From the NCBI GenBank assembly GCA_963714975.1, contig CAVQQD010000002.1, forward strand, positions 448,001 to 512,000: a DNA stretch of 64,000 nucleotides, in the 5' to 3' direction. Numbering within the stretch: the first letter of the stretch is position 1; each line of letters starts with the position of its first letter. Source of the DNA: an uncultured Gammaproteobacteria bacterium (GTDB taxonomy: Bacteria; Pseudomonadota; Gammaproteobacteria; JAURND01). A program made the translations under genes and the position numbers. Positions 1-64,000 of this stretch are shown here, piece by piece. A model generated the notes under the pieces. It was not told the DNA's origin. It saw only the letters and a list, made by a program, of their open reading frames with translations, and searched no databases.

Positions 1-1262
1 TCTATCCCTTTGCTAAAACTATCCAACAACCCTATTGTGGCTTAGAAACTGCTATCGAACAAATCGATATTGGTGGGCCGAGTATGCTTAGAGCTGGTGC
101 AAAAAACTATCGATTTGTCACCACTTTAGTCGATCCCTTGGATTACTCCATGTTATTGCTTGAACTGGAGGCTGAACATGGCGCAACTACGCTTGAGACA
201 CGCTTCAAATTAGCACAAAAAGTTTTTGCTCACACCGCGAAATACGATGGCAGCATTGCTAATTATCTGAACAAAATGCATCTGGATAATAGCCAAAACG
301 CTTTTCCACAAGTCTTAACGATGCAATTTACCAAGCAGCAAGAGCTGCGCTATGGAGAAAATCCCCATCAACAAGCCGCATTTTATGTTGAGGAACCCAT
401 TACCGAACCCAGCGTAGCTACGATTCATGCCCATCAAGGTAAGCCACTTTCTTTTAACAATATTGCGGACACCAATGCGGCGTTGGAATGTGTGAAATCT
501 TTTTCGAGAAATGCTGCCTGCGTGATTGTCAAACATGCTAATCCCTGTGGAGTAGCTTTAGCGAATGATCAACTTGAGGCTTATCTTAAGGCCTGGCAAG
601 TCGATCCTACCTCGGCGTTTGGAGGTATCATTGCTTTCAATCAACCCTTATTGGCTGACACCGCGAAAGCCATTTTGGATCACCAATTTGTTGAAGTGAT
701 TATTGCTCCCAGGGTAGAGGATAAGGCCCTAACTTTATTGGCGAGTAAACCGAATATTCGGGTGCTGAGTTGCGGAGAATGGCAGACACAAAATCCCTAT
801 CTGGATTATGCTCGAGTGAATGGGGGACTTTTGGTACAAGAAGCAGATACCGTCACGTTTTCTCCCAGTGATTTAAAAATCGTCAGCCAGCGTCAACCTT
901 CTGTACAGGAATTTAATGACCTCTTATTTGCCTGGGAGGTAGCCAAGCATGTCAAATCGAATGCCATTGTTTATGCTAAAAACGAAACGACGATTGGGAT
1001 TGGCGCTGGCCAAATGAGTCGCGTCTTTAGCGCCATCATTGCTGCCCTCAAGGCTCGCGATGCCCAATTGGAATTATCTGGTGCAGTCATGGCCTCCGAT
1101 GCATTTTTGCCGTTTCGAGATGGGGTGGATACAGCAGTCAGCCAAGGCATCACGGCCATTATTCAACCAGGAGGATCATTACGTGATGCGGAAGTGATCA
1201 AAGCAGCCGATGAAGCAGGTATCGCCATGGTATTTACTGGCATTCGACATTTTAAGCATTAA
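1..1262 (+). CDS. purH: Bifunctional AICAR formyltransferase/IMP cyclohydrolase (5'-truncated by window edge)
   Basis: Frame open from window start (YPF...IDIGGPSM); motifs [43 protein letters not shown]. Confidence 0.97.
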
Positions 1263-1308
1263 CCCGTTGTCCTGGTATGGATGCAGGGATGAAGCTCAAG
1301 GTACGCAT

Positions 1309-2637
1309 ATGAATATTCTAATCATTGGTCAAGGCGGAAGAGAACATGCAATGGCTTGGTCTATCAAACGCTGCGCAAAAACAGCGGTGATCTATGTAGC
1401 TCCCGGGAATGCCGGAACAGACCAAGAAACAGGCGTTGAAAATGTCCCCATTGCCAGCAATGACATCCCAGAGCTCATAAAATTTGCCAAACAAAATAAC
1501 ATTGATTTGACCATCGTCGGGCCCGAAGCCCCCTTAGCTGCTGGCATCGTGGATGCTTTTGCTGCAGAAAATTTAGCTTGCTTTGGACCAAGCCAGGAAG
1601 CAGCCCAGTTAGAATCCTCAAAAGCCTTCAGCAAGCAATTTATGCTACGTCATAATATTCCCACGGCGTGCTATGCTGCTTTCACCGATTTAGCTCAAGC
1701 CAAAGCTTATGCGGAACAACAAGCATTTCCGCTGGTGATTAAAGCTGATGGGTTAGCTACTGGTAAAGGGGTGGTTATTGCCCATAATCTTGCGGAAGCT
1801 TTCACAGCTCTGGAACAAATGTTGCAAGGTTACTACGGTAGCGCTGGTCAATGCGTCATTATTGAGGAATTTCTTAGTGGAGAAGAAGCGAGCTTTATTG
1901 TCATGAGTGATGGGGAATTTGCATTAGCTTTGGCCACATCACAAGACCATAAAACCCGCGACGATGGTGATCAAGGGCCAAACACCGGAGGGATGGGTGC
2001 TTATTCTCCGGCTCCCATTATTACCCCCGAAATTCATCAACAAGTGATGGACCAGATTATTTATCCTACCCTAAAAGGAATGGCAGCCGAAGGCCACCCC
2101 TATGTTGGTTTTCTCTATGCTGGGCTGATGATAGCAAAGGGGGGTAGGGAGGATTTACAAGTAAAAGTTCTCGAATTTAATTGCCGTTTAGGCGACCCAG
2201 AAACCCAAGCGATTTTATTTCGCTTACAATCTAATTTAGCTGAAGCTTGCGCTGCTGCCTTAGAAAAACGCTTAAATCAGGTCCAGTTGTCCTGGGATCC
2301 ACGAGCTGCCCTCGGCATTGTGTTAGCCGCTAAGGGCTACCCGGAACAATATCCCCGGGATGAAGTTATTCAAGGATTGGAGCTGGAGCGAGAGGATTGT
2401 AAAATTTTCCACGCTGGCACCGTATTAGAAGACTCACAAATCAAGACCGCAGGAGGGCGGGTTTTGTGTGCTACCGCATTAGGATCGAATCTCCGGGAAG
2501 CACAAGCATTAGCCTATGAATTAGCGAAAAATATCCAATGGCCAAGTAAATATTACCGAACTGATATTGGCTACCGAGGAATTTTGCGGGATTCGTCGTC
2601 CCTGCAGGATGCAGGGACCCAGATCACAAGGACGTGA
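1309..2637 (+). CDS. purD: Phosphoribosylamine--glycine ligase
   Basis: MNILIIGQGGREHA start (ATG 1309), VGPEAPL, KADGLATGKGV, DHK...GPNTGGMGAYSP, EFNCRLGDPE; last ~15 codons supplied by a repeat. Confidence 0.97.
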   Translation: MNILIIGQGGREHAMAWSIKRCAKTAVIYVAPGNAGTDQETGVENVPIASNDIPELIKFAKQNNIDLTIVGPEAPLAAGIVDAFAAENLACFGPSQEAAQLESSKAFSKQFMLRHNIPTACYAAFTDLAQAKAYAEQQAFPLVIKADGLATGKGVVIAHNLAEAFTALEQMLQGYYGSAGQCVIIEEFLSGEEASFIVMSDGEFALALATSQDHKTRDDGDQGPNTGGMGAYSPAPIITPEIHQQVMDQIIYPTLKGMAAEGHPYVGFLYAGLMIAKGGREDLQVKVLEFNCRLGDPETQAILFRLQSNLAEACAAALEKRLNQVQLSWDPRAALGIVLAAKGYPEQYPRDEVIQGLELEREDCKIFHAGTVLEDSQIKTAGGRVLCATALGSNLREAQALAYELAKNIQWPSKYYRTDIGYRGILRDSSSLQDAGTQITRT

Positions 2638-2686
2638 AAGTTTCGCTTCCTGCGCCGGGGATCCCGGCATTCATGCCGGGATGACG
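2594..2686. repeat. Family B palindromic element (~93 bp, CGTCGTCCC...GGGATGACG), overlapping purD 3' end
   Basis: Similar copies at 49422-49514 and 63816-63909; shorter versions at 25373-25412, 28289-28321 and a partial one at ~1264-1292. Confidence 0.85.
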
Positions 2687-2726
2687 AGCCATCGAATAAG
2701 CTCGAGAGAAGGATCTTAAGGAAACC

Positions 2727-3863
2727 ATGGCTATAAATTTTTCTTTCCAGCGTTTAGTCGCGATGATTGTTAAAGAATTTATCCAGATGCGCCGCGACCG
2801 CTTAACTTTTGCGATGATGATTGGGATTCCAGTCATGCAATTAATTTTGTTTGGCTTTGCCATCAATACCAATCCCAGGCATTTACCCACCGCAGTATTG
2901 GCTGAGGATCATAGTCCTTATACCCGCGCCTTTATTCAGGGTTTGAAAAATACCGACTATTTTAAAATTAGCCATGAAGTCAGCAGTGAAAGGGAAGCAG
3001 CACGGCTCCTTGCTGCCAATGAAGTATTATTCTTGATTTCTATTCCGACAGATTTTACCTACCGCTTGATTCGTCATGAGCATCCCAGCATTTTGTTAGA
3101 AGCGGATGCAACTGATTCGGTGGCGGTGGGAAACGCAATTTCGGCTGTGCAAATTATGGCGCAACACGTGTTAGATCAGACGATCAAGGGTCGGGTCCAT
3201 TATTTAATTAATGCGCCTCTTAGTTATAATGTCATAATACATGCAAAATATAACCCTGAGAGTAATACCCAATATAACATTGTGCCGGCATTAATGGGGG
3301 TAGTGCTCACGATGACGATGGTCCTAATTACCAGTTTGGCTATTACTCGGGAACGAGAGCGTGGCACGATGGAAAATCTTTTGGCAACCCCGCTACAACC
3401 GCTGGAAGTTATGCTAGGCAAAATTACTCCTTACATTATGGTAGGTTATCTCCAAGTCTTGTTAATTTTAGCACTGGCCCATTGGCTGTTTTTTGTGCCT
3501 ATTTTTGGCAGTGTAGTATTGTTACTGATTGCTGTATTGCCATTTATTCTCGCGAATTTGGCTGTTGGTTTGACATTTTCAAGTATTGCAAAAAATCAGT
3601 TACAAGCGATGCAAATGGCCTTTTTTTTCTTTTTACCGTCGATTTTACTTTCGGGGTTTTTATTTCCTTTTCGTGGAATGCCAGATTGGGCACAATATCT
3701 GGGACAAATCTTACCATTAACACATTTTCTCAGGATTGTGCGAGGTATTTTGTTGAAAGGTAATGGTTTAGCAGAAATATGGCCAGATGTATGGCCAATT
3801 GGCGTATTTATGCTAGTGATTTTGATTATAGGCTTGAAGCGTTACCGACGAACTTTGGATTAA
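2727..3863 (+). CDS. ABC-2 type transporter permease (YbhS/YhhJ-like)
   Basis: KEFIQMRRD N-terminus, ITRERERGTMENLLATP, LSGFLFP, PLTHFL; multiple TM segments. Confidence 0.9.
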   Translation: MAINFSFQRLVAMIVKEFIQMRRDRLTFAMMIGIPVMQLILFGFAINTNPRHLPTAVLAEDHSPYTRAFIQGLKNTDYFKISHEVSSEREAARLLAANEVLFLISIPTDFTYRLIRHEHPSILLEADATDSVAVGNAISAVQIMAQHVLDQTIKGRVHYLINAPLSYNVIIHAKYNPESNTQYNIVPALMGVVLTMTMVLITSLAITRERERGTMENLLATPLQPLEVMLGKITPYIMVGYLQVLLILALAHWLFFVPIFGSVVLLLIAVLPFILANLAVGLTFSSIAKNQLQAMQMAFFFFLPSILLSGFLFPFRGMPDWAQYLGQILPLTHFLRIVRGILLKGNGLAEIWPDVWPIGVFMLVILIIGLKRYRRTLD

Positions 3864-3985
3864 AACAGGCATCTATGGCCTATCTTTCGCAACGAAATGG
3901 ATGAAAAATGCTCATGTACTAATTTGTACACTGCGCTTTTTCACCCATTTCGTTACTTCAACCTAGGCTCATAGCTGCCTGTTTT
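3862..3985. repeat. Family D long palindromic intergenic element (MITE/RPE-like)
   Basis: aaaacaggca...tgcctgtttt termini, inner arms aacgaaatgg/ccatttcgtt and central atgctcatgtac...gtacactgcgct. Confidence 0.65.
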
Positions 3986-4044
3986 TGGCAACTTTGGCAA
4001 TGTGGTGAATAGTTACAGTTCTTTAAAAAGCAAGGAGAATTTAC

Positions 4045-5229
4045 ATGGGAGTAAATAAATGCATCGCAGTTTTTTTTATTACAATTTTACTGTTATTAGG
4101 AACAGGATGTCAGGAGAAAAGTAAACCAGAGAGCAGCAGCCCTGCCCAAAAGCCTGCCGCCATCCAAGAAAGTTCCAATATTTATCTCCACACTCAAGCT
4201 AATAAGTTGGCCGCGGTAACGCACAGCGCATTGCCGCGCGTGTATGTGCCAAATAGCCGAGATAACACGGTGAGTGTCATTGACCCTAGCACTTATCAAG
4301 TCCTGGCCACTTTTCCAGTAGGCAAAACCCCGCAACATGTGGTGCCATCTTATGACCTTAAAACTTTGTGGGTATTAAATAACGATGGTGATAGCGTTAC
4401 CCCGATTGATCCTAATACGGCTCAGCCTGGGGATAGGATTGCTGTGGTCGATCCTTATAATCTGTATTTCACCCCCGATGGTCGGTTTGCCATTGTAGTG
4501 GATGAAGGCAAAAAACTGCTGGATTTTCGCGACCCCCAGACCATGGCGCTGATAGATTCTATCCCGGTGGAATGCAAAGGGGTGAATCATATGGACTTTA
4601 CCGTGGATGGTCGTTATGCCATTGCCACTTGTGAGTTTTCTGGGCAAGTATTGAAACTGGATGTCTTAAATCGCAAGATCTTAGCTTATCTTTCCCTGGG
4701 GATTAATATGCCAGAGCGAGGCTGTATGCCGCAAGATGTGCGCCTCTCTCCCGATGGTCGGATTTTCTATGTGGCGGATATGAATAAAGGCGGGGTGTTT
4801 CTGATTGAGCCTGATTCTTTTAGTGAGGTAGGGTTTATTCCAACTGGTGTTGGTACTCATGGCATTTATCCGAGTCGGGATGGCAAGTTTTTTTATGTTG
4901 CCAATCGAGGTTGCCCGAGTTTAGGGTGTCGCCTGCCTGGTTTTTGTCCTCCCAATGGGCCCGGCAATATTGCTGTGGTTGATCCCGTTGCGAAAAAAGT
5001 AGTTGCGCAGTGGCCAATTCCAGAAGGGGGTAGTCCGGATATGGGGAATATCACTGCGGATGGTAAAGAATTATGGCTATCAGGACGTTATGACAGTGAA
5101 GTCTATGTATTTGACACCAGCACCGGCCTATTAACCCACCGTATACCCGTTGGCCGCGGCCCGCATGGACTCACGGTTTGGCCACAACCCGGGCGCTATT
5201 CATTAGGGCATACTGGGAATATGCGCTAA
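4045..5229 (+). CDS. YVTN/YncE-family beta-propeller lipoprotein
   Basis: Lipobox LLGTGC; repeated VYVPN...VSVID, TPDGRFA, SPDGRIFYVA, SRDGKFFYVAN blades. Confidence 0.85.
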   Translation: MGVNKCIAVFFITILLLLGTGCQEKSKPESSSPAQKPAAIQESSNIYLHTQANKLAAVTHSALPRVYVPNSRDNTVSVIDPSTYQVLATFPVGKTPQHVVPSYDLKTLWVLNNDGDSVTPIDPNTAQPGDRIAVVDPYNLYFTPDGRFAIVVDEGKKLLDFRDPQTMALIDSIPVECKGVNHMDFTVDGRYAIATCEFSGQVLKLDVLNRKILAYLSLGINMPERGCMPQDVRLSPDGRIFYVADMNKGGVFLIEPDSFSEVGFIPTGVGTHGIYPSRDGKFFYVANRGCPSLGCRLPGFCPPNGPGNIAVVDPVAKKVVAQWPIPEGGSPDMGNITADGKELWLSGRYDSEVYVFDTSTGLLTHRIPVGRGPHGLTVWPQPGRYSLGHTGNMR

Positions 5230-5308
5230 AACAGCGTGCAGATTTGATCTCGCGTAATTATCCTTGTATTATGGTAGGAAGCATACCAATTTACAAGGAA
5301 AGCATTCG

Positions 5309-6466
5309 GTGAAACGAAGTCATTACCTCGCTCGCATCCAAAAAGCATTTGAAATCCACAAAGTGGTCGCTTTACTGGGGCCCAGACAATGTGGCAAGAC
5401 CACGCTTGCCAAAGACTATATCCAGCATGAGCCTCAGTTGTCTACAGCCCGAAACTACTTTGACCTAGAAAGAGCGACTGATTTAGCTCGCTTATCCCAT
5501 CCTCAATTAGCCCTTGAGGCACTGGATAACTTGATCGTCATTGATGAAATTCAACGCCTTCCCGAATTATTCCCTACTATACGAGTATTGGTCGATCATA
5601 CAACAACCCAGCGCTACCTGGTTCTAGGTAGCGCTTCTCGTGATCTCATTCGACAATCCTCTGAAACGCTTGCTGGTCGAATTCAATATATTGAAACAAC
5701 ACCATTTTCATATGAAGAAACCCATGATCTGCATCGTTTATGGTTACGAGGGGGGTTCCCTCTATCTTATTTAGCAAAAACAGATGAAGACAGCATCATT
5801 TGGCGCAGAGAATATACTCAAACCTTTCTTGAGCGTGACATTCCTAATCTTGGTATACGAATCTCTCCAATTGAGTTAAGACGATTCTGGATGATGATTG
5901 CCCATTATCATGGCAACGTATTTAATGCCTCTGAAATAGGAAAATCTTTAAGACTGAATCACAAAACAATTCGTTATTACACGGATATCCTAGTTGGAAC
6001 ATTTATGTTACGCGAAATCCCAGCCTGGTTTGAAAATATCTCCAAACGCCAGATAAAATCGCCAAAAATCTATTTTCGTGACAGCGGCATTTTGCATTAT
6101 CTGTTGAATATATCCAACGAAGATGATTTATATCAACACCCTAAATTAGGATCATCGTGGGAGGGATTTGCGCTAGAATCAATCATCAGACATCACGAAG
6201 CTGTCGATGGGGAATATTATTTTTGGGGAACACAAGGACATGCCGAATTAGATTTATTAATTATCAAAAATGGTAAGCGCTTAGGATTTGAATTTAAATA
6301 TACCGATATGCCCAAGATCACAAAATCCATGACTATTGCTATCGAAGATCTCAAATTAGATAAATTATTCGTTATTTTCCCCAGCAAAGAATCTTTTCCA
6401 TTATCCACTCAGATTTACGCGGCTGGGTTAGAAAGTTATTTGCAAGCCCATTCTTCACCACCCTAA
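5309..6466 (+). CDS. AAA+ ATPase with DUF4143 domain
   Basis: Walker A GPRQCGKTT, Walker B IDEIQ, ETLAGR, RGGFP, KIYFRDSG, C-terminal ELD...EFK; likely GTG start at 5309 after AAGGA. Confidence 0.85.
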   Translation: MKRSHYLARIQKAFEIHKVVALLGPRQCGKTTLAKDYIQHEPQLSTARNYFDLERATDLARLSHPQLALEALDNLIVIDEIQRLPELFPTIRVLVDHTTTQRYLVLGSASRDLIRQSSETLAGRIQYIETTPFSYEETHDLHRLWLRGGFPLSYLAKTDEDSIIWRREYTQTFLERDIPNLGIRISPIELRRFWMMIAHYHGNVFNASEIGKSLRLNHKTIRYYTDILVGTFMLREIPAWFENISKRQIKSPKIYFRDSGILHYLLNISNEDDLYQHPKLGSSWEGFALESIIRHHEAVDGEYYFWGTQGHAELDLLIIKNGKRLGFEFKYTDMPKITKSMTIAIEDLKLDKLFVIFPSKESFPLSTQIYAAGLESYLQAHSSPP

Positions 6467-6590
6467 ATCCCCTATCTTATTCCAAAGTAGAGACAACTGA
6501 AGTTTGCCTGATATGACAAAAACTGTTAATACAAGTTTAAGCTTAATGCGTTATTATACCGTTCAGTTTCGCCATTAACTGAGATAAACC

Positions 6591-9539
6591 ATGCAAATCA
6601 CTAAAGCACTACTGCGTTTTCTCTTGCCACCGCTCAGCATAATAGACGCTTGGACGGATCGGCGTAAATTCGCCAGTACGATGTTGTGGGGCGGGGGTTT
6701 GGGAGCAATCATTGGACCGATTTTGGCTCTGCCATTAGGCTTATACTTGTTTGGGTTTTTTGGATCTTCTGTTCCATTACTTGCTTTGAACACATTACCC
6801 GGTCTCCTCATAGTCTGTTTAGGTCTCTGGGGGGCTAGTGTATTGGGTCGCTTTGTGGGCTTTTTGTTGGGATGTGCCCAAACTGGTACTGATGTCCCCC
6901 ATAATCCCCTGGAATTCCGTGAAAAAATATTGCAAGCGGGACTCAGGTTTGCCTTGTTTGGTAATGGGGTGATGGAGCAGTTTTACCACTTATTTTGTAG
7001 ATCAGTAGAGTTGGAAACTCTAGATGGGATTGATTTGTTACGCCCAGCCATCAGGGCTAACACCTATGTCTATTTCCAGAGGGGAGGCGAACAATGGTTA
7101 GGGATGGTCAATTTTTTACGCATAAGTTGTGCCCCTAAATTTACAAACTGGCTTAATGACGATTATTCAGCGCAATCAATTTTAACTGCACTGACGCCTG
7201 TTCCGGTGGGGCATCATGTTCGATTGTGCGAATTATTAGGTCGCTTCTACAATTTGAGCTATTTTAATCAGGGTACTGCCGTAGGGGTAATCACGCGTTA
7301 TGCGACTGTTTCTCTCCTAAATAAGGAAAAGTTATGCACAGAGTTGGATGTTCTAAAAGATTGTGGTTTGTTGGTGGCAGGTACAAATAATCGAACAAAA
7401 ATAGAGATGATCAATCAGGGGTTTGGTTGGTCTACATTTCACTGGCAGCAGCAAATGCCAGCTGGCGATTTGGCTCAGGTTGTGCAAATTGCCAAAGCAT
7501 TGAGCTTATTTCGTCCTGAAGAACAATTGCAAATTATTCGCCATCGCTACAATGCTTTAAAAATACGTCCTGTGCTTCATTTGCTGCAGCAAGAACAGCT
7601 AGCAACTTCCGCTATTTTTTCGCAGGTGTTAGAAAATTCTGGGTCAGATATTGATGTACCTGCCTGTTATACTACAGCCGAGCAATGTGGGTTATTTAGC
7701 GATGAACCCACTAATGCTTTATGGCGCGCACCTGAGGATGAGAAGGGGGCATTGAGTAAGTTGCGAAAACAGAGGTTCTTTAATGTGTATAATATGTTTG
7801 CCCAATTTAGTATGGGGAGTTGCCAGATAAATCCGTGGTTGAAACAATGTTCATTGATTAAGTTTGATTTAATAGCCTCAGGTCAGTATCCGTCTCCAAC
7901 TTATGAAATGAGTGTGGTATTGAGAGACGTACCTGATGCTTGGTTAACCAAGGAAAATTGCCAGCGCATATTGCAGAATCAGAATTGTAGTTTCATTGCT
8001 AAAGGCTTAAAATGTTTGCAAGAAGGGAAAATAACAATACCTAGAGAAGGAGTTCGGCGAGTTAATTTACTCGGGGTTGAGCAGGGTCGGCAATTTTTTG
8101 AGTTAGTTATTGCGAGCAGTTCAAATGCTCCTAGTGTCGCTGCAGCATTGCCTGCCCTTTTTGCGCTTGCCCCATCCAAGCTTGGAGATTATCTAGAATT
8201 AATTAAGCAAAAATTACCGTCATTTACTTATGATCAAATTTCTGCAGTAAATGAGTTCATTAGTAAAAATTCCCATGTATTGGAAAAAATAAGTCAGGAG
8301 GATTTTCAGCGCGTGTTTGCTTATCCAGAAAAATTAGCCGTGCTTCAGGAGACCTTGAACATTCAGTCAATACTTTTGAAGCCTCATAATTTAAGTGCAC
8401 TATTGCAATGCTTGCCGGAAATAGAAGCGATTAAGCAAACTCTTGAGCAGCAACGAAATTCTCAAACCCTAAATCAAGCGACTTTTAATGAATTGATTGC
8501 CAAATACTATCAAACGCAGGCGAGGGAAGCGGTGAGATGGGGGAGTAAAGAGGTGCGAATCGGTAAGGAAAAAGCAGGGATGATGGAAGGTGACTTATCA
8601 GATGATATTTTTAAGCTGATTGCCACTTATACTTCTGAGAATGTCTGGGATAAATCGCCTCATCAAGAATTATTTGCAGCATTAGAAGCAAATCACTGTG
8701 CTGATTTGCTGGAAGATACTGAACTTGAGAAACAATTAATTGGCCAAACCGATAGTGCTATTGAAGCAATTACTCGACTGATCAAAGTAGTAGAATCCAC
8801 TGACGTTTTTACTCAATTCGAACAAAAGGGGGCTAGTAATAATAGCCCAAGCAGAGTAGAGATTTTGTTAAGGATGAGTAGGCCAAGCCACGTATGGCAC
8901 TCGAGAGATAATTTTTGGCTGGTTCGTATCTTGAGGGAAGGTAAATTACTACAAGGTAAAAAAGCGCCCGGAAATTTTCTGCAAGTGCTGAACAATGTCA
9001 ATCATAGTGATGCTATTAAGCAGCTTCTTGAGAACAAAGCTGTTGCCAATTGCCCTGATTATTTTGTTCCGATTATCTCGCAAGGAAAGTATGCTGAAGC
9101 TATCAATGAACTGCTGGTTGCATTCGAGGCTGATTTTTTTGATGGAAATAATACATCCAGTATTGATAACTTAGATCGAGTGATTAAGCGTGCTCCCGAG
9201 GCGAAAGAATTTAGGAAAATCTTAGAAATAATGAAACAAGAGGGGTTGCTTGACTCGGACGTCTCTAGGCAAGTACAAAGCAATTTCGAATCTTTATTTA
9301 ATGCTGGCCCAGCGAGAAGCATTTTAGATCGGATAAATCAGCATAGACAAAGTGGCACTCCACTGACTCAGGAAAAATTTAGGGAAATAGTTATCTTACC
9401 ATCGAAAAATTCTGTACCTCAGTCGGTTGTAGTGTCAGGTGGCTCACCCATTCATACACTACCAGTACGGGATTCCAAAAAGGAGACTGATACTTCGCAA
9501 AATAATGATGATGGTCCTTTGCTCTGCATAATTTTGTAA
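6591..9539 (+). CDS. Large hypothetical protein, candidate secreted effector with N-terminal TM hairpin and C-terminal CaaX (CIIL)
   Basis: 982-aa ORF, Gly-rich hydrophobic helices in residues ~30-95, helical body, ends ...PLLCIIL; no recognisable family. Confidence 0.6.
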   Translation: MQITKALLRFLLPPLSIIDAWTDRRKFASTMLWGGGLGAIIGPILALPLGLYLFGFFGSSVPLLALNTLPGLLIVCLGLWGASVLGRFVGFLLGCAQTGTDVPHNPLEFREKILQAGLRFALFGNGVMEQFYHLFCRSVELETLDGIDLLRPAIRANTYVYFQRGGEQWLGMVNFLRISCAPKFTNWLNDDYSAQSILTALTPVPVGHHVRLCELLGRFYNLSYFNQGTAVGVITRYATVSLLNKEKLCTELDVLKDCGLLVAGTNNRTKIEMINQGFGWSTFHWQQQMPAGDLAQVVQIAKALSLFRPEEQLQIIRHRYNALKIRPVLHLLQQEQLATSAIFSQVLENSGSDIDVPACYTTAEQCGLFSDEPTNALWRAPEDEKGALSKLRKQRFFNVYNMFAQFSMGSCQINPWLKQCSLIKFDLIASGQYPSPTYEMSVVLRDVPDAWLTKENCQRILQNQNCSFIAKGLKCLQEGKITIPREGVRRVNLLGVEQGRQFFELVIASSSNAPSVAAALPALFALAPSKLGDYLELIKQKLPSFTYDQISAVNEFISKNSHVLEKISQEDFQRVFAYPEKLAVLQETLNIQSILLKPHNLSALLQCLPEIEAIKQTLEQQRNSQTLNQATFNELIAKYYQTQAREAVRWGSKEVRIGKEKAGMMEGDLSDDIFKLIATYTSENVWDKSPHQELFAALEANHCADLLEDTELEKQLIGQTDSAIEAITRLIKVVESTDVFTQFEQKGASNNSPSRVEILLRMSRPSHVWHSRDNFWLVRILREGKLLQGKKAPGNFLQVLNNVNHSDAIKQLLENKAVANCPDYFVPIISQGKYAEAINELLVAFEADFFDGNNTSSIDNLDRVIKRAPEAKEFRKILEIMKQEGLLDSDVSRQVQSNFESLFNAGPARSILDRINQHRQSGTPLTQEKFREIVILPSKNSVPQSVVVSGGSPIHTLPVRDSKKETDTSQNNDDGPLLCIIL

Positions 9540-10005
9540 CAGTAGCTTGCTTTTAATTTCAACCCATTGAATAATAGGAAACCTCAGGTGGTGACACCTG
9601 AGGCGCGCGGAACAGATGTTGACGCATCTGAGCCGAACTTCCACATGACAACTCAGAGAAGGAGTTAGCCACATGACGTTTTTGATTTTAGCCTATCGTT
9701 GGTTGTTTCCAAACTGCTTTTTACATTTTGCCTCTGGCTGTCGTTTTCACTGTACCCTGTTGCAGTCCTCTGCCGTCATTGGCTGCGTGTGGAATGGGGG
9801 TATTGCTGCGAAACGTGTTGGGTCAGGGGATGATTATGTCAAGAGCAGGATAGACTAGAAGCAGCAGAGGTAGGATTTGGCGGAGCAGCTGAATGTTGCT
9901 CTGCTGCTTCGTTCGTAATCCTAGGTTTTTGATATTCACATCACTTAGGAGTTTGAACATGAATAATAAAAAAGTCTTATTAATTGAAGATGAGGACCTG
10001 GCAAT

Positions 10006-11555
10006 CAATGGCACTACCTTAAGCCACAGAATATTTTAAAATCCTTTTATTTATTTTACGTAGCAATTTTTCTTTTTCGATTGCTCTGTTTCTCTTCAAG
10101 GCTGGAAATGGTTTCGGTCTTTGCTTGACTAGCCTGGGCTCCACCCTATCTGGTCTATTTCCAACTTTGTTTTGCACAATTAATTTTAACATCTCAATAT
10201 ACATTTTATGGTTGCTCACCTGATTTGAGCTTATAAAATAAGGAATAAATTCATTTAGTAGCTGCACACTTCCCTTAAAGCTTATTTCCCATGGATTAAC
10301 GCCATACTCATAACAAGCTTTTGCTATAATTATTCTGATAAAATTATATGCTAATAAATGAATTCCTATTTCTTTTCTAACCATTTCTGGTGTTTTGCAC
10401 GATAACATATCCATATTCATGATACTTTTAATACTTCGCAAATTAAGCTCCACCTCCCACCTTCGCTTATATATTTGGGCAAGCTCTGCTTTGTGGTATT
10501 TTTTGTCTAAAAATGTTGTAACGTATATGTGGCCTGATACTTTAAATTCCCGTATGGAAATTTGATCGGGGTATGCCTCATATTGCTTTTGTGTCATCCA
10601 TTCCGGTTTCTGTGGTTTCTCCCAGTTGACAATGTGATCATTTTTACCCAATTTTTGTCCCATTCTAAAATCATAATTCCTTTGACTTTGTCCGCGAAAA
10701 ACACCATCAGCTCCTATTTTTTTTAAGTCCGCCATAAGAAAAAAATTGGGGTAATAACGGTCACCCAGCACAATATCGTCGGCTTTAATGCAGTTTATAA
10801 TTTCTCTTAATAATGAGATTTCTCCTGTGCCCTTTCCTTTGTGAGCCCCTATTGCATAATCTATTACGGTTCCCCGCGTCAGTGACATAACGGCTACTAT
10901 TCGCGCCATAGGAAATCCAGCCCCTTTTTTCTGATTACCATGCTGAGGAAATTTTTTTTGATTAGCTTTTGTATCCGACATTTTGACGGTAAATCCATCA
11001 AATGCTTTTAATTCTCGGCCATAGACTTTCCATCTCATTGGAATAGATTTCAAAGGGAAAGCTCCAGATTCTTTAACTAATGCCTTCACAGTATCTTCAG
11101 GCAATCGCTTTCTGGCCTTACAATAGGGGCCAGTATTTGAGCTTATTTTATTCTGCTTCTTTTTTTTACTATGCAGCTGCTCCACAACAACACCAGCAAC
11201 CGCTTTTTTGCAGGATTTATCTGGATTTAAAACTTGTTTAATAAACGTAAATAAGGTTTTGGTGGGGCTATATATCCGGTCACGATATTCCCGGCACTCT
11301 CTAAGTATCTTCTGACATTTTTCTGAATTCAATAGGTTTAACAGGAAAATGTCTGGTGCACCATCAGCCAATTCTTGTCTTTTATTTTTAACTTGCTTAA
11401 TTTTATTTTTCTTTTTAAAATTCACAGATCAGTTTCCTTTTTTTATTATTGTGTGTTTGCTACAACAATAATATTAAATTTGGAAACTGATTTCATCTTT
11501 TTTCATCTAAATCATAGGCTTATATTCATCTTTGCTCCTTAAGGTAGTGCCATTG
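10006..11555 (-). mobile_element. IS4-family insertion sequence
   Basis: Perfect 18-bp IRs caatggcactaccttaag (10006-10023) / cttaaggtagtgccattg (11538-11555); 11-bp TSD gacctggcaat at 9995-10005 and 11556-11566. Confidence 0.95.
10019..11425 (-). CDS. IS4-family DDE transposase
   Basis: AFDG, LGDRYY and YKRRWEVELNLRSIK (YREK signature). Confidence 0.92.
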   Translation of the reverse strand: MNFKKKNKIKQVKNKRQELADGAPDIFLLNLLNSEKCQKILRECREYRDRIYSPTKTLFTFIKQVLNPDKSCKKAVAGVVVEQLHSKKKKQNKISSNTGPYCKARKRLPEDTVKALVKESGAFPLKSIPMRWKVYGRELKAFDGFTVKMSDTKANQKKFPQHGNQKKGAGFPMARIVAVMSLTRGTVIDYAIGAHKGKGTGEISLLREIINCIKADDIVLGDRYYPNFFLMADLKKIGADGVFRGQSQRNYDFRMGQKLGKNDHIVNWEKPQKPEWMTQKQYEAYPDQISIREFKVSGHIYVTTFLDKKYHKAELAQIYKRRWEVELNLRSIKSIMNMDMLSCKTPEMVRKEIGIHLLAYNFIRIIIAKACYEYGVNPWEISFKGSVQLLNEFIPYFISSNQVSNHKMYIEMLKLIVQNKVGNRPDRVEPRLVKQRPKPFPALKRNRAIEKEKLLRKINKRILKYSVA

Positions 11556-11925
11556 GACCTGGCAATTATTGCAGCTCGAGAAATGCTGAACCGTGCTGGT
11601 TGCGAATGCGAAGTGGCCAAGTCAGGCAAGGAGGCAATTACAAAATTCGATCAGTCTTTTGATCTCATTTTATTGGACATTGGTTTGCCTGATACTCACG
11701 GGCTGGATCTGGCTAGATTAATCCGTAGTCAGAGCGGTGCAATCAGCCAAATACCCATTGTGGTAGTGACTGCACGAGAAAAGGATAGTGGCTGTGATCA
11801 ACGAGCAAGCATAATAGGCTTGAATGGGTATTTCGCCAAACCTCTCACTCAGGAGCTTTGCCAAAAATTAATTGCTGGCATTTCTCGTGGCGAAACAGAT
11901 TTTTGGGAGGAATGATTTTCACGTC

Positions 11926-12090
11926 CCTTCTCCCGCAGCGTTTTTCTGCGGGAGAAGGTGGCCGAAGGCCGGATGAGGGTGTTTGAAGTAGCTTTCAGCG
12001 TTTTGAAACACCTCACCTGCCTTTGAAACTACGGTATTGTTTGCGTTGCTGTTGTGAGATTATCATCCTTCTCCCGCAAAGGAGAAGGAT
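11926..12090. repeat. Family A REP-like doublet (CCTTCTCCC...GGGAGAAGG-GCCGAAGG-CGGATGAGGG)
   Basis: Same motif at 19590-19742, 24037-24080, 26822-26913, 42754-42928, 43390-43413 and 57557-57580. Confidence 0.8.
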
Positions 12091-12179
12091 TTTGCAGTTC
12101 TGGACAGCTGAGTGAATATTGCAGTAGGATCAGACTTGAGCTGAGTTGGGGTTAAATTTTTACTTTTTGGGGGTGAGCT

Positions 12180-13145
12180 ATGTCGCTGGTACGTTTTGAT
12201 TGGGCAATTAAACACTTGCTACGGAATAAGGCCAATTTTGATATTTTAGAAGGTTTTTTATCCGAACTGTTGCACGACACAATTCATATTGAAAGCCTGC
12301 TCGAATCTGAGAGTAATCAAGAGCACGCTACTGATAAATATAATCGGGTAGACTTATTAGTCAGAACCAAAAGTGGACAATTTATTATTATTGAAGTGCA
12401 ATGTGCTAGTCAGTGGGATTATTTGAGCCGAGTTTTGTACGCTACTTCTAAGGTAGTATGCGAACATTTGCATCTAGGAGATGAATACCGCAATGTCCGT
12501 AAAGTAATTTCGGTCAGTATCGTATTTTTTAATTTGGGGTCAGGTAAGGATTATCTATACCAGGGCAATACGATATTTAAGGGTTTGCATTTTCATGATA
12601 CTTTAGATTTGAATTCGCAGGAAAAAGAGTTTTATCGACAAACTTATCAGGTCGAGCCACAGACGCCAGCTCAGATTTTTCCTGAATACTATATTATCAA
12701 AGTGAGCCAGTTCCATGAAAAAGTGCAAGATAAAATTGACGAATGGGTGTATTTGTTGAAACATGCTAAGGTTAAAGAAGGATTTTCAGCCCGTGGTATT
12801 CATAGTGCTGCTAAGAAACTGGATATCTTACGACTAAGCGCAGCAGAACGTCGATCGTATCAGCGTTATATGGAAAGTTTAAGTGATGATGCTAGTTTAA
12901 TGGCTATGATAGAAATGCAGAAGGAAAAGGCTCAGGTTGAAGGCCACGTCAAGGGTCATGCTGAAGGTCATGCTGAAGGTCGTGCAGAGGGTCGTGCAGA
13001 GGGTCGTGCAGAGGGTCATGCTGAGGGCCATGCTGAGGGTTCTAAACGAGAGCGACTTAAAATAGCAAAATCGCTTAAGCAGGCTGGCCTAACTAATGAA
13101 ATTATTGCTCTACATACGGGCTTATCCCCTGAAGAAATTCAGTAA
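12180..13145 (+). CDS. Rpn-family / PD-(D/E)XK nuclease family putative transposase
   Basis: RFDWAIKHLLRNKANFDILEGFLSELL, RVDL...IIEVQ motif, C-terminal G(H/R)AE repeats and IALHTGLS HTH tail. Confidence 0.88.
   Translation: MSLVRFDWAIKHLLRNKANFDILEGFLSELLHDTIHIESLLESESNQEHATDKYNRVDLLVRTKSGQFIIIEVQCASQWDYLSRVLYATSKVVCEHLHLGDEYRNVRKVISVSIVFFNLGSGKDYLYQGNTIFKGLHFHDTLDLNSQEKEFYRQTYQVEPQTPAQIFPEYYIIKVSQFHEKVQDKIDEWVYLLKHAKVKEGFSARGIHSAAKKLDILRLSAAERRSYQRYMESLSDDASLMAMIEMQKEKAQVEGHVKGHAEGHAEGRAEGRAEGRAEGHAEGHAEGSKRERLKIAKSLKQAGLTNEIIALHTGLSPEEIQ
12955..13040 (+). repeat. 12-bp coding tandem repeat (ggtcRtgcWgaR) encoding GHAE/GRAE units
   Basis: Seven G(H/R)AE units read directly in the Rpn C-terminus. 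Confidence 0.9.
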
Positions 13146-13169
13146 CTTTAAGGGACTCCTGGTGAAAGT

Positions 13170-14354
13170 TTGATGAAGGTATCTTCCCGAATGGTCAAAA
13201 ATAATTCTTCGTATCGCTTAGAAACAAATCTAATTCATGCGGGGGATCCTCTGCCAAGAATAGATGGCGCGGTGATTCAGCCTATTTTTCAGAGTGTCAT
13301 GTATGAAACAGCGGGGGAGACGCATTACAATGCGGTTCGTTACGTTCGCTTAAACAATACACCCAATCAAATCAGCTTGCAGGAAAAAATTGCTGTGTTG
13401 GAACACGCTGAATCCGCCCTCGTCACGGCTTCTGGTATGGCAGCCATTGTGGGTGTCCTGTTAACGACTTTGCGGGCAGGCGATCATTTGCTGGTGCAGA
13501 ATTGTCTTTATGGGGGAACGCATACCTTTATCACTCATGATTTTTCTAGTTTGGGTTTGTCTTATGATTTTATCGACCCCCATCATTCCGCTACCTGGCA
13601 AGCTAAATTGCAATCACATACCAAAGCCATTTATGTCGAAGCAATGGCCAATCCTTTATTACAAGTCGGCGATCTTAAAGCGGTGGTAGCTTTTGCTAAA
13701 GCCCATGGCCTGCTTTCCATCATTGATAATACTTTCGCTACTCCCATAAATTTTTGCCCAATTGATTTGGGTTTTGATGTGTCCTTGCACAGTGCTACAA
13801 AATATTTAAATGGGCATTCTGATGTGGTTGCGGGTGCCGTGGCGGGGAGAGCGGAGTTTATAGAGCGGCTCAATCATAAAATGGGTCATCTTGGTGGTTG
13901 TCTTGATCCCCATGCTGCTTTTTTATTACAAAGAGGTTTAAAAACATTGGCTTTACGTGTGCGTTATCAAAATGCTAGCGCCGGAAAAATTGCCGAATTT
14001 TTACAGCATCATCCGAGTATCAAGCAGGTCAATTATCCAGGGTTGACTAGTTCCCGCGATTATCGACGGGCTCAAGAATTATTTCATGGCTGTGGTGGTG
14101 TGTTAAGTTTTGAACTAGAGGGTGGTGCAGTTGCCGCTGAGCATTTTCTTAAGAAGCAGCACATTGCTGTGCAGGCTCCTAGTTTAGGAGGAGTGGAAAC
14201 GCTGATTACTCGTCCTGCCACGACTTCGCATGTGGGCATGTCCGCAGAAGAGCGTCGGCAAATTGGTATTTCTGATGGATTAATTCGTTTATCAGTCGGA
14301 ATAGAAGCCACTGAAGATTTAATAGAAGACTTTAACCAGGCGTTGCGCGGATAA
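13170..14354 (+). CDS. PLP-dependent Cys/Met metabolism enzyme (cystathionine gamma-lyase/synthase family)
   Basis: SGMAAI, LYGGT, DNTFATP, SATKYLNGHSDV (PLP lysine), SLGGVETL, RLSVGIE. Confidence 0.9.
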   Translation: MMKVSSRMVKNNSSYRLETNLIHAGDPLPRIDGAVIQPIFQSVMYETAGETHYNAVRYVRLNNTPNQISLQEKIAVLEHAESALVTASGMAAIVGVLLTTLRAGDHLLVQNCLYGGTHTFITHDFSSLGLSYDFIDPHHSATWQAKLQSHTKAIYVEAMANPLLQVGDLKAVVAFAKAHGLLSIIDNTFATPINFCPIDLGFDVSLHSATKYLNGHSDVVAGAVAGRAEFIERLNHKMGHLGGCLDPHAAFLLQRGLKTLALRVRYQNASAGKIAEFLQHHPSIKQVNYPGLTSSRDYRRAQELFHGCGGVLSFELEGGAVAAEHFLKKQHIAVQAPSLGGVETLITRPATTSHVGMSAEERRQIGISDGLIRLSVGIEATEDLIEDFNQALRG

Positions 14355-14363
14355 AACCGACCT

Positions 14364-15185
14364 ATGCCAGAACTTCCTGAAGTAGAAACCACTCTGCGTG
14401 GGATTTTGCCACATATTCAAAACCAAATTATCATGCAAGTAGTGATCAGAAATCGGCAATTACGTTGGCCCATTTCACCTCAGTTACCGCAAATTTTGCC
14501 AGATAAAAAAATTCTGAGTGCTAAACGTCGTGGGAAATATTTGTTACTGCAAATAGTGCAGGGAACGCTGATTATTCATTTAGGAATGTCAGGAAGCTTA
14601 CGGGTATTACCTGAGGGCTATCCGCATAATAAGCATGATCATGTAGATATTATATTTCGTAATCAAAAAATTTTGCGTTTTACTGACCCGCGGCGCTTTG
14701 GGGCACTGTTGTGGACTGAAGAGAATCCCGCGAGTCATCCATTATTAAAAAATTTAGGAATAGAGCCATTAACGAGAGGCTTCACGGGAAAATATTTGTG
14801 GCTACATGCACAAAGTCGGCATGTGCCAATTAAAATATTGTTAATGGACAACCACGTGGTCACTGGAATTGGCAATATTTATGCGAATGAAGCTTTATTT
14901 GTTGCAGGAATTCATCCAGCGGCAGCAGCCAATTCATTATCAGCAGAGCGCTTGCAGTTATTGGTGAAGGCTGTTAAGCAAATTTTGCGTCACGCGATAC
15001 AGCGGGGTGGTACAACTTTGAAAGATTTTACTAATAGTGAGGGCAAACCCGGATATTTTGCTGACCAGCTAAAAGTGTATGGTCGGGCCGGGCTGGCCTG
15101 TGTGCGGTGCCATGCGCCATTGCAATTCCTGCGCATTGGCCAACGCAGCACTGTGTATTGCCAGCATTGCCAACTCCTAGACTAG
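14364..15185 (+). CDS. mutM: Formamidopyrimidine-DNA glycosylase
   Basis: MPELPEVET, RRGKY, HLGMSG, DPRRFG, GIGNIYANE, C-terminal zinc finger. Confidence 0.97.
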   Translation: MPELPEVETTLRGILPHIQNQIIMQVVIRNRQLRWPISPQLPQILPDKKILSAKRRGKYLLLQIVQGTLIIHLGMSGSLRVLPEGYPHNKHDHVDIIFRNQKILRFTDPRRFGALLWTEENPASHPLLKNLGIEPLTRGFTGKYLWLHAQSRHVPIKILLMDNHVVTGIGNIYANEALFVAGIHPAAAANSLSAERLQLLVKAVKQILRHAIQRGGTTLKDFTNSEGKPGYFADQLKVYGRAGLACVRCHAPLQFLRIGQRSTVYCQHCQLLD

Positions 15186-15195
15186 TTGAGCCTTA

Positions 15196-15377
15196 AACCT
15201 AGATTCGGCAGTAGAAACCTACTGTGAGGGCTTAATACATTGAATCTCTCGCTTATTTTTATATTTTTTTCTTTCACCGTACGGGTGAGTACGCCTTCAA
15301 GAAAAAAATTTAAAAATAATCAAGATCTTCAACGTCTTAATCCCTCTCGCTACGGTTTCTACTGCCGAATCTAGGTT
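15196..15377. mobile_element. Non-autonomous MITE-like element (182 bp)
   Basis: Perfect 24-bp terminal inverted repeats aacctagattcggcagtagaaacc / ggtttctactgccgaatctaggtt with no internal ORF. Confidence 0.75.
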
Positions 15378-15401
15378 AAATGAGATGTGTGCATTGGATA
15401 G

Positions 15402-15815
15402 CTATATAGGGATTACTGAAAGATATTCTTTTTGGGCGTAGTCCAAAATTTTTTGATCATGGGTCATTAAGCTAAGTTGATGTATCCGTGAAGTAGCTAC
15501 GATCATGCGATCGGCAGGATCGCCATGAAAGCCATTGGGAAGCTGAGAACTTTCTACAGCTATTTCTGGGGTCAATGGTTTTAGCTCAATGCCAGGTAAT
15601 GCCAAGGCTTCTTTAACCCAAGCTAATAAAGGTTTTTCTAGTTTAATTCGACCTTTTTCGACCAACATAGCAACTTCCCACACTGAAATGGCGGGAATGG
15701 CTACTACACTATGTTGCGTGGCCTCGTCAATTATTTGCTGTTGCTCGGAATTTAATTCCATTCTTCCTTCCATCAGCCAAATCCAAACGTGAGTGTCTAG
15801 CAACAAGCCACTCAT
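15402..15815 (-). CDS. vapC: VapC PIN-domain toxin
   Basis: LLLDTHVWIW, ISVWEV, HGDPADRMIVA, LMTHD; overlaps the antitoxin stop. Confidence 0.9.
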   Translation of the reverse strand: MSGLLLDTHVWIWLMEGRMELNSEQQQIIDEATQHSVVAIPAISVWEVAMLVEKGRIKLEKPLLAWVKEALALPGIELKPLTPEIAVESSQLPNGFHGDPADRMIVATSRIHQLSLMTHDQKILDYAQKEYLSVIPI

Positions 15816-16042
15816 GATTCAGCATCCCATTTTTCATCGATGGGAGCGATAATATCCCCTTTAATTTTTACAGTCCCTTTTAAAGCGCCGTATAGGCTGA
15901 GTGGTTGTTCTTCAAAGGGTACTAATTTAGCAATAGGAACTCCATGCTTAGTAATTATAAAACTAAGATGTTTTTCACGCACATGATCCATTAATTGTAA
16001 ACATTGTGCTTTAAATTGCCCGGCAGCGATTTTTTTTTCCAT
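15812..16042 (-). CDS. Phd/YefM-family antitoxin
   Basis: AGQFKAQCLQLMD...IITKHGVPIAKLVP; directly upstream of vapC. Confidence 0.9.
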   Translation of the reverse strand: MEKKIAAGQFKAQCLQLMDHVREKHLSFIITKHGVPIAKLVPFEEQPLSLYGALKGTVKIKGDIIAPIDEKWDAES

Positions 16043-16054
16043 TTTAACCTCGAA

Positions 16055-16110
16055 TAACCATGGTTACAGTTCTATGGTCATAATTATAGTGGTTAAATTT
16101 AAAATGGTCA
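16055..16110. promoter_or_regulatory. Putative TA autoregulatory operator
   Basis: Perfect palindrome taaccatggtta (16055-16066) plus repeated atggtca half-sites (16074, 16104) just upstream of the antitoxin start. Confidence 0.45.
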
Positions 16111-16124
16111 AAGGTATTGGCCAA

Positions 16125-16380
16125 CTAGAGTCTCTTTTCATCCTTAGCTCCCCAAGTTTTTAACCAATCTCGTACTTCTTGACCTGTTAAATGTCTGCCT
16201 GTTTCTTGGTAATTTTTCCACGACATTAAAGCTTCTTGGTTGAAACTTTCTCTTTTTCCTCTCGTTCTATAGAATGATAATTGCCCTTATCATGATCGAA
16301 TGGGCTGAGCGGTCCTTCAAGTCTGCGAGTCGTTGCATACGTTTCTTTAATTTTGCATCAAGTTTAAGGGAAGTCGTCAT
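16125..16380 (-). pseudogene. Frameshifted CopG/RHH-family antitoxin
   Basis: Minus strand reads MTTSLKLDAKLKKRMQRLADLKDRSAHSIM..., then after frameshifts ...QEALMSWKNYQETGRHLTGQEVRDWLKTWG; AGGTGG RBS upstream. Confidence 0.75.
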
Positions 16381-16465
16381 TATAACCACCTAGAAATAAA
16401 AAGTATTACCGTTGTTACTATATCCATACTTTTCAGTAGATGCCATCAAGTAGATTCTAATTCGC

Positions 16466-17485
16466 CTATTCAATCCACATCGCATCTCCGTAACTGTAAA
16501 AACGATACTCGGCTGCAATAGCTTGTTGATAGCTGTTCATGACAGCCGCATGGCCGCCAAAGGCAGCAACTAACATTAACAAACTAGATTTAGGCAAATG
16601 GAAATTGGTGAGGATGGCATCGACACAACGGAATGTATAGCCAGGATAAATAAATAAACGGGTCTCACCATAATAGGGTGCGATTTGCGCCCCTTGGCTC
16701 GCGGTTTCAAGAGCTCGTACGCTGGTAGTTCCCACCGCAATGACCCGTCCTCCCTGCGCCTTGGTTGCGGCTACTTGCGCACAAAGCTCTGCTGATACTT
16801 CTAAATATTCCGCATGCATCTGATGATTTTGAATCATTTCTTCGCGTACGGGCTGAAACGTGCCTGCTCCGATATGCAGGGTTAAAAAAGCGGTTTTGAT
16901 CCCACGTTGTTTGAGCTTGGCAAATAAGGCCTCATCAAAATGTAATCCTGCGGTAGGTGCCGCCACTGCCCCCGGTTGGCTGGCATAGAGGGTTTGATAG
17001 CGGGTCTTATCCATTTCCTCAGCGTCGCGCTGCATATAATGCGGGATGGGGATATGGCCATGGCGTTCTAATAAAGAGCCCAAGGATTGTTCATGCAAGC
17101 ATTCTACTACAAACAAAGACCCTCGACGGTCCAGCACTTTTACTTTAATATCTTGCTCCATCAGCAAATAGCTGCCTATTTTAGGCGTTTTACTGGACTT
17201 CAAGTGGACTAGAGCCTGATCGTAGTCCAAGATGCGTTCAATCAGTAATTCTACGCGACCGCCACTGACTTTTATTCCCTTCCAGCGTGCAGGGATCACG
17301 CGGGTGTTATTGAACACGAGCAAATCTTCAGGAGATAGTAGCCCAGGAAGCTCACCCATGTGGCGGTGAGCAATTTCTTTGGTGGTTTTGTTTAAACACA
17401 GCAGACGGCTGGCGCTGCGCTCTGCCAGGGGATAACGGGCGATTAGATGGTGGGGTAGGTCAAAGTTGAATTGTTCTAAGAGCAT
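16466..17485 (-). CDS. queA: S-adenosylmethionine:tRNA ribosyltransferase-isomerase
   Basis: NNTRVIPAR, AVAAPTAGLHF, LHIGAGTF, VGTTSVRALE, TNFHLPKS, YRFYSYGDAM. Confidence 0.97.
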   Translation of the reverse strand: MLLEQFNFDLPHHLIARYPLAERSASRLLCLNKTTKEIAHRHMGELPGLLSPEDLLVFNNTRVIPARWKGIKVSGGRVELLIERILDYDQALVHLKSSKTPKIGSYLLMEQDIKVKVLDRRGSLFVVECLHEQSLGSLLERHGHIPIPHYMQRDAEEMDKTRYQTLYASQPGAVAAPTAGLHFDEALFAKLKQRGIKTAFLTLHIGAGTFQPVREEMIQNHQMHAEYLEVSAELCAQVAATKAQGGRVIAVGTTSVRALETASQGAQIAPYYGETRLFIYPGYTFRCVDAILTNFHLPKSSLLMLVAAFGGHAAVMNSYQQAIAAEYRFYSYGDAMWIE

Positions 17486-17560
17486 GGCTTTACAATTAAT
17501 GTTGGCTTAAGGAGAGCATAGTACTATATAACAATTTGACAGTTTCTCGAGGTTTACACT

Positions 17561-19564
17561 ATGCCAGTTATAGCGAATCATAAGCGTCACCCAAACGATT
17601 TATCGGTTTTCTATGGACTATTAGGGCCCTTTTTCTTATTGTATTCCGTTTACTATTATGGGCGGGTACGATCGTTATCTCTTCCCAAGCTATTAATGCG
17701 CATCCTACCGGGATTCCTTATTACTGGGGCCTTATATTATCAATTCTTCATGGGTAGTTCATTGTTATTTTTCTTCCCGTTGGGGATCGTGACTAGTTTT
17801 GTTTTTCTCGCATTGGCGGAGGGTATCGTTAAGTTACCTAATTTTTCCAGCTTGAAAGAATACTTAGAGTATCCTGAATCGAAACGTTTGTTGTTTTACT
17901 TTCTATTATTGAGTGTACTTTCCGGCTGGTTTAGTTTTGTTTTTGACCCAAGAATTTATTTTGAAGCTGGAATGAATTGGTTGCAGTCTACTGTTGGCAA
18001 TACTCTTTTTGGCAATGTTTTTGGCTGGTTAGTAACAATATTTGTTCTCTCCTGTGCCATTAATCTTTGTAACCGTAGTATAGGCGTGCTCGATAAAGTG
18101 GGTTTCAGGGCACAGGTCAATCAGCTCTATTATTTTTTCCCGCACACGCATCAGCGGTGGGGATTAGTGTTAATTAACGTTTTATTTCCAATAGGAGTAG
18201 CCCTGATGGTGAGTAGGCTGCCGATGCTGGAGCCTTATGCTGTGTATTTATTCTTAGCGACGCTCCCCTTAAATATTGTTAATTATTATGCCAAAAGCAA
18301 ACCTCCTCCCCTGAGCAAAGGTGAAAAATTGTCAATGTCAGGTCCAAATATGGCATCGCGGATGTTAGTTTTTGATAAATCCAACGAAGCTGCTCATATA
18401 TTGAGTATCCCCAACCATGGAAATCAAGCTGCCCGCCGCACTACTAATAGTTTTTTCTCTAGAGTGCTAGGTGGAGAACGTACCGATCAGTTTGAGGGTT
18501 TTACGAAAAAAATGACTCATGCGCTCCGAACGGGGATTGACCATGTTGCAATAGAAGAAAGTAAACACTTAGCAGACTACCAAGGAAATTGTAAATTATT
18601 TTTAAAACAACTGCTTCAGAACATGGAAGATACAGAAAATATTGATAAGACAAAACCCAGCATAAATTTTGTTTCTTCCAGCGGTCATCGCATATTTAGA
18701 GTGAATTTGGGGCAACAATTTATTGTCGGTAATAGAGGCGATGGCTTAGAGGGATCCTATGTGGCTAAAATCTGTAATGTGAGAGATCAAGTGCGTGATA
18801 TCGATCGATATGGCAATTATTTTGGTCAAGATAGCAGTACGGCTGAGGTTATCGAGAGATTAAATATCATTGCAGCGGATAAACCATTTTTTGCCGTTGA
18901 CAATCAAAAGCCGCAGAAACTAAACACTTGTGCCTGGACTAGTCTGAAAGCCTGTTTACAACCAGCCATTATTTTGTTTTATGTGCACTCGATTTTCGAG
19001 AATGTGCAGAATCAAAATGGTACGATCAGTTTACGTAACCCAGAACTTGAAGTGCCATTTGAAATTTTAGATAAGACAAAACCAGATCAGGAGCGTCGGA
19101 AGTTACTTCGAACAGCTTTACAAGCAGTAAACCATGAAGCAAAGCCAACTGATGAGCAATTAACTAATAAGCTGCAGCAAATAAATGCCATTGAGGAAGA
19201 GGCTTATAAGTATTATAAAGCAATTACCAAAGCAACTAGGAAAGAATATGTTTTAGGAATCACGGCAGAGATTTCCAACCCTCAGGATAATGATGCGGAG
19301 GACACATTATACAATACGTATATACTTGCAACTAATAAAAAAAGAAAAAAGGTGATTTCTGCAAAGAATAGAGAAATAGTGGCTGCTTATCTTAACAATC
19401 ACCATGGTCAAGGTGTTGGATTGTTTGGTTATCGTCAAAGCAAACGAGATTTTGAACGAGATTTGGCTCGGGAAGTTTGGGGGGAGCTAGCTAAAGAAGA
19501 GCAGGAGGAAATTCAGCCTCTTCTAACGCCAGGAGCTTTGGCAGCTTGTATGGGACAAAAATAA
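17561..19564 (+). CDS. Hypothetical membrane protein, candidate effector with multi-TM N-terminus and putative Cys-protease-like domain
   Basis: About 7 hydrophobic helices in the first ~245 aa; later SGH, GNRGDG and QKLNTCAW motifs. Confidence 0.55.
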   Translation: MPVIANHKRHPNDLSVFYGLLGPFFLLYSVYYYGRVRSLSLPKLLMRILPGFLITGALYYQFFMGSSLLFFFPLGIVTSFVFLALAEGIVKLPNFSSLKEYLEYPESKRLLFYFLLLSVLSGWFSFVFDPRIYFEAGMNWLQSTVGNTLFGNVFGWLVTIFVLSCAINLCNRSIGVLDKVGFRAQVNQLYYFFPHTHQRWGLVLINVLFPIGVALMVSRLPMLEPYAVYLFLATLPLNIVNYYAKSKPPPLSKGEKLSMSGPNMASRMLVFDKSNEAAHILSIPNHGNQAARRTTNSFFSRVLGGERTDQFEGFTKKMTHALRTGIDHVAIEESKHLADYQGNCKLFLKQLLQNMEDTENIDKTKPSINFVSSSGHRIFRVNLGQQFIVGNRGDGLEGSYVAKICNVRDQVRDIDRYGNYFGQDSSTAEVIERLNIIAADKPFFAVDNQKPQKLNTCAWTSLKACLQPAIILFYVHSIFENVQNQNGTISLRNPELEVPFEILDKTKPDQERRKLLRTALQAVNHEAKPTDEQLTNKLQQINAIEEEAYKYYKAITKATRKEYVLGITAEISNPQDNDAEDTLYNTYILATNKKRKKVISAKNREIVAAYLNNHHGQGVGLFGYRQSKRDFERDLAREVWGELAKEEQEEIQPLLTPGALAACMGQK

Positions 19565-19589
19565 TTCACCATCCTTTGTGTGTAAAAAT

Positions 19590-21218
<1,629 letters not shown>

Positions 21219-21230
21219 TCTAGTCTAAAT

Positions 21231-23108
21231 ATGAATCAATATCCTGCGTGGAAATATGTGCTGCTGGTGGTCCTGATTTTATTTGGATTAATTTATGCGG
21301 CTCCTAATTTATTTCAAGAAGACCCGGTTGTCCAGATTTCAGCTAAAGGGTCGGCAAGCATTTCTCCTGGAATTGAGCAGCAAGCCACGCAAGCTCTGAA
21401 AACACAGGGTATTCCTTTTCTCGCCGTCGAAGCGCAAGGAGCGAATCTCACGATTATTCGTTTTCTCAATACGGATAACCAATTAAAAGGCCAGGATGCT
21501 ATTAAGGCGGCTTTGGGAACTGATTATGTGGTGGCCTTAAATCTGGTTCCTCGTACCCCCGCTTGGTTGACAGCCATCGGGGCGCATCCCATGAAGCTTG
21601 GCTTAGACTTGCGTGGTGGCGTCAATCTGGTACTGGATGTCGATGTCGATTCGCTCGTCAAAACTCGAGTAGAAGCGGATGTCAACAATATTAGTAGTGA
21701 ATTAAGGGAAAGTAGGATTCGTTATGTAGGCATTACTTCGAATGCAACCAGGCATCAAATTAGCATTGTTTTTCGTGATGCGGACAATCGTGATGCGGCT
21801 TATCGTTTGTTAGGAACCCGTTTTACTGATTACAATCTTGAGGAATCTACGGCGCAAGGTCAATTTTTGCTCACAGCCACGATGACTGTTGCCGCGATGC
21901 AGAAGATTAATACTTATGTTATTGATCAAACTCAAAATGTTTTAACCAATCGTGTCAATGAATTGGGGGTGAGTGAGGCGGTAGTGCAGCGCCAAGGTAA
22001 ATCGCAAATTAGTATTGATTTGCCTGGGATCCAAGATGCGGCACGAGCGAGAGAATTGATTGGTAAAACCGATACCTTGCGGTTTCAATTGGTCGACATG
22101 CAGGGGGATTTACCAAGTGCTGTAGCCGGGACGCCGCCATTAGGAAGTCATTTGTATCAATATGAGGGTCGCCCCATCTTACTAAAAAACCAGGTGATAT
22201 TGACAGGTGGGTCAATCACCTATGCAAATGCGACCCTCGCTTCTGATGGTCGTCCCGCCGTGGCAGTGCGTTTAGGTGGGGGCGGAGAAAGCCTGTTTAG
22301 CCGTATTACAGCAGAGAATGTCGGGAAATTATTAGCAGTAGTTTATGTAGAATCGATTCCACAAACCAAAATGATTAATGGCCAGTTGGTAAGATCGCGT
22401 ATCCAAAAAGAAAAGGTGATTAATGCCGCTACCATCCGTTCGGCTTTACCCAGTAATTTTGAGATTAGTGGCTTAGATAACATGAAATATGCCCAAGATT
22501 TAGCCCTGTTATTACGCTCGGGTGCTTTGGTGGCGTCTGTCGATGTGATTCAAGAACGTACGGTGGGACCAACCCTCGGAGCGGCAAATATTAAAAAGGG
22601 TGTGCTTTCAGTATTGGTTGGGGCTTTGGCGGTAATTGTATTTATGGCGCTTTATTACCATTTGTTTGGGTTAGTGGCGAATATTGCGGTGATATTAAAC
22701 GTGGTTTTTATAGTAGCTATTTTGTCCATTTTGGGGGCCACCTTAACTCTACCTGGAATTGCCGGTATTGTGTTGACTATGGGTATTGCGGTGGATGCGA
22801 ATGTCTTAATCAACGAGCGAATTCGGGAAGAATTGCGTCTCGGGATTAGCCCGCAAGCGAGTATCCACACCGGGTATGAAAGAGCCTTTGTCACGATTGT
22901 TGATGCTAATGTGACTACTTTAATTGTAGCCATAATTCTTTTTTCTTTAGGTAGTGGGGTAGTGAAAAGTTTTGCCATTACTTTGACAATTGGTATTCTC
23001 ACCTCAATGGTAACTGCAATATTTTTTACCCGAGCTATCATTAATTTAATTTATGGTAGGCGCAATGTTAAAGAGTTGTCGATTGGTATCAAACTGACGA
23101 GAAATTAA
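21231..23108 (+). CDS. secD: Protein translocase subunit SecD
   Basis: LGLDLRGG, RVNELGVSE, LRSGAL, VGPTLG, AVDANVLINERIREE. Confidence 0.97.
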   Translation: MNQYPAWKYVLLVVLILFGLIYAAPNLFQEDPVVQISAKGSASISPGIEQQATQALKTQGIPFLAVEAQGANLTIIRFLNTDNQLKGQDAIKAALGTDYVVALNLVPRTPAWLTAIGAHPMKLGLDLRGGVNLVLDVDVDSLVKTRVEADVNNISSELRESRIRYVGITSNATRHQISIVFRDADNRDAAYRLLGTRFTDYNLEESTAQGQFLLTATMTVAAMQKINTYVIDQTQNVLTNRVNELGVSEAVVQRQGKSQISIDLPGIQDAARARELIGKTDTLRFQLVDMQGDLPSAVAGTPPLGSHLYQYEGRPILLKNQVILTGGSITYANATLASDGRPAVAVRLGGGGESLFSRITAENVGKLLAVVYVESIPQTKMINGQLVRSRIQKEKVINAATIRSALPSNFEISGLDNMKYAQDLALLLRSGALVASVDVIQERTVGPTLGAANIKKGVLSVLVGALAVIVFMALYYHLFGLVANIAVILNVVFIVAILSILGATLTLPGIAGIVLTMGIAVDANVLINERIREELRLGISPQASIHTGYERAFVTIVDANVTTLIVAIILFSLGSGVVKSFAITLTIGILTSMVTAIFFTRAIINLIYGRRNVKELSIGIKLTRN

Positions 23109-23109
23109 C

Positions 23110-24027
23110 ATGGAATTTTTTAGAGCGAACACCCAGATTAATTTTATGGCCCAACGCAAATGGGCGGCGTTATTTTCTATTGTGTTATTTGTCGCTTCAA
23201 TTGTTTCACTCATTGTCCACGGTTTGCATTTTGGTTTAGATTTCACTGGGGGCACCCAAATAGAATTAAGTTATCAACAACCTGTTGATTTAAATACCCT
23301 GCGTGAGAAGTTGAATCAGGCCGGTTTTTCTTCAGCGGTGGTGCAATCTTATGGCACGTCAAAAAATGTGCTCATTCGCATTCCTCCACTAAAAGAAGTT
23401 TCTGAAAGTGCATTAAAAGAGCGAATATTACAGGCATTACCTGGTTCCCAATTTCAACAAATAGAATATATTGGTGCGCAAGTAGGTAGAAGTTTAGTGA
23501 CGAATGGCTTATTGGCTGTGTTGGTTTCATTATTAGCAACGATTGCTTATATTGCTTTTCGTTTTGAACTGCGTTTTGCGGTGAGTGCCGCTGTGGCGCT
23601 TATACATGATCCAATTTTAATTCTCGGTGTTTTTTCGTTTTTCAATCTGCAGTTTGATTTAATTTCTTTAGCCGCTCTTTTAACCTGCATTGGTTATTCC
23701 TTGAATGATACGATTGTGGTATATGATCGGGTTCGGGAAAATTTTCGTAAAATTCGCAAGGGAAGTGCAATTGAGGTAATGAATCAATCAATTAATCAGA
23801 CCTTATCACGAACGATCATGACCTCTGGCTTAACTTTGTTAGTAGTGGTTGCCTTATTAATTTTTGGCGGAGAGATGTTGCGGGGGTTTTCAATTGCTTT
23901 AATCGTCGGTATTGGCGTAGGTACTTATTCTTCCATTTATGTAGCAGGATCTTTGGCAATCGCTTTGGGCTTGGATCGCACCCATTTATTGCCGGCGGCC
24001 AAAAAAGAAGAGGATGGGCTACCCTAG
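23110..24027 (+). CDS. secF: Protein translocase subunit SecF
   Basis: GLDFTGG, GYSLNDTIVVYDRVRE, TLSRTIMTS, GTYSSI. Confidence 0.97.
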   Translation: MEFFRANTQINFMAQRKWAALFSIVLFVASIVSLIVHGLHFGLDFTGGTQIELSYQQPVDLNTLREKLNQAGFSSAVVQSYGTSKNVLIRIPPLKEVSESALKERILQALPGSQFQQIEYIGAQVGRSLVTNGLLAVLVSLLATIAYIAFRFELRFAVSAAVALIHDPILILGVFSFFNLQFDLISLAALLTCIGYSLNDTIVVYDRVRENFRKIRKGSAIEVMNQSINQTLSRTIMTSGLTLLVVVALLIFGGEMLRGFSIALIVGIGVGTYSSIYVAGSLAIALGLDRTHLLPAAKKEEDGLP

Positions 24028-24193
24028 TAATATATTCCTTCTCCCCTTGTGGGAGAAGGTGCCGAAGGCGGATGAGGGGAACCTCCCTCAGAAACTGCTG
24101 GATATTCAGCAGCATTTCGCCTAAGATTTGTCGACCCCGGCATGTGCCGGATGTGCAGTACCTTTGAAAACCTTTTCAAAAGGAAGATGGACC

Positions 24194-24781
24194 ATGATTT
24201 TACTCGGCATACTCTTTCTCATTATCGGCTACTTGGTGGGTTCTCTATCAAGTGGGGTTCTGGTTTGTAAGGCGATGAAATTACCGGACCCCAGAGAGGC
24301 TGGGTCTGGAAATCCGGGCGCAACCAATGTATTGCGATTATATGGTAAGTTGCCTGCAATCTTAGTACTGGTGTGCGACGCATTAAAAGGCTTTATTGTG
24401 GTATTGCTGGCTAAAATATTTGGAGTCTATGGCTTCATGTTAGGTTTAGTGGCTCTAAGCACGGTGGCGGGTCATATGTTTCCAGTGTTCTTCCAATTTA
24501 GAGGAGGAAAAGGAGTGGCAACTGCCTTTGGTGCTGTCTTGGTATTATCGTTTTGGGTGGCCATCATTGCAGTGGTGGCTTGGTTTGTCGTAGTGCTAGT
24601 TACCCGCTATGTTTCTTTAGCTTCTTTGGTGGCCAGTATTTTTGCTGCGATCTTAATCCTTTTTATCCATACCAGTTATTTTTTACCGATGGCTATAATA
24701 GCAGCATTAATTATTTGGAAACATATGGAAAATATTGAGCGACTAAGAACAGGGACAGAAAATAAGGTTGAGTTGAAGTAA
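24194..24781 (+). CDS. plsY: Glycerol-3-phosphate acyltransferase
   Basis: GSGNPGATNVLR, DALKG, GHMFP, GGKGVAT, HMENIERL; likely ATG at 24194. Confidence 0.95.
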   Translation: MILLGILFLIIGYLVGSLSSGVLVCKAMKLPDPREAGSGNPGATNVLRLYGKLPAILVLVCDALKGFIVVLLAKIFGVYGFMLGLVALSTVAGHMFPVFFQFRGGKGVATAFGAVLVLSFWVAIIAVVAWFVVVLVTRYVSLASLVASIFAAILILFIHTSYFLPMAIIAALIIWKHMENIERLRTGTENKVELK

Positions 24782-24799
24782 GCCCACAGGAATAACCCG

Positions 24800-25366
24800 A
24801 TGCCACCCAAGCGAGATAATCTAATTTGGATTGATTTAGAAATGACCGGGCTTAGCCCCGATCGGGATCGTATCCTTGAAATTGCGACGGTAGTAACAAA
24901 TTCTGATCTCACTGTAGTGGCTGAAGGCCCGGTGATGGCTATCCATCAGCCAGATAGTATCTTAGAAATGATGGATGAATGGAATATCAATCAGCATACT
25001 AAGTCGGGGTTAGTGGTTCGCGTGCAAGCAAGTTTGATCACTGAAGAGCAAGCCCAAGCAGAAACTATTGAATTCCTGATGCAGCACGTTCCCCCAGGAA
25101 GATCCCCGATGTGTGGAAATAGTATTTGCCAGGATCGCCGATTTTTATATCGTTGGATGGGGAAACTCGAGCAATATTTCCATTATCGGAACTTGGATGT
25201 CAGCTCTATAAAAATCTTAGCCCAGCATTGGGCCCCGCAAATATTGCAAGGGGTGAAAAAGGACGTAAAACACCTAGCTCTTGATGATGTCTACCAATCA
25301 ATTGCCGAATTAAGGCATTACCGCCAGAATTTCTTCTTGTTGCCCCCCTTGGAAAAAGAGGGTTAG
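24800..25366 (+). CDS. orn: Oligoribonuclease
   Basis: [41 protein letters not shown]. Confidence 0.97.
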
Positions 25367-25621
25367 GGATTCGTCGTCCCTGCAGGATGCCGGGATCCAT
25401 GCCGGGACGACGAGCCCCCTCTCTCCCCTTTTTAAAGGGGGAATTTCCGCAAAATATTCTAACTTATTGATTCTTAAAGACCATTTATTTTTTATCAAAT
25501 AAAAGTGAAATCTCACTGCCATATACTATAATCTTCCAACGAGGGATGTAAAAAGGATAAAAAATCAGGTATGGAGTGGGAATCCTCAGTCCTAATTAAC
25601 AAAACGTGGAGATTAAAAATT

Positions 25622-25840
25622 ATGTTTACCTATTTAGCTGATGTAGAACTTGACACAATTGTTGGTGGTGGCGGATATGGTGGTGGCCATAAAATGCAAC
25701 AGCCAGCATTGCAAATTACTACATTGAATGTATCTAGTGAATCGAAATCATTCTCTTATTCACAAAGCAGCTCAAGCTTACAGTTCTTTAACTTACAAGT
25801 TGGTAAGACGAATGCAAGTCCTGTTAGTATAACCCTGTAG
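25622..25840 (+). CDS. Double-glycine leader peptide precursor P1 (16-aa leader, 56-aa Ser/Gln-rich core)
   Basis: GGAG RBS; MFTYLADVELDTIVGG leader; adjacent C39 exporter; paralogous to 26315-26527. Confidence 0.85.
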   Translation: MFTYLADVELDTIVGGGGYGGGHKMQQPALQITTLNVSSESKSFSYSQSSSSLQFFNLQVGKTNASPVSITL

Positions 25841-25948
25841 TGATAAATGATTAAACTCCCCCTTAATCCCCCATCCTCTGCGTTGGATGGGGTGGTTAAT
25901 GAGGGGTTCCAAGAAGGTCATATGAACAAAAATTTGGGGGGGTCTTAT

Positions 25949-26194
25949 ATGATAAATACCGTACTTACTGATCATTGTTTAGATACACTGAATGTAGTAG
26001 GAGGAAGAGGGTTTGGATATCACCCGCAACATACTGGCTCACAGAGCTCTGGGCAAACGCCGGTGCAGATAACACACTTACAAATAACCAGTTTCAGCGT
26101 ATCGTTTTCTTTTTCTGTAGCTTTTTCAAGCTTGCAATTTACCAATATTCAAATAGGAAATACAGGTCCCAGTCCAGTGACTATTGCGATTTAG
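25949..26194 (+). CDS. Double-glycine leader peptide precursor P2 (hydrophobic beta-strand core)
   Basis: MINTVLTDHCLDTLNVVGG leader; last 42 aa align without gaps to P1/P3. Confidence 0.8.
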   Translation: MINTVLTDHCLDTLNVVGGRGFGYHPQHTGSQSSGQTPVQITHLQITSFSVSFSFSVAFSSLQFTNIQIGNTGPSPVTIAI

Positions 26195-26314
26195 GTTACG
26201 AAGGCTGATGCCTGGAGTGTGGTAAGGAAGTTTTTTATGGACTCGTGAAGGATCAAATAGGATACGTAGGAATGCTGAGTCCAAAAATGTAGTTAAAATG
26301 TGGAGATTAAAAAT

Positions 26315-26527
26315 ATGTTTACTTATTTAGCTGATGTAGAACTTGACACAATTGTTGGTGGATGGGGAAATCACACACCAAAACAACAACAAGCGTTGCA
26401 GATTACTACACTGAATGTATCTAGTGAATCGAAATCATTCTCTTATTCACAAAGCAGCTCAAGCTTGTCGTTCTTTAACTTACAAATTGGTAAGACGAAT
26501 CCAAGCCCAGTTTCTATAAGCTTATAG
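26315..26527 (+). CDS. Double-glycine leader peptide precursor P3
   Basis: Leader identical to P1, near-identical C-terminal core, same GGAG RBS. Confidence 0.85.
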   Translation: MFTYLADVELDTIVGGWGNHTPKQQQALQITTLNVSSESKSFSYSQSSSSLSFFNLQIGKTNPSPVSISL

Positions 26528-26641
26528 TATTTGGAAATTAACCCCCCCCAATCCCTCTACCCCTTTTCCAAAGGGGGTAGAGAGATTTAAAGGGGAAATA
26601 AATTGAAGCGAATTGTAGTGTCATTAATTGGAGAGACAATC

Positions 26642-26809
26642 ATGATTAAATATTTAAAAGATGTAAAAATGGAAAAATTAGCCGGGGGAGGTGGGTGTAG
26701 GCCAAATCCATGCCGTCCACGTCCACCTATCTGCAAGCCGCCCGTAGTGTGCCAGCCTGTAGCATGTCACCCGGTGTCATGCCATCCCCGTCCTCGCTGC
26801 GGTTATTAA
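26642..26809 (+). CDS. Double-glycine leader peptide precursor P4 (Cys/Pro-rich core)
   Basis: GGAGAG RBS; MIKYLKDVKMEKLAGG leader; 39-aa core with 7 Cys and 11 Pro. Confidence 0.8.
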   Translation: MIKYLKDVKMEKLAGGGGCRPNPCRPRPPICKPPVVCQPVACHPVSCHPRPRCGY

Positions 26810-26821
26810 GGTTGTGAAATT

Positions 26822-26913
26822 CCTTCTTCCGCTTGCGGGAGAGGGTGCCGAAGGCGGGTGAGGGTGTTTGAAATGGCTTCAAGCCACGAAGAACATCCTC
26901 ACCCGCCTTCGGC
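26822..26913. repeat. Family A REP-like doublet between precursors and exporter
   Basis: gccgaaggcgggtgaggg...cctcacccgccttcggc inverted arms, matching the 11960-12022 copy. Confidence 0.75.
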
Positions 26914-27010
26914 ATTTTTCTTCTGAAAAAGTGGTTGATTTATATGAAAGACCCACCTATCATGTGATAGATTTGGAAATTAAACCACACCTACGGGAAA
27001 GGAGTTCTCA

Positions 27011-28276
27011 GTGCAAGACAAACCATTATTCCGTGAAGCTGCTTTAAAGCATTTCTCTTCTCCAGAACAGCTAGATCAACTGATTCAAGTAGTTACTCCT
27101 AGGGCTTGGATTGTGGCAGGGACCCTCTACGCTCTTTTATTCATCATCATTCTCTGGTCCATTATTGGCACCATCCCAACCCGCGGTGAAGGGAAGGGAA
27201 TTTTATTGGCTGGCAATGGTGACATTTATGGCGCTGTGGTTCCCCAGGGACCTAGCCGCGTGAGTAATGTTCTGGTAAAACCTGGGGACAAAGTAGTTAA
27301 AGGCCAAATAGTGGCTACTATGTCTCGACCTGATTTAACCGATCAAATCAAAGTCAGCCAAAATTACGTTGCTGAACTACAAAATAAATATAATCAGTTG
27401 CTGACATTGTCGCGTGGTGCTGTTGCCACTCGGGAGCAGCAAGTTGCTATGCAGCAACAAGCACTGCAGCGCTCTTTAACCGATAGTCAGTCAAAACTGG
27501 ATAACATCAGTGAATTATTATCCATTAAGCAAGGAGCATTTAAAAAAGGCATTGAAACCAGACAAAGCGTTGATCAAACGACCCAGGATTATTATAACGC
27601 TAAAAATATCCTCGAAGGATTTAGAAATCAATTAATTCAATTACATGTAGAAGAACGTAGTTTCATTGATCAATGGAATCAAAGATTGCGAGACCTTGAT
27701 TTAAAGATTGTTGATGAAAAAGTTAAGTTGGCCAACTTGCAAAAAGCATTAATTCTTTCCTCCGATGTTGCCAGTCCTGTTGCCGGTATAGTCACTGGCG
27801 TTCAAGCGACTTTAGGGAGCATTCTGAATACGGGTGATTCTGTCGTGAGTGTTGCTAACGAAGGTCAAGGCTTAGATGCTCTGGTTTATCTTCCCCCACA
27901 AATAGGTAAACGCATTAAGCCTGGGATGAAAGCTTTAGTTGCACCGACTACAGTCGAAAAAGCGGAATATGGCAGTATTTTTGGTCATGTAGTGCGGGTG
28001 GCGGCATTTCCATCAAGTCCCCAAGCAATAGAATCAGTTTTGCAAAATCCTGATTTAGTAAAAGCATTTACCAAAGAAGAATCTCCCATTGAGGTGCGTA
28101 TTCATTTAGAAAAAGATCCCGCTACTTATAGTGGATTAAAATGGTCATCTTCCCGAGGGCCTCAACAAAAAATTACGATGGGTACTTTAGCAACTGCCAT
28201 GGTAACGATACGTGAGCAGGCTCCGATCACTTTGGTGATCCCTGCCTTTAGAAAATTTACTGGAATGGAATATTAA
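27011..28276 (+). CDS. NHLM/NHLP bacteriocin system secretion protein (HlyD-type membrane fusion protein)
   Basis: LFREAALKHFSSPEQLDQLIQV, single TM, coiled coil, EYGSIFG, SGLKWSSSRGP, APITLVIP. Confidence 0.92.
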   Translation: MQDKPLFREAALKHFSSPEQLDQLIQVVTPRAWIVAGTLYALLFIIILWSIIGTIPTRGEGKGILLAGNGDIYGAVVPQGPSRVSNVLVKPGDKVVKGQIVATMSRPDLTDQIKVSQNYVAELQNKYNQLLTLSRGAVATREQQVAMQQQALQRSLTDSQSKLDNISELLSIKQGAFKKGIETRQSVDQTTQDYYNAKNILEGFRNQLIQLHVEERSFIDQWNQRLRDLDLKIVDEKVKLANLQKALILSSDVASPVAGIVTGVQATLGSILNTGDSVVSVANEGQGLDALVYLPPQIGKRIKPGMKALVAPTTVEKAEYGSIFGHVVRVAAFPSSPQAIESVLQNPDLVKAFTKEESPIEVRIHLEKDPATYSGLKWSSSRGPQQKITMGTLATAMVTIREQAPITLVIPAFRKFTGMEY

Positions 28277-28344
28277 AATCCCCCCTACACGTCGTCCCGC
28301 GGCTTGTGCGCGGGATGACGTAAGTAGGGGGGGATTTTAGAGGG

Positions 28345-30576
28345 ATGGAATGTATGGAAAAGTGGTATCGAAGTTTAAAAGCTAAATGGTTGGCTTTAAT
28401 CACGCGTTTTAATAACCAGAAAACGTATGTAAAAACTCCTACCATTTTGCAAATGGAAGCAGCAGAATGTGGTGCTGCAGCACTGGGTATTATACTAGCG
28501 TTTTATGGACGTTATGTCCCTTTAGAAGAATTACGTACTGCTTGTGGTGTGTCACGTGATGGCAGTAAAGCGACGAATATGCTCAAAGCAGCGCGCCGTT
28601 ACGGGTTAAATGCTCAAGGAGCTAAAGTTGAGCCTGAATCTTTTGCCGAACTAAAATTACCGGTTATCGTGTTTTGGGAATTTAATCATTTTGTCGTAGT
28701 GGAAGGTTTTGATCGCCAATGGATTTATCTGAACGATCCTGCTACTGGCCCTCGGACTGTCACCCATGCTGATTTTAATGAATCGTTTACTGGGATTGTC
28801 TTATTATTCGAGCCTTCTGAGCAATTTGAACCCGGTGGGCAGAAATCTAATTTTGTGGAGAGTTTGGTACAACGCCTTAAAGGATTAAAGCATGATTTAG
28901 CTTTTGTCGTGCTAGCCAGTTTAGTCGCTGTGGCGCCTAGCATTGCTATTCCAGGACTTACCAAAATCTTTATTGACCAAATACTCATTCAACATCTGTC
29001 TGGATGGTTGCTGCCGTTGTTATGGGGTCTGCTTATTACTGGGGTTTTTCGTGCACTGGTTTCCTATTTGGAACAAATGTATTTGCTCCGGTTGCAATTA
29101 AAAATGCTGTTGACTTCTTCTGCTCGGTTTATTTGGCATGTGTTGCGGTTACCTTTTGGATTTTTTAGTCAACGTTTTGCTGGAGATATTCAATCGCGTG
29201 TTGAGTCTAATGATCGGCTCTCAGAATGGTTATCTGGGGAATTATCCGCAAGCATGGTCAGCATGTTTAGCATGGTCCTATTTGCGGTGGTGATGTTCCT
29301 TTTTGACTGGGTACTCACGCTAGTTGCCATCGTAATTGCTTCAACCAATGCTTGGTTATTTCTCACTATTTCTCGTGGTATCGAGAACGCAAGTCGGCGC
29401 TTACAACAGGAATTCGGTAAATTAAATGGAATTGAGATGAATGGCTTACAAGCGATTGAAACCATCAAAGCTAGTGGCATAGAAGATGATTTCTTTGAGC
29501 GCTGGTCAGGTTATCATGCTAAGACATTAAATAGCCAACAAAAAATTCACTTATATAGTCGTATCCTGCTCGTCATTCCGCAATTACTCAATGGCTTCAT
29601 GGCTATTATAATCTTGGGTTTAGGTGGCTGGCGGATTATTCAAGGGCATCTCAGTATTGGCGGACTAGTGGCTTTCCAAAGTTTATTGGCTAGTTTCAAT
29701 GCGCCGCTAATGACTTTGATTGGCGCTGGCAATAAATTGCAACAAATTAAAGCTGATATAGCTCGTTTGGATGATGTCCAAAAACATCCAGAAGATTCAC
29801 GTCTTACGATTGAAGAAGCACAAGCTCATCAAGAGCCTTTAAAGGGGCAATTAGAACTTAGCAATATTAATTTCGGTTATTCTCCCTTGGACCCTCCTTT
29901 TATCGAAAACATCAATTTGAATTTGCAGCCTGGAAAGCGCATTGCTATCGTGGGAGCCTCTGGCAGCGGAAAATCTACTTTAGCGAAACTTATTTGTGGC
30001 TTGTATTCTCCTTGGTCCGGTGAAATTTCCTGGGATAATGTTCCGATGACAGCTATTTCTGCGGCAACACTGAGCCGATCTTTGGCATTTGTCGATCAGG
30101 AGGTTTTTTTATTTGAGGGCACCATTCAACAAAATCTTACTTTGTGGAAAAAAGGAGTTTCTTTTAGCATTCTGGAAAGTGCGGTTCATGATAGCTTATT
30201 AGAATCAGTGGTGCTAAATCGCCCGAAAGGGTTGTTCAGCGAAGTCATTACTGCGGGTGCTAATTTTAGTGGTGGACAGCGCCAACAATTGGAAATTGCT
30301 CGAGCTTTAGTGCAAGAACCCGCCATTTTAGTTTTGGATGAAGCCACTTCAGCTCTAGATGCTACTACCGAGCAAGGCATTATGGATAATCTAAAGAAAC
30401 GTAATTGTAGTATGCTGTTAATTGCTCATCGCTTAAGTACCATTCGTGATTGTGATGAAATTATTGTGCTAGAGCAAGGAAGAGTCATTGAACGCGGTAC
30501 CCATGACCAGTTGTTTGGTTTACAGAGTGCCTATCATCATTTAGTCCAAACCGAAGGTGAGATAATTCATGCCTAA
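28345..30576 (+). CDS. NHLM bacteriocin system ABC transporter, C39 peptidase/ATP-binding subunit
   Basis: LQMEAAECGAA (catalytic Cys), FNHFVV (His), LNDPA (Asp); TM domain; GASGSGKS, FSGGQRQ, LDEATSALD. Confidence 0.95.
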   Translation: MECMEKWYRSLKAKWLALITRFNNQKTYVKTPTILQMEAAECGAAALGIILAFYGRYVPLEELRTACGVSRDGSKATNMLKAARRYGLNAQGAKVEPESFAELKLPVIVFWEFNHFVVVEGFDRQWIYLNDPATGPRTVTHADFNESFTGIVLLFEPSEQFEPGGQKSNFVESLVQRLKGLKHDLAFVVLASLVAVAPSIAIPGLTKIFIDQILIQHLSGWLLPLLWGLLITGVFRALVSYLEQMYLLRLQLKMLLTSSARFIWHVLRLPFGFFSQRFAGDIQSRVESNDRLSEWLSGELSASMVSMFSMVLFAVVMFLFDWVLTLVAIVIASTNAWLFLTISRGIENASRRLQQEFGKLNGIEMNGLQAIETIKASGIEDDFFERWSGYHAKTLNSQQKIHLYSRILLVIPQLLNGFMAIIILGLGGWRIIQGHLSIGGLVAFQSLLASFNAPLMTLIGAGNKLQQIKADIARLDDVQKHPEDSRLTIEEAQAHQEPLKGQLELSNINFGYSPLDPPFIENINLNLQPGKRIAIVGASGSGKSTLAKLICGLYSPWSGEISWDNVPMTAISAATLSRSLAFVDQEVFLFEGTIQQNLTLWKKGVSFSILESAVHDSLLESVVLNRPKGLFSEVITAGANFSGGQRQQLEIARALVQEPAILVLDEATSALDATTEQGIMDNLKKRNCSMLLIAHRLSTIRDCDEIIVLEQGRVIERGTHDQLFGLQSAYHHLVQTEGEIIHA

Positions 30577-32725
30577 GAGAAATGAAGACTCCATTGTCAA
30601 CGAAGCCGTGATGCATTTGGCTTCTGTGTTTAGCGAAGAAAATTTTAATGAACCTAGCAGTGAGCAAACAGATGCGCTGTGGATTGCGTGCGAATATATT
30701 TGTCGTGATCTAGCGATGGCTATTCAAAAACCTGCGCGAATTCCTGAACAAGCAAATTATCATAGTTTATTGATGGAAATTGCTCGCGCTTCTTCCTTTC
30801 GAGTTCGCCGCGTAGCGCTAAAAGGGCAGTGGTGGCGTTTTGATAATGGTCCCTTGTTAGTATTTGATGCCAATACTCAATCTCCCCAGGCATTGGTTTT
30901 AGATAAAAAAGGCCAGTACCAATTAATTGATCCGATCACTGGTGACAGACGTTTGGTGGATGAAAAAGTAGCACATGAATTAGCTGGCTTGGGTTATACC
31001 TTTTATAAAAGTTTGGCGAATGCCAAGTTAACCTGGTGGGGATTGCTACGTTTTGCATTCCAAGGACGGACTCGTGATGTTTGGCGAACTTTAGCTTTGC
31101 AAGCGGGTGTGGGTTTGTTCGCACTTTTTATTCCGATTGCGACGGGCATTATTTTAGACATAGCCGTACCCAATGCTAACCTTTCTATCTTAGGTCAATG
31201 GGTAATAGGATTACTGGTTTTCACCCTCGTGGCAGCAATTTTTAATGCCAGCCAAGTTTTGTCATTATTGCGTCTGCGTTTTAAGATGAATGCTTATACC
31301 CAAGGGGCTATTTGGGATCGTTTGTTGCGATTACCGGTAGGTTTTTTTCGTACCTTTACCCCAGGGGATCTTGCTGTAAGAGCCTCGGGTGTTGATACCA
31401 TTCAACAAGATTTGACTGATGCTGCGCTGCAAACCTTACTAAGCGGCGTGTTTTCTATCTTCACTTTTGGGCTGATGATTTATTATTCGTCTTCTTTAGC
31501 GTTGGTTGCATTGGTGTTGTTAGCTTTGTTTGTCGCTGCAATCATTCTGGAAGCTCAAATTGAATTAAAATTTCAGCGTCCGGTAGCAAAATTGGGTGGG
31601 ATGTTAGCTGATTTGATGCTGCAATTTCTCACGAATATCAGTAAATTGCGGGTTTGTCATAGTGAAACCCGGGCCTTTGCAATTTGGGCAAAACAGTTCT
31701 CCAGGAAAAATCGGCTTTTTCTCGGTGCCTCATTGTGGGCCATTCGTTTTTCCATTTTTCGGACCTTGCTGGCAACCTTAGGCATAATTGGCTTATACGG
31801 TTTGGTGGGCAGTAAATTCTCATCTTTGAGTTTTGGTAGTTTTATTGCATTTAATGCGGCTTTTGGGCAATTTTTTGTGTCTGTATTAGGATTGGCGGGA
31901 GTGTTTGCAACGATTATCCGTATCATTCCGCTCTATGAACGTATTCAACCTATTCTGCATGCGCAACCCGAGCGTGATATGGAGGGCATTGATCCAGGAA
32001 TTCTCTCAGGACAAATTCATTTGGAAAAAATAGGTTTTCGTTATCATTCTGAGGATGCTTGGGTTTTGGAAGATATTAATATGCATATTCCTCCCGGTAA
32101 AATGGTTGCTTTTGTAGGTCCGACAGGTAGCGGAAAATCAACTTTATTTCGCTTGTTGTTGGGTTTTGAAACCCCTGTGACTGGAACTGTAGCTTATGAT
32201 TATCAGGATCTCAGTAAGCTTAATTTGCGCATCCTTCGAGAACAGTTAGGGGTAGTGTTGCAAAATGGAGTGTTGATGTATGGAACCATTTTTGAAAATA
32301 TTGTCGGTTCATTTCCTCTGACGCAAGAGCAAGCCTGGGAAGCTGCTGCGATGGCTGGTTTAGCTAAAGATATCGAGGCAATGCCCATGGGGATGCAAAC
32401 GTTAATTGCGGAAGGGGGGACCACCCTGTCGGGTGGACAGCGCCAACGTTTAATGATTGCTCGTGCTTTAGTACATAAACCACGCGTCTTATTTTTAGAT
32501 GAAGCGACTTCTTCTTTGGATAATCCAACCCAGAAAGAAATAATGCAACAGTTAGAGCAATTGAAAATAACGCGAGTTATTGCGGCACATCGCCTGAGTA
32601 CCGTCATTAATGCGGATTGTATTTATGTAATACAAAATGGCAAGGTCTTGCAAAGTGGTACTTATGAAAGTCTCATTGCTGAAAAAGGCTTGTTTTTAGA
32701 ATTGGCAAGTAGGCAATTAATTTAA
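30569..32725 (+). CDS. NHLM bacteriocin system ABC transporter, second ATP-binding subunit (no active peptidase)
   Basis: RRVALKGQWWRFDNGPLL, WDRLLRLP, GPTGSGKS, LSGGQRQRL, DEATSSLD. Confidence 0.93.
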   Translation: MPKRNEDSIVNEAVMHLASVFSEENFNEPSSEQTDALWIACEYICRDLAMAIQKPARIPEQANYHSLLMEIARASSFRVRRVALKGQWWRFDNGPLLVFDANTQSPQALVLDKKGQYQLIDPITGDRRLVDEKVAHELAGLGYTFYKSLANAKLTWWGLLRFAFQGRTRDVWRTLALQAGVGLFALFIPIATGIILDIAVPNANLSILGQWVIGLLVFTLVAAIFNASQVLSLLRLRFKMNAYTQGAIWDRLLRLPVGFFRTFTPGDLAVRASGVDTIQQDLTDAALQTLLSGVFSIFTFGLMIYYSSSLALVALVLLALFVAAIILEAQIELKFQRPVAKLGGMLADLMLQFLTNISKLRVCHSETRAFAIWAKQFSRKNRLFLGASLWAIRFSIFRTLLATLGIIGLYGLVGSKFSSLSFGSFIAFNAAFGQFFVSVLGLAGVFATIIRIIPLYERIQPILHAQPERDMEGIDPGILSGQIHLEKIGFRYHSEDAWVLEDINMHIPPGKMVAFVGPTGSGKSTLFRLLLGFETPVTGTVAYDYQDLSKLNLRILREQLGVVLQNGVLMYGTIFENIVGSFPLTQEQAWEAAAMAGLAKDIEAMPMGMQTLIAEGGTTLSGGQRQRLMIARALVHKPRVLFLDEATSSLDNPTQKEIMQQLEQLKITRVIAAHRLSTVINADCIYVIQNGKVLQSGTYESLIAEKGLFLELASRQLI

Positions 32726-32820
32726 AATCCCCCTACCCCTTTTGTGGCCCCTCTCCCCCACCCGAGCCTCAGCGAGGGAAGGTGGGAGAGGGGGAGGCCA
32801 AAAGGGGTAGGGGGATTTTA
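32723..32820. terminator. Long nested hairpin between convergent genes (probable bidirectional terminator/REP composite)
   Basis: Arms taaaatccccctacccctttt / aaaaggggtagggggatttta enclosing a family A-like ctctccc...gggagag stem. Confidence 0.65.
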
Positions 32821-33618
32821 ATTGCTTCGTCGAGTTTTTTCATGGATTAATAAGGCTCCAAACAAAATTATTAGCCAAGATATATACAACCAAACTAAAA
32901 AAATGGGAATCGTCGCTAGAGCACCATAAATTAATTGGTAATCAGCGAAATTATTAATATAAAAGCTAAATCCCTTTTTGGCTAGCTCAAGTAAAATAGC
33001 TGAGATGATCCCAGCAAAAATACTATCTAAGTAGGATACTTTAAAGTTTAATACGATAAGGTAAATTACGCTTAATATAAAAGCATCGACGATTAAGGGA
33101 AAAACCGAGATAAAGAAAGGAGCTTTCGAGGCTAGCGAGAATAGAAAAACACTGAGTATTATGCTTAAGCCCATGATAAAAGGTACAATAATTAATACTG
33201 TCCAACGCAAAATGAATGAGGATTTTTTCTGGGGACATTGTTTATTATTATTAACTGCATTTAAAGAGTCGTTGACAGAAGAGATTAGCAATATTACCGT
33301 GATCACAAAAAATAAAATACTGATAGTTGGGAGTTTGGCGGCTTGATTAATAAAAAGAATGAGATAAGGGACAATTACATTTTGAGTACTGGGTAGGAAA
33401 TAAGTCAGAGCATGATCCTTAATGAAGGAAATGGTGTCATTAAAGAAAGGAAAAAATTGCAGAAAAAAGAGCATTATCACGAAAAATGGAACTATAGATA
33501 AAAGCGTGGTATAGACTAATCCTGAGGCGCGATAAGTAAAGTCTTCTTTGAACAAGCGAAGGAATGCCTGCAAAAATACCCCCAAGATTTTTGGGCGAAT
33601 TCGATCCTGTTTCTTCAT
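32818..33618 (-). CDS. yihY: YihY/virulence factor BrkB family membrane protein
   Basis: ASGLVYTTLLSIVP, YQLIYGALATIPIFLVWLYISWLIILFGA. Confidence 0.88.
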   Translation of the reverse strand: MKKQDRIRPKILGVFLQAFLRLFKEDFTYRASGLVYTTLLSIVPFFVIMLFFLQFFPFFNDTISFIKDHALTYFLPSTQNVIVPYLILFINQAAKLPTISILFFVITVILLISSVNDSLNAVNNNKQCPQKKSSFILRWTVLIIVPFIMGLSIILSVFLFSLASKAPFFISVFPLIVDAFILSVIYLIVLNFKVSYLDSIFAGIISAILLELAKKGFSFYINNFADYQLIYGALATIPIFLVWLYISWLIILFGALLIHEKTRRSN

Positions 33619-33733
33619 GTTGATTACTCCAGCCAAAAACTTTAGCAAGATTTTCTTTTAAAAGCAATTGCTTGCACGCTATAATTGTCCTGTACGCGTT
33701 CCTTCTTCTCATAAACCTTCGGCGGGATATAAA

Positions 33734-34366
33734 ATGCATTTTAAAAATCGAACTGAAGCAGGGCGATTATTGGCTCAGGCCTTAAAGCAATATTGTGATC
33801 AAGACGTAGTAGTTTATGCTATCCCTCGTGGTGGGGTAGTCGTTGGGATAGAAATAGCTCATTTTTTGCGAGCACCACTGGATTTAGTGATCACTCGAAA
33901 AATTGGCCATCCTTTCCAAGAAGAATATGCGATAGCGGCTGTTGCTGAAGATGGACATATGTTAGGATCAAAAGTACAATTACAGGCCCTTGATTCAGTT
34001 TGGCTAAACCAAGAGATAGATCGGCAACGTCAGGAAGCGCGCAGAAGAAGAGAAAAATACTTGGGCAATAGGCCTAAGATTGATGTCCAGGGGAAAACCG
34101 CCATTTTGGTCGATGATGGTATTGCGACCGGGATTACGCTGCTTTTGGCTATACAAGAGCTTAAGCACTCTAAGTGCAAGCGAATAGTCGTTGCAGTTCC
34201 TGTGGCGCCTAAATCCACAGCAGTGCAAATTAAAGAAGAAGTAGATGAGTTTATTGCTTTAGATATTCCCGAAGTTTATTTGGGAGCAGTGGGGGCTTAT
34301 TATGGTAATTTTGCCCAAGTCGAAGATGAAGAAGTGATAGCAATTTTAAATCAACAAAAGGAGTAA
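33734..34366 (+). CDS. Phosphoribosyltransferase family protein
   Basis: FKNRTEAGRLLA, IPRGGV, RKIGHP, ILVDDGIATG (PRPP loop), AVGAYY. Confidence 0.88.
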   Translation: MHFKNRTEAGRLLAQALKQYCDQDVVVYAIPRGGVVVGIEIAHFLRAPLDLVITRKIGHPFQEEYAIAAVAEDGHMLGSKVQLQALDSVWLNQEIDRQRQEARRRREKYLGNRPKIDVQGKTAILVDDGIATGITLLLAIQELKHSKCKRIVVAVPVAPKSTAVQIKEEVDEFIALDIPEVYLGAVGAYYGNFAQVEDEEVIAILNQQKE

Positions 34367-34399
34367 TTAAGATGGATGAAGGTTTAAGGAGCAGTTAGC

Positions 34400-37300
34400 G
34401 TGAATGGATTTGTGAGTTTATTGGATCTGATAAGGCAGCGTGCAGCTGAATTTCCTAATCAAATTGCTTATCAATTTGTAACGAGTCATGGTACCTATGA
34501 TTCGCTTACCTATGCTCAATTAGATCACAGAGCCACGGCTGTTGCCGCCGTGTTACGGCAGAGCTCTTGTCAGGGTGAAAGAGCTGTGGTGTTATTACCC
34601 CCTGGCCTAGATTATTTGGTTGCTTTTTTTGGCTGCCTTTATGCGGGCGTCATCGCAGTGCCGGTCTATCCCCCTAGTCGAAATCGACATTCACAAAGAT
34701 TATTTAATATTATTGATGATGCTAAAGTAAATTTTTTTATTACCCATCAAGTTTTTGCTAATCAATATCCAGCAGCTCCCGCGGGGATAAAGATCATTTG
34801 TGTTGATTTAATACCAACGCAAGCTGAGCAAGCAATTCCATCGCTTACTCCAGGTCCTGATGAAATTGCTTTTTTACAATACACTTCGGGTTCGACCAAT
34901 AGCCCTAAGGGGGTTATGGTTAGCTTTGGCAATATCGCTGCTAACTTAGAGGTTCTCAAAAATAATTTTGGTGAACAATGTCATGTGACTTGCTCTTGGC
35001 TACCTCCTTACCATGATATGGGATTAGTCGCGGGAATTATTCTCCCTTTATATCTTAAATCGCGGACTATTTTGATGTCCCCCTCGTATTTTTTGCAGTC
35101 ACCTGTGCGCTGGTTGGAAATTATTTCCAAGGAAAAAGTAGTTCTAAGTGGGGCGCCTAATTTTGCCTATGATTTATGTGTCAAAAAAATTCAGGCTGAG
35201 CAATTACGAAATCTCGATCTAAGTTGCTGGAAATATGCAGTCAATGGTGCGGAAGTCGTTCGACAAGCTACAATACAACATTTTATTGATACCTTCGCGG
35301 TGGCAGGTTTTGCTCCGGAAAGAATCTATCCTTGCTATGGTTTAGCTGAAGCAACTTTGATGCTGACAGGTAAAAAAGCTGCTGCAATCACCCATTCATT
35401 ACCATTACTGAAGACAGAATTAGAACGTGGGCAAGTGGTTATAGCTACTGAAGAAAATGCAGAAAATGTGGTGAATTTTGTTTCTTGCGGCGTAGCTCAA
35501 AAAGATCATGATATTTGCATAGTCGATCCGCACACGCATAAACCTCTTCCAGAGCGAAGCTGGGGAGAAATATGGGCCTGTGGTCCCAGCATTGCTAAAG
35601 GTTATTTTAATAAGCCAGAAATGACAGAAACAATTTTTCATGCTGAATTAACTGAGCCTGTTGCCGGGAAGGAATCAAATTCCTATATGCGTACCGGTGA
35701 TTTAGGTTTTATTTATCAGAATGAGCTTTATGTTGGTGGGCGTATCAAGGACCTGATTATTATTAAAGGATTAAACTATTATCCAGAAGATATTGAATTA
35801 ACTGCCACTGCTAGTCATCCTGCATTTGTACCACATGGGGCCGCTGCTTTTTCTGTAGTGGTTGAAAATGAGGAGCATTTAGTAGTTTTGCAGGAAGTTG
35901 CCCGGGATCAATTACATAAAATTGATGTTGCAGCGGCCTTGCGTGCTATCGAAGTGGCTTTGTTAAATGAGTATGGGCTGCAAGCTTACAGTATTGTGCT
36001 CATTAAACCCCATTCTCTTGCAAAAACTTCCAGTGGGAAAATTCAGCGGTGGGTATGTCGAAGTGAATTTTTAACTAATTCACTACGTGTCCTTGCTACC
36101 TCTCACGCTGCTAACGAAGTTAATCACTCCAACTGCGAAACTTATGAGGCAACGCGAGCTTGGTTAGTCGCTTGGTTTGCTCAGCAATTGCGTGTCTCTG
36201 AGAGTGAAATTAGTGGCAGGGATTTGCATGAATTAGAATTTAGCTCTTTAACAGCCGCTGAATTAGCTAGTGAATTGTCTAATCGATTTGGTAAACGCTT
36301 TGAAATTACTAGCCTACTAGAGCAACCTTCTTTAGAAGATTTAAGCCGATTTATCACGAATCATGGAGTAGCGAAAAATGTTCAGCAAAAGAGCTCAGTA
36401 GAGATCGCAGAAAAATCTTTAGTAAAACCTTTAGACCCAGATTTATTGAGTGCAGTAAAAGATATTTACTTCAAGGTAAATGCTGGAATTTCAGCTAACA
36501 ATACTATCATTGATGGTTCGCAGTATATTAATTTTTCAGGTTACAACTATTTGGGAATGTCCGGCGATGCTCAAGTGACTGCCGCTGTGGTGGCTGCCAT
36601 TCAAGAATTTGGCACCTCAGTTTCTGCGAGTCGTTTAGTCTCTGGAGAAAAACCTTTACATCATCAATTAGAAAATGCCATTTCAAAATTAATCGGGACA
36701 GATGAGACTGCGGTTTTATCTTCGGGATATGCCACTAATTTAGCCGTGATTACCCATTTATTTGGTCCGGGAGATTTGGTTATTTACGATGCCTTAGCTC
36801 ATAACAGTATTTTGCAAGGAGCGCAATTTTCAGGCGCTACTTGCATGGCTTTCCCTCATAATGATATAGGAGCATTAGAAGCAATATTGGAGAAGAAACG
36901 CGATCAATATAGGCGGGTATTAATCGTATCCGAAGGGGTATTTAGTATGGATGGCGATATCTGTGAGGCAACAGCATTAATTGCCATTAAAAAAAGATTT
37001 CAATGCTTTCTCATGTTAGATGAGGCCCATTCCATGGGGGTTATTGGCAATACTGGTTGTGGAATCCGTGAATATTACAATCTTAATCCTAAGGATGTGG
37101 ACATATGGATGGGAACTCTGAGTAAATCATTTGCAAGTTGTGGAGGCTATATTTCAGGTAGTTCTGAATTAATTGAAAACTTTAAATATAGTTCAGCTGG
37201 GTTTGTCTATTCAGCTGGTATTTCTCCTGCTAATACTGCGGCAGCTTTTGCTGCAGTTGAGCTCATGAGACAACAACCGGAGCGGATTAATAATTTACAA

Positions 37301-37579
37301 CAACGTCATTCCTTATTATTGTCTTTATTAAGGAAGGCCAGTATTCCAACCGGCAAGAGTAGTGACACTCCGATAATTCCGCTGATGGCAGGATCAACAG
37401 AGGGGGCAATTAAATTGAGTTCTTATTTAAAGACCTGTTACATCAATGCCTTGCCGATTTTTTATCCAGCTGTTGAAAAAACTTTGGCTCGGGTCAGACT
37501 ATTTGTGAACTGTTTACATACTGAAGAACAAGTGCATTATACAGCTGATGCTATTATTGCGGGCTATCAAACATTATGA
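34400..37579 (+). CDS. Fatty acyl-AMP ligase - ACP - alpha-oxoamine synthase (SPT/AONS-type) fusion
   Basis: FAAL: QYTSGSTNSPKG, WLPPYHDMGL, YGLAE, RTGDLG, KTSSGKIQR; ACP-like EFSSLTAAEL; PLP domain YNYLG, HNSI, VFSMDGD, DEAHS, GTLSKSF. Confidence 0.9.
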   Translation: MNGFVSLLDLIRQRAAEFPNQIAYQFVTSHGTYDSLTYAQLDHRATAVAAVLRQSSCQGERAVVLLPPGLDYLVAFFGCLYAGVIAVPVYPPSRNRHSQRLFNIIDDAKVNFFITHQVFANQYPAAPAGIKIICVDLIPTQAEQAIPSLTPGPDEIAFLQYTSGSTNSPKGVMVSFGNIAANLEVLKNNFGEQCHVTCSWLPPYHDMGLVAGIILPLYLKSRTILMSPSYFLQSPVRWLEIISKEKVVLSGAPNFAYDLCVKKIQAEQLRNLDLSCWKYAVNGAEVVRQATIQHFIDTFAVAGFAPERIYPCYGLAEATLMLTGKKAAAITHSLPLLKTELERGQVVIATEENAENVVNFVSCGVAQKDHDICIVDPHTHKPLPERSWGEIWACGPSIAKGYFNKPEMTETIFHAELTEPVAGKESNSYMRTGDLGFIYQNELYVGGRIKDLIIIKGLNYYPEDIELTATASHPAFVPHGAAAFSVVVENEEHLVVLQEVARDQLHKIDVAAALRAIEVALLNEYGLQAYSIVLIKPHSLAKTSSGKIQRWVCRSEFLTNSLRVLATSHAANEVNHSNCETYEATRAWLVAWFAQQLRVSESEISGRDLHELEFSSLTAAELASELSNRFGKRFEITSLLEQPSLEDLSRFITNHGVAKNVQQKSSVEIAEKSLVKPLDPDLLSAVKDIYFKVNAGISANNTIIDGSQYINFSGYNYLGMSGDAQVTAAVVAAIQEFGTSVSASRLVSGEKPLHHQLENAISKLIGTDETAVLSSGYATNLAVITHLFGPGDLVIYDALAHNSILQGAQFSGATCMAFPHNDIGALEAILEKKRDQYRRVLIVSEGVFSMDGDICEATALIAIKKRFQCFLMLDEAHSMGVIGNTGCGIREYYNLNPKDVDIWMGTLSKSFASCGGYISGSSELIENFKYSSAGFVYSAGISPANTAAAFAAVELMRQQPERINNLQQRHSLLLSLLRKASIPTGKSSDTPIIPLMAGSTEGAIKLSSYLKTCYINALPIFYPAVEKTLARVRLFVNCLHTEEQVHYTADAIIAGYQTL

Positions 37580-38232
37580 ATAAAAATCTCTATTCAAACC
37601 AAGTAGTCAACAATGATGGCTGCAGTCCTAGATTATTTGCTAATCCTATTTTAGAGCGTTTAAGTTGTACCTTACCAAGAACCCTATTTTTTGCTTACGC
37701 GCCGCTGGTAGTTTTTTTTCTGTACCAATCTACTAGGCAATGTGCTTATGGGAAAACTGTATTAATTTTTTGTCTAGGTATCTTTCTTTGGAGCTTTGTT
37801 GAGTATTTAATTCATCGTTTTGTTTTCCATTATGTGCCTACACAATCAAAGTGGGAAAAAATAAACCCGCTTTTTTATGGCAATTTTATTCACAACATTC
37901 ATCACGCTTACCCGAAAGATCCCTTGCGGTTGGTGACCCCGTTGGTAGTTACTTTACCCTTAGCAGTAATTTTTTATGGGTTATTTCATATTATATTCGC
38001 TAGCTATGCTCCAGGATTATTTGCTGGTTTTTTGCTAGGGTACCTTGGCTATGATTTGTTGCACGCGTTTACTCATGTTGCTCCTATGCGCAGCCGCTTA
38101 GGGAGATTTTTGAAGCGTTACCATATGCAGCACCATTACTTAGTAGAATACCAATCATTTGGGGTCAGTAGTCCTTTATGGGACTATATTTTTAATACTG
38201 TTCAATCAAAACCTAATAAGAACAGTAAATAA
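37576..38232 (+). CDS. Fatty acid hydroxylase / sterol desaturase family (FA2H/Scs7-like)
   Basis: His boxes EYLIHRFVFH, HNIHH, YDLLHAFTH, HMQHH; FGVSSPLWD. Confidence 0.88.
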   Translation: MNKNLYSNQVVNNDGCSPRLFANPILERLSCTLPRTLFFAYAPLVVFFLYQSTRQCAYGKTVLIFCLGIFLWSFVEYLIHRFVFHYVPTQSKWEKINPLFYGNFIHNIHHAYPKDPLRLVTPLVVTLPLAVIFYGLFHIIFASYAPGLFAGFLLGYLGYDLLHAFTHVAPMRSRLGRFLKRYHMQHHYLVEYQSFGVSSPLWDYIFNTVQSKPNKNSK

Positions 38233-38247
38233 TTGAGGTAAACTGCG

Positions 38248-39375
38248 ATGTCCATCCAAATCGTTCCAGTTAGTTCAAGACAACATTGGAAGCATTTTCT
38301 ACAATTACCAAACGTGTTACATCAACATGATCCCAATTGGGTTCCCCCCTTACAAATTTCAGTCAAAAATATTTTAAATCACAAAAATCCTTTTTTTAAA
38401 CGGGCTAAAGTGCAATATTGGTTGGCTTATCAGCATGAAAAACCTGTAGCGCGTATAGCTGGTATTATTAATGAGGTACATAACGAATTTCACGAAGAAA
38501 AAGTGGCCTTTTGGGGCTATTTTGAGTCTATAGATAATACTCAAGTAGCAGCGCAACTGTTTGTTGCATTGTCACATTGGGTAAGTGGATATGGAATAAC
38601 CACTTTGCGTGGACCAGTCAATCTTTCTACTAATTACGAATGTGGTATGCAAATATCTGCTTTTGACACTAAGCCTTTTGTGATGACGCAGCAGAATCCC
38701 GCCTATTATCCTCACTTGATCGAGTCTTTAGGTTTTGTTAAAGTCAAAGATTTAGAAGCCTGGAAAATGGATCATAAAACAGCAAAATTGGATCCGCGAT
38801 TGTTGGAACGGACAAAAAAATTTGCACAAATGAATGCTATTACAATTCGAACTATTCGCTTAGATCAATTTGATCAGGAAATTTCCGCAATTTATCATTG
38901 TTACAACGATGCTTGGGAACGAAATTGGGGATTTGTCCCCATGCCAAAGGATGAATTTTTATTTCTCGCCAAAGAAATGAAGAGCATTCTTATGCCAGAA
39001 TTTTGTTTTATTATAGAGGTCGCTGGGGAAGTTGCTGGTTTTTCTATCTGGTTGCCCGATATTAATCAGATAGTCATTAAAATTCGGGATGGAAAGTTAT
39101 TTCCTACAGGGTTGTTCAAGCTATTCTGGTATTCGAAAGTACGCAAGGTAATCAATCAAGGAAGAATTATTGCTTTAGGAGTTCGAAAAAAATTTCGACA
39201 TTTAAACTTAGGTTCATTGTTATATAATAAATATTTTGAAACGCTCCCGGCGGCAGGTTACCCAATCAGTGAATGCTCTTGGGTATTAGAGGATAATGAG
39301 GCAATGCGGACTGCGTTGCAGTTTATGAATGGGGAAGTGTATAAGCATTATCGGCTATATGAAAAAGCAATATAA
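38248..39375 (+). CDS. GNAT-fold N-acyltransferase (bacterial ceramide synthase-like)
   Basis: DPNWVPPL, RGPVNLSTNYECG, NPAYY, WERNWGFVP, LPDIN, SWVLEDN; context after SPT-like gene. Confidence 0.75.
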   Translation: MSIQIVPVSSRQHWKHFLQLPNVLHQHDPNWVPPLQISVKNILNHKNPFFKRAKVQYWLAYQHEKPVARIAGIINEVHNEFHEEKVAFWGYFESIDNTQVAAQLFVALSHWVSGYGITTLRGPVNLSTNYECGMQISAFDTKPFVMTQQNPAYYPHLIESLGFVKVKDLEAWKMDHKTAKLDPRLLERTKKFAQMNAITIRTIRLDQFDQEISAIYHCYNDAWERNWGFVPMPKDEFLFLAKEMKSILMPEFCFIIEVAGEVAGFSIWLPDINQIVIKIRDGKLFPTGLFKLFWYSKVRKVINQGRIIALGVRKKFRHLNLGSLLYNKYFETLPAAGYPISECSWVLEDNEAMRTALQFMNGEVYKHYRLYEKAI

Positions 39376-39378
39376 CTT

Positions 39379-40371
39379 ATGAAAGTTTTATTAACAGGTG
39401 CTTCTGGGTTTTTAGGTTCTCACACGGCTGAATGTTTAGTGCAGCATGGTTATCAAGTGCGTTGCTTGGTTCGTCCCAGTGCTAGCCTTAATTTTATCAA
39501 GGAATTTACCTCTGCACTTGAGTTAATTGAAGGGTCTTTAGAAAATACTTCGTCCTTGCAACAGGCGGTGGCTGGAGTAGATGCTATTATTCATTGCGCA
39601 GGTTTGATAAAGGCTAGGACTTCCACGGATTTTTTTAACACGAATGCTAGTGGTACCTTATCTCTACTGGAAGCTGCAAGAAAAACGACACCTTGTTTAC
39701 GGCGTTTTATTTTAGTATCTAGTTTAGCAGCCTGCGGCGCTGCATTAAATAATTTTCAGCCTACTTCAGGTGAGATACTACCTCAACCCGTGAGTAATTA
39801 TGGCCGCAGTAAACTGCAGGCTGAAGTGAACGCAATAAAATATGCTGAAGCGTTTCCGGTCACAATTATTCGTCCCTCTATTGTCTATGGTCCCCGCGAT
39901 TTAAGTATGTTAACGCTTTTTAAAGCTTTTAATCGGGGGATTATTCCGCTGATTGAGGGTGGCGCAGGCGCAGTGAGTACCATTTATGTCAGGGATGCTG
40001 CACAAGCTTTGGTTAAAGCCGTAGCGGCAGAGGTCCCTAGCGGTAACGCTTATTTCTTAGAAGATGGCAGGACTATGACTTGGCGGGAAAGGTATTCTAT
40101 CTGGTCCCAAGCTATTTTAACTGGAAAAAATATTAAAATTCCCGTACCGAATCTATTCCTGGGTCTAACAGCCTGGGCTAACGAATGTTATGGAGCATTG
40201 ACCAAAAAAACAGTATTTTTAACTCGGGATAAATTACGCGAACTGCAGCAAACTTATTGGGTATGCAGCAGTGCTGCAGCTTCACAAGACTTATCATGGA
40301 AGGCTGCCGTTTCTTGGGTAGAGGGAAGCAAGTTAACTTATCAGTGGTATAAAAAAGAGGATTGGTTGTGA
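39379..40371 (+). CDS. NAD-dependent epimerase/dehydratase (extended SDR), candidate ketosphinganine/oxidised-ceramide reductase
   Basis: TGASGFLG, HCAG, YGRSK, RPSIVYGP. Confidence 0.85.
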   Translation: MKVLLTGASGFLGSHTAECLVQHGYQVRCLVRPSASLNFIKEFTSALELIEGSLENTSSLQQAVAGVDAIIHCAGLIKARTSTDFFNTNASGTLSLLEAARKTTPCLRRFILVSSLAACGAALNNFQPTSGEILPQPVSNYGRSKLQAEVNAIKYAEAFPVTIIRPSIVYGPRDLSMLTLFKAFNRGIIPLIEGGAGAVSTIYVRDAAQALVKAVAAEVPSGNAYFLEDGRTMTWRERYSIWSQAILTGKNIKIPVPNLFLGLTAWANECYGALTKKTVFLTRDKLRELQQTYWVCSSAAASQDLSWKAAVSWVEGSKLTYQWYKKEDWL

Positions 40372-40733
40372 AAAAATTTCTTGAGAAATTATATTGGGCA
40401 ACTGTTTTTTCTTTGCGGGGATTGCGTGCTGCTTGGCATTTTCAATGGGCATTTCGGTTGGAAGTTTTGGCCTTTATCTGTGGCATACCTTTGGCTATTT
40501 ATTTTGGACACGAGACCTGGCAAAAATTTATTTTAATATTTTCTTTGCTTTGGATATTAGTAGCAGAACTGCTTAATAGCGCGATTGAAACGATAGTGGA
40601 TCGCATTGGAACAGATCATCATGAATTATCAGGCCGAGCAAAAAATCTGGGGTCAGCTGCGGTATTCATTTTGGTATTAAATGCTTTGCTCACTTGGGGG
40701 ATTATTTTATTGGGAAACCCCCCTTCTCTCTAA
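40362..40733 (+). CDS. dgkA: Diacylglycerol kinase (DgkA family)
   Basis: AFRLE, ELLNSAIETIVD, LSGRAKNLGSAAV. Confidence 0.9.
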   Translation: MVVKKFLEKLYWATVFSLRGLRAAWHFQWAFRLEVLAFICGIPLAIYFGHETWQKFILIFSLLWILVAELLNSAIETIVDRIGTDHHELSGRAKNLGSAAVFILVLNALLTWGIILLGNPPSL

Positions 40734-40744
40734 CCCTCTCCCAC

Positions 40745-41602
40745 CTACCCTCGCTGGCGTACGGGTGGGGGAGAGGGGATTTCTAAAGCATAGCTGGGGA
40801 TAAATTTGGGCTTAAAGTAGGCTAACTGATAAGTTACCAAGGAGATTAGCAGTAGGGCAATGCAGGAGTAAGCAATCAGGACGTTGTTTCTAGGATACAT
40901 ATTAGCAAAACGTTGCAAATAACCTTGTATTTTCACGGTCTTAAATAATTGATAGGCACATTCGGAAATGATAATGCCGACGATTCCATCCAGCAAAATA
41001 TGAATTTTCAGAGTGAAGGCGCCAATAGACATGCCAATAAACCAAAGTAAATAGATATAACTTAGTAATTTAAATCGTTCAAAGCTATAGCGCAGGATTA
41101 TCCAGCCACTACCGATGTGATACGAGGGAAAAGAATTCCAAGGAGAAGTGATAGACATAATAAATCGAACATTGGCTGTTAGCCAGTCTGTGTCCTGTGT
41201 TTGCCAAAATGTTATAAATCCAGGATCTTCCCATAGTGGAACTTGGGTAGGAAATAGGAAATACAGGGCATAATGAATGGATAGTACTAATAAACAGGTG
41301 AAAAAGATTCGATAAAATAGCAGAAAATTGAGCCTTGATTGAACAATAATGATCCAGGACATCAGAAAAGGAACAATTAAGGCACTGGAATAGAACAATG
41401 ACCAAGAAATTGTAAAATGGATGTTTTTATCGATAGGTGTAGTAATTAACTCGATATAATTTACTTGGCGATAACCGACCAGATCGCCAATAAATCCATA
41501 TTGCGCCCAATAGCAAAGAGTGATAAGAAATAAAACCGCTATTTCTAGAAATCGTAATAATGGGGTTGAATGAGTATTTACGTGTATTTCTTGCTGCAAC
41601 AT
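40745..41602 (-). CDS. PAP2/Aur1 (IPC synthase)-like membrane phosphotransferase
   Basis: Multi-TM; YFLFPT, NSFPSYH and KIHILLD motifs. Confidence 0.65.
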   Translation of the reverse strand: MLQQEIHVNTHSTPLLRFLEIAVLFLITLCYWAQYGFIGDLVGYRQVNYIELITTPIDKNIHFTISWSLFYSSALIVPFLMSWIIIVQSRLNFLLFYRIFFTCLLVLSIHYALYFLFPTQVPLWEDPGFITFWQTQDTDWLTANVRFIMSITSPWNSFPSYHIGSGWIILRYSFERFKLLSYIYLLWFIGMSIGAFTLKIHILLDGIVGIIISECAYQLFKTVKIQGYLQRFANMYPRNNVLIAYSCIALLLISLVTYQLAYFKPKFIPSYALEIPSPPPVRQRG

Positions 41603-41704
41603 GGGCTTTGGTACCTTCGAAATTAGGAGAGAATTATAGCGCTTATCTTTGCTTCGTCAATCCTATATAATCCGTTAACCAATTATCGTTAAGAGGAGAA
41701 TGCT

Positions 41705-42748
41705 ATGCTGCCCACACGTGGTTATGCTGCTGTAAGTGCGGATGCGCCTTTACAAGCTTTTAATTTTGAAAGACGTGAGCTTGGCCCTCACGATGTTTTT
41801 ATTAAGATACTTTATTGTGGCGTTTGCCATTCTGATATCCATCAAGTCCGTAATGAATGGGGGCACACGACCTATCCGGTGGTGCCAGGCCATGAAATTG
41901 TGGGCAAAGTGGCTGGTATAGGCAGTGCGGTTACGAAATTTAAAATAGAAGATATTGTTGGCGTAGGTTGCTTTGTCGATTCTTGTCGGCAATGTCTTAA
42001 CTGCCAAGAAGGTGAAGAGCAATTCTGTGAAAACGGTGTTTCCTATACCTATTGTGGGACAGAGCAGGATAAGAAAACTTCAACTCAAGGGGGTTATTCT
42101 GCACAAATTGTCGTCGATGAGAATTATGTCTTAAAAATTTCTGCAAAATTATCCTTGGCTAATGCTGCCCCGCTGTTGTGTGCAGGCATTACCACCTATG
42201 CACCTTTGAAACGGTTTAAAATAGGGGCTGGTCACAAAGTAGGCATTATTGGGTTAGGTGGTTTAGGCCATATGGCGGTGAAATTTGCTGCTGCTTTTGG
42301 GGCAGAAGTGACTGTTTTTAGTACTTCTGCCGCTAAAGAGGCGGATGCACGCCGTTTTGGAGCCAAGCATTTTGTGCTTACCAACAAACCCGAAACCCTG
42401 CAACCTTTGCTAGGACAGTTTGATTTTATTCTGGATACGGTTTCGGCAAAGCATGACATCAATAGGTATTTAAGTCTGCTTAAACGAGGGGGTACTTTAG
42501 TACTGGTAGGTGTCCCAGAACATCCGTTTGAAGTTCAGCCATTTGCATTACTTGCGAACCGTAGAAGCTTTGCTGGCTCTAATATTGGTGGCATTCGAGA
42601 GACTCAAGAGATGCTAGATTATTGTGCTAAACATAATATTAGTTCAGAAGTCGAAGTAATTCCCATCCACGAAATTGAAGCAGCCTTCGCGCGTACGATT
42701 AAGGGCGATGTGCGTTTTCGATTCGTTATTGATATGGCGAGTTTATAG
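41705..42748 (+). CDS. Zn-dependent NAD(P) alcohol dehydrogenase (cinnamyl-ADH type)
   Basis: CGVCHSD, VPGHEIVG, CRQCLNC, LLCAGITTY, GLGGLG, RFVID. Confidence 0.93.
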   Translation: MLPTRGYAAVSADAPLQAFNFERRELGPHDVFIKILYCGVCHSDIHQVRNEWGHTTYPVVPGHEIVGKVAGIGSAVTKFKIEDIVGVGCFVDSCRQCLNCQEGEEQFCENGVSYTYCGTEQDKKTSTQGGYSAQIVVDENYVLKISAKLSLANAAPLLCAGITTYAPLKRFKIGAGHKVGIIGLGGLGHMAVKFAAAFGAEVTVFSTSAAKEADARRFGAKHFVLTNKPETLQPLLGQFDFILDTVSAKHDINRYLSLLKRGGTLVLVGVPEHPFEVQPFALLANRRSFAGSNIGGIRETQEMLDYCAKHNISSEVEVIPIHEIEAAFARTIKGDVRFRFVIDMASL

Positions 42749-42771
42749 AAAATCCCTTCTCCCCTTGTGGG

Positions 42772-42908
42772 AGCTATCCGATGCACACAAATCGGTCAGC
42801 AATTCCGCTGAAGCCTTGCTCCCCGGCGGGTCCTGCCGGCTGCGGCACCCGCCGGTCTAATGACGGAGCAGCGACAATTGCTGACCGATTTGTGTACATC
42901 GGATAGCT
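42772..42908. mobile_element. Family C MITE (137 bp) inserted within a family A REP
   Basis: 33-bp TIRs agctatccgatgcacacaaatcggtcagcaatt (1 mismatch); second, truncated inverted copy at 62436-62531. Confidence 0.8.
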
Positions 42909-43057
42909 TGTAGCTGAAGGTCGGATGATGGTGCATCATTATTCGGCTTTTAATACGGGAATACGGTATTGGACTTTCATTTAATCAGTTAAGCTTCCTT
43001 GGCTAGTTTGTTACTAGCAATGATAAAACCTATTTTAACTATTAAAGGAGCACACTT

Positions 43058-43378
43058 ATGCTATATCGTATTATTCTTCAGGGCTGTTTGATTTTTTCTT
43101 TGTTGTTTTCAGGACTTGCAGGCGCAGAACCAAGTTCCAAAATGGTTTCTGTGAGTGGGACCCAAGCTTCACCAACCATCAATATTAATATCGCCGACAG
43201 CAATCAGCTGCGAACTCTCAAAGGAGTGGGGGCTAATAAAGCTCAGGCTATTCTCGATTATCGGGCACAACATGGGGCATTTAAATCTGTCGATGAACTA
43301 GCAAATGTCAAAGGCATTGGCGAGAGACGCTTTGCTCAAATACAGAAAAAGAATCCCGGTAGAATTGTAGTGCAGTAG
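43058..43378 (+). CDS. comEA: ComEA-family helix-hairpin-helix DNA-binding protein
   Basis: Signal peptide; ININIAD, LKGVGANKA, GAFKSVDELANVKGIG. Confidence 0.9.
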   Translation: MLYRIILQGCLIFSLLFSGLAGAEPSSKMVSVSGTQASPTININIADSNQLRTLKGVGANKAQAILDYRAQHGAFKSVDELANVKGIGERRFAQIQKKNPGRIVVQ

Positions 43379-43597
43379 TTTTGTTGAGTTCCCTCTCCCG
43401 CAAGCGGGAGAGGATTTTCCAATAAGGCAGGCCCAGGATTGATTCTCCTGTGTGCTGCTCTTGCTTTTCGGTATATAAACAGCAGGCCCTCCTTTGATAC
43501 GGCACAAATGGAGGACTCAACAACTAAATCGGCAGCAGCTTTAACTCAGCTCCAGCAACCGGGTAGAGGCTGATTATTAATGCAAGCCCTTAATCTT

Positions 43598-44803
43598 CTA
43601 TGAGCTCAGTTTTTTCCTTCTGGGAAAATCTGGCATGATCCGTTTCATGAATTCTCCAAATAATGGCACTGTAAAGGCAGTGTCGCCATGTTTTGGGCTA
43701 TAAATCATCCCTTTTTTTATTAAATTATTCCGCAGAGGGGCCACGCTTTGTACATCGAGGCCGAGTTCTTCGGCGATTTCTCCAGATCGTTGAGCGGCAG
43801 CGCCTAATTCAGCAAGCGCTCTGAGATATTCTTTTTCTCTTGGGGTTAAACGGTCAAACCGAACGCGAAAAAAATTTTGGTCGAGCTTTTGAATGGCAGT
43901 AGTTGTGGCTTGTTTTGCCACATCAATGTCTATGGGCGATTTAGTAGCAAGATTCCATGCTGAGTAACCCCATTCTTGAAGAAAATAAGGATAGCCTTCA
44001 GTGACCCGAAGGATTTCATCTAAGGCTTTTTCTGTGAAACTTACTCCTTCTCGCTTAACGGGGGCTTGTAAAGCTACCTTTGCATCTTCCTTTTTTAAAG
44101 GCCCTAATTCTGGAAAGTCAAAAAGTCGCTCGGCATAGGATTTAGCGAGCCCTGTTTTTCTCACAAGTTGGGGTAGTCCAGCCCCAATGAGGACTACTGG
44201 CAGGGATTTTTGTGATAGTTTGTGTTGAGCCATAATAAGTGAACTTAATTCTTCTTCATTTAAATATTGGAGCTCATCAATAATAATAGCGATGGCGGTA
44301 TTACGCGTTTTTGCTGCTTCTCCAATAGCAATAAAAACCTGAGCGAGATCAGCTTCTAAGTCGCCACTGTCAGCGATTCCTTTTTCAGGGTCGATATCCA
44401 AACCTAAATCGATATTTTGGATTTTAATGTTAAGATTAATTCTCGATATAAAGCTTTTTAAAATCCGCAGGGCTCTTTTTACTTTACTATTTACTTCCTT
44501 GTCATCAAGCACGAAAAGTATTCGACGTAGCTCAGGGAGTAATAATTCAGGAAGTAATTTTTTTTCATGAGCTTCTATCATAGCCATTTGATATCCTTCC
44601 AATTCTGCTAATTTAGAAATTTCATGTAAAAGAACAGTCTTACCTGTTCCCCGTAATCCAATAAGTAGAATACTTTTTTCAGCTCGACCACGCTTGACCC
44701 GTGCCAAGGTCATCATAGCCTGTTTTAGAATATCGCTTCTGCCCGCGAGTTCTGGGGGAGGGGTGCCAGCGCCAGGAGAAAAAGGGTTATGTAAGGGATT
44801 CAT
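43598..44803 (-). CDS. AAA ATPase with C-terminal winged helix
   Basis: NPFSPGAG, GLRGTGKT, IIDELQ, SYAERLF, GYPYFLQ, FTVPLF. Confidence 0.85.
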   Translation of the reverse strand: MNPLHNPFSPGAGTPPPELAGRSDILKQAMMTLARVKRGRAEKSILLIGLRGTGKTVLLHEISKLAELEGYQMAMIEAHEKKLLPELLLPELRRILFVLDDKEVNSKVKRALRILKSFISRINLNIKIQNIDLGLDIDPEKGIADSGDLEADLAQVFIAIGEAAKTRNTAIAIIIDELQYLNEEELSSLIMAQHKLSQKSLPVVLIGAGLPQLVRKTGLAKSYAERLFDFPELGPLKKEDAKVALQAPVKREGVSFTEKALDEILRVTEGYPYFLQEWGYSAWNLATKSPIDIDVAKQATTTAIQKLDQNFFRVRFDRLTPREKEYLRALAELGAAAQRSGEIAEELGLDVQSVAPLRNNLIKKGMIYSPKHGDTAFTVPLFGEFMKRIMPDFPRRKKLSS

Positions 44804-44962
44804 TTATAACAACCTTATCTTAGTTTATCAATGTTACTGATTTTATCGAATACATAGATAAGGTCAAGTAATTTAGCTATAAATAGATTTGATAAACTCC
44901 TACCTGCGGCCACTTTCTCCCAAAATCCAAAGGGGAGGGGGTAGGGGGGGGCCCCGCCCGCA

Positions 44963-46462
44963 TCACTTCTTCTGTATAAACCCCACAATGATCAGCATGA
45001 GCATGATTAATAATATCGGGTAACTCCCCATTTTCATCCAGGGGGTACTTCCGATCATGGCATGGATGGTGCCGGTTAATACCGCAACTTGGTACAGGGG
45101 GGCAAAAGCAATTACTTTTCCTTGAGGATTAATAATGGCAGTGATTGCATCATTAGTGCTCATTAAGAGATAACGCCCTGTTTCGAGAGCACGCATTTGT
45201 GCGATTTCAACATGCTGAGCCGCGGCGAAGGATTTTCCGAACCAGCTATCGTCACTCAAAGTAATGAGCAATTGTCCCTCGGGTAAGCTACGCAGGACGA
45301 GTTCTGGAAAGGCGATTTCATAGCAAATATAGGTGGCTACTGGAATGCCATTGGCAATAATTAAAGGTTGATGGTGAGAGCCACTACTGAAATCCGACAT
45401 AGGAATTTGTAAATAATTGCCAAACCACTCGAGTAGAAATCGTAATGGGATATATTCGCCAAATGGCACCAGATGTTGTTTTAAATAAATTCCAGTACCA
45501 TTGCCGATCGCAATTGCGCCATTATAAAAACGATTATCTTGGTCTACAGGAATTCCAGTAATTAAGGCACTATTCTGAGATTTTAATTTATCATTGAGTT
45601 TGTTAATAAACCCTTCCGCTTGGTTCAAGGGATAGGCGATAGCTGCCTCTGGCCAGACAATGATTTGATTATCCTGTAAAGGATAGGTCAGTTTTTCGTA
45701 CAAATTTAAGCTGGCAATAGTATGTGCCTCATCCCATTTTATTTGAGTTGGGATATTTCCTTGGACTAGACTGACTTTAGTAGCTGGACCTATGGGTTGG
45801 GTCCATTGGATGTGGGTTAAGGCGAAACCCAATGACCAAACTCCAATGAACAATACTATGATCATCAGGGTTAGGCCTAATTTTTTTCGGGCAAATACGA
45901 AAAGCACAACCAGCAAACTACTAGAAAATGCTACGGCCCAAGAGATTCCATAGATTCCTGTAACAGGCGCTAAACCTCGTAAAGGGGTGGCAACTTGCGA
46001 ATATCCTAAAAACAGCCAAGGAAAGCCGGTTAATAGCCAAGACCGTACCCATTCAAGTAATACCCATAAATTCGGGAAAATTAATAGTAGTTTAAAAAGG
46101 TTATTTTTAGGAAAAAATTTTGTCAATAAAACCCCCAGCACAGCTGGGAATAAGGCCATAAATAAAATAAGTAATGCAGTCAGAAGAACTGACACGAAAT
46201 GGCTGGCATGGCCAAACACATGTAAACTGACATAAACCCATGAAATACTGATGCCAAAAAAACCTATGCCAAACAGCTCTCCTCTAAGGAAAGCACGAAG
46301 TGGGGAAACCCAAAGCCAGCTGATTAAGAGCAGGGCCGGACACAGGATAGCAAGTGCGTATAGGTTGAAAGGAGCAAAAGCTAAGGATAGGAGTGCACCC
46401 GAAGCTAAAGCACCTAAATCAGCATACCAACGAGCTGGTTTCTTGAGGTCATGAATTTGCAT
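44963..46462 (-). CDS. lnt: Apolipoprotein N-acyltransferase
   Basis: GFPW, VQGNI, WPEAA, KQHLVPFGEY, ICYE, SDDSWFG, RALE. Confidence 0.96.
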   Translation of the reverse strand: MQIHDLKKPARWYADLGALASGALLSLAFAPFNLYALAILCPALLLISWLWVSPLRAFLRGELFGIGFFGISISWVYVSLHVFGHASHFVSVLLTALLILFMALFPAVLGVLLTKFFPKNNLFKLLLIFPNLWVLLEWVRSWLLTGFPWLFLGYSQVATPLRGLAPVTGIYGISWAVAFSSSLLVVLFVFARKKLGLTLMIIVLFIGVWSLGFALTHIQWTQPIGPATKVSLVQGNIPTQIKWDEAHTIASLNLYEKLTYPLQDNQIIVWPEAAIAYPLNQAEGFINKLNDKLKSQNSALITGIPVDQDNRFYNGAIAIGNGTGIYLKQHLVPFGEYIPLRFLLEWFGNYLQIPMSDFSSGSHHQPLIIANGIPVATYICYEIAFPELVLRSLPEGQLLITLSDDSWFGKSFAAAQHVEIAQMRALETGRYLLMSTNDAITAIINPQGKVIAFAPLYQVAVLTGTIHAMIGSTPWMKMGSYPILLIMLMLIIVGFIQKK

Positions 46463-46475
46463 AAATTATTTATTA

Positions 46476-47327
46476 TTATTTTCGTTCTTGATTTAATGGG
46501 CTCGGTAATGTGACTTGTAATAAGCGTATTCTGCGTTTATCTGCATAGAGTACTCTGAATTCAATCTCTTCATACATGACAAATTCATTGCGCTTAGGCA
46601 GGTAGCCAAAGCAGCTAGTGATTAAGCCTCCTACGGTATCGAATTCCTCGTCACTAAAGTTGGTGGAAAAAAAATGATTAAAATCACTAATTTTAGTAAG
46701 TGCATTAAGGGTATATTGCGTTTCATTAATTTGGGAAATAGTACTTGATCCCTCATCGATATCGTATTCATCTTCAATTTCGCCAACAATCAGTTCAAGC
46801 ACATCTTCAATCGTTAACAGGCCGGAAACGCCACCATATTCATCAGCAACAATTGCCATGTGATTACGTGTACCTCGAAATTCTTCTAACAAGACATTCA
46901 GTCGTTTGCTTTCAGGAATAAAAGCGGCTGGCCTTAATAATTGTTTTAAATTGAATTCCTCTTCTTCTTGTTTATGTGAAGTAAAACGCAATAAATCTTT
47001 AGCCAGCAAAATTCCTACCACTTCATCGCGGTTTTCTTTAATGACAGGAAAACGTGAGTGCGCTGAGGAAATGATAATGGGCAAAATTTCCTCTAAAGAT
47101 CCATCCTGAGGAATTACTATCATTTGTGAGCGTGGAATCATGATATCGCGTACATGCATATCATAGACTTGCAGAACCCCTTCCATCATGCGTAGGGCAT
47201 CACGTTCTATAAGATGGTGTTCAACAGCATCTTGTAGACAGGTGAGAAGCTCTTCTTGGTTTTTGGGACGTGAAAGAGCTTGGGCTAAACGTTCTAACCA
47301 AGATTTATTGGATGAGTCATGGTTCAT
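46476..47327 (-). CDS. corC: Mg/Co transport protein CorC (CBS + transporter-associated domain)
   Basis: IMIPRSQM, HSRFPV, LAKDLL, DEYGGVSGLLTIEDVLE, FDTVGG. Confidence 0.94.
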   Translation of the reverse strand: MNHDSSNKSWLERLAQALSRPKNQEELLTCLQDAVEHHLIERDALRMMEGVLQVYDMHVRDIMIPRSQMIVIPQDGSLEEILPIIISSAHSRFPVIKENRDEVVGILLAKDLLRFTSHKQEEEEFNLKQLLRPAAFIPESKRLNVLLEEFRGTRNHMAIVADEYGGVSGLLTIEDVLELIVGEIEDEYDIDEGSSTISQINETQYTLNALTKISDFNHFFSTNFSDEEFDTVGGLITSCFGYLPKRNEFVMYEEIEFRVLYADKRRIRLLQVTLPSPLNQERK

Positions 47328-47330
47328 TTA

Positions 47331-47618
47331 TTACATGTTCTCCTGTGGTGGAGAAGCTACTTCCTGTGCTCCTTTTTTGAGCCGTCGTTTAAGCACGCGC
47401 AGTTCTTGCTTTAATTTTAAGAATGGAAAAATCGTGGTAAGCAATCCAAGTAAGATTCCTAATCCTAATACATACACGAGTAACAAAGAAAGTGAAATCT
47501 GTGTAGTTCCGAGGTAATAATTTAAACGAATAGGACTTGCATTGAGTGCAGCAAAAGTGATTGCAAGTATAATAATAATTAATAAGAAGATGTATGAAAT
47601 AATCCGGGTGATTTTCAT
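47331..47618 (-). CDS. lapA: Lipopolysaccharide assembly protein A (LapA) family
   Basis: Two TM segments flanking FAALN...LNYYLG, basic coiled C-terminus; downstream of rpsA. Confidence 0.8.
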   Translation of the reverse strand: MKITRIISYIFLLIIIILAITFAALNASPIRLNYYLGTTQISLSLLLVYVLGLGILLGLLTTIFPFLKLKQELRVLKRRLKKGAQEVASPPQENM

Positions 47619-47693
47619 GGTTATCCCTTTAAGAAAACTTCCCCCTGACAAAAAGGGGGAATGTTTAACCCCCTTTTTTCAAAGGGGGAATGT

Positions 47694-49376
47694 TTACTTA
47701 GAATCATCCTTGCCTTCAACCTGTTCGCGAAACAAATCACCTAAGGTTGTGTTGACGACGGTATCTTTTTTGCTTGGTGTAGTACGGGTTTCTTTGGGGG
47801 ATTCTTCATTTAATGCCTTTAAAGATAAGCTAAAGACCCCAAATTTACGATCCACTCCAATCAATTTGGCCGTTACTTCTTCTCCGACTTTAAGGAATTC
47901 TTGTACATCCTTGACTGGTTCCGTGCTGATCTCTTGAGCCCGAATATGTCCTTGTAATTCGCCGCCCAAATCGATGACTGCCCGCTTGGTATCTACAGAA
48001 AGTACGTGGCCAGTTACAATTGTTCCTTTGGGATGTTCTTCCAAATATTTCGCAAATGGATCATTTTCTATTTGTTTAATGCCAAGTGAGATGCGTTCTC
48101 GTTCTGGATCAATAGCAAGGATGATGGCATCAATCTGATCTCCCTTGCGGAAGCGACGAATTGCGGCTTCTCCTGACTCTTTCCAGGAAATATCAGATAA
48201 ATGCACTAATCCATCAATACCACCATCCAGGCCGATAAATACGCCAAAATCAGTAATAGACTTGACAGTGCCAGTAACTTTTTCACCTTTATTATGATTA
48301 TGCGCAAACTCTTCCCAAGGATTGGGCTGACATTGCTTCATGCCCAGTGAAATGCGGCGTCGGTCTTCGTCAATTTCTAATACCAGCACTTCCACTTCTT
48401 CACCAGGTTGTACTAATTTAGCTGGATGTACATTCTTGTTAGTCCAGTCCATTTCAGACATATGAACCAAACCTTCAATCCCGTCTTCAATTTGTACAAA
48501 GCAGCCGTAATCTGTGATATTTGTCACTTTGCCAAATAAGCGTGAGTTAACCGGGTAGCGACGTGCGATGTCTGACCATGGGTCTTCACCCAATTGTTTA
48601 AGTCCTAGGGATACGCGTCTCTTTTCTCTGTCGTATTTGAGTACTTTCACTTTGATTTCATCACCGACTTTTAAAATTTCGTTGGGATGTTTTACCCGCT
48701 TCCAGGCCATGTCAGTAATGTGTAATAAACCATCAATGCCACCAAGATCAATAAAGGCGCCGTAATCGGTAATGTTTTTGACTACTCCTACAAATTCTTG
48801 CCCTTCTTGTAGGGTTTCTAGTAATACTTGGCGTTCACTACCGGCTTCTTCTTCCACTACAGCGCGGCGGGAGACCACAACGTTATTACGTTTTTGATCC
48901 ATCTTGATGACTTTGAGTTCTAAGCTTTTTCCTTCAAGAATCGAAGTTTCACGCGCTGCTGAGCGGGCATCAACCAGAGAACCAGGTAAAAATGCACGAA
49001 CTGAGTCAAGATCAACTGTGAATCCACCTTTGACTCGTTCAGTGACTAAACCTAGTACAGTTTCGCCTGCTTCATAGGCTTTTTCTAATTTTTGCCATGC
49101 TTCAGTGCGTCGGGCTTTTTCTCGGGATACACGAGTGGACCCATGACCATCTTCTAAAGCCTCTACCACAACCGCAACTTCATTACCTATCTGGATGGTT
49201 TCGCCACGAAATTCTTCTTTGGGAATAAAAGCATCGGACTTAAGTCCTGTGCTGACGACCACGGCGTCTGGGGTAACATTAATAATCTTGGCATTAACAG
49301 TTGTTCCTGGCCGAATATTGGCGCTGACAAGGGATTCCTCTAATAAATCAGCAAAGCTCTCGCTGGATGCGTTCAT
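47694..49376 (-). CDS. rpsA: 30S ribosomal protein S1
   Basis: Six S1 repeats; [34 protein letters not shown]. Confidence 0.98.
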
Positions 49377-49421
49377 AATAAGTTATTTCCGAATTAAACG
49401 TTGTTTCATTTTGATTACTTA

Positions 49422-49514
49422 CGTCGTCCTGGCATGGATGCCAGGATCCAGTTCACAAGGATGTGAAAGCATTGCTTCCTGCGAACTGGATCCCTGCATC
49501 CTGCAGGGACGACG
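49422..49514. repeat. Family B palindromic element upstream of rpsA
   Basis: cgtcgtcctggcatggatgccaggatccag...ctggatccctgcatcctgcagggacgacg. Confidence 0.85.
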
Positions 49515-49714
49515 GTTACGAAAAATCTTTCGAAAATATGCACGAAAGCATACACAATAAACACTAACAATGAGGTGGCAACGAAGGAGGGCTATAAGAG
49601 CAAAGTAGAAATTGTTTGTCATGTAGTATTCAATGTTTAGACTGTGCTCATGGTTTGTTTTAGTGTTTATCTCGAAAGACCCCTTGAGCTGTAAATTCAA
49701 CAGCTCTTCAATGA

Positions 49715-50878
49715 TTATTGCCAGCTTTGCACCAGAATTTCCACGGGTTGCATAACCTGAGAAAGCACTTGCTCCACATCCAGATGAGTTGTGTCAATTA
49801 CTAAAGCATCATCAGCGGGCTTAAGTGGTGCTGTGTTACGCTCTTGATCGCGGGCATCACGCTGGATCAAATCTCGCAAAATCTCCGCAAGACTAGCATG
49901 GACACCTTGTTTTTTCAACTGATTAAATCGTCTTTTTGCACGTTCATCCGATGTTGCTTGCAAGAAGAATTTCAAATTAGCATCAGGAAAAATAACGGTT
50001 CCCATATCCCGGCCATCTGTTACCAGCCCAGGCCATTGTCGAAAGGCACGTTGCTTTTCTAACAAAGCATGGCGAACTAAGGGCAATACCGCAATTTTTG
50101 AGGCAGTAATACCGCATTGCTCAGTACGAATAGCCGAGGTGATGTTCTCCCCAGATAAAAAGATGCAGGTAGTATCCTCTTCCTCAGTAAAATGCGCGTC
50201 TAAAGAATAGGCCAAGTCTTGTAGCTTGGCTTCATTCTCTAGATCTATTGACTTAAGTAGGGCGCTGTAAGCTAATATCCGATAAAGTGAGCCACTATCT
50301 AAGTAGTGCCACCCTAATTTTTTAGCTAATTGCCGACTTATGGTGCCCTTTCCTGTGCCGCTTGGTCCATCAAAAGTAATGACAGGCGGAAATTCTTCAA
50401 CTGGTTCCTTGCAAAGTGCTAGTAAGCCTTCTAAAGCCACTTGGACTGTTTTAGCTCTTACGGTTTGTCGGTCGCCGTGAAAAAGATGGTGTTGGACTTG
50501 CGTTGGAAAGTCCCTCCTCGCAAAAGCGATCCATACCGTTCCTATGGGCTTATTCTCAAACCCGCCTTCAGGGCCCGCGATGCCAGTTGTGCTTACGGCG
50601 ATTTGGGCCTGACTTGAGTTCAGAGCTCCTTCAGCCATTTCTTTAGCAGTGGCTTCACTCACTGCTCCCTCTCGAGTTAGAGTAGCAGTGCTAACTCCGA
50701 GCATTTCTTGTTTTGCAGTGTTGCTGTAGCAGACAAATCCTCGATCGAACCATTGCGAACTTCCTGGAATTGAGGTTACAGTTTCTGCAATCCCGCCCCC
50801 AGTACAAGATTCTGCGGTGGTTAGTAGCCAAGATTTTTTTTTTAATGCCTTGCCTAATTGTTCAGTGAGTTCTAACAT
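49715..50878 (-). CDS. cmk: CinA/PncC (NMN deamidase) - cytidylate kinase fusion
   Basis: N-terminal TAESCTGG, GSSQWF, YSN, GAVS, TGIAGP; C-terminal DGPSGTGKGT, LDSGSLYR, DGRDMGTV, RDARD. Confidence 0.88.
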   Translation of the reverse strand: MLELTEQLGKALKKKSWLLTTAESCTGGGIAETVTSIPGSSQWFDRGFVCYSNTAKQEMLGVSTATLTREGAVSEATAKEMAEGALNSSQAQIAVSTTGIAGPEGGFENKPIGTVWIAFARRDFPTQVQHHLFHGDRQTVRAKTVQVALEGLLALCKEPVEEFPPVITFDGPSGTGKGTISRQLAKKLGWHYLDSGSLYRILAYSALLKSIDLENEAKLQDLAYSLDAHFTEEEDTTCIFLSGENITSAIRTEQCGITASKIAVLPLVRHALLEKQRAFRQWPGLVTDGRDMGTVIFPDANLKFFLQATSDERAKRRFNQLKKQGVHASLAEILRDLIQRDARDQERNTAPLKPADDALVIDTTHLDVEQVLSQVMQPVEILVQSWQ

Positions 50879-50919
50879 AATTATCTTTTAATAATAAAGT
50901 GCCTTGTTAGAATACCCTT

Positions 50920-53340
50920 ATGGAAACAGAGAACGCAATAATAAGTTCAGAAATCCTTTCTGCACATACCCCAGTGATGCAGCAATACTTGCGTCTGAAA
51001 GCACAATACCCAGATATGTTGCTTTTTTACCGTATGGGTGATTTTTATGAATTATTTTATGCTGATGCAGAAAAAGCCGCACAGTTACTTAATATTACTT
51101 TGACCTCCCGGGGTCAATCTGCTGGCAAGTCAATACCGATGGCTGGGGTACCCTATCATGCTCTGGAAAGCTATCTAGCGAAACTTGTTCAGTTAGGGGA
51201 ATCCGTTGCCTTGTGTGAACAAATAGGTGATCCAGCTGCGAGCAAAGGTCCAGTAGAGCGGCAAGTAACGCGAATCATCACGCCAGGAACGGTCAGTGAT
51301 GAAGCGCTTTTGGATGAACGAAATGATAATCTGCTGCTAGCTCTTTGCCATGAACGAAATTGTTTTGGCATGGCTTACTTGGATATTACCAGTGGTCGTT
51401 TTGCTATTCTTGAGGTTCAGGGGGAAGATGCCTTGCTAGCTGAGCTAGAGCGCTTACAACCGGCTGAAGTTTTGTTCAGTGAAGATCTCTCCCTGACCTT
51501 ACACCTGCCAGAACGCCGACTACGCCGTCGCCCTCCCTGGGAATTTGACTTAGATACTGCAGTGCGTTTATTGATCCAGCAATTCCAAACTCAAGATTTA
51601 AGTGCTTATGGCTGCGAACATTGCACTTTGGCCCTCTGCGCAGCGGGAGGGCTACTCCATTATGTCCAATATACTCAACGCGCTGCTTTACCACATATTG
51701 TAGGTTTGACCGTGGAGCATCGTGAAGAAACCTTGATACTGGATGCAAGCGCCCAGAAAAATTTGGAATTAGTAACCAACTTGGTCGGAGGTAAGGAACA
51801 TACCTTGATTGAAATTCTCGATAACACTGTGACGTCCATGGGCAGTCGTTTATTAAGGCGCTGGTTAATTCGCCCATTACGAGATCCGCAAGTTTTACTG
51901 GCTCGGCAAGGCGCCATTGCTGAATTGCAAAACGAAGCCCGAAATCATGCATTATTCACTATACTGCGTGGTATCGGAGATATGGAACGTATTTTGGCTC
52001 GTATTGCCTTAAAATCAGCCCGTCCTCGTGATTTGCTACAATTTCGTGAAGCGCTACGACGCTTACCTGAAGTACGGCATAGCTTGAAAAGCTGTGGTCA
52101 ACCGCGCCTACAAGTATTAGCCAATCAATTAGGTGAATATCCTCAATTATTCATGTTGTTGCAACAAGCTCTGGTCGACAATCCGCCTGCTTTGCTGCGC
52201 GAGGGTGGGGTGATAGCCGCAGGTTATGATGCTGAATTAGATGAATATCGGCAGCTCAGTGAACACAGCGACCAGTTTTTATTAGACTTAGAACAAAGAG
52301 AACGGCAACGAACCGGCATTACCCATTTAAAAGTAGGGTATAACCGCATCCATGGATTTTTTATTGAAATTAGTCGTGGCCAATCCTCTTTGGCCCCTGC
52401 GGATTATATTCGTCGTCAAACTTTAAAGAATGCTGAGCGCTATGTCACCCCGGAATTAAAACAATTTGAGGATAAGGTGTTAAGCAGTAAAGCCCGCGCC
52501 TTAGCTCGGGAAAAATGTCTTTATGAAGCATTGCTCGAGACATTGATCCAATCCTTAGCTTCATTCCGACAAACCGCAGAAAGTCTCGCTGAATTGGATG
52601 TGTTAAATAATTTAGCGGAGCGGGCTAACCAGTTAAATTTGGTGGCACCAGAATTTTCGTCAACTCCGGGAATCCATATCGAAAGTGGCCGGCATTTAGT
52701 GGTGGAACAAGTCACAGAAACTCCCTTTGTGCCCAATGATACCGAGCTTCAGGCTCAGCGCCGAATGCTGATTATTACTGGTCCTAATATGGGGGGGAAG
52801 TCCACCTATATGCGACAGACAGCTTTGATTGTATTATTGGCTTATGTGGGTAGTTTTGTGCCAGCCAAGCGAGTGGTGGTGGGTCCTGTGGATCGAATTT
52901 TTACTCGGATTGGGGCGAGCGATGATCTTGCCAGTGGTCGTTCCACTTTTATGTTAGAGATGACGGAGACGGCGACGATTTTGCACAATGCAACGGCACA
53001 AAGTTTGGTGTTGATGGACGAAGTAGGGCGCGGGACTAGCACCTTTGATGGTTTGGCGCTAGCCTTTGCTTGTGCGGATTATTTAGCACGTGAAATTCGG
53101 GCTTTGACCTTATTTGCAACGCATTATTTTGAATTAACGCAATTACCCGAACAATGTTCTGAGATAGCCAATGTTCATCTCCAGGCGATTGAGTATCACG
53201 ATAAAATCGTATTTTTACATACGGTCAATGAAGGAGCTGCTAGTCAAAGTTATGGACTCCAAGTGGCGCAATTAGCGGGTATTCCGCCTAAGGTTATTGC
53301 AAAAGCTAAAGAAAAATTACTTGCTTTGGAAGGTGGGTAG
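50920..53340 (+). CDS. mutS: DNA mismatch repair protein MutS (short C-terminus)
   Basis: [44 protein letters not shown]. Confidence 0.97.
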
Positions 53341-53348
53341 GTAGGATT

Positions 53349-55301
53349 ATGATCTGGAACAAAATTCGCAATTTTTTTATTGGATTGCCACTCAATCCGT
53401 TTGACAAAACTACGCGCAAAAATATTGCGCTTGTCGCCTTTTTAGCCTGGATTGGATTGGGGGCTGATGGTCTTTCTTCGACTTCCTATGGTCCTGAGCA
53501 AGCTTTTTTGGCATTGGGATCTCACTACCACTTAGCACTTTATTTAGCCATTTTAGTGGCAATCACCGTGTTCATTATTTCTCTTGCTTATAATCAGGTC
53601 ATTGAACTTTTTCCAACCGGGGGAGGCGGATACAAGGTAGCCAGCAAACTAATTGGCAGACATGCGGGGGCTATTTCTGGTTCGGCCTTAATTGTGGATT
53701 ATGTGTTAACCATCGCTATTTCTATTGCGAGTGGGGTGGATGCCGTATTTAGCTTATTACCTGTAGCCGGACAAGACTACAAATTATATATCGAAGTGAT
53801 TGCTTTAGTGATTTTGATCATATTGAATCTTCGTGGGATGAAAGAATCTATTAAAATCCTAATGCCGATTTTTTTAGGGTTTATTCTTACCCATGCCGCG
53901 CTTATTTTTTATGGAATTACTTTACATGGTGCAAATTTATCCCATATGGTCCATGCCACTGTGGACGACACGCGCGAATTTATTACTCATAGCGGTTGGT
54001 TTGTCGTTTTGGCTTTGTTTTTACGTGCTTATTCATTGGGAGGCGGAACCTATACTGGGATAGAAGCCGTTTCAAATAATATTAATCATTTGGCTGAACC
54101 CCGGGTAAAGACGGGGAAATGGACCATGTTTTATATGGCTGTTTCTTTAAGTTTCACGGCGGGTGGAATTATCCTGCTTTATTTATTATGGGACGTAAAA
54201 CCGGTCAATGGTGAGACGTTAAATGCCGTAGTATTTCGCTCAGTTTTAGGTGATCTTCCTTTTAGTGGAATTATTTTAGTGATTGTCTTGTTTTTTGAAG
54301 CAGGACTATTATTTGTGGCCGCCAATACCGGATTTTTAGGGGGGCCTGCAGTCTTGGCAAACATGTCGATTGATGCTTGGATTCCAAAACAATTCCGCAG
54401 CTTGTCCACTCGTTTAGTTACACAAAATGGGATTTTAGTTTTTGGCTTGCTGGCTATTTTGATTTTATTGGGTACGGGTGGTGAAGTGTCGATGCTGGTC
54501 GTGCTTTATAGCATGAATGTGTTTTTAACTTTTTCATTATCTTTATTAGGGCTCTGTATTTATTGGTGGCGACATAAGCAGTGGACCTGGAATTGGCTTT
54601 TCCGCATGGCGCTCTCTGGTATTGGTTTGCTGGTATGCGTTAGTATTTTATTAGTCACGTTGTTGGAAAAATTTACGGTAGGTGGTTGGCTAACCGTGCT
54701 AATTACTAGTAGCGTGGTAATATTTTGTTTAATCGTCAATAGACATTATGAGGCTATCAATAAGCAACTAAAATATCTGGACAAGGTGATGACCTTGCCA
54801 TTAACTGGCTTCATTCCTAATGTCCCAAAACTAGATCCCCAGCTGCCTAGCGCGGTATTTTTAATTGGTAATAGCATTGGCGAAGGAATGCATACTTTAT
54901 TATGGGTCCAGCGAACTTTCCCCAAGCATTTTAAAAATTTCGTTTTTTTAAGTGTGGGTGTTGTTGATGTTGGCAGTTATGGTAGTGACAAGGCTTTGGA
55001 GAGATTGCGCGAACAAATTCAAGCAAGGATGAAGTATTTTATCGAATTTTCGCACGAGCATGGTTTTGCTGCGACATCGGTGGTGGATTACAGTAACGAT
55101 TTGGTGTCTGGCATCGTTAAATTAGCGGAACAAGTTAGCCAGCAATATTCGAATTGCGTATTTTTTGCCGCTTCATTGATTTCGAAAAAAGATAATTGGT
55201 TCCATCGACGTTTACATGGTGATATTTCTATCAACTTACAACGCCATTTAAATTTGCGGGGGTTACAATTGGTTGTGATGCCTGTTAAACTTGAGCGGTG
55301 A
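53349..55301 (+). CDS. APC-superfamily permease (KimA/YdaO-like)
   Basis: ADGLSSTSYGPE, GGGGY, DYVLTIA, NLRG, TGIEAVSN; ~12 TMs plus cytoplasmic C-terminal domain. Confidence 0.85.
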   Translation: MIWNKIRNFFIGLPLNPFDKTTRKNIALVAFLAWIGLGADGLSSTSYGPEQAFLALGSHYHLALYLAILVAITVFIISLAYNQVIELFPTGGGGYKVASKLIGRHAGAISGSALIVDYVLTIAISIASGVDAVFSLLPVAGQDYKLYIEVIALVILIILNLRGMKESIKILMPIFLGFILTHAALIFYGITLHGANLSHMVHATVDDTREFITHSGWFVVLALFLRAYSLGGGTYTGIEAVSNNINHLAEPRVKTGKWTMFYMAVSLSFTAGGIILLYLLWDVKPVNGETLNAVVFRSVLGDLPFSGIILVIVLFFEAGLLFVAANTGFLGGPAVLANMSIDAWIPKQFRSLSTRLVTQNGILVFGLLAILILLGTGGEVSMLVVLYSMNVFLTFSLSLLGLCIYWWRHKQWTWNWLFRMALSGIGLLVCVSILLVTLLEKFTVGGWLTVLITSSVVIFCLIVNRHYEAINKQLKYLDKVMTLPLTGFIPNVPKLDPQLPSAVFLIGNSIGEGMHTLLWVQRTFPKHFKNFVFLSVGVVDVGSYGSDKALERLREQIQARMKYFIEFSHEHGFAATSVVDYSNDLVSGIVKLAEQVSQQYSNCVFFAASLISKKDNWFHRRLHGDISINLQRHLNLRGLQLVVMPVKLER

Positions 55302-55312
55302 GGATTTAAACT

Positions 55313-55795
55313 ATGCCATCATTTGATATTGTTAGCAAAGTTGACCTGCATGAAGTCACAAATGCAGTCGATCAGGCCAATCGTGAGGTAGGTACGCGCT
55401 TTGATTTTAAAGGCAGTAATGCTCGTTTTGAGTGGCTGGAGAATAAAATTAACTTACTCGCTGAAACGGATTTTCAATTAAAGCAGATGATTGAAGTTTT
55501 ACTGGGAAAATTAGCGAAGCGTGGCATTGATGTGCAATGTCTTGACTATAAAGAGCCAGAAATTAGCCATCGTCAAGCCAAGCAAGAAATAGAGCTAAAA
55601 CAGGGAATTGCAACGGAAACAGCAAGAAAAATTGTGAAATTCATTAAAGATCATAAATTAAAAGTACAAGCTGCAATTCAAGGTGATCAAGTTCGTGTGA
55701 CTGGTAAAAAACGTGATGATTTACAAACGGTGATTGCAGTTTTACGCAAAGAAAATTTTGGGTTGCCCTTGCAGTTTGAGAATTTTAGGGAATAA
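55313..55795 (+). CDS. yajQ: YajQ family nucleotide/c-di-GMP-binding protein
   Basis: MPSFDIVS, RFDFKGS, VRVTGKKRDDLQ, LQFENFRE. Confidence 0.95.
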   Translation: MPSFDIVSKVDLHEVTNAVDQANREVGTRFDFKGSNARFEWLENKINLLAETDFQLKQMIEVLLGKLAKRGIDVQCLDYKEPEISHRQAKQEIELKQGIATETARKIVKFIKDHKLKVQAAIQGDQVRVTGKKRDDLQTVIAVLRKENFGLPLQFENFRE

Positions 55796-55800
55796 TCCTT

Positions 55801-56601
55801 ATGCCCCCCTTACCTAGCTTTAATACTTTAATTCTGGAGACTATCCAGCCTTATTTGTTAAAAATAACTCTAAATCGTCCCCAAGTTTTGAATGCGCTTA
55901 ATGCAGAAATGATGGAAGATCTACGCCAATTATGGGCTTGGCTTTATGCTAATGCAGACCCATTTCGTTGTATCATTCTCACGGGAGCAGGTGAAAAAGC
56001 CTTTTGTGCAGGAGCAGATCTTAAAGAGCGCTATCAGCTTGATATGCGTACTTGGCAACAACAACATGCCCGTTTGCAGCAAGCGATGTTGGGGATGATG
56101 GATTGTCCCTTACCGATTATTGCTGCTGTCAATGGGGTGGCTTTTGGCGGGGGTTTAGAATTATCTTTAGGCAGTGATTTTGCGTATGCATCCGATTTAG
56201 CTATTTTTGCCCTACCAGAAACGAAGTTAGGAATTATGCCTGGCGCGATGGGTACCCAAAATTTGCCGCGAGCTTGTGGTTTGCGTCGCGCAAAAGAATT
56301 GTGTTTTACTTCTGAACGTTTTTCAGCGCAACAAGCTTTTGAATGGGGCATTGTCAACCAAGTTTTGAAGCCACAGGAGTTAATGCCAGCCGTGGTTGCA
56401 GTGGCAGAAAAGATTGCTAACAATGCTCCCTTAGCAGTCAGGCAGGTAAAAAAAGCCTTAAGCATGTCGCTGCAGACTGATTGGAAATCAGGCTATACTT
56501 TTGAAGTGCAAGCCTATAATTATCTGTTAACCACCCGTGATCGAGAAGAAGGAATTAACGCGTTTAATCAAAAACGTGCTCCTGTTTTCCAAGGTGAGTA
56601 G
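55801..56601 (+). CDS. Enoyl-CoA hydratase/isomerase
   Basis: LNRP, AFCAGADLKE, AVNGVAFGGGLEL, PETKLG, EGINAF. Confidence 0.92.
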   Translation: MPPLPSFNTLILETIQPYLLKITLNRPQVLNALNAEMMEDLRQLWAWLYANADPFRCIILTGAGEKAFCAGADLKERYQLDMRTWQQQHARLQQAMLGMMDCPLPIIAAVNGVAFGGGLELSLGSDFAYASDLAIFALPETKLGIMPGAMGTQNLPRACGLRRAKELCFTSERFSAQQAFEWGIVNQVLKPQELMPAVVAVAEKIANNAPLAVRQVKKALSMSLQTDWKSGYTFEVQAYNYLLTTRDREEGINAFNQKRAPVFQGE

Positions 56602-56603
56602 GT

Positions 56604-57482
56604 ATGAGTGTAATTAATTGTGACGAAATTGATGATTGGAATGTAGAGCGTCCTGCATCACTGAAAACCTACCTGATTAATTCGCTTGAATCAGGCGCAT
56701 TGCTTTTTTTGCCTAGACTTGCTTTTTTATTAAAGGATGAAGAACGAAAATTTTTGTCGCCGCAGTTTGTGCAGAAAAAAGTAAAAAATATTAGCTTTAA
56801 TCCTGCTTTGCAGTCGCTCAAGGGAGTTGTTGGTTCTGCTACAGAATGCCAACAAATCCAAGCAATGTTGGCACGTTTTTCGCAGCAATCGCAACTCATT
56901 ATCCAGATTTTATTTCCCCATTATGCCAATGCGTTACAAATGGGGCGTACTAGTTTTCGTCCTTGTGAAGTGAGCAAGCGACGACTTTCCTATCGTAAAG
57001 ATGACCGCCTCTTACATGTCGATGCATTTCCTAGTTCTCCCAATCACGGCCAACGATTATTGCGCGTATTTAGTAATGTAAATCCGCATGGCCAGGATCG
57101 AGTGTGGCGTATAGGCGAGCCGTTTGCATCCGTTGCACAACGCTTTCTGCCCTTGATTCCCAGGCCTTGGCCGGGAAGTAGTCAATTACTACGTTGGCTG
57201 AAGATTGCTAAAACTTTAAGAACTGAATATGATCATCTTATGTTGCAAATACATGATCGAATGAAGGCAGATGCCTTTTATCAACAAAATGTTGATCAAA
57301 TCCAATTACGCTTACCTCCTGGAACTAGCTGGATTGTACAAACTGACCATGTTTCTCATGCGGCGATGAGTGGCCAATATATGTTTGAACAGACATTTTA
57401 TTTGCCTGCCCAAGCAATGTTGGATCCAGGGAAATCACCGTTGAAAATTTTAGAAGGGATGTTGAGCAGGAATTTGGTTTAG
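56604..57482 (+). CDS. Kdo hydroxylase family (KdoO-like dioxygenase)
   Basis: KNISF, TSFRP, RKDDRLLHVDAFPS, RLLRVFSNVNP, YDHLMLQIHDRMK, HAAMSGQY. Confidence 0.82.
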   Translation: MSVINCDEIDDWNVERPASLKTYLINSLESGALLFLPRLAFLLKDEERKFLSPQFVQKKVKNISFNPALQSLKGVVGSATECQQIQAMLARFSQQSQLIIQILFPHYANALQMGRTSFRPCEVSKRRLSYRKDDRLLHVDAFPSSPNHGQRLLRVFSNVNPHGQDRVWRIGEPFASVAQRFLPLIPRPWPGSSQLLRWLKIAKTLRTEYDHLMLQIHDRMKADAFYQQNVDQIQLRLPPGTSWIVQTDHVSHAAMSGQYMFEQTFYLPAQAMLDPGKSPLKILEGMLSRNLV

Positions 57483-57701
57483 TGGAGAAAATAATCCCTA
57501 TCTTTAACACCGCAATTCATCCAGGTTAATGTCATCCAGCCCAGAGGGCTCCCGGCACCTTCTCCCACAAGGGGAGAAGGATATATGTACCCACTCAAAT
57601 CTTCATAGAGCCAATATTTGATTTTAGGAAGTGAAGTGCTGATACTACTATTCGTCGCTATCTTGATATTTTGTATGGAACCTGTGGGCAAGAGCATATT
57701 T

Positions 57702-58634
57702 TCATAAATCTTTTGCGACACTTGCCATTTGCTGCTGTGATCTGATGGTCGCAATTACTCCGGAAATGAGCAACAAAATAGCAATAAATTCATTCAGATA
57801 AGGCAAACGGTGTTGAAAAATAAAGCTGTAAATTAATCCGAATACAGTTTCCGACACGATGAGCGTACCGTAAATGGACGGCGGAGTATTTCTGCAACAA
57901 TAGGCCCAGAAGAAATTAGCTATCCAGGAAGCGCCAATGCCCATAATACCACCCCACACTATCAGTTGAGGAAATTGTGGGTGAGTAATCATCGGTTGTA
58001 TATCATGAGTCAGTAGAAAAATAGGTAGCATAAAAACCAAACTTATAATACCCATAAGGGACGTGTAATCCAACGAGCTCATCTGCATATGTTTTAGAAT
58101 AAAACGGGAATTGGTAATCGCATACCAGGTCCACATGATTAATGCACAGAATAATAAAACAATGCCTGACAAATGGACATTGCGCAGTGAGGATCCTATC
58201 GTATCCTGCAGCAGAGGCGCGACCAATAACACGATGATTCCTGCCAGAATCAATGTTAAACCAAATACTAATTTATAATTAAATGTCGGTTTGCTGCATA
58301 GTGTGATCGTTAACGGTAATGTACCTATAATCAAAGCTGAGATCACACCATTAGTCAGCTTTACGCCAAAAAATAAGATAATCGTATATAACCAGAATCC
58401 AGTGGCACAAACCAAAATGGCCTGTAGAAAATCATTAAAAGTAAATTTTCTCAATAGCAGTATCAGTCTAGGCAAGAATATAAAACTGATCATTCCAAAA
58501 AATAAAAAACGTGAAAACGCGATTTCAATTGAGGAATACCCACTAAGAATTAAAGGCGCAAGAAAAGGTGTACCCCAAAAAGCACCGGATAAAATACCTG
58601 CGGTTATTGCTTTAGTTTGCAATTTTGACATCAA
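57702..58634 (-). CDS. DMT/EamA-family transporter
   Basis: About 10 TM helices in two EamA repeats; divergent from an AraC regulator. Confidence 0.85.
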   Translation of the reverse strand: MMSKLQTKAITAGILSGAFWGTPFLAPLILSGYSSIEIAFSRFLFFGMISFIFLPRLILLLRKFTFNDFLQAILVCATGFWLYTIILFFGVKLTNGVISALIIGTLPLTITLCSKPTFNYKLVFGLTLILAGIIVLLVAPLLQDTIGSSLRNVHLSGIVLLFCALIMWTWYAITNSRFILKHMQMSSLDYTSLMGIISLVFMLPIFLLTHDIQPMITHPQFPQLIVWGGIMGIGASWIANFFWAYCCRNTPPSIYGTLIVSETVFGLIYSFIFQHRLPYLNEFIAILLLISGVIATIRSQQQMASVAKDL

Positions 58635-58862
58635 GGCACCTACTCATTCGAGGATCATTTTTTTGCGATTTCTATTGGATTATATTCTTATTATAAGGGC
58701 CAAATCATAACATGGTTCATCATGTTCATTCAATCATCGCAATTTCCTTCGAGTTATGGGCTATAATCACCATTAACTCCGCAAGAATGATCAAATCTAA
58801 AAGATAAATAACCAGTATAGTGGTCCTTGTTCTTACACAAATAGATTGGAAGCGAAAAATAC

Positions 58863-59711
58863 ATGCGTTATCAGCAACGTTTAACAAAAGTCATTGACTT
58901 TATTGGTAAGCATTTAGACGAAGACATTACTCTTGAGCAATTAAGTGCTGCTTTTTGTGTTTCAAAATTTCACTTTCATCATTTGTTTACGGCACTAACA
59001 GGATTATCCTTACAACAGTATATCCGATGGCTGCGTTTGAAGCGTGCAGCACATCAGTTAATTGTTACCCAGGAACAATCGATCATTAACATTGCAATCA
59101 ATGCAGGGTTTGCTTCTCATGAGGCATTTTCTCGCGCTTTTAAGAAAACTTGTGGATTAACCCCCAGTGAGTTTAGACGGCAGGGCAACTGGTCTTGTTG
59201 GAATACGCCACCGTATTGTTTGCCTAAACAAGGTAAAATTGAAATGAAAGTAGAAATTAAACAAGTTGATAAAATCCGCTTAGCAGTGGTAGAGCATCGA
59301 GGTGATCCTCAATTTGTTGGTAACAGTGTCAACAAATTGATCAATTGGGCAAAAGCGCAAGTGATTAATCTAAAACCTAAGCCTGGTGAAGCGTTTGCAA
59401 TTGCTTATGATGATCCTAAAACCACTCCGCCAGAACAATTTCGGATGGACTTGGGCATAAAAATTCCAGCAAGCCTTAAGTTAAATAATATTGTAATTGA
59501 AAAATACCTACCAGCCGGTCGTTATGCAGTTACCATGCATCAAGGTTCTCGTGACAAGCTAGGTGATACGGTTTATCCCTTATATCGTGAATGGTTGCCA
59601 ACTTCTGGAGAAGAATTAGGCGATCTCCCTTGCATATTTTGTTATTATAATTTTGATTATGAAGTTGCGGAAACAGAAAGCTTAACAGAAGTTTGGCTTC
59701 TACTACGTTGA
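58863..59711 (+). CDS. AraC-family regulator with GyrI-like effector domain
   Basis: SKFHFH...RLKRAA...GFASHEAFSRAFKK; C-terminal AYDDP, GRYA, WLPTSG. Confidence 0.92.
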   Translation: MRYQQRLTKVIDFIGKHLDEDITLEQLSAAFCVSKFHFHHLFTALTGLSLQQYIRWLRLKRAAHQLIVTQEQSIINIAINAGFASHEAFSRAFKKTCGLTPSEFRRQGNWSCWNTPPYCLPKQGKIEMKVEIKQVDKIRLAVVEHRGDPQFVGNSVNKLINWAKAQVINLKPKPGEAFAIAYDDPKTTPPEQFRMDLGIKIPASLKLNNIVIEKYLPAGRYAVTMHQGSRDKLGDTVYPLYREWLPTSGEELGDLPCIFCYYNFDYEVAETESLTEVWLLLR

Positions 59712-59780
59712 CATCCTCTCCGGCATAAATGCCGGAGATTCCATACATGTGGCTGTGCCACGAGTATGAGGTTCTCGTTT

Positions 59781-60953
59781 CTACGCCGCACCCAACGCGC
59801 TTGCTCCACGAGCCATCACAGCATGCCCTGCTGCTAAAATATTTTTCGCCGCGTTCAAGTCAGCATTTGCTGCATATCCGCACGATACACACACAAATTC
59901 ACTTTGGGTCTGACGGTTTTCCTTGGCAACATGCAAACAATGAGAACAACGCTGGCTGGTATAGTGGGGTGATACTTCAATGAACATCCCTCCATTCCAC
60001 GTCAGCTTATATCCCAATTGTCGCCTGAATTCATACCAGCCCTGGTCTAATATCGCCTTGTTTAATCCAGACTTCGCAGCAACATTCACCCCGGGATTTT
60101 GTAAGTCTCCCGATGCGGATCGACTCATATTTTTTACTTGCAAATCTTCCACAACCACTACCGCGTGGCTTTTGCTGATGCGGGTTGTAGTCTTGTGTAA
60201 AAAATCTCGTCTCATGTTCGATGCTTTTTGATGCAGTGCCTCTACTCGAGCCACTTGCTTCTTCCATCGCCCAGAAAATTTTTGCTTCTTCGCTAATTTG
60301 CGCTGCTCTATCCCTAATCTTTTTTCTATCTGCCTAAAACTATTCAAGGATTCTATAGTGTCACCATTGGATAGGGTCGCGAATTTTGCAATGCCTGCGT
60401 CTATACCTACGCTATCGACTGCTGTTGACTGCGAAGAGATGTCTTGTTGTACTTGGATACTGATATACCAATGTTTTCCTTGCCGCGATACCGTTACATT
60501 TCGTATGTCCCCTATGACCTCCTGGCTTCGGTAAAAATGAATCCAACCTAATTTCGGTAATTTCAGACGGTTGCCTTCTAATTCGATTTGCTTCGGCTCC
60601 GGAAATCGAAAACTATCGTGACGACCTTTTTTCTTGAAGCGGGGTAATCGTTTATTTGGCTGCGTTTTGTTAAATGCATCGGAAAATGCTCGATCTAAAT
60701 CACGCAATTTTTGTTGCACGATATGTGCTGGACATTCTTTCAAAAAACCATATTCTGCAGATTGCTTCCATTGCTTCACCCAAAAATCAAATTCTGCATA
60801 GCGCAGAATACGCTCCTGTCGTTGCAAGCGTTCCAAATTCATGCGGCAACATTTATTCCATACAAATCGACAATGTCCTGCATAAGCGGACAGTTGCTGC
60901 TCAATCTCTTGGCTGGGTTTTAAGCGAAAACGATAGGCTTTTTTGATTTTCAT
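59781..60953 (-). CDS. tnpB: RNA-guided endonuclease TnpB
   Basis: N-terminal AYRFRLKP HTH, GIDAG (RuvC-I), VVEDL (RuvC-II), CSHC/CVSC zinc ribbon, NADLNAAKNI (RuvC-III). Confidence 0.95.
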   Translation of the reverse strand: MKIKKAYRFRLKPSQEIEQQLSAYAGHCRFVWNKCCRMNLERLQRQERILRYAEFDFWVKQWKQSAEYGFLKECPAHIVQQKLRDLDRAFSDAFNKTQPNKRLPRFKKKGRHDSFRFPEPKQIELEGNRLKLPKLGWIHFYRSQEVIGDIRNVTVSRQGKHWYISIQVQQDISSQSTAVDSVGIDAGIAKFATLSNGDTIESLNSFRQIEKRLGIEQRKLAKKQKFSGRWKKQVARVEALHQKASNMRRDFLHKTTTRISKSHAVVVVEDLQVKNMSRSASGDLQNPGVNVAAKSGLNKAILDQGWYEFRRQLGYKLTWNGGMFIEVSPHYTSQRCSHCLHVAKENRQTQSEFVCVSCGYAANADLNAAKNILAAGHAVMARGASALGAA

Positions 60954-60979
60954 AGTACCAATGAATATACTATTGGTCT

Positions 60980-61393
60980 ATGAATAGTTCAATGGACATC
61001 CGACACGGCAGACATTGTGTTTTTAATTTACATGCTCACTTGGTATTTGTGACAAAGTATCGCAAATGTGTTTTTACAAAACCCATGCTAGAGCTCTTGA
61101 GTGAAGTATTTTATAGTGCCTGCGAAGACTTTGACGCAACATTGGTCGAAATGGAAGGAGAGCGTGACCATGTGCACTTATTGGTTAATTAGCCACCCAA
61201 AATATCGTTGTCACGGTTAGTCAATAGCCTCAAAGGCGTTTCTTCTCGTCGCCTTCGCCAAGCACACTCTCAAAATCTGCAGTGTTATTGGAAAGGAGTA
61301 CTGTGGTCTCCCAGTTACTTTGTTGCTTCCTGTGGAGGAGCGCCCATCTCTGTCATTCGACACTATATTGAGCAACAGAACTCTCCCCACTAA
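60980..61393 (+). pseudogene. tnpA: IS200-type Y1 transposase TnpA with in-frame nonsense codon
   Basis: HLVFVTKYR, DHVHLL, then TAG (61190-61192) at the usual VNYPPK position; LKGVSSR, LWSPSYF, YIEQQ continue in the same frame. Confidence 0.88.
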
Positions 61394-61758
61394 GCGCTCA
61401 CTTCGCTTCGCGGTTGTGCGCCTTATATCCTCGTCATGAATGACGGGGTTTTACGGCGCCAGGAGGATAAACTTGCAGGAATTGTGGAGGAAAGGACATT
61501 TTCATAAATCTTTTGCTACACTTGTTAATTTTTCCTTAAGCTTGTAGACTGTCGCCGTGGTTGGGCAGTGTCGCAAGTGCGGCAGACCAATTCACTGTTA
61601 TTCTGAGCGAACCGAAGGACCTCCTTCGTAAGTGGCACCATATAGCAGGGATGTTTTCTATAAAAGAAAATTTTGGATTGCCCTTGCAGTTTGAGAATTT
61701 TCGGAAATAATCTCCTCTTTTGTTGATGGGAGAAAGTTAGGGAGAGGGGGTATTAATT

Positions 61759-62247
61759 ATGCTCACAGCTACTTTTGCTGCAGGATGTTTCTGGGGAGTG
61801 GAAGAGGCGTTTCGAACTTTGCCGGGTGTTCTTACAACTGCAGTGGGATATTCAGGGGGAAGTTTTGAAAATCCTACTTATGAAGATGTTTGTAGTCATA
61901 CGACAGGACATGCTGAAGTAGTACGTATTGACTATGATCCCTCGCAAATTTCCTATGAACAACTGCTTGAGGTGTTTTGGAATATTCACAATCCTACTCA
62001 GTTAAATCGTCAAGGACTTGATGTTGGATCTCAGTACCGATCTGCAATTTTTTTCCATACCAATGAACAGAAGCAAATTGCTCTACAATCCAAGAAAAAT
62101 TTGCAAAGTTCAGGAAAATTTGCTGAAAAAATTGTGACCGAGATTACTCCTGTGGGTAAATTTTATCGAGCTGAAGAATATCATCAAAAATACTTGTATA
62201 AAAATAAGTTAGGTGCTTGTCAGGTGCCGGAGGATAAAAATAAATGA
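61759..62247 (+). CDS. msrA: Peptide methionine sulfoxide reductase A
   Basis: [29 protein letters not shown]. Confidence 0.96.
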
Positions 62248-62372
62248 CCTTACCTCGCTTTAATACTTTAATTCTGGAGACTATCCAGCCTTATCTGTTA
62301 AAAATAACCCTAAATCGTCCCCAAGTTTTGAATGCGATTAACGCGGAAATGATGGAAGAGCTTAATTCCTGA
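62244..62372 (+). pseudogene. 5' fragment duplicate of the enoyl-CoA hydratase at 55801
   Basis: [39 protein letters not shown] nearly identical to 55801-55919, then stop. Confidence 0.85.
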
Positions 62373-62435
62373 GTATTAATGAAATTCGAAATTATAGAGA
62401 AGCTGAATTGCGGGCAATGAGATCAACGTAAAAAG

Positions 62436-62531
62436 CAGCAATTCTCGCTGCTCCGTCATGAGACCGGCAGGACCCGTCGGGGAGCAAGGCTTCAGCGGAA
62501 TTGCTGACCGATATGTGTGCATCGGATAGCT
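62436..62531 (-). repeat. Truncated family C MITE copy
   Basis: Reverse complement matches 42772-42880. Confidence 0.8.
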
Positions 62532-62558
62532 ACAGAGGGAGATTTGTTTGCAAAATAT

Positions 62559-64000
62559 TTAACACCGCAATTCATCCAAGTTTTTGAAATATTCCAAGCT
62601 TTCTGGATTCACTAAAGAATCAATATTTTTGACTGCGCGGCCATTAATGACATCGCTGACTGCTAGTTCCACCATTTTTCCACTTAAGGTTTTTGGCATA
62701 TCAGGGACAGCGATAATTTTTGCGGGCACATGGTGGGGAGAAGCATTTTGCCGCAATAGAGAATTGATTTGATCCTTTAATTCTTCGGTAAGCAGGAAAT
62801 TATCCTGTAATTTAACAAATAAAATAATGCGCACGTCGTGGTTCCATTGTTGGCCGACTGCTAAACTTTCTACCACTTCAGGAATTCGTTCTACTTGACG
62901 ATAGATTTCTGCAGTGCCAATGCGTATTCCGCCTGGATTTAAGGCAGCATCAGAGCGGCCATAAATAATTAATCCCCCATGGGAGGTGATTTCAGCATAA
63001 TCGCCATGTGCCCATACCCCTTTAAATTTTTCAAAATAAGCATGATGATATTTCGCCCCTTGCGGATCGTTCCAAAAATAAATTGGCATTGCCGGAAAGG
63101 GGGCGGTACACACCAATTCGCCAGGTTGGTTCAACACAGCATTGCCCGACTCATTATATATTTCTACTTTCAACCCCAGGCCGCGGCACTGTAGTTCGCC
63201 AGGATATATGGGTAGTAGGGGATTCCCTAGCGCGAAGCATGAAACAATATCCGTACCGCCAGAAATCGAAGATAATTGCACATCGGTTTTTATATGCTGA
63301 TAGACATAGTCATAATTCATCGATAATAAGGGTGAGCCCGTAGATAAAATACATTTCAGCGCAGTTAAATGATGAGTTTTTCGTGGTGAAAGACCGGCTT
63401 TTTCTATCGCCGATAGATACTTGGCGCTGGCGCCAAAATGAGTAATGTGTTCTTCATCGATTAAATTAAATAAACTATTGCATGGATATAAAGCAGCACC
63501 GTCGTAAAGTATTAAGGTCGCTCCGGTGACTAGACCACTGACTAACCAATTCCACATCATCCAACCACAGCTGGTATAGTAAAAAAACACGTCGTGGCGG
63601 TGAAGGTCAGTGTGCAACATTAATTCCTTCATATGCTGTAATAAAATTCCTCCAGCGCCATGCACAATGCATTTCGGAAAACCTGTAGTGCCTGAGGAAT
63701 AAAGAATGTAGATTGGATGATCAAAAGCAAGTTGGACAAAGCTAAATGTCGGAAGTGGTGATGGCGAAGCTACAAAGTCAGCATAAAAAATTTGCGTTAT
63801 TCTGGCACTCGTGCTCGTCATCCCGGCATGGATGCCGGGATCCAGATCGCAGGGATGCAAAACTTTCACATCCATGTGACCTGGATCCCGGCATCCTGCC
63901 GGGACGACGGCGTGTGTAGCCAGATAAGGGACGACAATAATTTTTTCTAAACAATTAATTTGCTGGGCTACTGCGGTGATTTTTTCATGCAAAGAATAAA
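62559..64000 (-). CDS. Acetoacetate--CoA ligase (5' end beyond window)
   Basis: YSSGTTGFPKCIVH, GWMMWNW, STGSPL, SGGTD, WAHGD, GRSDA, PKTLSGK. Confidence 0.92.
   Translation of the reverse strand, partial: YSLHEKITAVAQQINCLEKIIVVPYLATHAVVPAGCRDPGHMDVKVLHPCDLDPGIHAGMTSTSARITQIFYADFVASPSPLPTFSFVQLAFDHPIYILYSSGTTGFPKCIVHGAGGILLQHMKELMLHTDLHRHDVFFYYTSCGWMMWNWLVSGLVTGATLILYDGAALYPCNSLFNLIDEEHITHFGASAKYLSAIEKAGLSPRKTHHLTALKCILSTGSPLLSMNYDYVYQHIKTDVQLSSISGGTDIVSCFALGNPLLPIYPGELQCRGLGLKVEIYNESGNAVLNQPGELVCTAPFPAMPIYFWNDPQGAKYHHAYFEKFKGVWAHGDYAEITSHGGLIIYGRSDAALNPGGIRIGTAEIYRQVERIPEVVESLAVGQQWNHDVRIILFVKLQDNFLLTEELKDQINSLLRQNASPHHVPAKIIAVPDMPKTLSGKMVELAVSDVINGRAVKNIDSLVNPESLEYFKNLDELRC
63816..63909. 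repeat. Family B palindromic element inserted in-frame within acetoacetate--CoA ligase
   Basis: cgtcatcccggcatggatgccgggatccag...ctggatcccggcatcctgccgggacgacg; matches 2594-2686 and 49422-49514. Confidence 0.88.

Follow-up and report, generated by a model that had tools for sequence, protein, structure and literature searches.

Within the window, the whole stretch of 64,000 nucleotides that was analysed, four small precursor genes (P1 to P4) lie in a row on the forward strand, and a complete three-gene exporter is found directly 3' of them. The features of this locus are as follows:

25505 to 25532, + strand: promoter-like site (GTGAAA, 16-nt spacer, TATAAT), about 90 nt 5' of P1
25622 to 25840, + strand: P1 precursor, 72 aa; 16-aa double-glycine leader and predicted 56-aa mature peptide including a 42-aa core
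25863 to 25899, + strand: stable stem-loop directly 3' of the P1 stop codon, without a T-run
25949 to 26194, + strand: P2 precursor, 81 aa; 19-aa leader and predicted 62-aa mature peptide, uncharged, whose core has a hydrophobic face
26315 to 26527, + strand: P3 precursor, 70 aa; close paralogue of P1 with the same leader
26550 to 26587, + strand: stable stem-loop directly 3' of the P3 stop codon
26642 to 26809, + strand: P4 precursor, 55 aa; 16-aa double-glycine leader and predicted 39-aa Cys/Pro-rich mature peptide
27011 to 28276, + strand: HlyD-type membrane-fusion (adaptor) protein of an NHLP-type bacteriocin export cassette (TIGR03794; HlyD_3)
28345 to 30576, + strand: ABC1, ABC exporter carrying a C39 leader peptidase at its N-terminus (TIGR03796)
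30569 to 32725, + strand: ABC2, second ABC subunit (permease/ATPase), lacking a peptidase domain (TIGR03797)

P1, P2 and P3 are real, paralogous coding genes under purifying selection. With P1 as the query, a six-frame search of its own genome recovered P3 at an E-value of 1.4e-30 and P2 at 4.5e-10, and BLASTP of P1 against P2 gave 5e-12. The cores of P1 and P3 are separated by 7 synonymous and 7 non-synonymous differences (dN/dS 0.24); between P1 and P2, synonymous sites are saturated and dN is 0.44, with zero indels. A GGAG motif lies 10 nt 5' of P1. The start of P2 is uncertain: its frame is open from 25847 and holds ATG codons at 25922 and 25949, the 81-aa product beginning at the ATG of MINTV. 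That the three are chance open reading frames or decaying remnants yielding no functional product would agree with the lack of family matches and of homologues found outside their own genome, but it is extremely improbable: against it stand three paralogues with a dN/dS of 0.24 that kept frame and length despite saturated dS, canonical leaders, ribosome-binding motifs and a position ahead of a dedicated exporter that suit real genes, and identical pieces in the RNA libraries of three studies. A 225-nt soil metatranscriptome contig spans 25606-25830 (P1) with 0 differences, and three soil metatranscriptome runs of three studies yielded contigs that match segments of the locus at 99-100% identity. 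These runs were chosen by the locus sequence itself, and their word shares were small (0.05-0.15); the contigs hint at its presence in soil RNA libraries and are no proof of transcription.

The promoter-like site matches 10 of 12 consensus positions, a consensus match only, and the region contains 9 such sites compared with 3.5 +/- 1.9 in shuffled sequences. The stem-loop that follows P1 (folded over 25838-25915) has a minimum free energy (MFE) of -29.6 kcal/mol (z -3.56; 0 of 200 shuffles as stable), and that following P3 (folded over 26525-26600) one of -30.3 kcal/mol (z -2.62; 2 of 200 shuffles as stable). Stable hairpins were seen 3' of P1 and P3 and not of P2, and a search of the region for intrinsic-terminator-like sites found none. 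Proteins flanking the locus were singletons in a cluster look-up.

The core consists of the C-terminal 42 residues of P1, P2 and P3, which align without gaps. An earlier note on this DNA had described such a core common to the three precursors, with P3 nearly identical to P1, and both statements hold: the identities are 23/42 for P1-P2, 38/42 for P1-P3 and 24/42 for P2-P3, and the full-length alignment of the three has 34 invariant columns. Its description of the composition was likewise borne out, with 0 Cys in each core, 3, 0 and 3 charged residues among the 42 of P1, P2 and P3, respectively, and ends reading SPVSITL, SPVTIAI and SPVSISL that conform to the SPV-x-I-x-(L/I) terminus it had noted. 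Ser is abundant (12, 8 and 14 residues in the cores of P1, P2 and P3), and Ser and Thr together make up approximately 31-40% of the cores. The alternating S-x-S-x pattern is found at core positions 9-21, where P1 and P3 have SSSSSSS at the odd and EKFYQS at the even positions and P2 has SSSSSAS and FVFFVF, respectively; the difference at the even positions is the exchange of polar for hydrophobic residues on the alternating face that had been claimed for P2. In 20000 shuffles of each peptide, a Ser ladder of this kind, 7 long with i,i+2 spacing, arose 13 times for P1 and 47 times for P3, and the strict (S/T/A)-hydrophobic alternation over 13 residues of P2 arose 2 times. These patterns support a beta-type amphipathic periodicity, which would be segmental and not global, since the hydrophobic moment at 180 degrees over the whole core is not significant.

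Double-glycine leaders are recognized by hydrophobic residues at positions -4, -7, -12 and -15, Glu at -8, and a terminal GG. The leader shared by P1 and P3, MFTYLADVELDTIVGG, matches this consensus throughout, and that of P4 has hydrophobic residues at -4, -7, -12 and -15 and ends in GG. These three leaders are 16 residues long; that of P2, MINTVLTDHCLDTLNVVGG, also ends in GG and has 19, with a 2-residue insertion before VGG. With the insertion, position -7 is Thr and position -12 Asp, making cleavage of P2 less certain, and this shifted spacing would bear on any role of P2 as a co-secreted nucleator. A regular-expression scan of the whole genome for double-glycine peptides returned 63 matches, of which, by our own judgement, only P1, P3 and P4 are credible; P2 escapes the scan because of its leader insertion. 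P4 is unrelated to P1-P3, its predicted mature peptide carries 7 Cys, and a search for its homologues found none, the sole weak match being to Keratin_B2_2 (E 0.14).

The exporter was identified by family models. The HlyD-type adaptor scores 292 bits against TIGR03794 (cut-off 156.2), ABC1 1011 bits against TIGR03796 (cut-off 853.3) and ABC2 820.4 bits against TIGR03797 (cut-off 709.4). ABC1 also matches Peptidase_C39 (1.2e-36, residues 31-159), whereas ABC2 has no C39 match. Residues Q36, C42, H115 and D131 are present in the ABC1 translation, which we take to be the C39 catalytic motif. TolC is encoded elsewhere in the genome (287.8 bits, cut-off 225.15; G000:C2:334912-336171). The purpose of the TIGR03794/03796/03797 cassette is leader cleavage and export, and the exporter family was defined through TOMM and lanthipeptide precursors with cores rich in Cys, Ser, Thr and Gly, according to PMC2887384. 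The exporter, P4 and the frame of class II microcins supply decisive context that was absent from the earlier note.

Given this arrangement, P1-P4 are probably double-glycine pre-peptides that serve as cargo of the adjacent exporter, are cut at GG and leave the cell unmodified. The C39 domain of ABC1 would cleave the leaders after GG (residue 19 in P2, residue 16 in the other three), and ABC1, ABC2, the HlyD-type adaptor and TolC would then carry the mature peptides, of 56, 62, 54 and 39 residues for P1, P2, P3 and P4, straight out of the cell. Removal of the leader during export, as the earlier note had proposed, fits the position of the double-glycine leaders directly upstream of a C39-peptidase ABC exporter. 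The peptides would most likely be unmodified at export, as with class II microcins and other double-glycine bacteriocin-like peptides. Outside the cell, P1-P3 may be expected to work as beta-sheet oligomers because their mature forms contain no Cys and few or no charges, abound in Ser, Thr, Gln and Asn, and include a 13-residue strand with an all-Ser face. Their extracellular role may be microcin-type antagonism between bacteria, to which we would give slightly less than an even chance; self-assembly into fibres or a matrix is a second, non-exclusive role that is conceivable but on balance unlikely. According to PMC12219008, validated microcins have a membrane immunity protein adjacent to them. 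A search of 25300-27100 for a small transmembrane immunity gene (open reading frames of at least 25 aa) found no convincing transmembrane window, the best 19-residue hydropathy window falling in an antisense Cys-rich frame inside P2, and a pure bacteriocin reading is weakened because the locus is without such a gene.

As far as sequence comparison reaches, P1-P3 form an orphan core family: none of 1.84 billion representative proteins is a relative. A profile search of that collection at E <= 0.001 gave 3 matches, namely the genome's own P3, its own P2 and a protein designated P0004 (1052 aa, 12 perfect repeats; 12/25 residues and 24 bits per repeat), the last of which was rejected as a chance match because the summing of identical copies inflates its score. 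P1-P3 match no family in Pfam or NCBIfam, both candidates (2/2) of a word-indexed search with P1 were its own P1 and P3, and mature P2, submitted by itself to a language-model feature search, yielded no usable match. When 61 genomes (its own and 60 relatives) were searched, 19 had a match at E <= 1; those in the 60 relatives reached an E-value of 0.029 at best and had broken or unrelated frames. One of the 60 (G046) yielded a noise-level row only. Pattern scans of a genome-contig collection and of metagenome contigs gave 31 and 155 matches, respectively, with 0 confirmed in either. Weak matches in three cyanobacterial genomes proved antisense to a response-regulator gene and were dismissed as noise. 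With the HlyD-type adaptor as the query, genome contigs yielded only 4 distant cyanobacterial or Chloroflexota loci (27-40% identity), none with double-glycine peptides beside it. A literature search by topic words found no publication on the family, the supplementary candidate tables of PMC12219008 and PMC13188072 lying outside its coverage. Comparative tests are impossible because the family is without relatives.

The leader and the exporter have a wider distribution. In a genome of the same family but another genus (G002), peptides with a leader (MMTYICDVELKTVAGG) matching that of P1 at 10/16 positions lie beside a cassette 58-62% identical to the present one, and their cores are unrelated to P1. 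A like leader and cassette with unrelated cores show that the leader and transporter move as a unit and the cargo is exchanged. The relatives also have tandem arrays of related double-glycine peptides.

The earlier note had likened P1-P3 to curli CsgA/CsgB or Fap. As family membership, this analogy failed: P1-P3 have no match in Pfam or NCBIfam, and in the genome (93.75% complete) neither the Curlin repeat (PF07012; 0 matches, E. coli control positive) nor CsgG (PF03783; 0 matches, control positive in 4/14 genomes including E. coli) was found. A functional amyloid or matrix of another kind, in which exported P1 and P3 would be polar cross-beta subunits and P2 the nucleator or fibre core, with a role in adhesion or biofilm rather than killing that is compatible with an antibacterial one, is unlikely but has an appreciable chance. 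It is favoured by the rarity in shuffles of the Ser ladder and strict alternation (P1 13/20000; P2 2/20000), by a P2 core with 0 charged residues, by a length kept without indels despite saturated dS, and by the finding of no immunity gene in the locus; hairpins 3' of P1 and P3 only, among P1-P3, would fit a higher output of these two. A crude hot-spot scan on a rough scale flags 31 contiguous residues of the P2 core and, for P1 and P3, 3-4 segments; an aggregation-prone score is expected for any hydrophobic beta-prone peptide. Precedents have been published: EbfG1-4 are four double-glycine-motif proteins, of which EbfG1-3 are amyloid-prone and for which a CsgA/CsgB-like division was proposed (PMC9981879), and, according to PMC13188072, amyloid fibres of the microcin MccAB1 build biofilm and MccE492 is cited as amyloid-forming. 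On the other hand, P1-P3 have no internal repeat or beta-arch motif of the curli/Fap kind, the locus is without a chaperone or anchoring gene, P4 does not fit, and the atypical leader of P2 may lower its export. AlphaFold2 models from a 3-row alignment have strands only in the core and low confidence (mean pLDDT 50.6 for P1 and 37.2 for P2), insufficient for a fold search, and lend no support to the in-register beta-arch stacking proposed in the earlier note. A complex prediction with 3 P1 cores and a P2 core, made without control runs, scored 0.02, which speaks on neither side of the question of binding. Cargo that differs wholly between genera with the same exporter is more typical of antagonism genes, an argument tempered by the observation that EbfG-type matrix peptides are also poorly conserved. 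A so far unseen type of functional amyloid, in which type I secretion would deliver an orphan fold without a dedicated chaperone, an anchoring protein or the outer-membrane channel of curli/Fap, the leader would act as the assembly inhibitor and P2 would template P1 and P3, we consider rather unlikely.

It is doubtful that the array encodes a multi-peptide bacteriocin, with P1/P3 and P2 acting jointly and in a complementary manner on the envelope of a target, as in two-peptide class IIb bacteriocins; such peptides might form mixed amphipathic beta-sheet pores, P4 being a separate toxin. The paralogues are divergent yet length-matched and stand side by side in one array, tandem double-glycine arrays being found also in the relatives and in the cyanobacterial CTB family, and the Ser/hydrophobic alternation of P2 would resemble a membrane-spanning beta-strand; but no immunity gene was found (25300-27100), the peptides lack the net positive charge that membrane-active peptides usually carry, and we know of no beta-sheet two-peptide bacteriocin. 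More doubtful still is the proposal that P1-P4 are RiPP precursors whose cores, rich in Ser/Thr in P1-P3 and in Cys in P4, are heterocyclized or thioamidated before export by distant enzymes such as an orphan tandem YcaO pair. The exporter family is tied to TOMM and lanthipeptide precursors (PMC2887384), the P1-P3 cores hold about 31-40% Ser/Thr and P4 its 7 Cys, and three YcaO genes are present, the tandem pair (G000:C2:711534-714015) having no visible precursor nearby. However, some 238 kb separate this pair from the array, a YcaO-TfuA pair is on another contig, the YcaO genes score 67-79 bits against a SagD cut-off of 219, and no SagB-type dehydrogenase was found in the genome, with a positive control. 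No modifying enzyme was found in the locus, and the arrays of relatives are also without neighbouring enzymes. Searches of the genome found no LanB or LanC, which are weak negatives because the controls were silent everywhere, and at E <= 0.1 gave 0 matches to the NHLP leader TIGR03793 (control silent, hence a weak negative) and 0 to the Nif11 leader TIGR03798. A 16-residue leader would leave little room for a recognition element, and alternating Ser kept beside varied partners would fit a structural face better than modification sites.

Were the preferred reading of P1-P4 as microcin-like peptides correct, an orphan, uncharged cargo family with a Ser ladder would be added to a class now thought to be widespread. 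The locus points to modularity within one bacterial family, where exporter and leader are kept and cores swapped wholesale. If the peptides did form amyloid, the locus would join EbfG and MccAB1/MccE492 as a third case, and a compact one, in which double-glycine secretion feeds fibre assembly, and its three natural paralogues would lend themselves readily to testing subunit/nucleator specialization and leader-gated assembly; if by the type I route, a soil Gram-negative bacterium would possess a fibre system both minimal and self-contained. Since cores of 42 residues can be made by chemical synthesis, deciding the question would cost little.

With class II microcins (MccV, MccE492, MccAB1 and others), the locus shares small pre-peptides with a double-glycine signal (15-19 residues; definition in PMC12219008), adjoining genes for a peptidase ABC transporter and a membrane-fusion protein, a TolC gene elsewhere, and no modifying enzyme nearby; of these microcins, MccE492 and MccAB1 reportedly form amyloid. 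It differs in having no adjacent transmembrane immunity gene, in an exporter of the three-gene NHLP type with a second ABC protein instead of a CvaAB-like pair, in the orphan core of P1-P3, which is rich in Ser and Gln/Asn and not in Gly/Ala and has no GAV-type motif, and in its four cargo genes in a row. The NHLP/Nif11 RiPP precursors use the same TIGR03794/03796/03797 cassette and the same logic of cleavage at GG (PMC2887384), but have leader domains of about 70 residues compared with 16-19 in P1-P4, with which no modifying enzyme is clustered. By language-model features, the closest cluster was the CTB family (NF038167; score 0.90), which resembles P1-P3 in its tandem arrays of 70-100-residue peptides with double-glycine leaders and polar, Ser-rich cores. 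As members of this family, P1-P3 were rejected: they gave no match even at E <= 10 (cut-off 32 bits), their own genome has 0 matches to NF038167 compared with 5 above the cut-off in a Nostoc control genome, profile-profile alignment (hhalign) with a genuine CTB array from Nostoc gave a probability of 0.2%, and 160 features are shared, fewer than the 170 usual for true members. A further point of likeness is that peptides of genomes of the same bacterial family give sub-threshold scores against NF038167.

With curli and Fap, the likeness is by design analogy only, in secreted, Gln/Asn/Ser-rich beta-strand peptides and a possible abundant subunit with a more aggregation-prone paralogue. P1-P3 are unlike them in having no Curlin repeat, Fap match or internal imperfect repeat, and in a predicted route by a type I ABC exporter with double-glycine cleavage, where curli and Fap use Sec and an outer-membrane channel. 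The EbfG1-4/PteB system of Synechococcus elongatus belongs to a different phylum, and at the P1-P4 locus, unlike there, the exporter adjoins the peptides. The two are alike in four small double-glycine-motif proteins, encoded in one operon in S. elongatus, and a C39-type transporter; for the S. elongatus system no immunity gene is described, some of the proteins are amyloid-prone, and a nucleator/subunit split was proposed for them (PMC9981879, PMC4997328). The EbfG hot-spot motif A-[FI]-N-I-[GS] is only loosely echoed by F-[FT]-N-[LI]-Q in P1-P3, a likeness by description and not by sequence alignment.

Between orn and a convergent yihY/BrkB gene, four small ORFs on the plus strand are followed by three large ones. 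The small ORFs encode three related precursor peptides (P1, P2 and P3) and a fourth, unrelated double-glycine peptide (P4):

24800-25366, orn (RNase_T)
25622-25840, plus strand, P1, 72 aa
25863-25899, stem-loop without a T-run, 3' of P1 (-29.6 kcal/mol, z -3.56)
25949-26194, plus strand, P2, 81 aa (frame open from 25847; alternative ATG at 25922)
26315-26527, plus strand, P3, 70 aa
26550-26587, stem-loop without a T-run, 3' of P3 (-30.3 kcal/mol, z -2.62)
26642-26809, plus strand, P4, 55 aa

All four peptides begin with a short N-terminal leader ending in Gly-Gly. The leader common to P1 and P3, MFTYLADVELDTIVGG, has hydrophobic residues at positions -4, -7, -12 and -15 relative to the cut site and Glu at -8, the classical double-glycine pattern. 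The leader of P4, MIKYLKDVKMEKLAGG, keeps the hydrophobic spacing. That of P2, MINTVLTDHCLDTLNVVGG, aligns with the P1 leader except for an insertion of two residues after LDT and before VGG; because of this insertion, Thr occupies -7 and Asp -12, so that processing of P2 is less certain. The mature part of P4 (39 residues; CRPNPCRPRPPICKPPVVC...) contains seven Cys at 4-6 spacing and 13 Pro. No homologue of it was found, the best family match being a weak one to keratin high-sulfur (E 0.14), and P4 may be a secreted peptide that is rich in disulfides or binds metal.

The C-terminal 42 residues of P1, P2 and P3 give a gapless alignment, as the earlier note had claimed, with identities of 38/42 (P1-P3), 24/42 (P2-P3) and 23/42 (P1-P2; BLASTP E 5e-12 for the peptides), and a six-frame search of the source genome (G000) with P1 found exactly three places, namely P1 itself, P3 (1.4e-30) and P2 (4.5e-10). 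Its other observations on the core were likewise borne out: there is no Cys, charged residues number three, none and three in P1, P2 and P3, respectively, and the conserved ends read SPVSITL, SPVTIAI and SPVSISL. The S-x-S-x alternation occupies core positions 9-21, where alternate residues are SSSSSSS in P1 and P3 and SSSSSAS in P2, and the polar-to-hydrophobic swap in P2 is seen in the intervening residues (EKFYQS in P1 and P3 vs FVFFVF). When each core was shuffled 20000 times with its composition preserved, a seven-long Ser ladder arose in 13 cases for P1 and in 47 for P3, and the 13-residue strict alternation of P2 was matched in 2. Across the whole core the 180-degree moment was not significant, and hence the periodicity is confined to segments. 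Between P1 and P3, the core carries seven non-synonymous and seven synonymous differences (dN/dS 0.24); between P1 and P2, synonymous sites are saturated, yet length and frame are intact. These patterns indicate that the genes are under constraint, and P1-P3 are real peptides.

The peptide block has a G+C content of 0.38-0.39, below that of its flanks and the genome (0.42-0.45), and is bracketed by genome-dispersed short repeats at 25367-25420 (before P1; 31 BLAST matches in G000, self included) and 26829-26885 (after P4; 48 matches). A palindromic element, one frame of which reads ...EKVPKADEG..., occurs at 24014-24124 and again near a YcaO locus. No intrinsic-terminator-like site was found in the block; the two stem-loops could act on transcripts of the polar paralogues P1 and P3, by stabilising them or by partial termination. 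Contigs from three soil metatranscriptome runs, each of a different study, are 99-100% identical to 25606-25830, 26016-26166, 26177-26327 and 26506-26638, and one probable DNA run covers 25906-26175; this is no more than a hint that the locus occurs in soil and may be expressed there.

Elsewhere in the window there is a lipid-type gene cluster (34400-42748). One of its products, of 1059 aa, fuses a fatty acyl-AMP ligase and a carrier domain to an 8-amino-7-oxononanoate/serine-palmitoyltransferase-like enzyme; next come genes for a fatty-acid hydroxylase, an unassigned product of 375 aa, an NAD epimerase/reductase, a PAP2 phosphatase and a zinc alcohol dehydrogenase. Mobile-element genes at 10019-11425 (minus strand), 12180-13145 (plus) and 59781-60953 (minus) encode two transposases, one of the DDE type and one of the PD-(D/E)XK family, and an IS605 OrfB/TnpB-like protein that has a Cas12f-like TNB domain. 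Two large plus-strand ORFs, 6591-9539 (982 aa) and 17561-19564 (667 aa), received no Pfam or NCBIfam assignment under the thresholds applied.

The three large genes of the locus all exceed their NCBIfam curated cut-offs, as TIGR03794 (NHLP bacteriocin system HlyD-type secretion protein; 292 bits vs 156.2), TIGR03796 (peptidase/permease/ATPase, here ABC1; 1011 vs 853.3) and TIGR03797 (permease/ATPase, here ABC2; 820 vs 709.4). In ABC1, Pfam identifies residues 31-159 as a C39 peptidase domain (1.2e-36), and it found none in ABC2; Gln36, Cys42, His115 and Asp131 of ABC1 are present within the expected motifs. TolC scored above cut-off at G000:C2:334912-336171. In the work of Haft and co-workers, this cassette is defined through co-occurrence with NHLP and Nif11 precursors, with leader cleavage and product export as its stated purpose (PMC2887384). 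No NHLP or Nif11 leader was found in G000, and among 63 matches of a genome-wide pattern scan for double-glycine peptides only P1, P3 and P4 were credible in our judgement, P2 being missed because of its leader insertion; P1-P4 are therefore the evident cargo of the adjacent cassette. The leaders would probably be cut at the double glycine and the peptides then exported by type I secretion through this cassette. A second NHLP-type cassette (HlyD, ABC1, ABC2) lies at G000:C3:732712-738786 on the minus strand (L024); it adjoins a large NRPS gene and is preceded by a cyclic-nucleotide-binding protein of 145 aa whose match to TIGR03896 (bacteriocin-type transport-associated protein) lies below threshold.

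TIGR03794 was above cut-off in five of the nine family genomes searched, G000 included. Two genomes of another genus in the same family, G002 and G006, carry a cassette 57-66% identical in the order ABC1-ABC2-peptides-HlyD, each with four or five tandem double-glycine peptides between ABC2 and HlyD:

L027 10940-11684 (G002), double-glycine peptide array
L028 4102-5972 (G006), double-glycine peptide array

One G002 leader, MMTYICDVELKTVAGG, equals that of P1 at 10 of 16 positions, and the array cores, which share ...STKIITKGF...Q-x-x-VASTGG... (for example ...QNGVASTGGS...), are unrelated to those of P1-P3. Exporter and leader are thus conserved while the cargo is replaced, which argues that the leader is a functional export signal and that the arrays are self-sufficient. 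No modifying enzymes were found beside the relatives' arrays, which are flanked by acyl-CoA dehydrogenase and riboflavin genes.

Modification of P1-P4 before export is a minor rival to this reading, retained because of distant YcaO genes and weak negatives for LanB and LanC (neither found in G000; their controls rang nowhere). G000 has three YcaO genes: a thioamidation-type YcaO-TfuA pair on another contig (G000:C3:471697-474424), adjoining a thiopurine S-methyltransferase, and a tandem stand-alone pair about 238 kb from the peptides (G000:C2:711534-714015), which adjoins an ankyrin-repeat protein, scores far below the SagD cut-off and has no visible precursor beside it. Against modification, no peptide-modifying enzyme was found across the 64 kb of the window, the locus included, nor a SagB-type dehydrogenase in G000, a search whose control rang. 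As to the role of the exported peptides, microcin-like antagonism may be put first and fibre formation second, the two not being mutually exclusive. The amyloid proposal of the earlier note stays alive because of the missing immunity protein (below), the cores, which are uncharged and carry the Ser ladder, and the hydrophobic face of the paralogue P2. AlphaFold2 gave low-confidence models (pLDDT 50.6 for P1 and 37.2 for P2) in which the core strands were the sole secondary structure drawn. A crude aggregation scan marked most of the P2 core and three or four segments in P1 and P3, although a similar score would be expected from any hydrophobic beta-prone peptide. The idea is cheap to test, the cores being open to chemical synthesis.

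Neither Pfam nor NCBIfam has a family that P1-P3 match, with the limit set as loose as E <= 10, and no relatives were found in a word-indexed search, in 60 related genomes or in genome and metagenome contig scans. None was accepted when 1.84 billion representative proteins were searched with a profile. The single outside match, P0004, is a 1052-aa protein in which a unit of ~84 residues is perfectly repeated 12 times; every repeat agrees with the P1 core at 12 of 25 residues (SxxYSQxSxSLQF...SP), and the match was rejected as chance inflated by repetition. In a language-model search, the family closest to P1 was that of the cyanobacterial tandem bacteriocins (CTB; score 0.90, 160 shared features). 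Membership was rejected: the CTB model NF038167 matched nothing in G000 and gave five matches above cut-off in a Nostoc genome, and profile-profile comparison with the Nostoc CTB array returned a probability of 0.2%. The relatives' arrays gave only sub-threshold scores to NF038167, reached by G006 peptides (four of the eight peptides scanned from relatives). The curli analogy does not extend to family membership, neither a Curlin repeat nor CsgG being found in G000, whereas both controls rang in E. coli.

Class II microcins are described by a small pre-peptide that bears a double-glycine signal and by export genes, namely those for a peptidase-containing ABC transporter, a fusion protein and TolC (PMC12219008). 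All of this general frame is present at the P1-P4 locus, with TolC in the genome, but the defining immunity feature fails, since no small membrane protein fit for immunity is encoded in 25300-27100. Precedents make fibres no longer exotic: EbfG1-4 of Synechococcus are four double-glycine proteins, including amyloid-prone ones, with a CsgA/CsgB-like split proposed (PMC9981879); MccAB1, a microcin of Acinetobacter, assembles into amyloid fibres, whose role in building biofilm does not depend on its ability to kill, and MccE492 is cited in that paper as amyloid-forming in vitro (PMC13188072). The P1-P3 core family, as judged by these comparisons, is an orphan, but the kind of system is already known.

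Follow-up and report, generated by a model that had tools for sequence, protein, structure and literature searches.

A locus in an uncultured gammaproteobacterium places four tandem genes for small peptides with double-glycine (GG) leaders, P1 to P4, directly in front of a three-gene exporter, and no gene for a modifying enzyme lies beside them. Here, the window refers to the whole 64,000-nucleotide stretch of DNA that was analyzed. Judging from the sequence, we consider it quite probable that the peptides are exported unmodified. The fuller proposal, in which the locus would serve as a self-contained operon for secreting unmodified GG peptides that self-assemble in a surface matrix, is advanced tentatively.

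Four GG-leader genes directly precede a three-gene exporter

The features of the locus and its flanks are as follows.

24800 to 25366: orn, flank (NF003765, E 1.6e-82)
25505 to 25532, plus strand: promoter-like sequence GTGAAA-16-TATAAT, about 90 nt before P1 (matches the consensus at 10 of 12 positions)
25622 to 25840, plus strand: P1 precursor gene, 72 aa; 16-aa GG leader MFTYLADVELDTIVGG and 56-aa core
25949 to 26194, plus strand: P2 precursor gene, 81 aa; 19-aa leader ending LDTLNVVGG and 62-aa core
26315 to 26527, plus strand: P3 precursor gene, 70 aa; leader the same as that of P1, and 54-aa core
26642 to 26809, plus strand: P4 precursor gene, 55 aa; 16-aa leader ending MEKLAGG and 39-aa core
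26846 to 26920, plus strand: hairpin with 34-nt arms and U tract, separating the array from hlyD
26935 to 26963, plus strand: promoter-like sequence ahead of hlyD (matches the consensus at 9 of 12 positions)
27011 to 28276, plus strand: HlyD-type periplasmic adaptor (membrane fusion protein), TIGR03794
28345 to 30576, plus strand: ABC1, a single protein that combines a C39 peptidase with permease and ATPase (PCAT), TIGR03796
30569 to 32725, plus strand: ABC2, permease/ATPase subunit without a peptidase domain, TIGR03797
32818 to 33648, minus strand: yihY/BrkB, convergent flank

Each of the four precursor genes has a GGAG-type Shine-Dalgarno sequence 6 to 9 nt upstream of its ATG. Between orn and yihY, we found no maturase gene, no regulator gene, and no transmembrane immunity-like ORF. 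In the screen for the last of these (19-residue hydropathy of ≥1.6), the sole ORF between orn and hlyD that reached the mark was antisense and lay inside P2. An earlier note on this DNA had described four tandem GG-leader ORFs directly before a HlyD gene and two ABC genes, bounded by orn and a convergent yihY and lacking any maturase, regulator, or immunity gene, and all of these elements were recovered where it had placed them. In relatives, orn and yihY are linked neither to each other nor to the exporter cassette, so that no empty site can be defined; yihY was also considered as a component of the system and rejected, since its linkage to the cassette is absent in relatives.

The array consists of real peptide genes and is more than a product of chance, as indicated by repetition of the leader DNA, the codon pattern of P1 and P3, and homologous arrays beside an orthologous exporter. 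The leader DNA is present three times, the P3 copy being 90% and the homologous P4 copy 65% identical to that of P1. Across 70 aligned codons of P1 and P3, 47 are identical, 12 differ synonymously only, and 11 differ nonsynonymously. The P1 to P3 family was found only in three of the nine genomes from the bacterial family (the organism's own genome, G000, and the relatives G002 and G006) and on two metagenome fragments. Outside the organism's own genome, it again accompanies this exporter, and no maturase gene is close by. In all three genomes, the array sits beside an orthologous exporter (ABC1 is 62% identical to its G006 orthologue), with differing flanks and a permuted gene order; the neighbors in G002 and G006 are fabD/G/F, mltG, tmk, scpA/B, rluB, and an acyl-CoA dehydrogenase gene. 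G006, which is 99% complete, carries 6 to 7 peptides, and the homologous arrays in both relatives have the same Shine-Dalgarno signature. No maturase gene was found at the locus in either relative that carries the peptide family (2/2), and the check suggested in the earlier note, namely, whether the cores stay linked to this exporter without enzymes, came out positive in both for the P1 to P3 family.

P1 to P3 are one family with short leaders and polar cores

P1, P2, and P3 belong to one family, in which P2 is a diverged paralogue of the other two (P3 versus P1, 84% identity, or 82% by BLASTP; P2 versus P3, 57% identity, E 7e-10). The paralogues diverge mostly just after the leader, and their C-terminus is conserved. 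The cores of P1 to P3 are nearly uncharged, consist of 45 to 52% Ser, Thr, Gln, and Asn, and contain short runs of Phe, Ile, Leu, and Val (e.g., FFNLQIG and FTNIQIG).

Across P1 to P4, leaders of 16 to 19 residues precede cores of 39 to 62 residues. The leaders share a pattern in which positions −12, −7, and −4 are hydrophobic, −8 is acidic, and −2/−1 are GG. An export motif of about 13 residues is common to NHLP and Nif11 leaders (Haft et al., PMC2887384), and in a by-eye comparison, the P1 to P4 leaders correspond to this motif only. None of the four matched the long NHLP or Nif11 leader models (TIGR03793 and TIGR03798). The leaders are short, as described earlier.

The earlier note had also held that the cores are not of the cationic amphipathic type, and the helical amphipathic moment supports this: the values for the P2, P3, and P4 cores fell below those of 984 to 988 of 1,000 shuffles. 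Its companion view, that the cores look structural and suited to a fiber, received no direct support. The beta-strand amphipathic moment did not exceed that of shuffles in any of 11 cores (z ≤ 1.7), and the best internal 9-mer repeat was reached by 93 to 210 of 1,000 shuffles and was not significant; we therefore claim neither periodicity nor repeats. AlphaFold2 modeling of P3 from a 13-row alignment gave no secondary structure (mean pLDDT of 50.7). A complex prediction with four copies of the P3 core scored 0.01 against a mark of 0.42, a value that weighs neither way on binding. Among the six Pfam families matched by the 13 family peptides at E up to 10, there was no curlin or other amyloid family, and the peptides differ from curli (CsgA/CsgB) in having no curlin repeats recognizable by Pfam.

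P4 is a Cys/Pro-rich orphan

The 39-aa core of P4 is cationic, with 7 Cys, 11 Pro, 6 Arg/Lys, and no acidic residues. One homologue was found, in G006, where it follows genes for a CueR-like MerR regulator and MauE; this setting is the one observation behind a doubtful metal-binding reading. A collection of 5.8 billion proteins returned no candidate, P4 itself included (the ORF is uncalled by any gene caller there), and the best score in an ESM Atlas search was an uninformative 0.76. A class-wide search was also run, and 7 of the 9 matching genomes were rejected, their matches being partial, of low complexity, and at 17 to 20 bits, two with in-frame stops. P4 may be an accessory cationic Cys/Pro-rich peptide that cross-links, binds metal, or acts as an antimicrobial.

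The exporter is of the NHLM type and has an intact C39 peptidase

All three exporter proteins exceeded the curated cutoffs, as expected from the type assigned to them in the earlier note (HlyD versus TIGR03794, 292 bits, cutoff 156.2; ABC1 versus TIGR03796, 1,011 bits, cutoff 853.3; ABC2 versus TIGR03797, 820 bits, cutoff 709.4). ABC1 also matched Pfam Peptidase_C39 (PF03412; E 1.2e-36), and in an alignment to PCAT1 (4ry2), its Cys (ECGAA), His (FNHFVV), and Asp (LNDPATG) fell on the catalytic positions, so that the triad reported earlier as intact is indeed so. The N-terminal 174 aa of ABC2 showed no similarity to the ABC1 C39 domain or to any PDB chain. At least four TolC-like proteins with two OEP repeats are encoded elsewhere in the genome. 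When a genome-contig collection was searched with ABC1, only distant exporters from unrelated phyla were returned (28 to 46% identity).

The earlier note had stated that this cassette normally accompanies long leaders and modifying enzymes. That wording is too strong: in the cyanobacterial group V clusters, where the same three-gene cassette occurs with dense precursor arrays (an average of 3.08 per cluster), 16 of 37 precursors belong to neither the NHLP nor the Nif11 type, according to the account of those clusters in Wang et al. 2011 (PMC3140520). The present locus shares with group V and with the NHLM cassette (PMC2887384) the HlyD protein, the short-type C39-ABC protein, and the ABC protein without peptidase, and with group V the dense GG precursor arrays; modifying enzymes at the locus are not required in group V as that account presents it (PMC3140520). 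It differs in its host, a gammaproteobacterium of a small uncultured family rather than a cyanobacterium, in its orphan precursor families, in the absence of NHLP/Nif11 precursors from the genome, and in the lack of a CAP_ED gene with the window cassette. A second cassette in the same genome does come with a cNMP-binding (CAP_ED-type) gene, as is typical of group V.

A hairpin separates the peptide genes from the exporter genes

The hairpin between P4 and hlyD is unusually stable (−74.2 kcal/mol; z of −11.1), and none of 200 shuffles folded as well. From its sequence, it is a candidate attenuator or terminator. However, its arm has nine approximate copies in the genome and belongs to a REP-like dispersed repeat family, so the hairpin may not be selected as a terminator. 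The promoter-like sites upstream of P1 and hlyD are putative, being consensus matches only.

Contigs from two soil metatranscriptome runs, belonging to two studies, are at least 99% identical to the window and cover P1, P2, and the spacer between P2 and P3 together with the beginning of P3. One spans 25606 to 25830 (P1) with 0 differences, and others span 25906 to 26175 and 26016 to 26166 (P2 region). Across 25400 to 28400, no contig from three runs fell on P4, the hairpin, or hlyD, a lack of cover that does not count as evidence, and the run shares are small (0.06 to 0.07), so that no habitat is claimed beyond the labels of the runs. These RNA-library contigs are a hint of expression and not proof of transcription.

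Matrix peptides and bacteriocins as models for the products

The cyanobacterial EbfG peptides have a transporter named PteB. Four small genes in tandem encode EbfG1 to EbfG4, which bear GG secretion motifs (PMC4997328). The peptides are components of the matrix or surface, and amyloid formation is reported for three of them, EbfG1 to EbfG3 (PMC9981879). The present locus likewise combines tandem small GG-motif genes with a C39 transporter. The amyloid hotspot reported for EbfG, A-hydrophobic-N-I-G/S (PMC9981879), has a counterpart in P1 to P3, F-[FT]-N-[LI]-Q-[IV]-G, a likeness seen by eye and of the motif only. In Acinetobacter baumannii, the microcin MccAB1 forms amyloid fibers and drives biofilm, and of six putative microcins assayed there, one had antibacterial activity and three increased biofilm formation; that report documents a precedent for both roles in a single microcin peptide (PMC13188072). 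By analogy with EbfG1-4 and MccAB1, P1 to P3 may be peptides that self-associate at the surface or in a matrix, and not bacteriocins of the classical membrane-active kind.

Alternatively, the products may be antibacterial, as class II microcin-like or cyanobacterial tandem bacteriocin (CTB)-like bacteriocins and possibly as a multi-peptide cocktail, a reading that we consider possible but rather unlikely. The locus architecture fits the class II microcin definition. Members of that class (MccV type, with PCAT, membrane fusion protein, and TolC) have a signal of about 15 to 19 aa with GG, GA, or GS at its end, and their mature product is <10 kDa; here, the leader lengths and the 39- to 62-aa mature sizes fall in that range, PCAT and membrane fusion protein genes are adjacent, and TolC is encoded elsewhere in the genome. 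Shared with these microcins are a GG leader of about 15 aa, a product of <10 kDa that is predicted here to be unmodified, and paralogues with a common leader and C-terminus; divergence after the leader with a conserved C-terminus is also described for A. baumannii microcins (PMC13188072). P4 adds to this as a strongly cationic, Pro/Arg-rich peptide. In contrast to class II microcins, the present exporter has two ABC subunits (NHLM type), no cupin gene or transmembrane immunity gene is adjacent, no GAV or GAA motifs are visible in the cores, and the peptides have no detectable similarity to named microcin families. Verified immunity genes immediately adjoin their microcin in the cases covered by PMC12219008, where the criterion is an immediately adjacent transmembrane protein of ≤216 aa. 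No such ORF adjoins the array in the window or the one in G002, and the three loci yielded one unconserved candidate, a 57-aa transmembrane-like ORF inside the G006 array (L018, 15412 to 15585). An antibacterial product would then require immunity that is encoded elsewhere, provided via the exporter, or needless since the producer lacks the target or receptor.

Family searches bear on the same question and point weakly toward bacteriocins, which make up the nearest named families. Like the CTB family (NF038167/PF28158), the array encodes tandem GG-leader peptides, which in that family are 70 to 85 aa long. Weak NF038167 matches were obtained for 5 of the 13 P1 to P3 family members, all from G002 or G006 and spanning the leader and part of the core, with scores below the 32-bit cutoff (the two printed scores were 15.9 and 17.7 bits; best E, 6e-4). 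The window peptides gave no NF038167 match at E up to 10, and a search of the Synechococcus elongatus control genome with this model likewise gave none. PF10439 was matched weakly by 2 of the 13 members. The ESM Atlas neighbors of P3 are "cyanobacterial tandem bacteriocin" clusters (0.91 to 0.92), sharing 159 of 256 features, where 170 shared features are typical of true family members. Every bacteriocin-family match was below its cutoff and none came from a window peptide, and the polar, Ser/Gln-rich cores with low helical amphipathicity also argue against an antibacterial role. Because an immunity gene is absent and the cores are rich in Ser, Thr, and Gln, we slightly favor the matrix or self-assembly role.

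A more specific form of the structural reading is doubtful. It takes P1 to P3 as the subunits, major and minor, of a new kind of extracellular cross-beta fiber or coat, produced by a small family of soil gammaproteobacteria that show intracellular-lifestyle traits. P4 and its G006 homologue would represent a new class of secreted polyproline peptides with periodically spaced Cys that would cross-link the fiber by disulfides or bind metal, with export of the fiber subunits through a RiPP-type three-gene exporter instead of the curli or Fap route.

YcaO genes in the genome do not track the peptide family

The genome-wide search for maturases and RRE proteins proposed in the earlier note returned no LanC, SPASM, or PqqD match (0 each) but did return three YcaO-domain genes, all unlinked to the locus. 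The description of the array as enzyme-free consequently holds for the interval between orn and yihY and fails for the genome as a whole. A tandem YcaO pair, present in G000 only, lies 235 kb away on the same contig, and the third YcaO gene, on another contig, is followed by a gene with a TfuA-like N-terminus (by eye). LanB (PF04738) had no match in the genome, but as it had none in the control either, this negative carries no weight. Genome-wide searches for leaders found no NHLP match and a single Nif11 match, below threshold (12.7 bits) and in an unrelated place.

P1 to P4 might then be RiPP precursors modified in trans by either of these YcaO sets, with azolines or thioamides formed on cores rich in Ser/Thr (P1 to P3) or Cys (P4). 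The tandem pair is weakly SagD-type (TIGR03604; 67 and 79 bits, cutoff 219), and trans action has precedent: the part of PMC3140520 on these cassettes documents LanM acting in trans with group V, and Prochlorococcus provides a case in which precursors of this kind of cassette can be modified by a trans-acting maturase. However, the surroundings of the YcaO genes showed no E1-like/ocin-ThiF partner, no dehydrogenase, and no RRE, and the leaders carry no recognition region beyond the export motif. YcaO presence is also uncoupled from the peptides across relatives, as G006 has peptides without YcaO and G003 and G008 have YcaO without peptides. The TOMM pattern of a YcaO cyclodehydratase that clusters or co-occurs with its precursors was thus not observed, and no YcaO gene lies at the locus. 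We consider this alternative improbable.

The least likely reading makes the peptides quorum- or competence-type pheromones or peptides directed at a protist host; GG-leader export does serve signaling peptides (the PCAT relatives of ABC1 with solved structures include ComA), and the genome shows intracellular-lifestyle traits and encodes, elsewhere, an ankyrin-repeat protein weakly like the Dot/Icm effector AnkG, but a sensor kinase or response regulator adjoins the array in 0 of 3 loci, and mature lengths of 54 to 62 aa with 3 to 7 paralogues are long and numerous for pheromones.

A proposed secretion pathway

Under the proposal of a secretion operon for unmodified peptides, P1 to P4 would be translated as precursors whose leaders carry the export and cleavage motif alone. 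The C39 domain of ABC1 would cleave after GG, and ABC1/ABC2, together with HlyD and an unlinked TolC-type channel, would export the 39- to 62-residue products in one step. The hairpin with its U tract and the second promoter-like site would probably keep precursor transcripts above exporter transcripts.

Significance

The layout is not unprecedented, as group V clusters already pair this cassette with arrays of non-NHLP precursors, at least in the clusters described in PMC3140520. What sets the locus apart is its precursors, which are very rare: P1 to P3 and P4 represent two orphan families. Matrix-building arrays of GG peptides are likewise already known from EbfG1-4 and MccAB1, so the present idea, even if true, would add no new principle. 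If the peptides are unmodified and self-assembling, the principle that a GG peptide and a PCAT build the matrix, demonstrated until now for one cyanobacterium and for one microcin of Acinetobacter, would extend to an uncultured gammaproteobacterial lineage and to a two-ABC NHLM cassette, and the locus would provide two new peptide families that are compact and amenable to experiment. If they are instead bacteriocins, they would form a new immunity-less sequence class in a lineage without described ones. In either case, the locus may offer a natural example in which the last 13 or so residues of NHLP/Nif11-type leaders suffice as an export module.

Locus layout and exporter

Seven co-directional genes fill the interval from orn to yihY/BrkB: four small open reading frames (ORFs P1 to P4), each with a leader ending in a double glycine (GG), followed by hlyD, the C39-peptidase ABC subunit ABC1, and the second ABC subunit ABC2. 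Peptide array, exporter, and flanks were all present as the earlier note had reported, and its four leader ends matched exactly. A GGAG-type Shine-Dalgarno sequence lies 6 to 9 nt 5′ of each of P1 to P4. The genome assembly (G000; 2.56 Mb, three contigs), in which the window occupies C2:448001-512000, is 93.75% complete.

Features of the peptide-exporter locus
24800-25366, orn, left flank of the array
25622-25840, P1, leader end DTIVGG
25949-26194, P2, leader end LNVVGG
26315-26527, P3, leader end DTIVGG
26642-26809, P4, leader end EKLAGG
HlyD, TIGR03794, 292 bits versus a cut-off of 156
ABC1, TIGR03796, 1011 bits versus a cut-off of 853
ABC2, TIGR03797, 820 bits versus a cut-off of 709
32818-33648, minus strand, convergent, yihY/BrkB, right flank

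The exporter is a member of the NHLM three-gene kind. ABC1 carries a Pfam C39 domain (E = 1.2 × 10−36) and, on alignment to the solved transporter PCAT1, its catalytic Cys, His, and Asp positions are occupied, bearing out the intact triad claimed earlier. The N-terminal 174 residues of ABC2 showed no likeness to the ABC1 C39 domain or to any PDB chain. Elsewhere, the genome encodes four or more two-repeat OEP proteins. By the established mechanism of PCATs and of microcin type I secretion, the C39 domain would cut the precursors after GG, and the products would leave in one step via ABC1/ABC2, HlyD, and a TolC-like channel encoded elsewhere. Judged by eye, a 1059-aa ORF downstream of the locus (34400-37579, plus strand) resembles a three-part fusion: fatty-acyl-AMP ligase, carrier domain, and alpha-oxoamine synthase-type aminotransferase.

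The same genome holds a second, paralogous NHLM-type cassette (C3:732,700-738,800), adjoined by an NRPS gene. Its two convergent 58-aa precursors have leaders of about 46 aa ending in KVVGG and cores of about 12 aa, and they were not recognized by NHLP or Nif11 models.

Features of the second cassette (local coordinates of locus L016)
6283-6459 and 6491-6667, plus strand, peptide precursors
6713-8875, minus strand, ABC2, 700 bits, just under the cut-off
8872-11061, minus strand, ABC1, 842.7 bits, just under the cut-off, 42% identity to the window ABC1
11063-12346, minus strand, HlyD, 248 bits, over the cut-off
12350-12787, minus strand, cNMP-binding protein, weakly like TIGR03896

Peptide genes and their products

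The small ORFs P1 to P4 are genes. P1 and P3 are 84% identical; among 70 aligned codons, 47 are identical, 12 differ synonymously only, and 11 change the residue, with residue changes mostly within the ten positions directly after GG. With 57% identity to P3 (E = 7 × 10−10), P2 is a diverged paralogue. The leader DNA forms a direct repeat of three copies and, since the P4 copy is 65% identical to that of P1, P4 is a leader duplicate joined to a different core. Soil metatranscriptome contigs (two runs from two studies; ≥99% identity) map to P1 (25606-25830), to P2 (26016-26166), and to the P2-P3 spacer with the start of P3 (26177-26327), and a third run of uncertain kind covers 25906-26175; these are a hint only, since a sequence can be present in an RNA library without being transcribed.

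Promoter-like sites, both consensus matches only, occur about 90 nt 5′ of P1 and upstream of hlyD. The P4-hlyD spacer contains a hairpin with 34-nt arms followed by TTTTT (−74.2 kcal/mol; z = −11). This hairpin could act as an attenuator that leaves precursor mRNA in excess, a role that we only infer, since the hairpin belongs to a dispersed palindromic repeat with about nine copies. GC-rich palindromic REP-like elements also occupy the array spacers (25367-25470, 25850-25910, 26540-26600, and 26820-26920); because of one of them, the P2 ORF (25847...) gains 34 spurious residues at its N-terminus. The genome contains 12 occurrences of an 18-mer from the upstream element, and similar elements encode "PLWEKVPKADEG"-type ORF fragments at 24014-24124.

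The P1 to P3 cores (54 to 62 aa) are 45 to 52% Ser/Thr/Gln/Asn, with 1 to 3 basic and 0 to 1 acidic residues. FFNLQ[IV]G and FTNIQIG are examples of their short hydrophobic stretches, and SPV[ST]I[STA][LI] is conserved at the C-terminus. The 39-aa core of P4 contains 11 Pro, 7 Cys, and 6 Arg/Lys and lacks acidic residues; six of the seven Cys begin a C-x-P unit. Helical amphipathicity of P2 to P4 was below that of 984 to 988 of 1,000 shuffles, in agreement with the earlier view that these are not amphipathic-helix bacteriocins. The beta-strand periodicity proposed for the cores did not survive the same comparison, its level not exceeding that of shuffles; internal repeats were not significant, and AlphaFold2 gave no confident fold.

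Relatives of the peptides and the cassette

Among relatives, 7 of 41 genomes exceeded the TIGR03796 cut-off, and the set searched holds only nine species-level genomes of the family. GG-leader peptide arrays were found in two exporter carriers of another genus of this family, G002 (four P1-P3-type peptides plus one of a second subtype) and G006 (six plus one), so that P1-P3 peptides occur in three of the nine; in a further carrier, G007, the 4.2-kb exporter contig ends before any precursor region. Leaders in G002 and G006, e.g., M-x-TY-x-C-D-V-E-L-x-x-V-A-GG, show clear homology to the P1 and P3 leaders, and the cores align weakly but consistently. The gene order there (ABC1-ABC2-peptides-HlyD) is that of the window (peptides-HlyD-ABC1-ABC2) circularly permuted, and the cassette lies between fabD/fabG/fabF-mltG-tmk-scpA-scpB-rluB and an acyl-CoA dehydrogenase gene. 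Because both the order and the housekeeping neighborhood differ in the other genus, these data suggest that the cassette has moved. A further, conserved subtype, at the HlyD-proximal array end (G002, L017 3013-3285, minus strand; G006, L018 17131-17352, plus strand), has the leader MNNR-x-EFV-x-D-x-AL-x-N-[IV]-VG-[AV]-G and a core holding VGPI-x-V-x-GP-x-x-IGNNYY.

A word-indexed search of 5.8 billion proteins for the P1-P3 family returned only P3 itself and P1. The profile of the 13-row family alignment recovered 13 proteins from 1,383 candidates in that collection, all from the three genomes and two metagenome contigs (a near-identical variant of a G006 peptide on 10.3 kb and one peptide on 940 bp), with no further members. 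Full HMMER over 1.84 billion representatives gave nine proteins at E ≤ 0.001, seven of them family; the other two were unrelated, a repeat protein and a multi-leader precursor aligning over its leader only. The nearest named sequence family is CTB: NF038167 weakly matched 5 of the 13 members, none from the window, with printed scores of 15.9 and 17.7 bits versus a cut-off of 32. Atlas neighbors of P3 scored 0.92, with 159 shared features versus 170 typical of true members. A literature search for "tandem bacteriocin" in cyanobacteria found no papers.

For P4, the 5.8-billion collection yielded no candidates, with P4 itself also missing, and full-length matches occurred in 2 of 401 sampled genomes of the class. 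The one homologue found by tblastn-type searches, on another G006 contig, has a GG leader followed by SSCRPKPPHCRPTPPPCLPKPPHCQPRPRPCGRW (57% identity) and five Cys spaced exactly seven residues apart. It lies (G006:C17, locus L044, about 8589-8747, plus strand) 120 bp downstream of a MauE-family membrane protein gene, divergently paired with a MerR regulator gene (the pair at 7448-7996, minus strand, and 7936-8457, plus strand). The regulator ends in ...DCEQAGHKVVCPII, an ending that looks CueR-like. G000, the genome of the window, carries this MerR-MauE pair too (C3, about 303 kb), with no peptide beside it. From this single case (n = 1), there may be a hint that the Cys/Pro-rich peptide is connected with a metal or with thiol-redox chemistry.

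Comparison with class II microcins

In operation, the locus resembles secretion loci of the class II microcin or group V type. Class II microcins are defined by a roughly 15-aa leader ending in GG, a PCAT with a membrane fusion protein, and a small membrane protein for immunity encoded alongside (PMC13188072, PMC12219008). This kinship would suit antibacterial products, a reading that we nonetheless consider rather unlikely: unlike microcin loci, neither the window nor G002 has an adjacent transmembrane immunity-type ORF, and G006 has one unconserved candidate. That candidate, the only immunity-like ORF in the three loci, is strongly hydrophobic (57 aa; L018 15412-15585, plus strand; maximum 19-residue hydropathy 2.08), lies inside the array, and has no counterpart in G000 or G002. 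Literature matches listed for microcin or GG peptides in Legionella-type bacteria included none of relevance; microcin-survey supplements may hold related hits.

Maturation

The earlier description of the system as enzyme-free held at the locus, where none of the three genomes has a maturase gene, and the peptides stay linked to the exporter without enzymes in G002 and G006; it did not hold genome-wide. LanC, SPASM, and PqqD/RRE gave zero matches in all of G000, but three YcaO-domain ORFs lie elsewhere. The LanB search, whose control also matched nowhere, is no evidence either way.

YcaO-domain genes of G000
C2:711,500-714,050 (L028 8535-9740 and 9760-11016, plus strand), tandem pair, 401 and 418 aa
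C3:471,700-474,430 (L029 6698-8293 and 8277-9425, minus strand), third YcaO, 382 aa, with its neighbor

The tandem pair is weakly SagD-like (67 and 79 bits versus a cut-off of 219), has no visible partner enzymes, and is confined to G000 among the nine family genomes. A 56-aa ORF (L028 8263-8433) precedes it, and a 562-aa ankyrin-repeat protein weakly like the Dot/Icm effector AnkG lies beside it. The third matches PF02624 at 244.6 bits; the N-terminus of the 531-aa protein after it looks TfuA-like by eye, in which case the two would form a thioamidation-type pair.

Products modified in trans have a precedent: the cyanobacterial group V clusters of Wang et al. 2011 (PMC3140520) contain exactly these three exporter genes, dense precursor arrays (16 of 37 precursors outside NHLP/Nif11), and CAP_ED proteins, and in Prochlorococcus the group V cassettes operate with a LanM whose gene lies elsewhere. 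YcaO genes do not follow the peptides across the family: the 99% complete G006 lacks them, G002 carries a single one, and G003 and G008, which lack the peptides, carry one apiece, all similar in match strength to the C3 gene. According to Haft et al. (PMC2887384), NHLP and Nif11 leaders share a 13-residue motif (acidic at 1, 4, and 6; Leu at 2 and 7; Val/Leu at 10; GG at 12-13), which they assign to transporter handling. The P1/P3 leader agrees with it over its final 13 residues (YLADVELDTIVGG) at 2, 4, 6, 7, 10, 12, and 13. The leaders argue against modification, since only this transporter-type motif is present, with nothing upstream for an enzyme to hold. Modification in trans is accordingly improbable, and the peptides are probably exported unmodified.

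Possible role of the products

Secreted GG peptides act in matrices elsewhere. Three of the four matrix peptides EbfG1-4 of S. elongatus form amyloid (PMC9981879; PMC4997328), with the hotspot A-hydrophobic-N-I-G/S (PMC9981879). In A. baumannii, MccAB1 combines antibacterial activity with a role as amyloid scaffold of the biofilm, and of six putative microcins tested in that species one killed and three enhanced biofilm (PMC13188072). The earlier idea of a RiPP exporter repurposed for a fibre goes further than these data, in which nothing shows a fibre; the principle would not be new even if true. A signal or host factor is the least probable role. Two very rare peptide families form the cargo, and neither a maturase nor an immunity gene lies at the locus in any of the three genomes. 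Over antibacterial, trans-modified, and signal or host products, we lean tentatively toward an operon that secretes unmodified GG peptides, which may self-associate or form a matrix.

Follow-up and report, generated by a model that had tools for sequence, protein, structure and literature searches.

A variant bacterial ceramide synthesis operon, predicted from sequence, with a fused ligase–carrier–synthase protein in a Legionella-like gammaproteobacterium

A six-gene locus at positions 34400–41602 of the window analysed here, a 64,000-nucleotide stretch from an uncultured gammaproteobacterium (GCA_963714975.1, contig CAVQQD010000002.1, positions 448,001–512,000), probably encodes a variant form of the Spt/bCerS/CerR-type operon for ceramide (sphingolipid) synthesis in bacteria. 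Judged from the sequence, its most likely product would be a membrane lipid of the ceramide type that carries a hydroxyl group and a phosphate-linked head group, made by a Legionella-like bacterium. The variant has two sets of new features: the functions of AasR, AcpR and Spt are fused in one protein, and an Scs7-like hydroxylase, the genome's sole DgkA and an Aur1/SMSr-like PAP2_3 protein are added to the ceramide cluster. Open reading frames and Pfam matches bore out the six genes and domains that an earlier note on this DNA had listed. Five genes lie on the plus strand: the first two overlap by 4 nt, the next two junctions are gaps of 15 and 3 nt, and the last two genes overlap by 10 nt. 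The convergent PAP2_3 gene has its stop 11 nt past dgkA. The six-gene order recurs intact in two further genomes of the family, G002 and G006; G003 also has all of the genes, with the fusion gene read in pieces. The arrangement is therefore no chance neighbourhood. Promoter-like sites across the region were overall no more numerous than expected from shuffled sequence, and one near-consensus site (11/12; 41660–41633) lies beside the PAP2_3 gene.

The first gene (34400–37579, plus strand) encodes a tri-domain protein of 1059 amino acids, consisting of a fatty acyl-AMP ligase (FAAL; residues ~1–570), a carrier domain (~588–652) and an alpha-oxoamine synthase (AOS; ~690–1059), with Pfam matches to AMP-binding (6e-60), a DIP2-like AMP C-domain, PP-binding (2e-10) and Aminotran_1_2 (6e-45). 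The third (38248–39375, plus) encodes a 375-amino-acid GNAT-fold N-acyltransferase with a weak Pfam Acetyltransf_1 match (25.5 bits), and the fourth (39379–40371, plus) a 330-amino-acid extended SDR of the NAD-dependent epimerase family (Pfam Epimerase, 3e-34) with GxxGxxG and YxxxK motifs. Their closest characterized counterparts are in Caulobacter and Escherichia coli BL21(DE3), which have the same five functions (aasR, acpR, spt, cerR (epi) and bcerS (aca, yghO)). The BL21 cluster (NC_012971.2, 2989282–2994885) holds yghO, a fatty acyl-AMP ligase gene, an epimerase-family gene, an ACP gene and spt; PMC9386255 equates it gene by gene with CC_1154, CC_1165, CC_1164, CC_1163 and CC_1162, and these were shown by experiment to be needed for Caulobacter dihydroceramide. 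Four of the five BL21 genes have counterparts in the window, similar over nearly full length: FAAL with AasR (32% over 562 amino acids, E 1e-76), AOS with Spt (31% over 376, E 2e-53), GNAT with YghO (34% over 382, full-length, E 1e-71) and SDR with the CerR-type epimerase ECD_02852 (31% over 313, E 4e-43). The carrier domain, in contrast, showed no significant similarity to BL21 AcpR. As yghO (ECD_02850) is given as the counterpart of the bacterial ceramide synthase CC_1154 in the legend to Fig. 9 of PMC9386255, the GNAT would belong to the YghO/CC_1154 family and the SDR would correspond to the ceramide/3-keto reductase CerR, as the earlier note had suggested for both.

The association of GNAT and AOS genes extends across phyla and, with the full-length BL21 homologues of the acyl-activating, SPT, GNAT and SDR parts, supports in silico the ceramide-like biosynthesis that had been claimed. 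GNAT homologues made up 7240 of 8000 scored candidates. Among 80 genome loci holding the GNAT, with neighbours counted within 10 kb, an AOS gene was found in 65 and an SDR gene in 53. One of these loci, from a Candidatus Sphingobacterium (L064), has the AOS gene directly before the GNAT, followed by an SDR; this AOS scored 676 bits against the crystallized S. multivorum serine palmitoyltransferase (SPT) and exceeded the NCBIfam SPT cut-off (705 versus 640), and by sequence it is the orthologue of a crystallized SPT. The fusion itself is paired with the GNAT in G002, G006, G003, G191, L002, L003 (Legionella bozemanae) and L061 (a Gemmatimonadaceae MAG). Legionella species carry the fusion at 63–66% identity in the AOS part and a GNAT 46–51% identical to that of the window; the accessory genes of the L. 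bozemanae locus differ, comprising a GT4, a sulfatase-family gene, a CDP-alcohol transferase and a classical SDR.

The earlier reading implies that the PLP-dependent AOS domain acts as an SPT, which the analysis supports with qualifications. In trees of 66 and 61 rows, a carrier-linked AOS clade (support 100/100) and the canonical SPT clade (100/98) came out as sister groups. Kbl and BioF of E. coli, together with a BioF-like paralogue from the present genome, fell outside the joint AOS and SPT grouping (100/97); the outgroups were confined to these three sequences. Grouping with BioF or Kbl was part of the outcome that the earlier note had set against its proposal. The domain is not a canonical SPT, however: it is ~31–35% identical to bona fide SPTs, lies outside their clade and scores below every NCBIfam SPT cut-off (272/640, 247/500 and 189/670 bits). 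The best NCBIfam matches of the fusion protein were FAAL models, with bioF at the C-terminus, and bioF gave the domain its top score (344.6 bits), still below the cut-off of 426. As the PLP domain belongs to a sister clade and falls below all of these cut-offs, serine is no more than its putative substrate. Moreover, the GNAT is absent from 7 of the 11 class genomes that carry this AOS type, and the clade is therefore not bound to ceramide synthesis alone.

The same assembly line could accept an amino acid other than serine, such as alanine, glycine or cysteate, and yield an N-acyl 1-deoxy or sulfonated long-chain amino alcohol, not a true ceramide. The position of the domain outside the SPT clade and its scores below the SPT cut-offs would allow this, AOS enzymes from related clades accept many amino acids, and the PDB matches include a cysteate acyltransferase structure (142 bits). 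Yet the top PDB matches are SPTs (Arabidopsis LCB2a, 215 bits; Sphingobacterium SPT, 204 bits), and both a transferase like Aur1 or SMSr and a lipid kinase acting on the product would need a 1-hydroxyl group, which serine alone would supply. The closest characterized layout points the same way. In G108 and G227, AOS genes whose products are 46–48% identical to the window AOS lie directly downstream of a ~2500-amino-acid monomodular PKS, the order of PfSgaAB (iterative PKS plus AOS) in Pseudomonas fluorescens MYb115, to which we liken them by layout; PMC12134224 showed PfSgaB to be an SPT that prefers L-serine nearly exclusively. We therefore regard use of another amino acid as quite unlikely. 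PKS-coupled members within the AOS clade also raise the possibility that the product is not a bulk membrane lipid but a scarce compound that is secreted or used in signalling (for instance a free sphingoid base or N-acyl amino ketone), on the model of PKS-derived sphingolipids and alpha-hydroxyketone autoinducers. The P. fluorescens PKS products are termed secondary metabolites (PMC12134224), and the present genome contains many giant NRPS/PKS-like ORFs. We consider this very unlikely, as CqsA-type autoinducer synthases are distant from the AOS domain (92 bits, PDB), housekeeping genes flank the cluster on both sides, and the GNAT, CerR-type SDR, Scs7-type hydroxylase and Aur1-like transferase all belong to the synthesis of complex membrane sphingolipids.

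The second gene (37576–38232, plus) encodes a 218-amino-acid membrane fatty-acid hydroxylase (Pfam FA_hydroxylase, 4e-15). Its sole significant PDB match was yeast Scs7 (4ZR0/4ZR1; E 4e-25, residues 18–209), which agrees with its earlier 'FA2H/Scs7-type' label. The translation contains the histidine boxes HxxxxH, HxxHH and HxxHH and lacks a cytochrome b5 domain, and we liken it by description to the FA2H-like fatty acid 2-hydroxylases of myxobacteria, Scs7/FA2H homologues that PMC10002949 (citing Ring et al. 2009) describes as having histidine boxes, lacking cytochrome b5 and being tied to sphingolipid formation. We propose that the window enzyme is of the FA2H/Scs7 type and hydroxylates ceramide at acyl C2 or base C4. 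The fifth gene (40362–40733, plus) encodes a DgkA-type integral-membrane lipid kinase of 123 amino acids (Pfam DAGK_prokar, 5e-30; E 3e-27 against E. coli DgkA structures), and the sixth (40745–41602, minus) a 285-amino-acid membrane protein of the PAP2_3 family (39 bits, cut-off 27). This family includes yeast Aur1 (IPC synthase) and human SMSr (ceramide phosphoethanolamine synthase), and its profile matched Aur1 best in the PDB (E 2.5e-6, against 0.006–0.016 for PgpB/YodM), as the label 'Aur1-like' had anticipated. P-S-x-H and H-x3-D motifs, shared with Aur1 and SMSr, are invariant or nearly so in family alignments, although overall identity to these two enzymes is only 8–16%. The AF2 model (pLDDT 93.5) gave VIA Z values of 13.2 for SMSr, 13.1 and 13.0 for Aur1 and 11.5 for PgpB and LpxE, a modest margin (13 versus 11.5) at values that helical bundles commonly attain. 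Foldseek returned no match for the model at E <= 0.001. We propose, from profile and predicted fold, that the protein is most like the ceramide phosphotransferases Aur1 and SMSr and transfers a head group to ceramide. To our knowledge, no bacterial member of this Aur1/SMSr-like PAP2_3 group has been characterized.

It could be argued that only the fusion, GNAT and SDR form the pathway, and that the hydroxylase, DgkA and PAP2_3 genes are chance-adjacent membrane-lipid housekeeping genes, with DgkA serving general diacylglycerol recycling and the PAP2_3 protein acting as a lipid phosphatase. DgkA has no second copy in the genome and may for this reason be a plain housekeeping kinase, a DgkA gene accompanied the GNAT in just 1 of the 80 loci (phmmer), and PAP2 phosphatases come close to Aur1 and SMSr when folds are compared. 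This reading is nonetheless unlikely in view of the conserved six-gene order and the tight gene junctions; dgkA itself stays within the operon in G002, G006 and G003. Hydroxylase homologues lie no more than 10 kb from the GNAT in 9 of the 80 loci, and PAP2_3 profile matches occur in 41, with 37 of them no more than 3 kb away and in several phyla, against a baseline of two matches in the entire 2.56-Mb genome. The Scs7 match, the resemblance in profile and fold to Aur1 and SMSr, and the recurrence of PAP2_3 genes thus make the accessory genes fit a ceramide pathway.

For the ceramide pathway, we propose that the FAAL domain would adenylate a free fatty acid and load it onto the protein's own phosphopantetheinyl carrier domain, for whose priming the genome encodes a candidate PPTase, and that the AOS domain would condense the carrier-held acyl group with L-serine to form 3-ketosphinganine. 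A single chain would in this way do the work of three proteins (AasR, AcpR and Spt) in Caulobacter and E. coli BL21. By homology, the GNAT would N-acylate the base and the SDR reduce the 3-keto group to give dihydroceramide; the order of these two reactions is disputed even in Caulobacter. The Scs7-like di-iron hydroxylase would introduce a hydroxyl group, and the PAP2_3 protein may move a phospho-head group from a glycerophospholipid to the ceramide 1-OH, freeing diacylglycerol that DgkA would rephosphorylate. Alternatively, DgkA may convert ceramide directly to ceramide-1-phosphate, a role that we propose as equally likely.

Delivery of the acyl chain to the AOS by a dedicated carrier, not CoA, as proposed for the window protein, is also described for the Caulobacter and BL21 systems in PMC9386255, although there ligase, carrier and AOS are not on one polypeptide. 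The window cluster is also without adjacent lptF/lptG paralogues or CpgABC-type head-group genes, and has the hydroxylase, DgkA and PAP2_3 genes instead. PfSgaAB likewise passes a carrier-tethered chain to a non-canonical-Spt AOS (PMC12134224), but that chain comes from a PKS and not from a free fatty acid via a FAAL, and the window additionally has a predicted ceramide synthase and a CerR-type reductase. The Sphingobacterium SPT operon (SPT structures 3A2B and 8GUH), with the order SPT, GNAT, SDR and head-group gene seen in L064, has a GNAT 41% identical to that of the window; its SPT is standalone and CoA-dependent (PMC11324152) whereas the window AOS is fused, and its head-group gene is a CDP-alcohol phosphatidyltransferase in place of PAP2_3.

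Sphingolipid synthesis had been called uncommon in Gammaproteobacteria, which holds only loosely (GNAT in 20 of 300 sampled class genomes), and gammaproteobacterial sphingolipid genes and Legionella gormanii ceramides are already in print (PMC9386255, PMC11324152, PMC9146996). In L. gormanii, a member of the Legionellales in which a canonical SPT was looked for and not found, PMC9146996 reports ceramides, oxidized ceramides and hexosylceramides, without assigning genes to their synthesis. The suggestion that the present organism is likely intracellular is backed by three matches to DotI/IcmL (type IVB secretion) in its genome.

The six genes that an earlier note had placed at 34400-41602, and had read as a self-contained sphingolipid- or ceramide-like operon, were borne out with exact coordinates by an ORF listing and a Pfam scan. 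Five lie on the plus strand: a 1059-aa fusion of fatty acyl-AMP ligase (FAAL), acyl carrier (ACP) and alpha-oxoamine synthase (AOS) domains (34400-37579; Pfam AMP-binding, DIP2-like C-domain, PP-binding and Aminotran_1_2), a hydroxylase (37576-38232; FA_hydroxylase), a 375-aa protein with a weak GNAT match (38248-39375), an Epimerase-type extended SDR (39379-40371) and DgkA (40362-40733; DAGK_prokar). The sixth gene, on the minus strand and convergent, encodes a PAP2_3 protein (40745-41602; Pfam PAP2_3). Of the four junctions between the plus-strand genes, the first and last are overlaps (4 and 10 nt) and the second and third are gaps (15 and 3 nt), with the hydroxylase gene standing between the AOS-bearing fusion gene and the GNAT gene and the SDR gene directly after the latter. 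Judged from homology and gene context, this operon probably makes an N-acyl long-chain base from serine, i.e. ceramide. The G+C content of the locus resembles that of its surroundings, and on both sides stand unremarkable chromosomal genes, among them purH, purD, secDF, plsY, tgt, queA, lnt, mutS, rpsA and a Kdo hydroxylase gene. An upstream phosphoribosyltransferase gene (33668-34366) and a divergent Ahr-like dehydrogenase gene (41705-42748) had no match in the loci of relatives and were not counted as part of the system. A promoter and terminator scan of the region gave no more sites than expected from shuffled sequence, and no NCBIfam model matches the GNAT, hydroxylase, DgkA or PAP2_3 proteins.

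The proposed core pathway rests on comparison with Escherichia coli BL21 and Caulobacter. In BL21(DE3) (NC_012971.2) the window GNAT has a single match, yghO (E 4.6e-64), which is divergent from a cluster annotated in RefSeq as fatty acyl-AMP ligase, NAD-dependent epimerase/dehydratase, acyl carrier protein and spt, with lptG/lptF paralogues after spt. In laboratory K-12 strains of E. coli, yghO is a pseudogene. The BL21 genes have been equated with Caulobacter aasR (CC_1165), epi/cerR (CC_1164), acpR (CC_1163), spt (CC_1162) and aca/cerS (CC_1154), yghO (ECD_02850) being listed together with CC_1154 (PMC9386255); the link from the window GNAT to CC_1154 rests on that paper and on the BL21 sequences. 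All five Caulobacter genes are needed for dihydroceramide (PMC9386255, PMC11324152). Against the BL21 proteins, the window GNAT aligns with YghO (34% over 382 aa, E 1e-71), the SDR with ECD_02852 (31% over 313 aa, E 4e-43), the FAAL domain with AasR (ECD_02851, a fatty acyl-AMP ligase in RefSeq; 32% over 562 aa, E 1e-76) and the AOS domain with serine palmitoyltransferase, Spt (31% over 376 aa, E 2e-53). The carrier domain gave no significant BLASTP match to BL21 AcpR (E 1.8), though a PP-binding domain is present. Relative to the AasR/AcpR pair of Caulobacter and BL21, then, the window ligase is homologous to AasR and the carrier was not assignable to the AcpR subgroup. A phosphopantetheinyl transferase able to prime the carrier domain is present in the genome. 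Full-length homology to YghO and genomic pairing with AOS and SDR genes support the GNAT as a putative ceramide synthase, and the SDR is a likely reductase by its homology to the CerR counterpart ECD_02852 and its NAD(P)-binding and active-site motifs (GxxGxxG and YxxxK in the translation). CerR has been placed in the periplasm (PMC11087976); the Rossmann motif of the window SDR begins at residue 7, too close to the N-terminus for a classical leader to fit.

Against NCBIfam the PLP-dependent AOS domain scores highest with bioF (344.6 bits, cut-off 426), followed by Kbl (274.6 bits), and it stays below the cut-off of all the serine palmitoyltransferase (SPT) equivalogs (CFB 272.5 of 640 bits, BetaP 247.3 of 500, AlphaP 189.5 of 670). 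BL21 Spt and the SPT of a Candidatus Sphingobacterium locus (L064) pass their own NCBIfam SPT models, and for the SPT-like genes of Bacteriovorax and Bryobacterales the top-scoring model is an SPT one. Compared with the PDB as a single sequence, the window domain is nearest to SPTs, with Arabidopsis LCB2a (215 bits), Sphingobacterium multivorum SPT (204) and human SPTLC2 (190) ahead of Thermus BioF/Kbl (186), Kbl (177), S. paucimobilis SPT (154) and BioF (133-153). The motifs GTLSKS, DALAHNS and DEAHS, which carry the PLP lysine, the His and the Asp-x-x-His, align with their counterparts in BL21 Spt. An autoinducer synthase of the CqsA/LqsA type was rejected, CqsA scoring 92 bits against 204-215 for SPTs in the same PDB comparison.

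The domain was placed in a quick tree of 66 rows and in a careful LG+G4 tree of 61 rows; AOS matches with fewer than 250 aligned positions, including the pieces from locus L001, were left out of both, and for the second tree 21 of the 29 rows of the Acidobacteriota clade were removed and 16 fused proteins added. In both, the carrier-linked AOS domains form a single clade (100/100), and its sister clade (100/98) unites every standalone SPT or SPT-like gene, those of BL21 and Sphingobacterium included. Outside both clades (100/97) lie Kbl and BioF of E. coli and the BioF-like paralogue of the window genome, the outgroups being few, with neither HemA nor CqsA represented. The clustering with BioF or Kbl that would have told against the earlier note was thus not seen, and in neither tree does the window AOS lie inside the canonical SPT clade; a strict SPT label for it is the weak point of the assignment. 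L-serine is the substrate we infer from gene context and from the precedent of PfSgaB, described as biochemically an SPT with a near-exclusive preference for L-serine (PMC12134224). Non-canonical, carrier-fed SPTs are already known from that source. In two other genomes (G108 and G227) an unfused AOS gene, its product 46-48% identical, is the next one downstream of the gene for a KS-AT-DH-(MT)-ER-KR-ACP synthase of some 2500 aa; this is the same layout as PfSgaAB, a likeness of arrangement only.

Gene neighbourhoods link the GNAT to the other core functions well beyond this genome. The GNAT belongs to a large family (7240 of 8000 scored candidates at E <= 0.001). Of the 80 best genome loci, 65 have an AOS within 10 kb of the GNAT, 53 an SDR and nine a hydroxylase homologue; many of the loci that lack an AOS are short contigs. 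At L064, where the AOS matches the crystallised S. multivorum SPT (8GUH/3A2B) at 676 bits and passes the NCBIfam SPT cut-off, genes for AOS, GNAT, SDR and a CDP-alcohol phosphatidyltransferase are directly consecutive, and frequent clustering of Spt, bCerS and CerR has been described (PMC11334938). An Atlas query with a Legionella GNAT homologue returned generic GNAT clusters only. Two relatives in the window's family (G002 and G006) carry all six window genes in identical order, and a third (G003) has the six-gene set, its fusion gene split over four ORF pieces, as well as a second copy that is heavily fragmented throughout (the copies are L104, at G003:C1:69500-84516, and L102, on G003:C2); the fragmentation may reflect either decay through real frameshifts or MAG sequencing error. 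The fusion is paired with the GNAT in these three genomes, in G191, at locus L002, in Legionella bozemanae (L003) and in a Gemmatimonadaceae MAG (L061), and G025 has an unfused, BL21-like layout instead. In L. bozemanae (L003, 6955-19277) the GNAT and fusion genes lie amid genes for a GT4 glycosyltransferase, a polysaccharide deacetylase, a sulfatase-family protein, a PAP2_3 protein, a CDP-alcohol phosphatidyltransferase and a classical SDR, an accessory set unlike that of the window which hints at glycosylated or otherwise decorated ceramides. Across Acidobacteriota loci (L015-L067) the order SDR, PAP2_3, GNAT, SPT-like AOS recurs in Bryobacterales and Solibacteraceae.

FAAL-ACP-AOS proteins are themselves widespread: 4195 of 8000 scored candidates, 582-1854 aa in length and some with extra domains, have this arrangement, among them proteins from several Legionella species (AOS part 63-66% identical) and from Planctomycetes, cyanobacteria and Chloroflexota (51-55%). 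Of 300 evenly sampled Gammaproteobacteria genomes, 20 encode the GNAT and 11 a window-type AOS (E <= 1e-75); four of those 11 have a fusion of more than 1000 aa, and among the 11 only these four have the GNAT. No paper joining a FAAL with an oxoamine synthase, including as an acyl carrier protein fusion, was found in a limited full-text collection that excluded supplements.

For the remaining genes we propose, with less confidence than ceramide formation, that the acyl chain would be 2-hydroxylated by the Scs7-like hydroxylase and that a head group would be added by the PAP2_3 protein, the released diacylglycerol being recycled by DgkA. The hydroxylase (FA_hydroxylase, 56.8 bits) has visible histidine boxes, and yeast Scs7 alone matches it significantly in the PDB (E 4e-25, residues 18-209). 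Pfam shows the hydroxylase domain only in this 218-aa protein, so that it differs from the animal and fungal FA2H/Scs7 enzymes in having no fused cytochrome b5 domain; plant FA2H-type enzymes also lack one (PMC10002949). Myxobacteria have functional FA2H homologues with conserved histidine motifs, and there the synthesis of 2-hydroxy fatty acids is linked to sphingolipid formation (PMC10002949, citing Ring et al. 2009). DgkA is a single-copy, standard E. coli-type protein (DAGK_prokar 103.7 bits; E 3e-27 to 3ZE5). Two readings are available for it, because diacylglycerol is a product of Aur1/SMS-type transferases and ceramide, too, is a substrate of E. coli DgkA.

The PAP2_3 protein (Pfam 39 bits against a cut-off of 27) has only six close relatives in a set of 5.8 billion proteins, and a full HMMER search gave 161 representatives at E <= 0.001. 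S160, H162, H201 and D205, of the S-x-H and H-x3-D motifs, are invariant among seven close relatives, and H162 among 50 family sequences. As a single sequence it matched nothing in the PDB at E <= 1. A profile of 50 representatives found the yeast inositol phosphorylceramide (IPC) synthase Aur1 best (E 2.5e-6 and 4.5e-6), ahead of PgpB and YodM (E 0.006-0.016). With an AlphaFold model (pLDDT 93.5) Foldseek gave no match at E <= 0.001, Aur1 ranking first, and VIA-align gave Z scores of 13.2 for SMSr, 13.1 and 13.0 for Aur1 and 11.5 for both PgpB and LpxE. The protein may thus be modestly nearer to Aur1 and SMSr than to the PAP2 phosphatases, the comparisons being consistent in direction and small in margin. 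The profile matches an ORF in 41 of the 80 best GNAT loci (in 37 no more than 3 kb from the GNAT, and in 37 on the same strand as the GNAT) and only two ORFs in the whole 2.56-Mb window genome, a crude control that gives a large contrast with the GNAT loci. Such recurrence points to an uncharacterised bacterial head-group transferase.

This kind of pathway is already known from Caulobacter and E. coli BL21 (PMC9386255, PMC11087976, PMC11324152), and sphingolipid genes are known in some gammaproteobacteria. What appears to be new is the tri-domain fusion replacing AasR, AcpR and Spt beside bCerS and CerR, the separate clade of its AOS and the recurrent Aur1/SMSr-like partner. The data suggest that a carrier-fused AOS of another clade can replace Spt beside a known ceramide synthase and reductase. 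Screens for bacterial sphingolipid producers depend on detecting canonical Spt and would miss ones of this kind. A broader and rather doubtful idea is that Legionellales-type Dot/Icm bacteria make eukaryote-like 2-hydroxylated phosphosphingolipids by an unrecognised route, using the tri-domain protein as SPT, a bacterial head-group enzyme of the Aur1/sphingomyelin synthase family and DgkA recycling. If true, it would reveal a large hidden set of sphingolipid producers, given FAAL-ACP-AOS proteins in their thousands, and the first bacterial Aur1/SMS-type ceramide phosphotransferase. It would also explain ceramides reported from Legionella without a recognisable SPT; in Legionella gormanii ceramides were found and an SPT was not (PMC9146996). 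A literature search on Legionella sphingolipids, SPT and ceramide synthase returned host-lipid papers only.

The organism itself (2.56 Mb in three contigs, G+C 0.43-0.45, 93.75% complete) is Legionellales-like though not a named Legionella, as the operon proteins have their closest named relatives in uncultured Gammaproteobacteria, a Coxiellaceae MAG and Legionella species (46-66% identity). Three above-cut-off matches to the DotI/IcmL family of type IVB secretion (among them C3:380872-381402 and C2:884966-885973), with none in 14 control genomes, support a Legionellales-like lifestyle. Self-made ceramide-type lipids in such a type IVB, host-associated lineage could, speculatively, affect the envelope or serve host-lipid mimicry. 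The genome is also rich in giant NRPS/PKS-like ORFs of up to 18.5 kb that match an adenylation domain (for example C2:933724-952215, C2:235815-253991 and C2:14757-23861), and such megasynthases are unusual for a host-associated genome of this small size that carries genes for type IVB secretion.

Elsewhere in the window, the lipid operon is closely preceded on its upstream side by a weak HlyD-like match (27.9 bits, Pfam cut-off 30) and, after this, two ABC transporter genes (27011-32725, plus strand). The first transporter has a C39 peptidase domain, which suggests a bacteriocin or RTX-type export set; no counterpart was detected beside the operon in relatives. Two plus-strand ORFs of 982 aa (6591-9539) and 667 aa (17561-19564) match no Pfam family at E <= 1e-5. 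Mobile-element genes encode a DDE transposase (10019-11425, minus strand), a PD-(D/E)XK transposase-family protein (12180-13145, plus strand) and an IS605 OrfB/TnpB protein, Cas12f-like (59781-60953, minus strand). An AAA_16/STAND-type ATPase (43598-44803, minus strand) has a weak C-terminal MarR-like match (21.4 bits against a Pfam cut-off of 24.6). The Kdo hydroxylase gene (56604-57482, plus strand; PF11004, 368 bits) indicates a modified LPS core in this organism as well.
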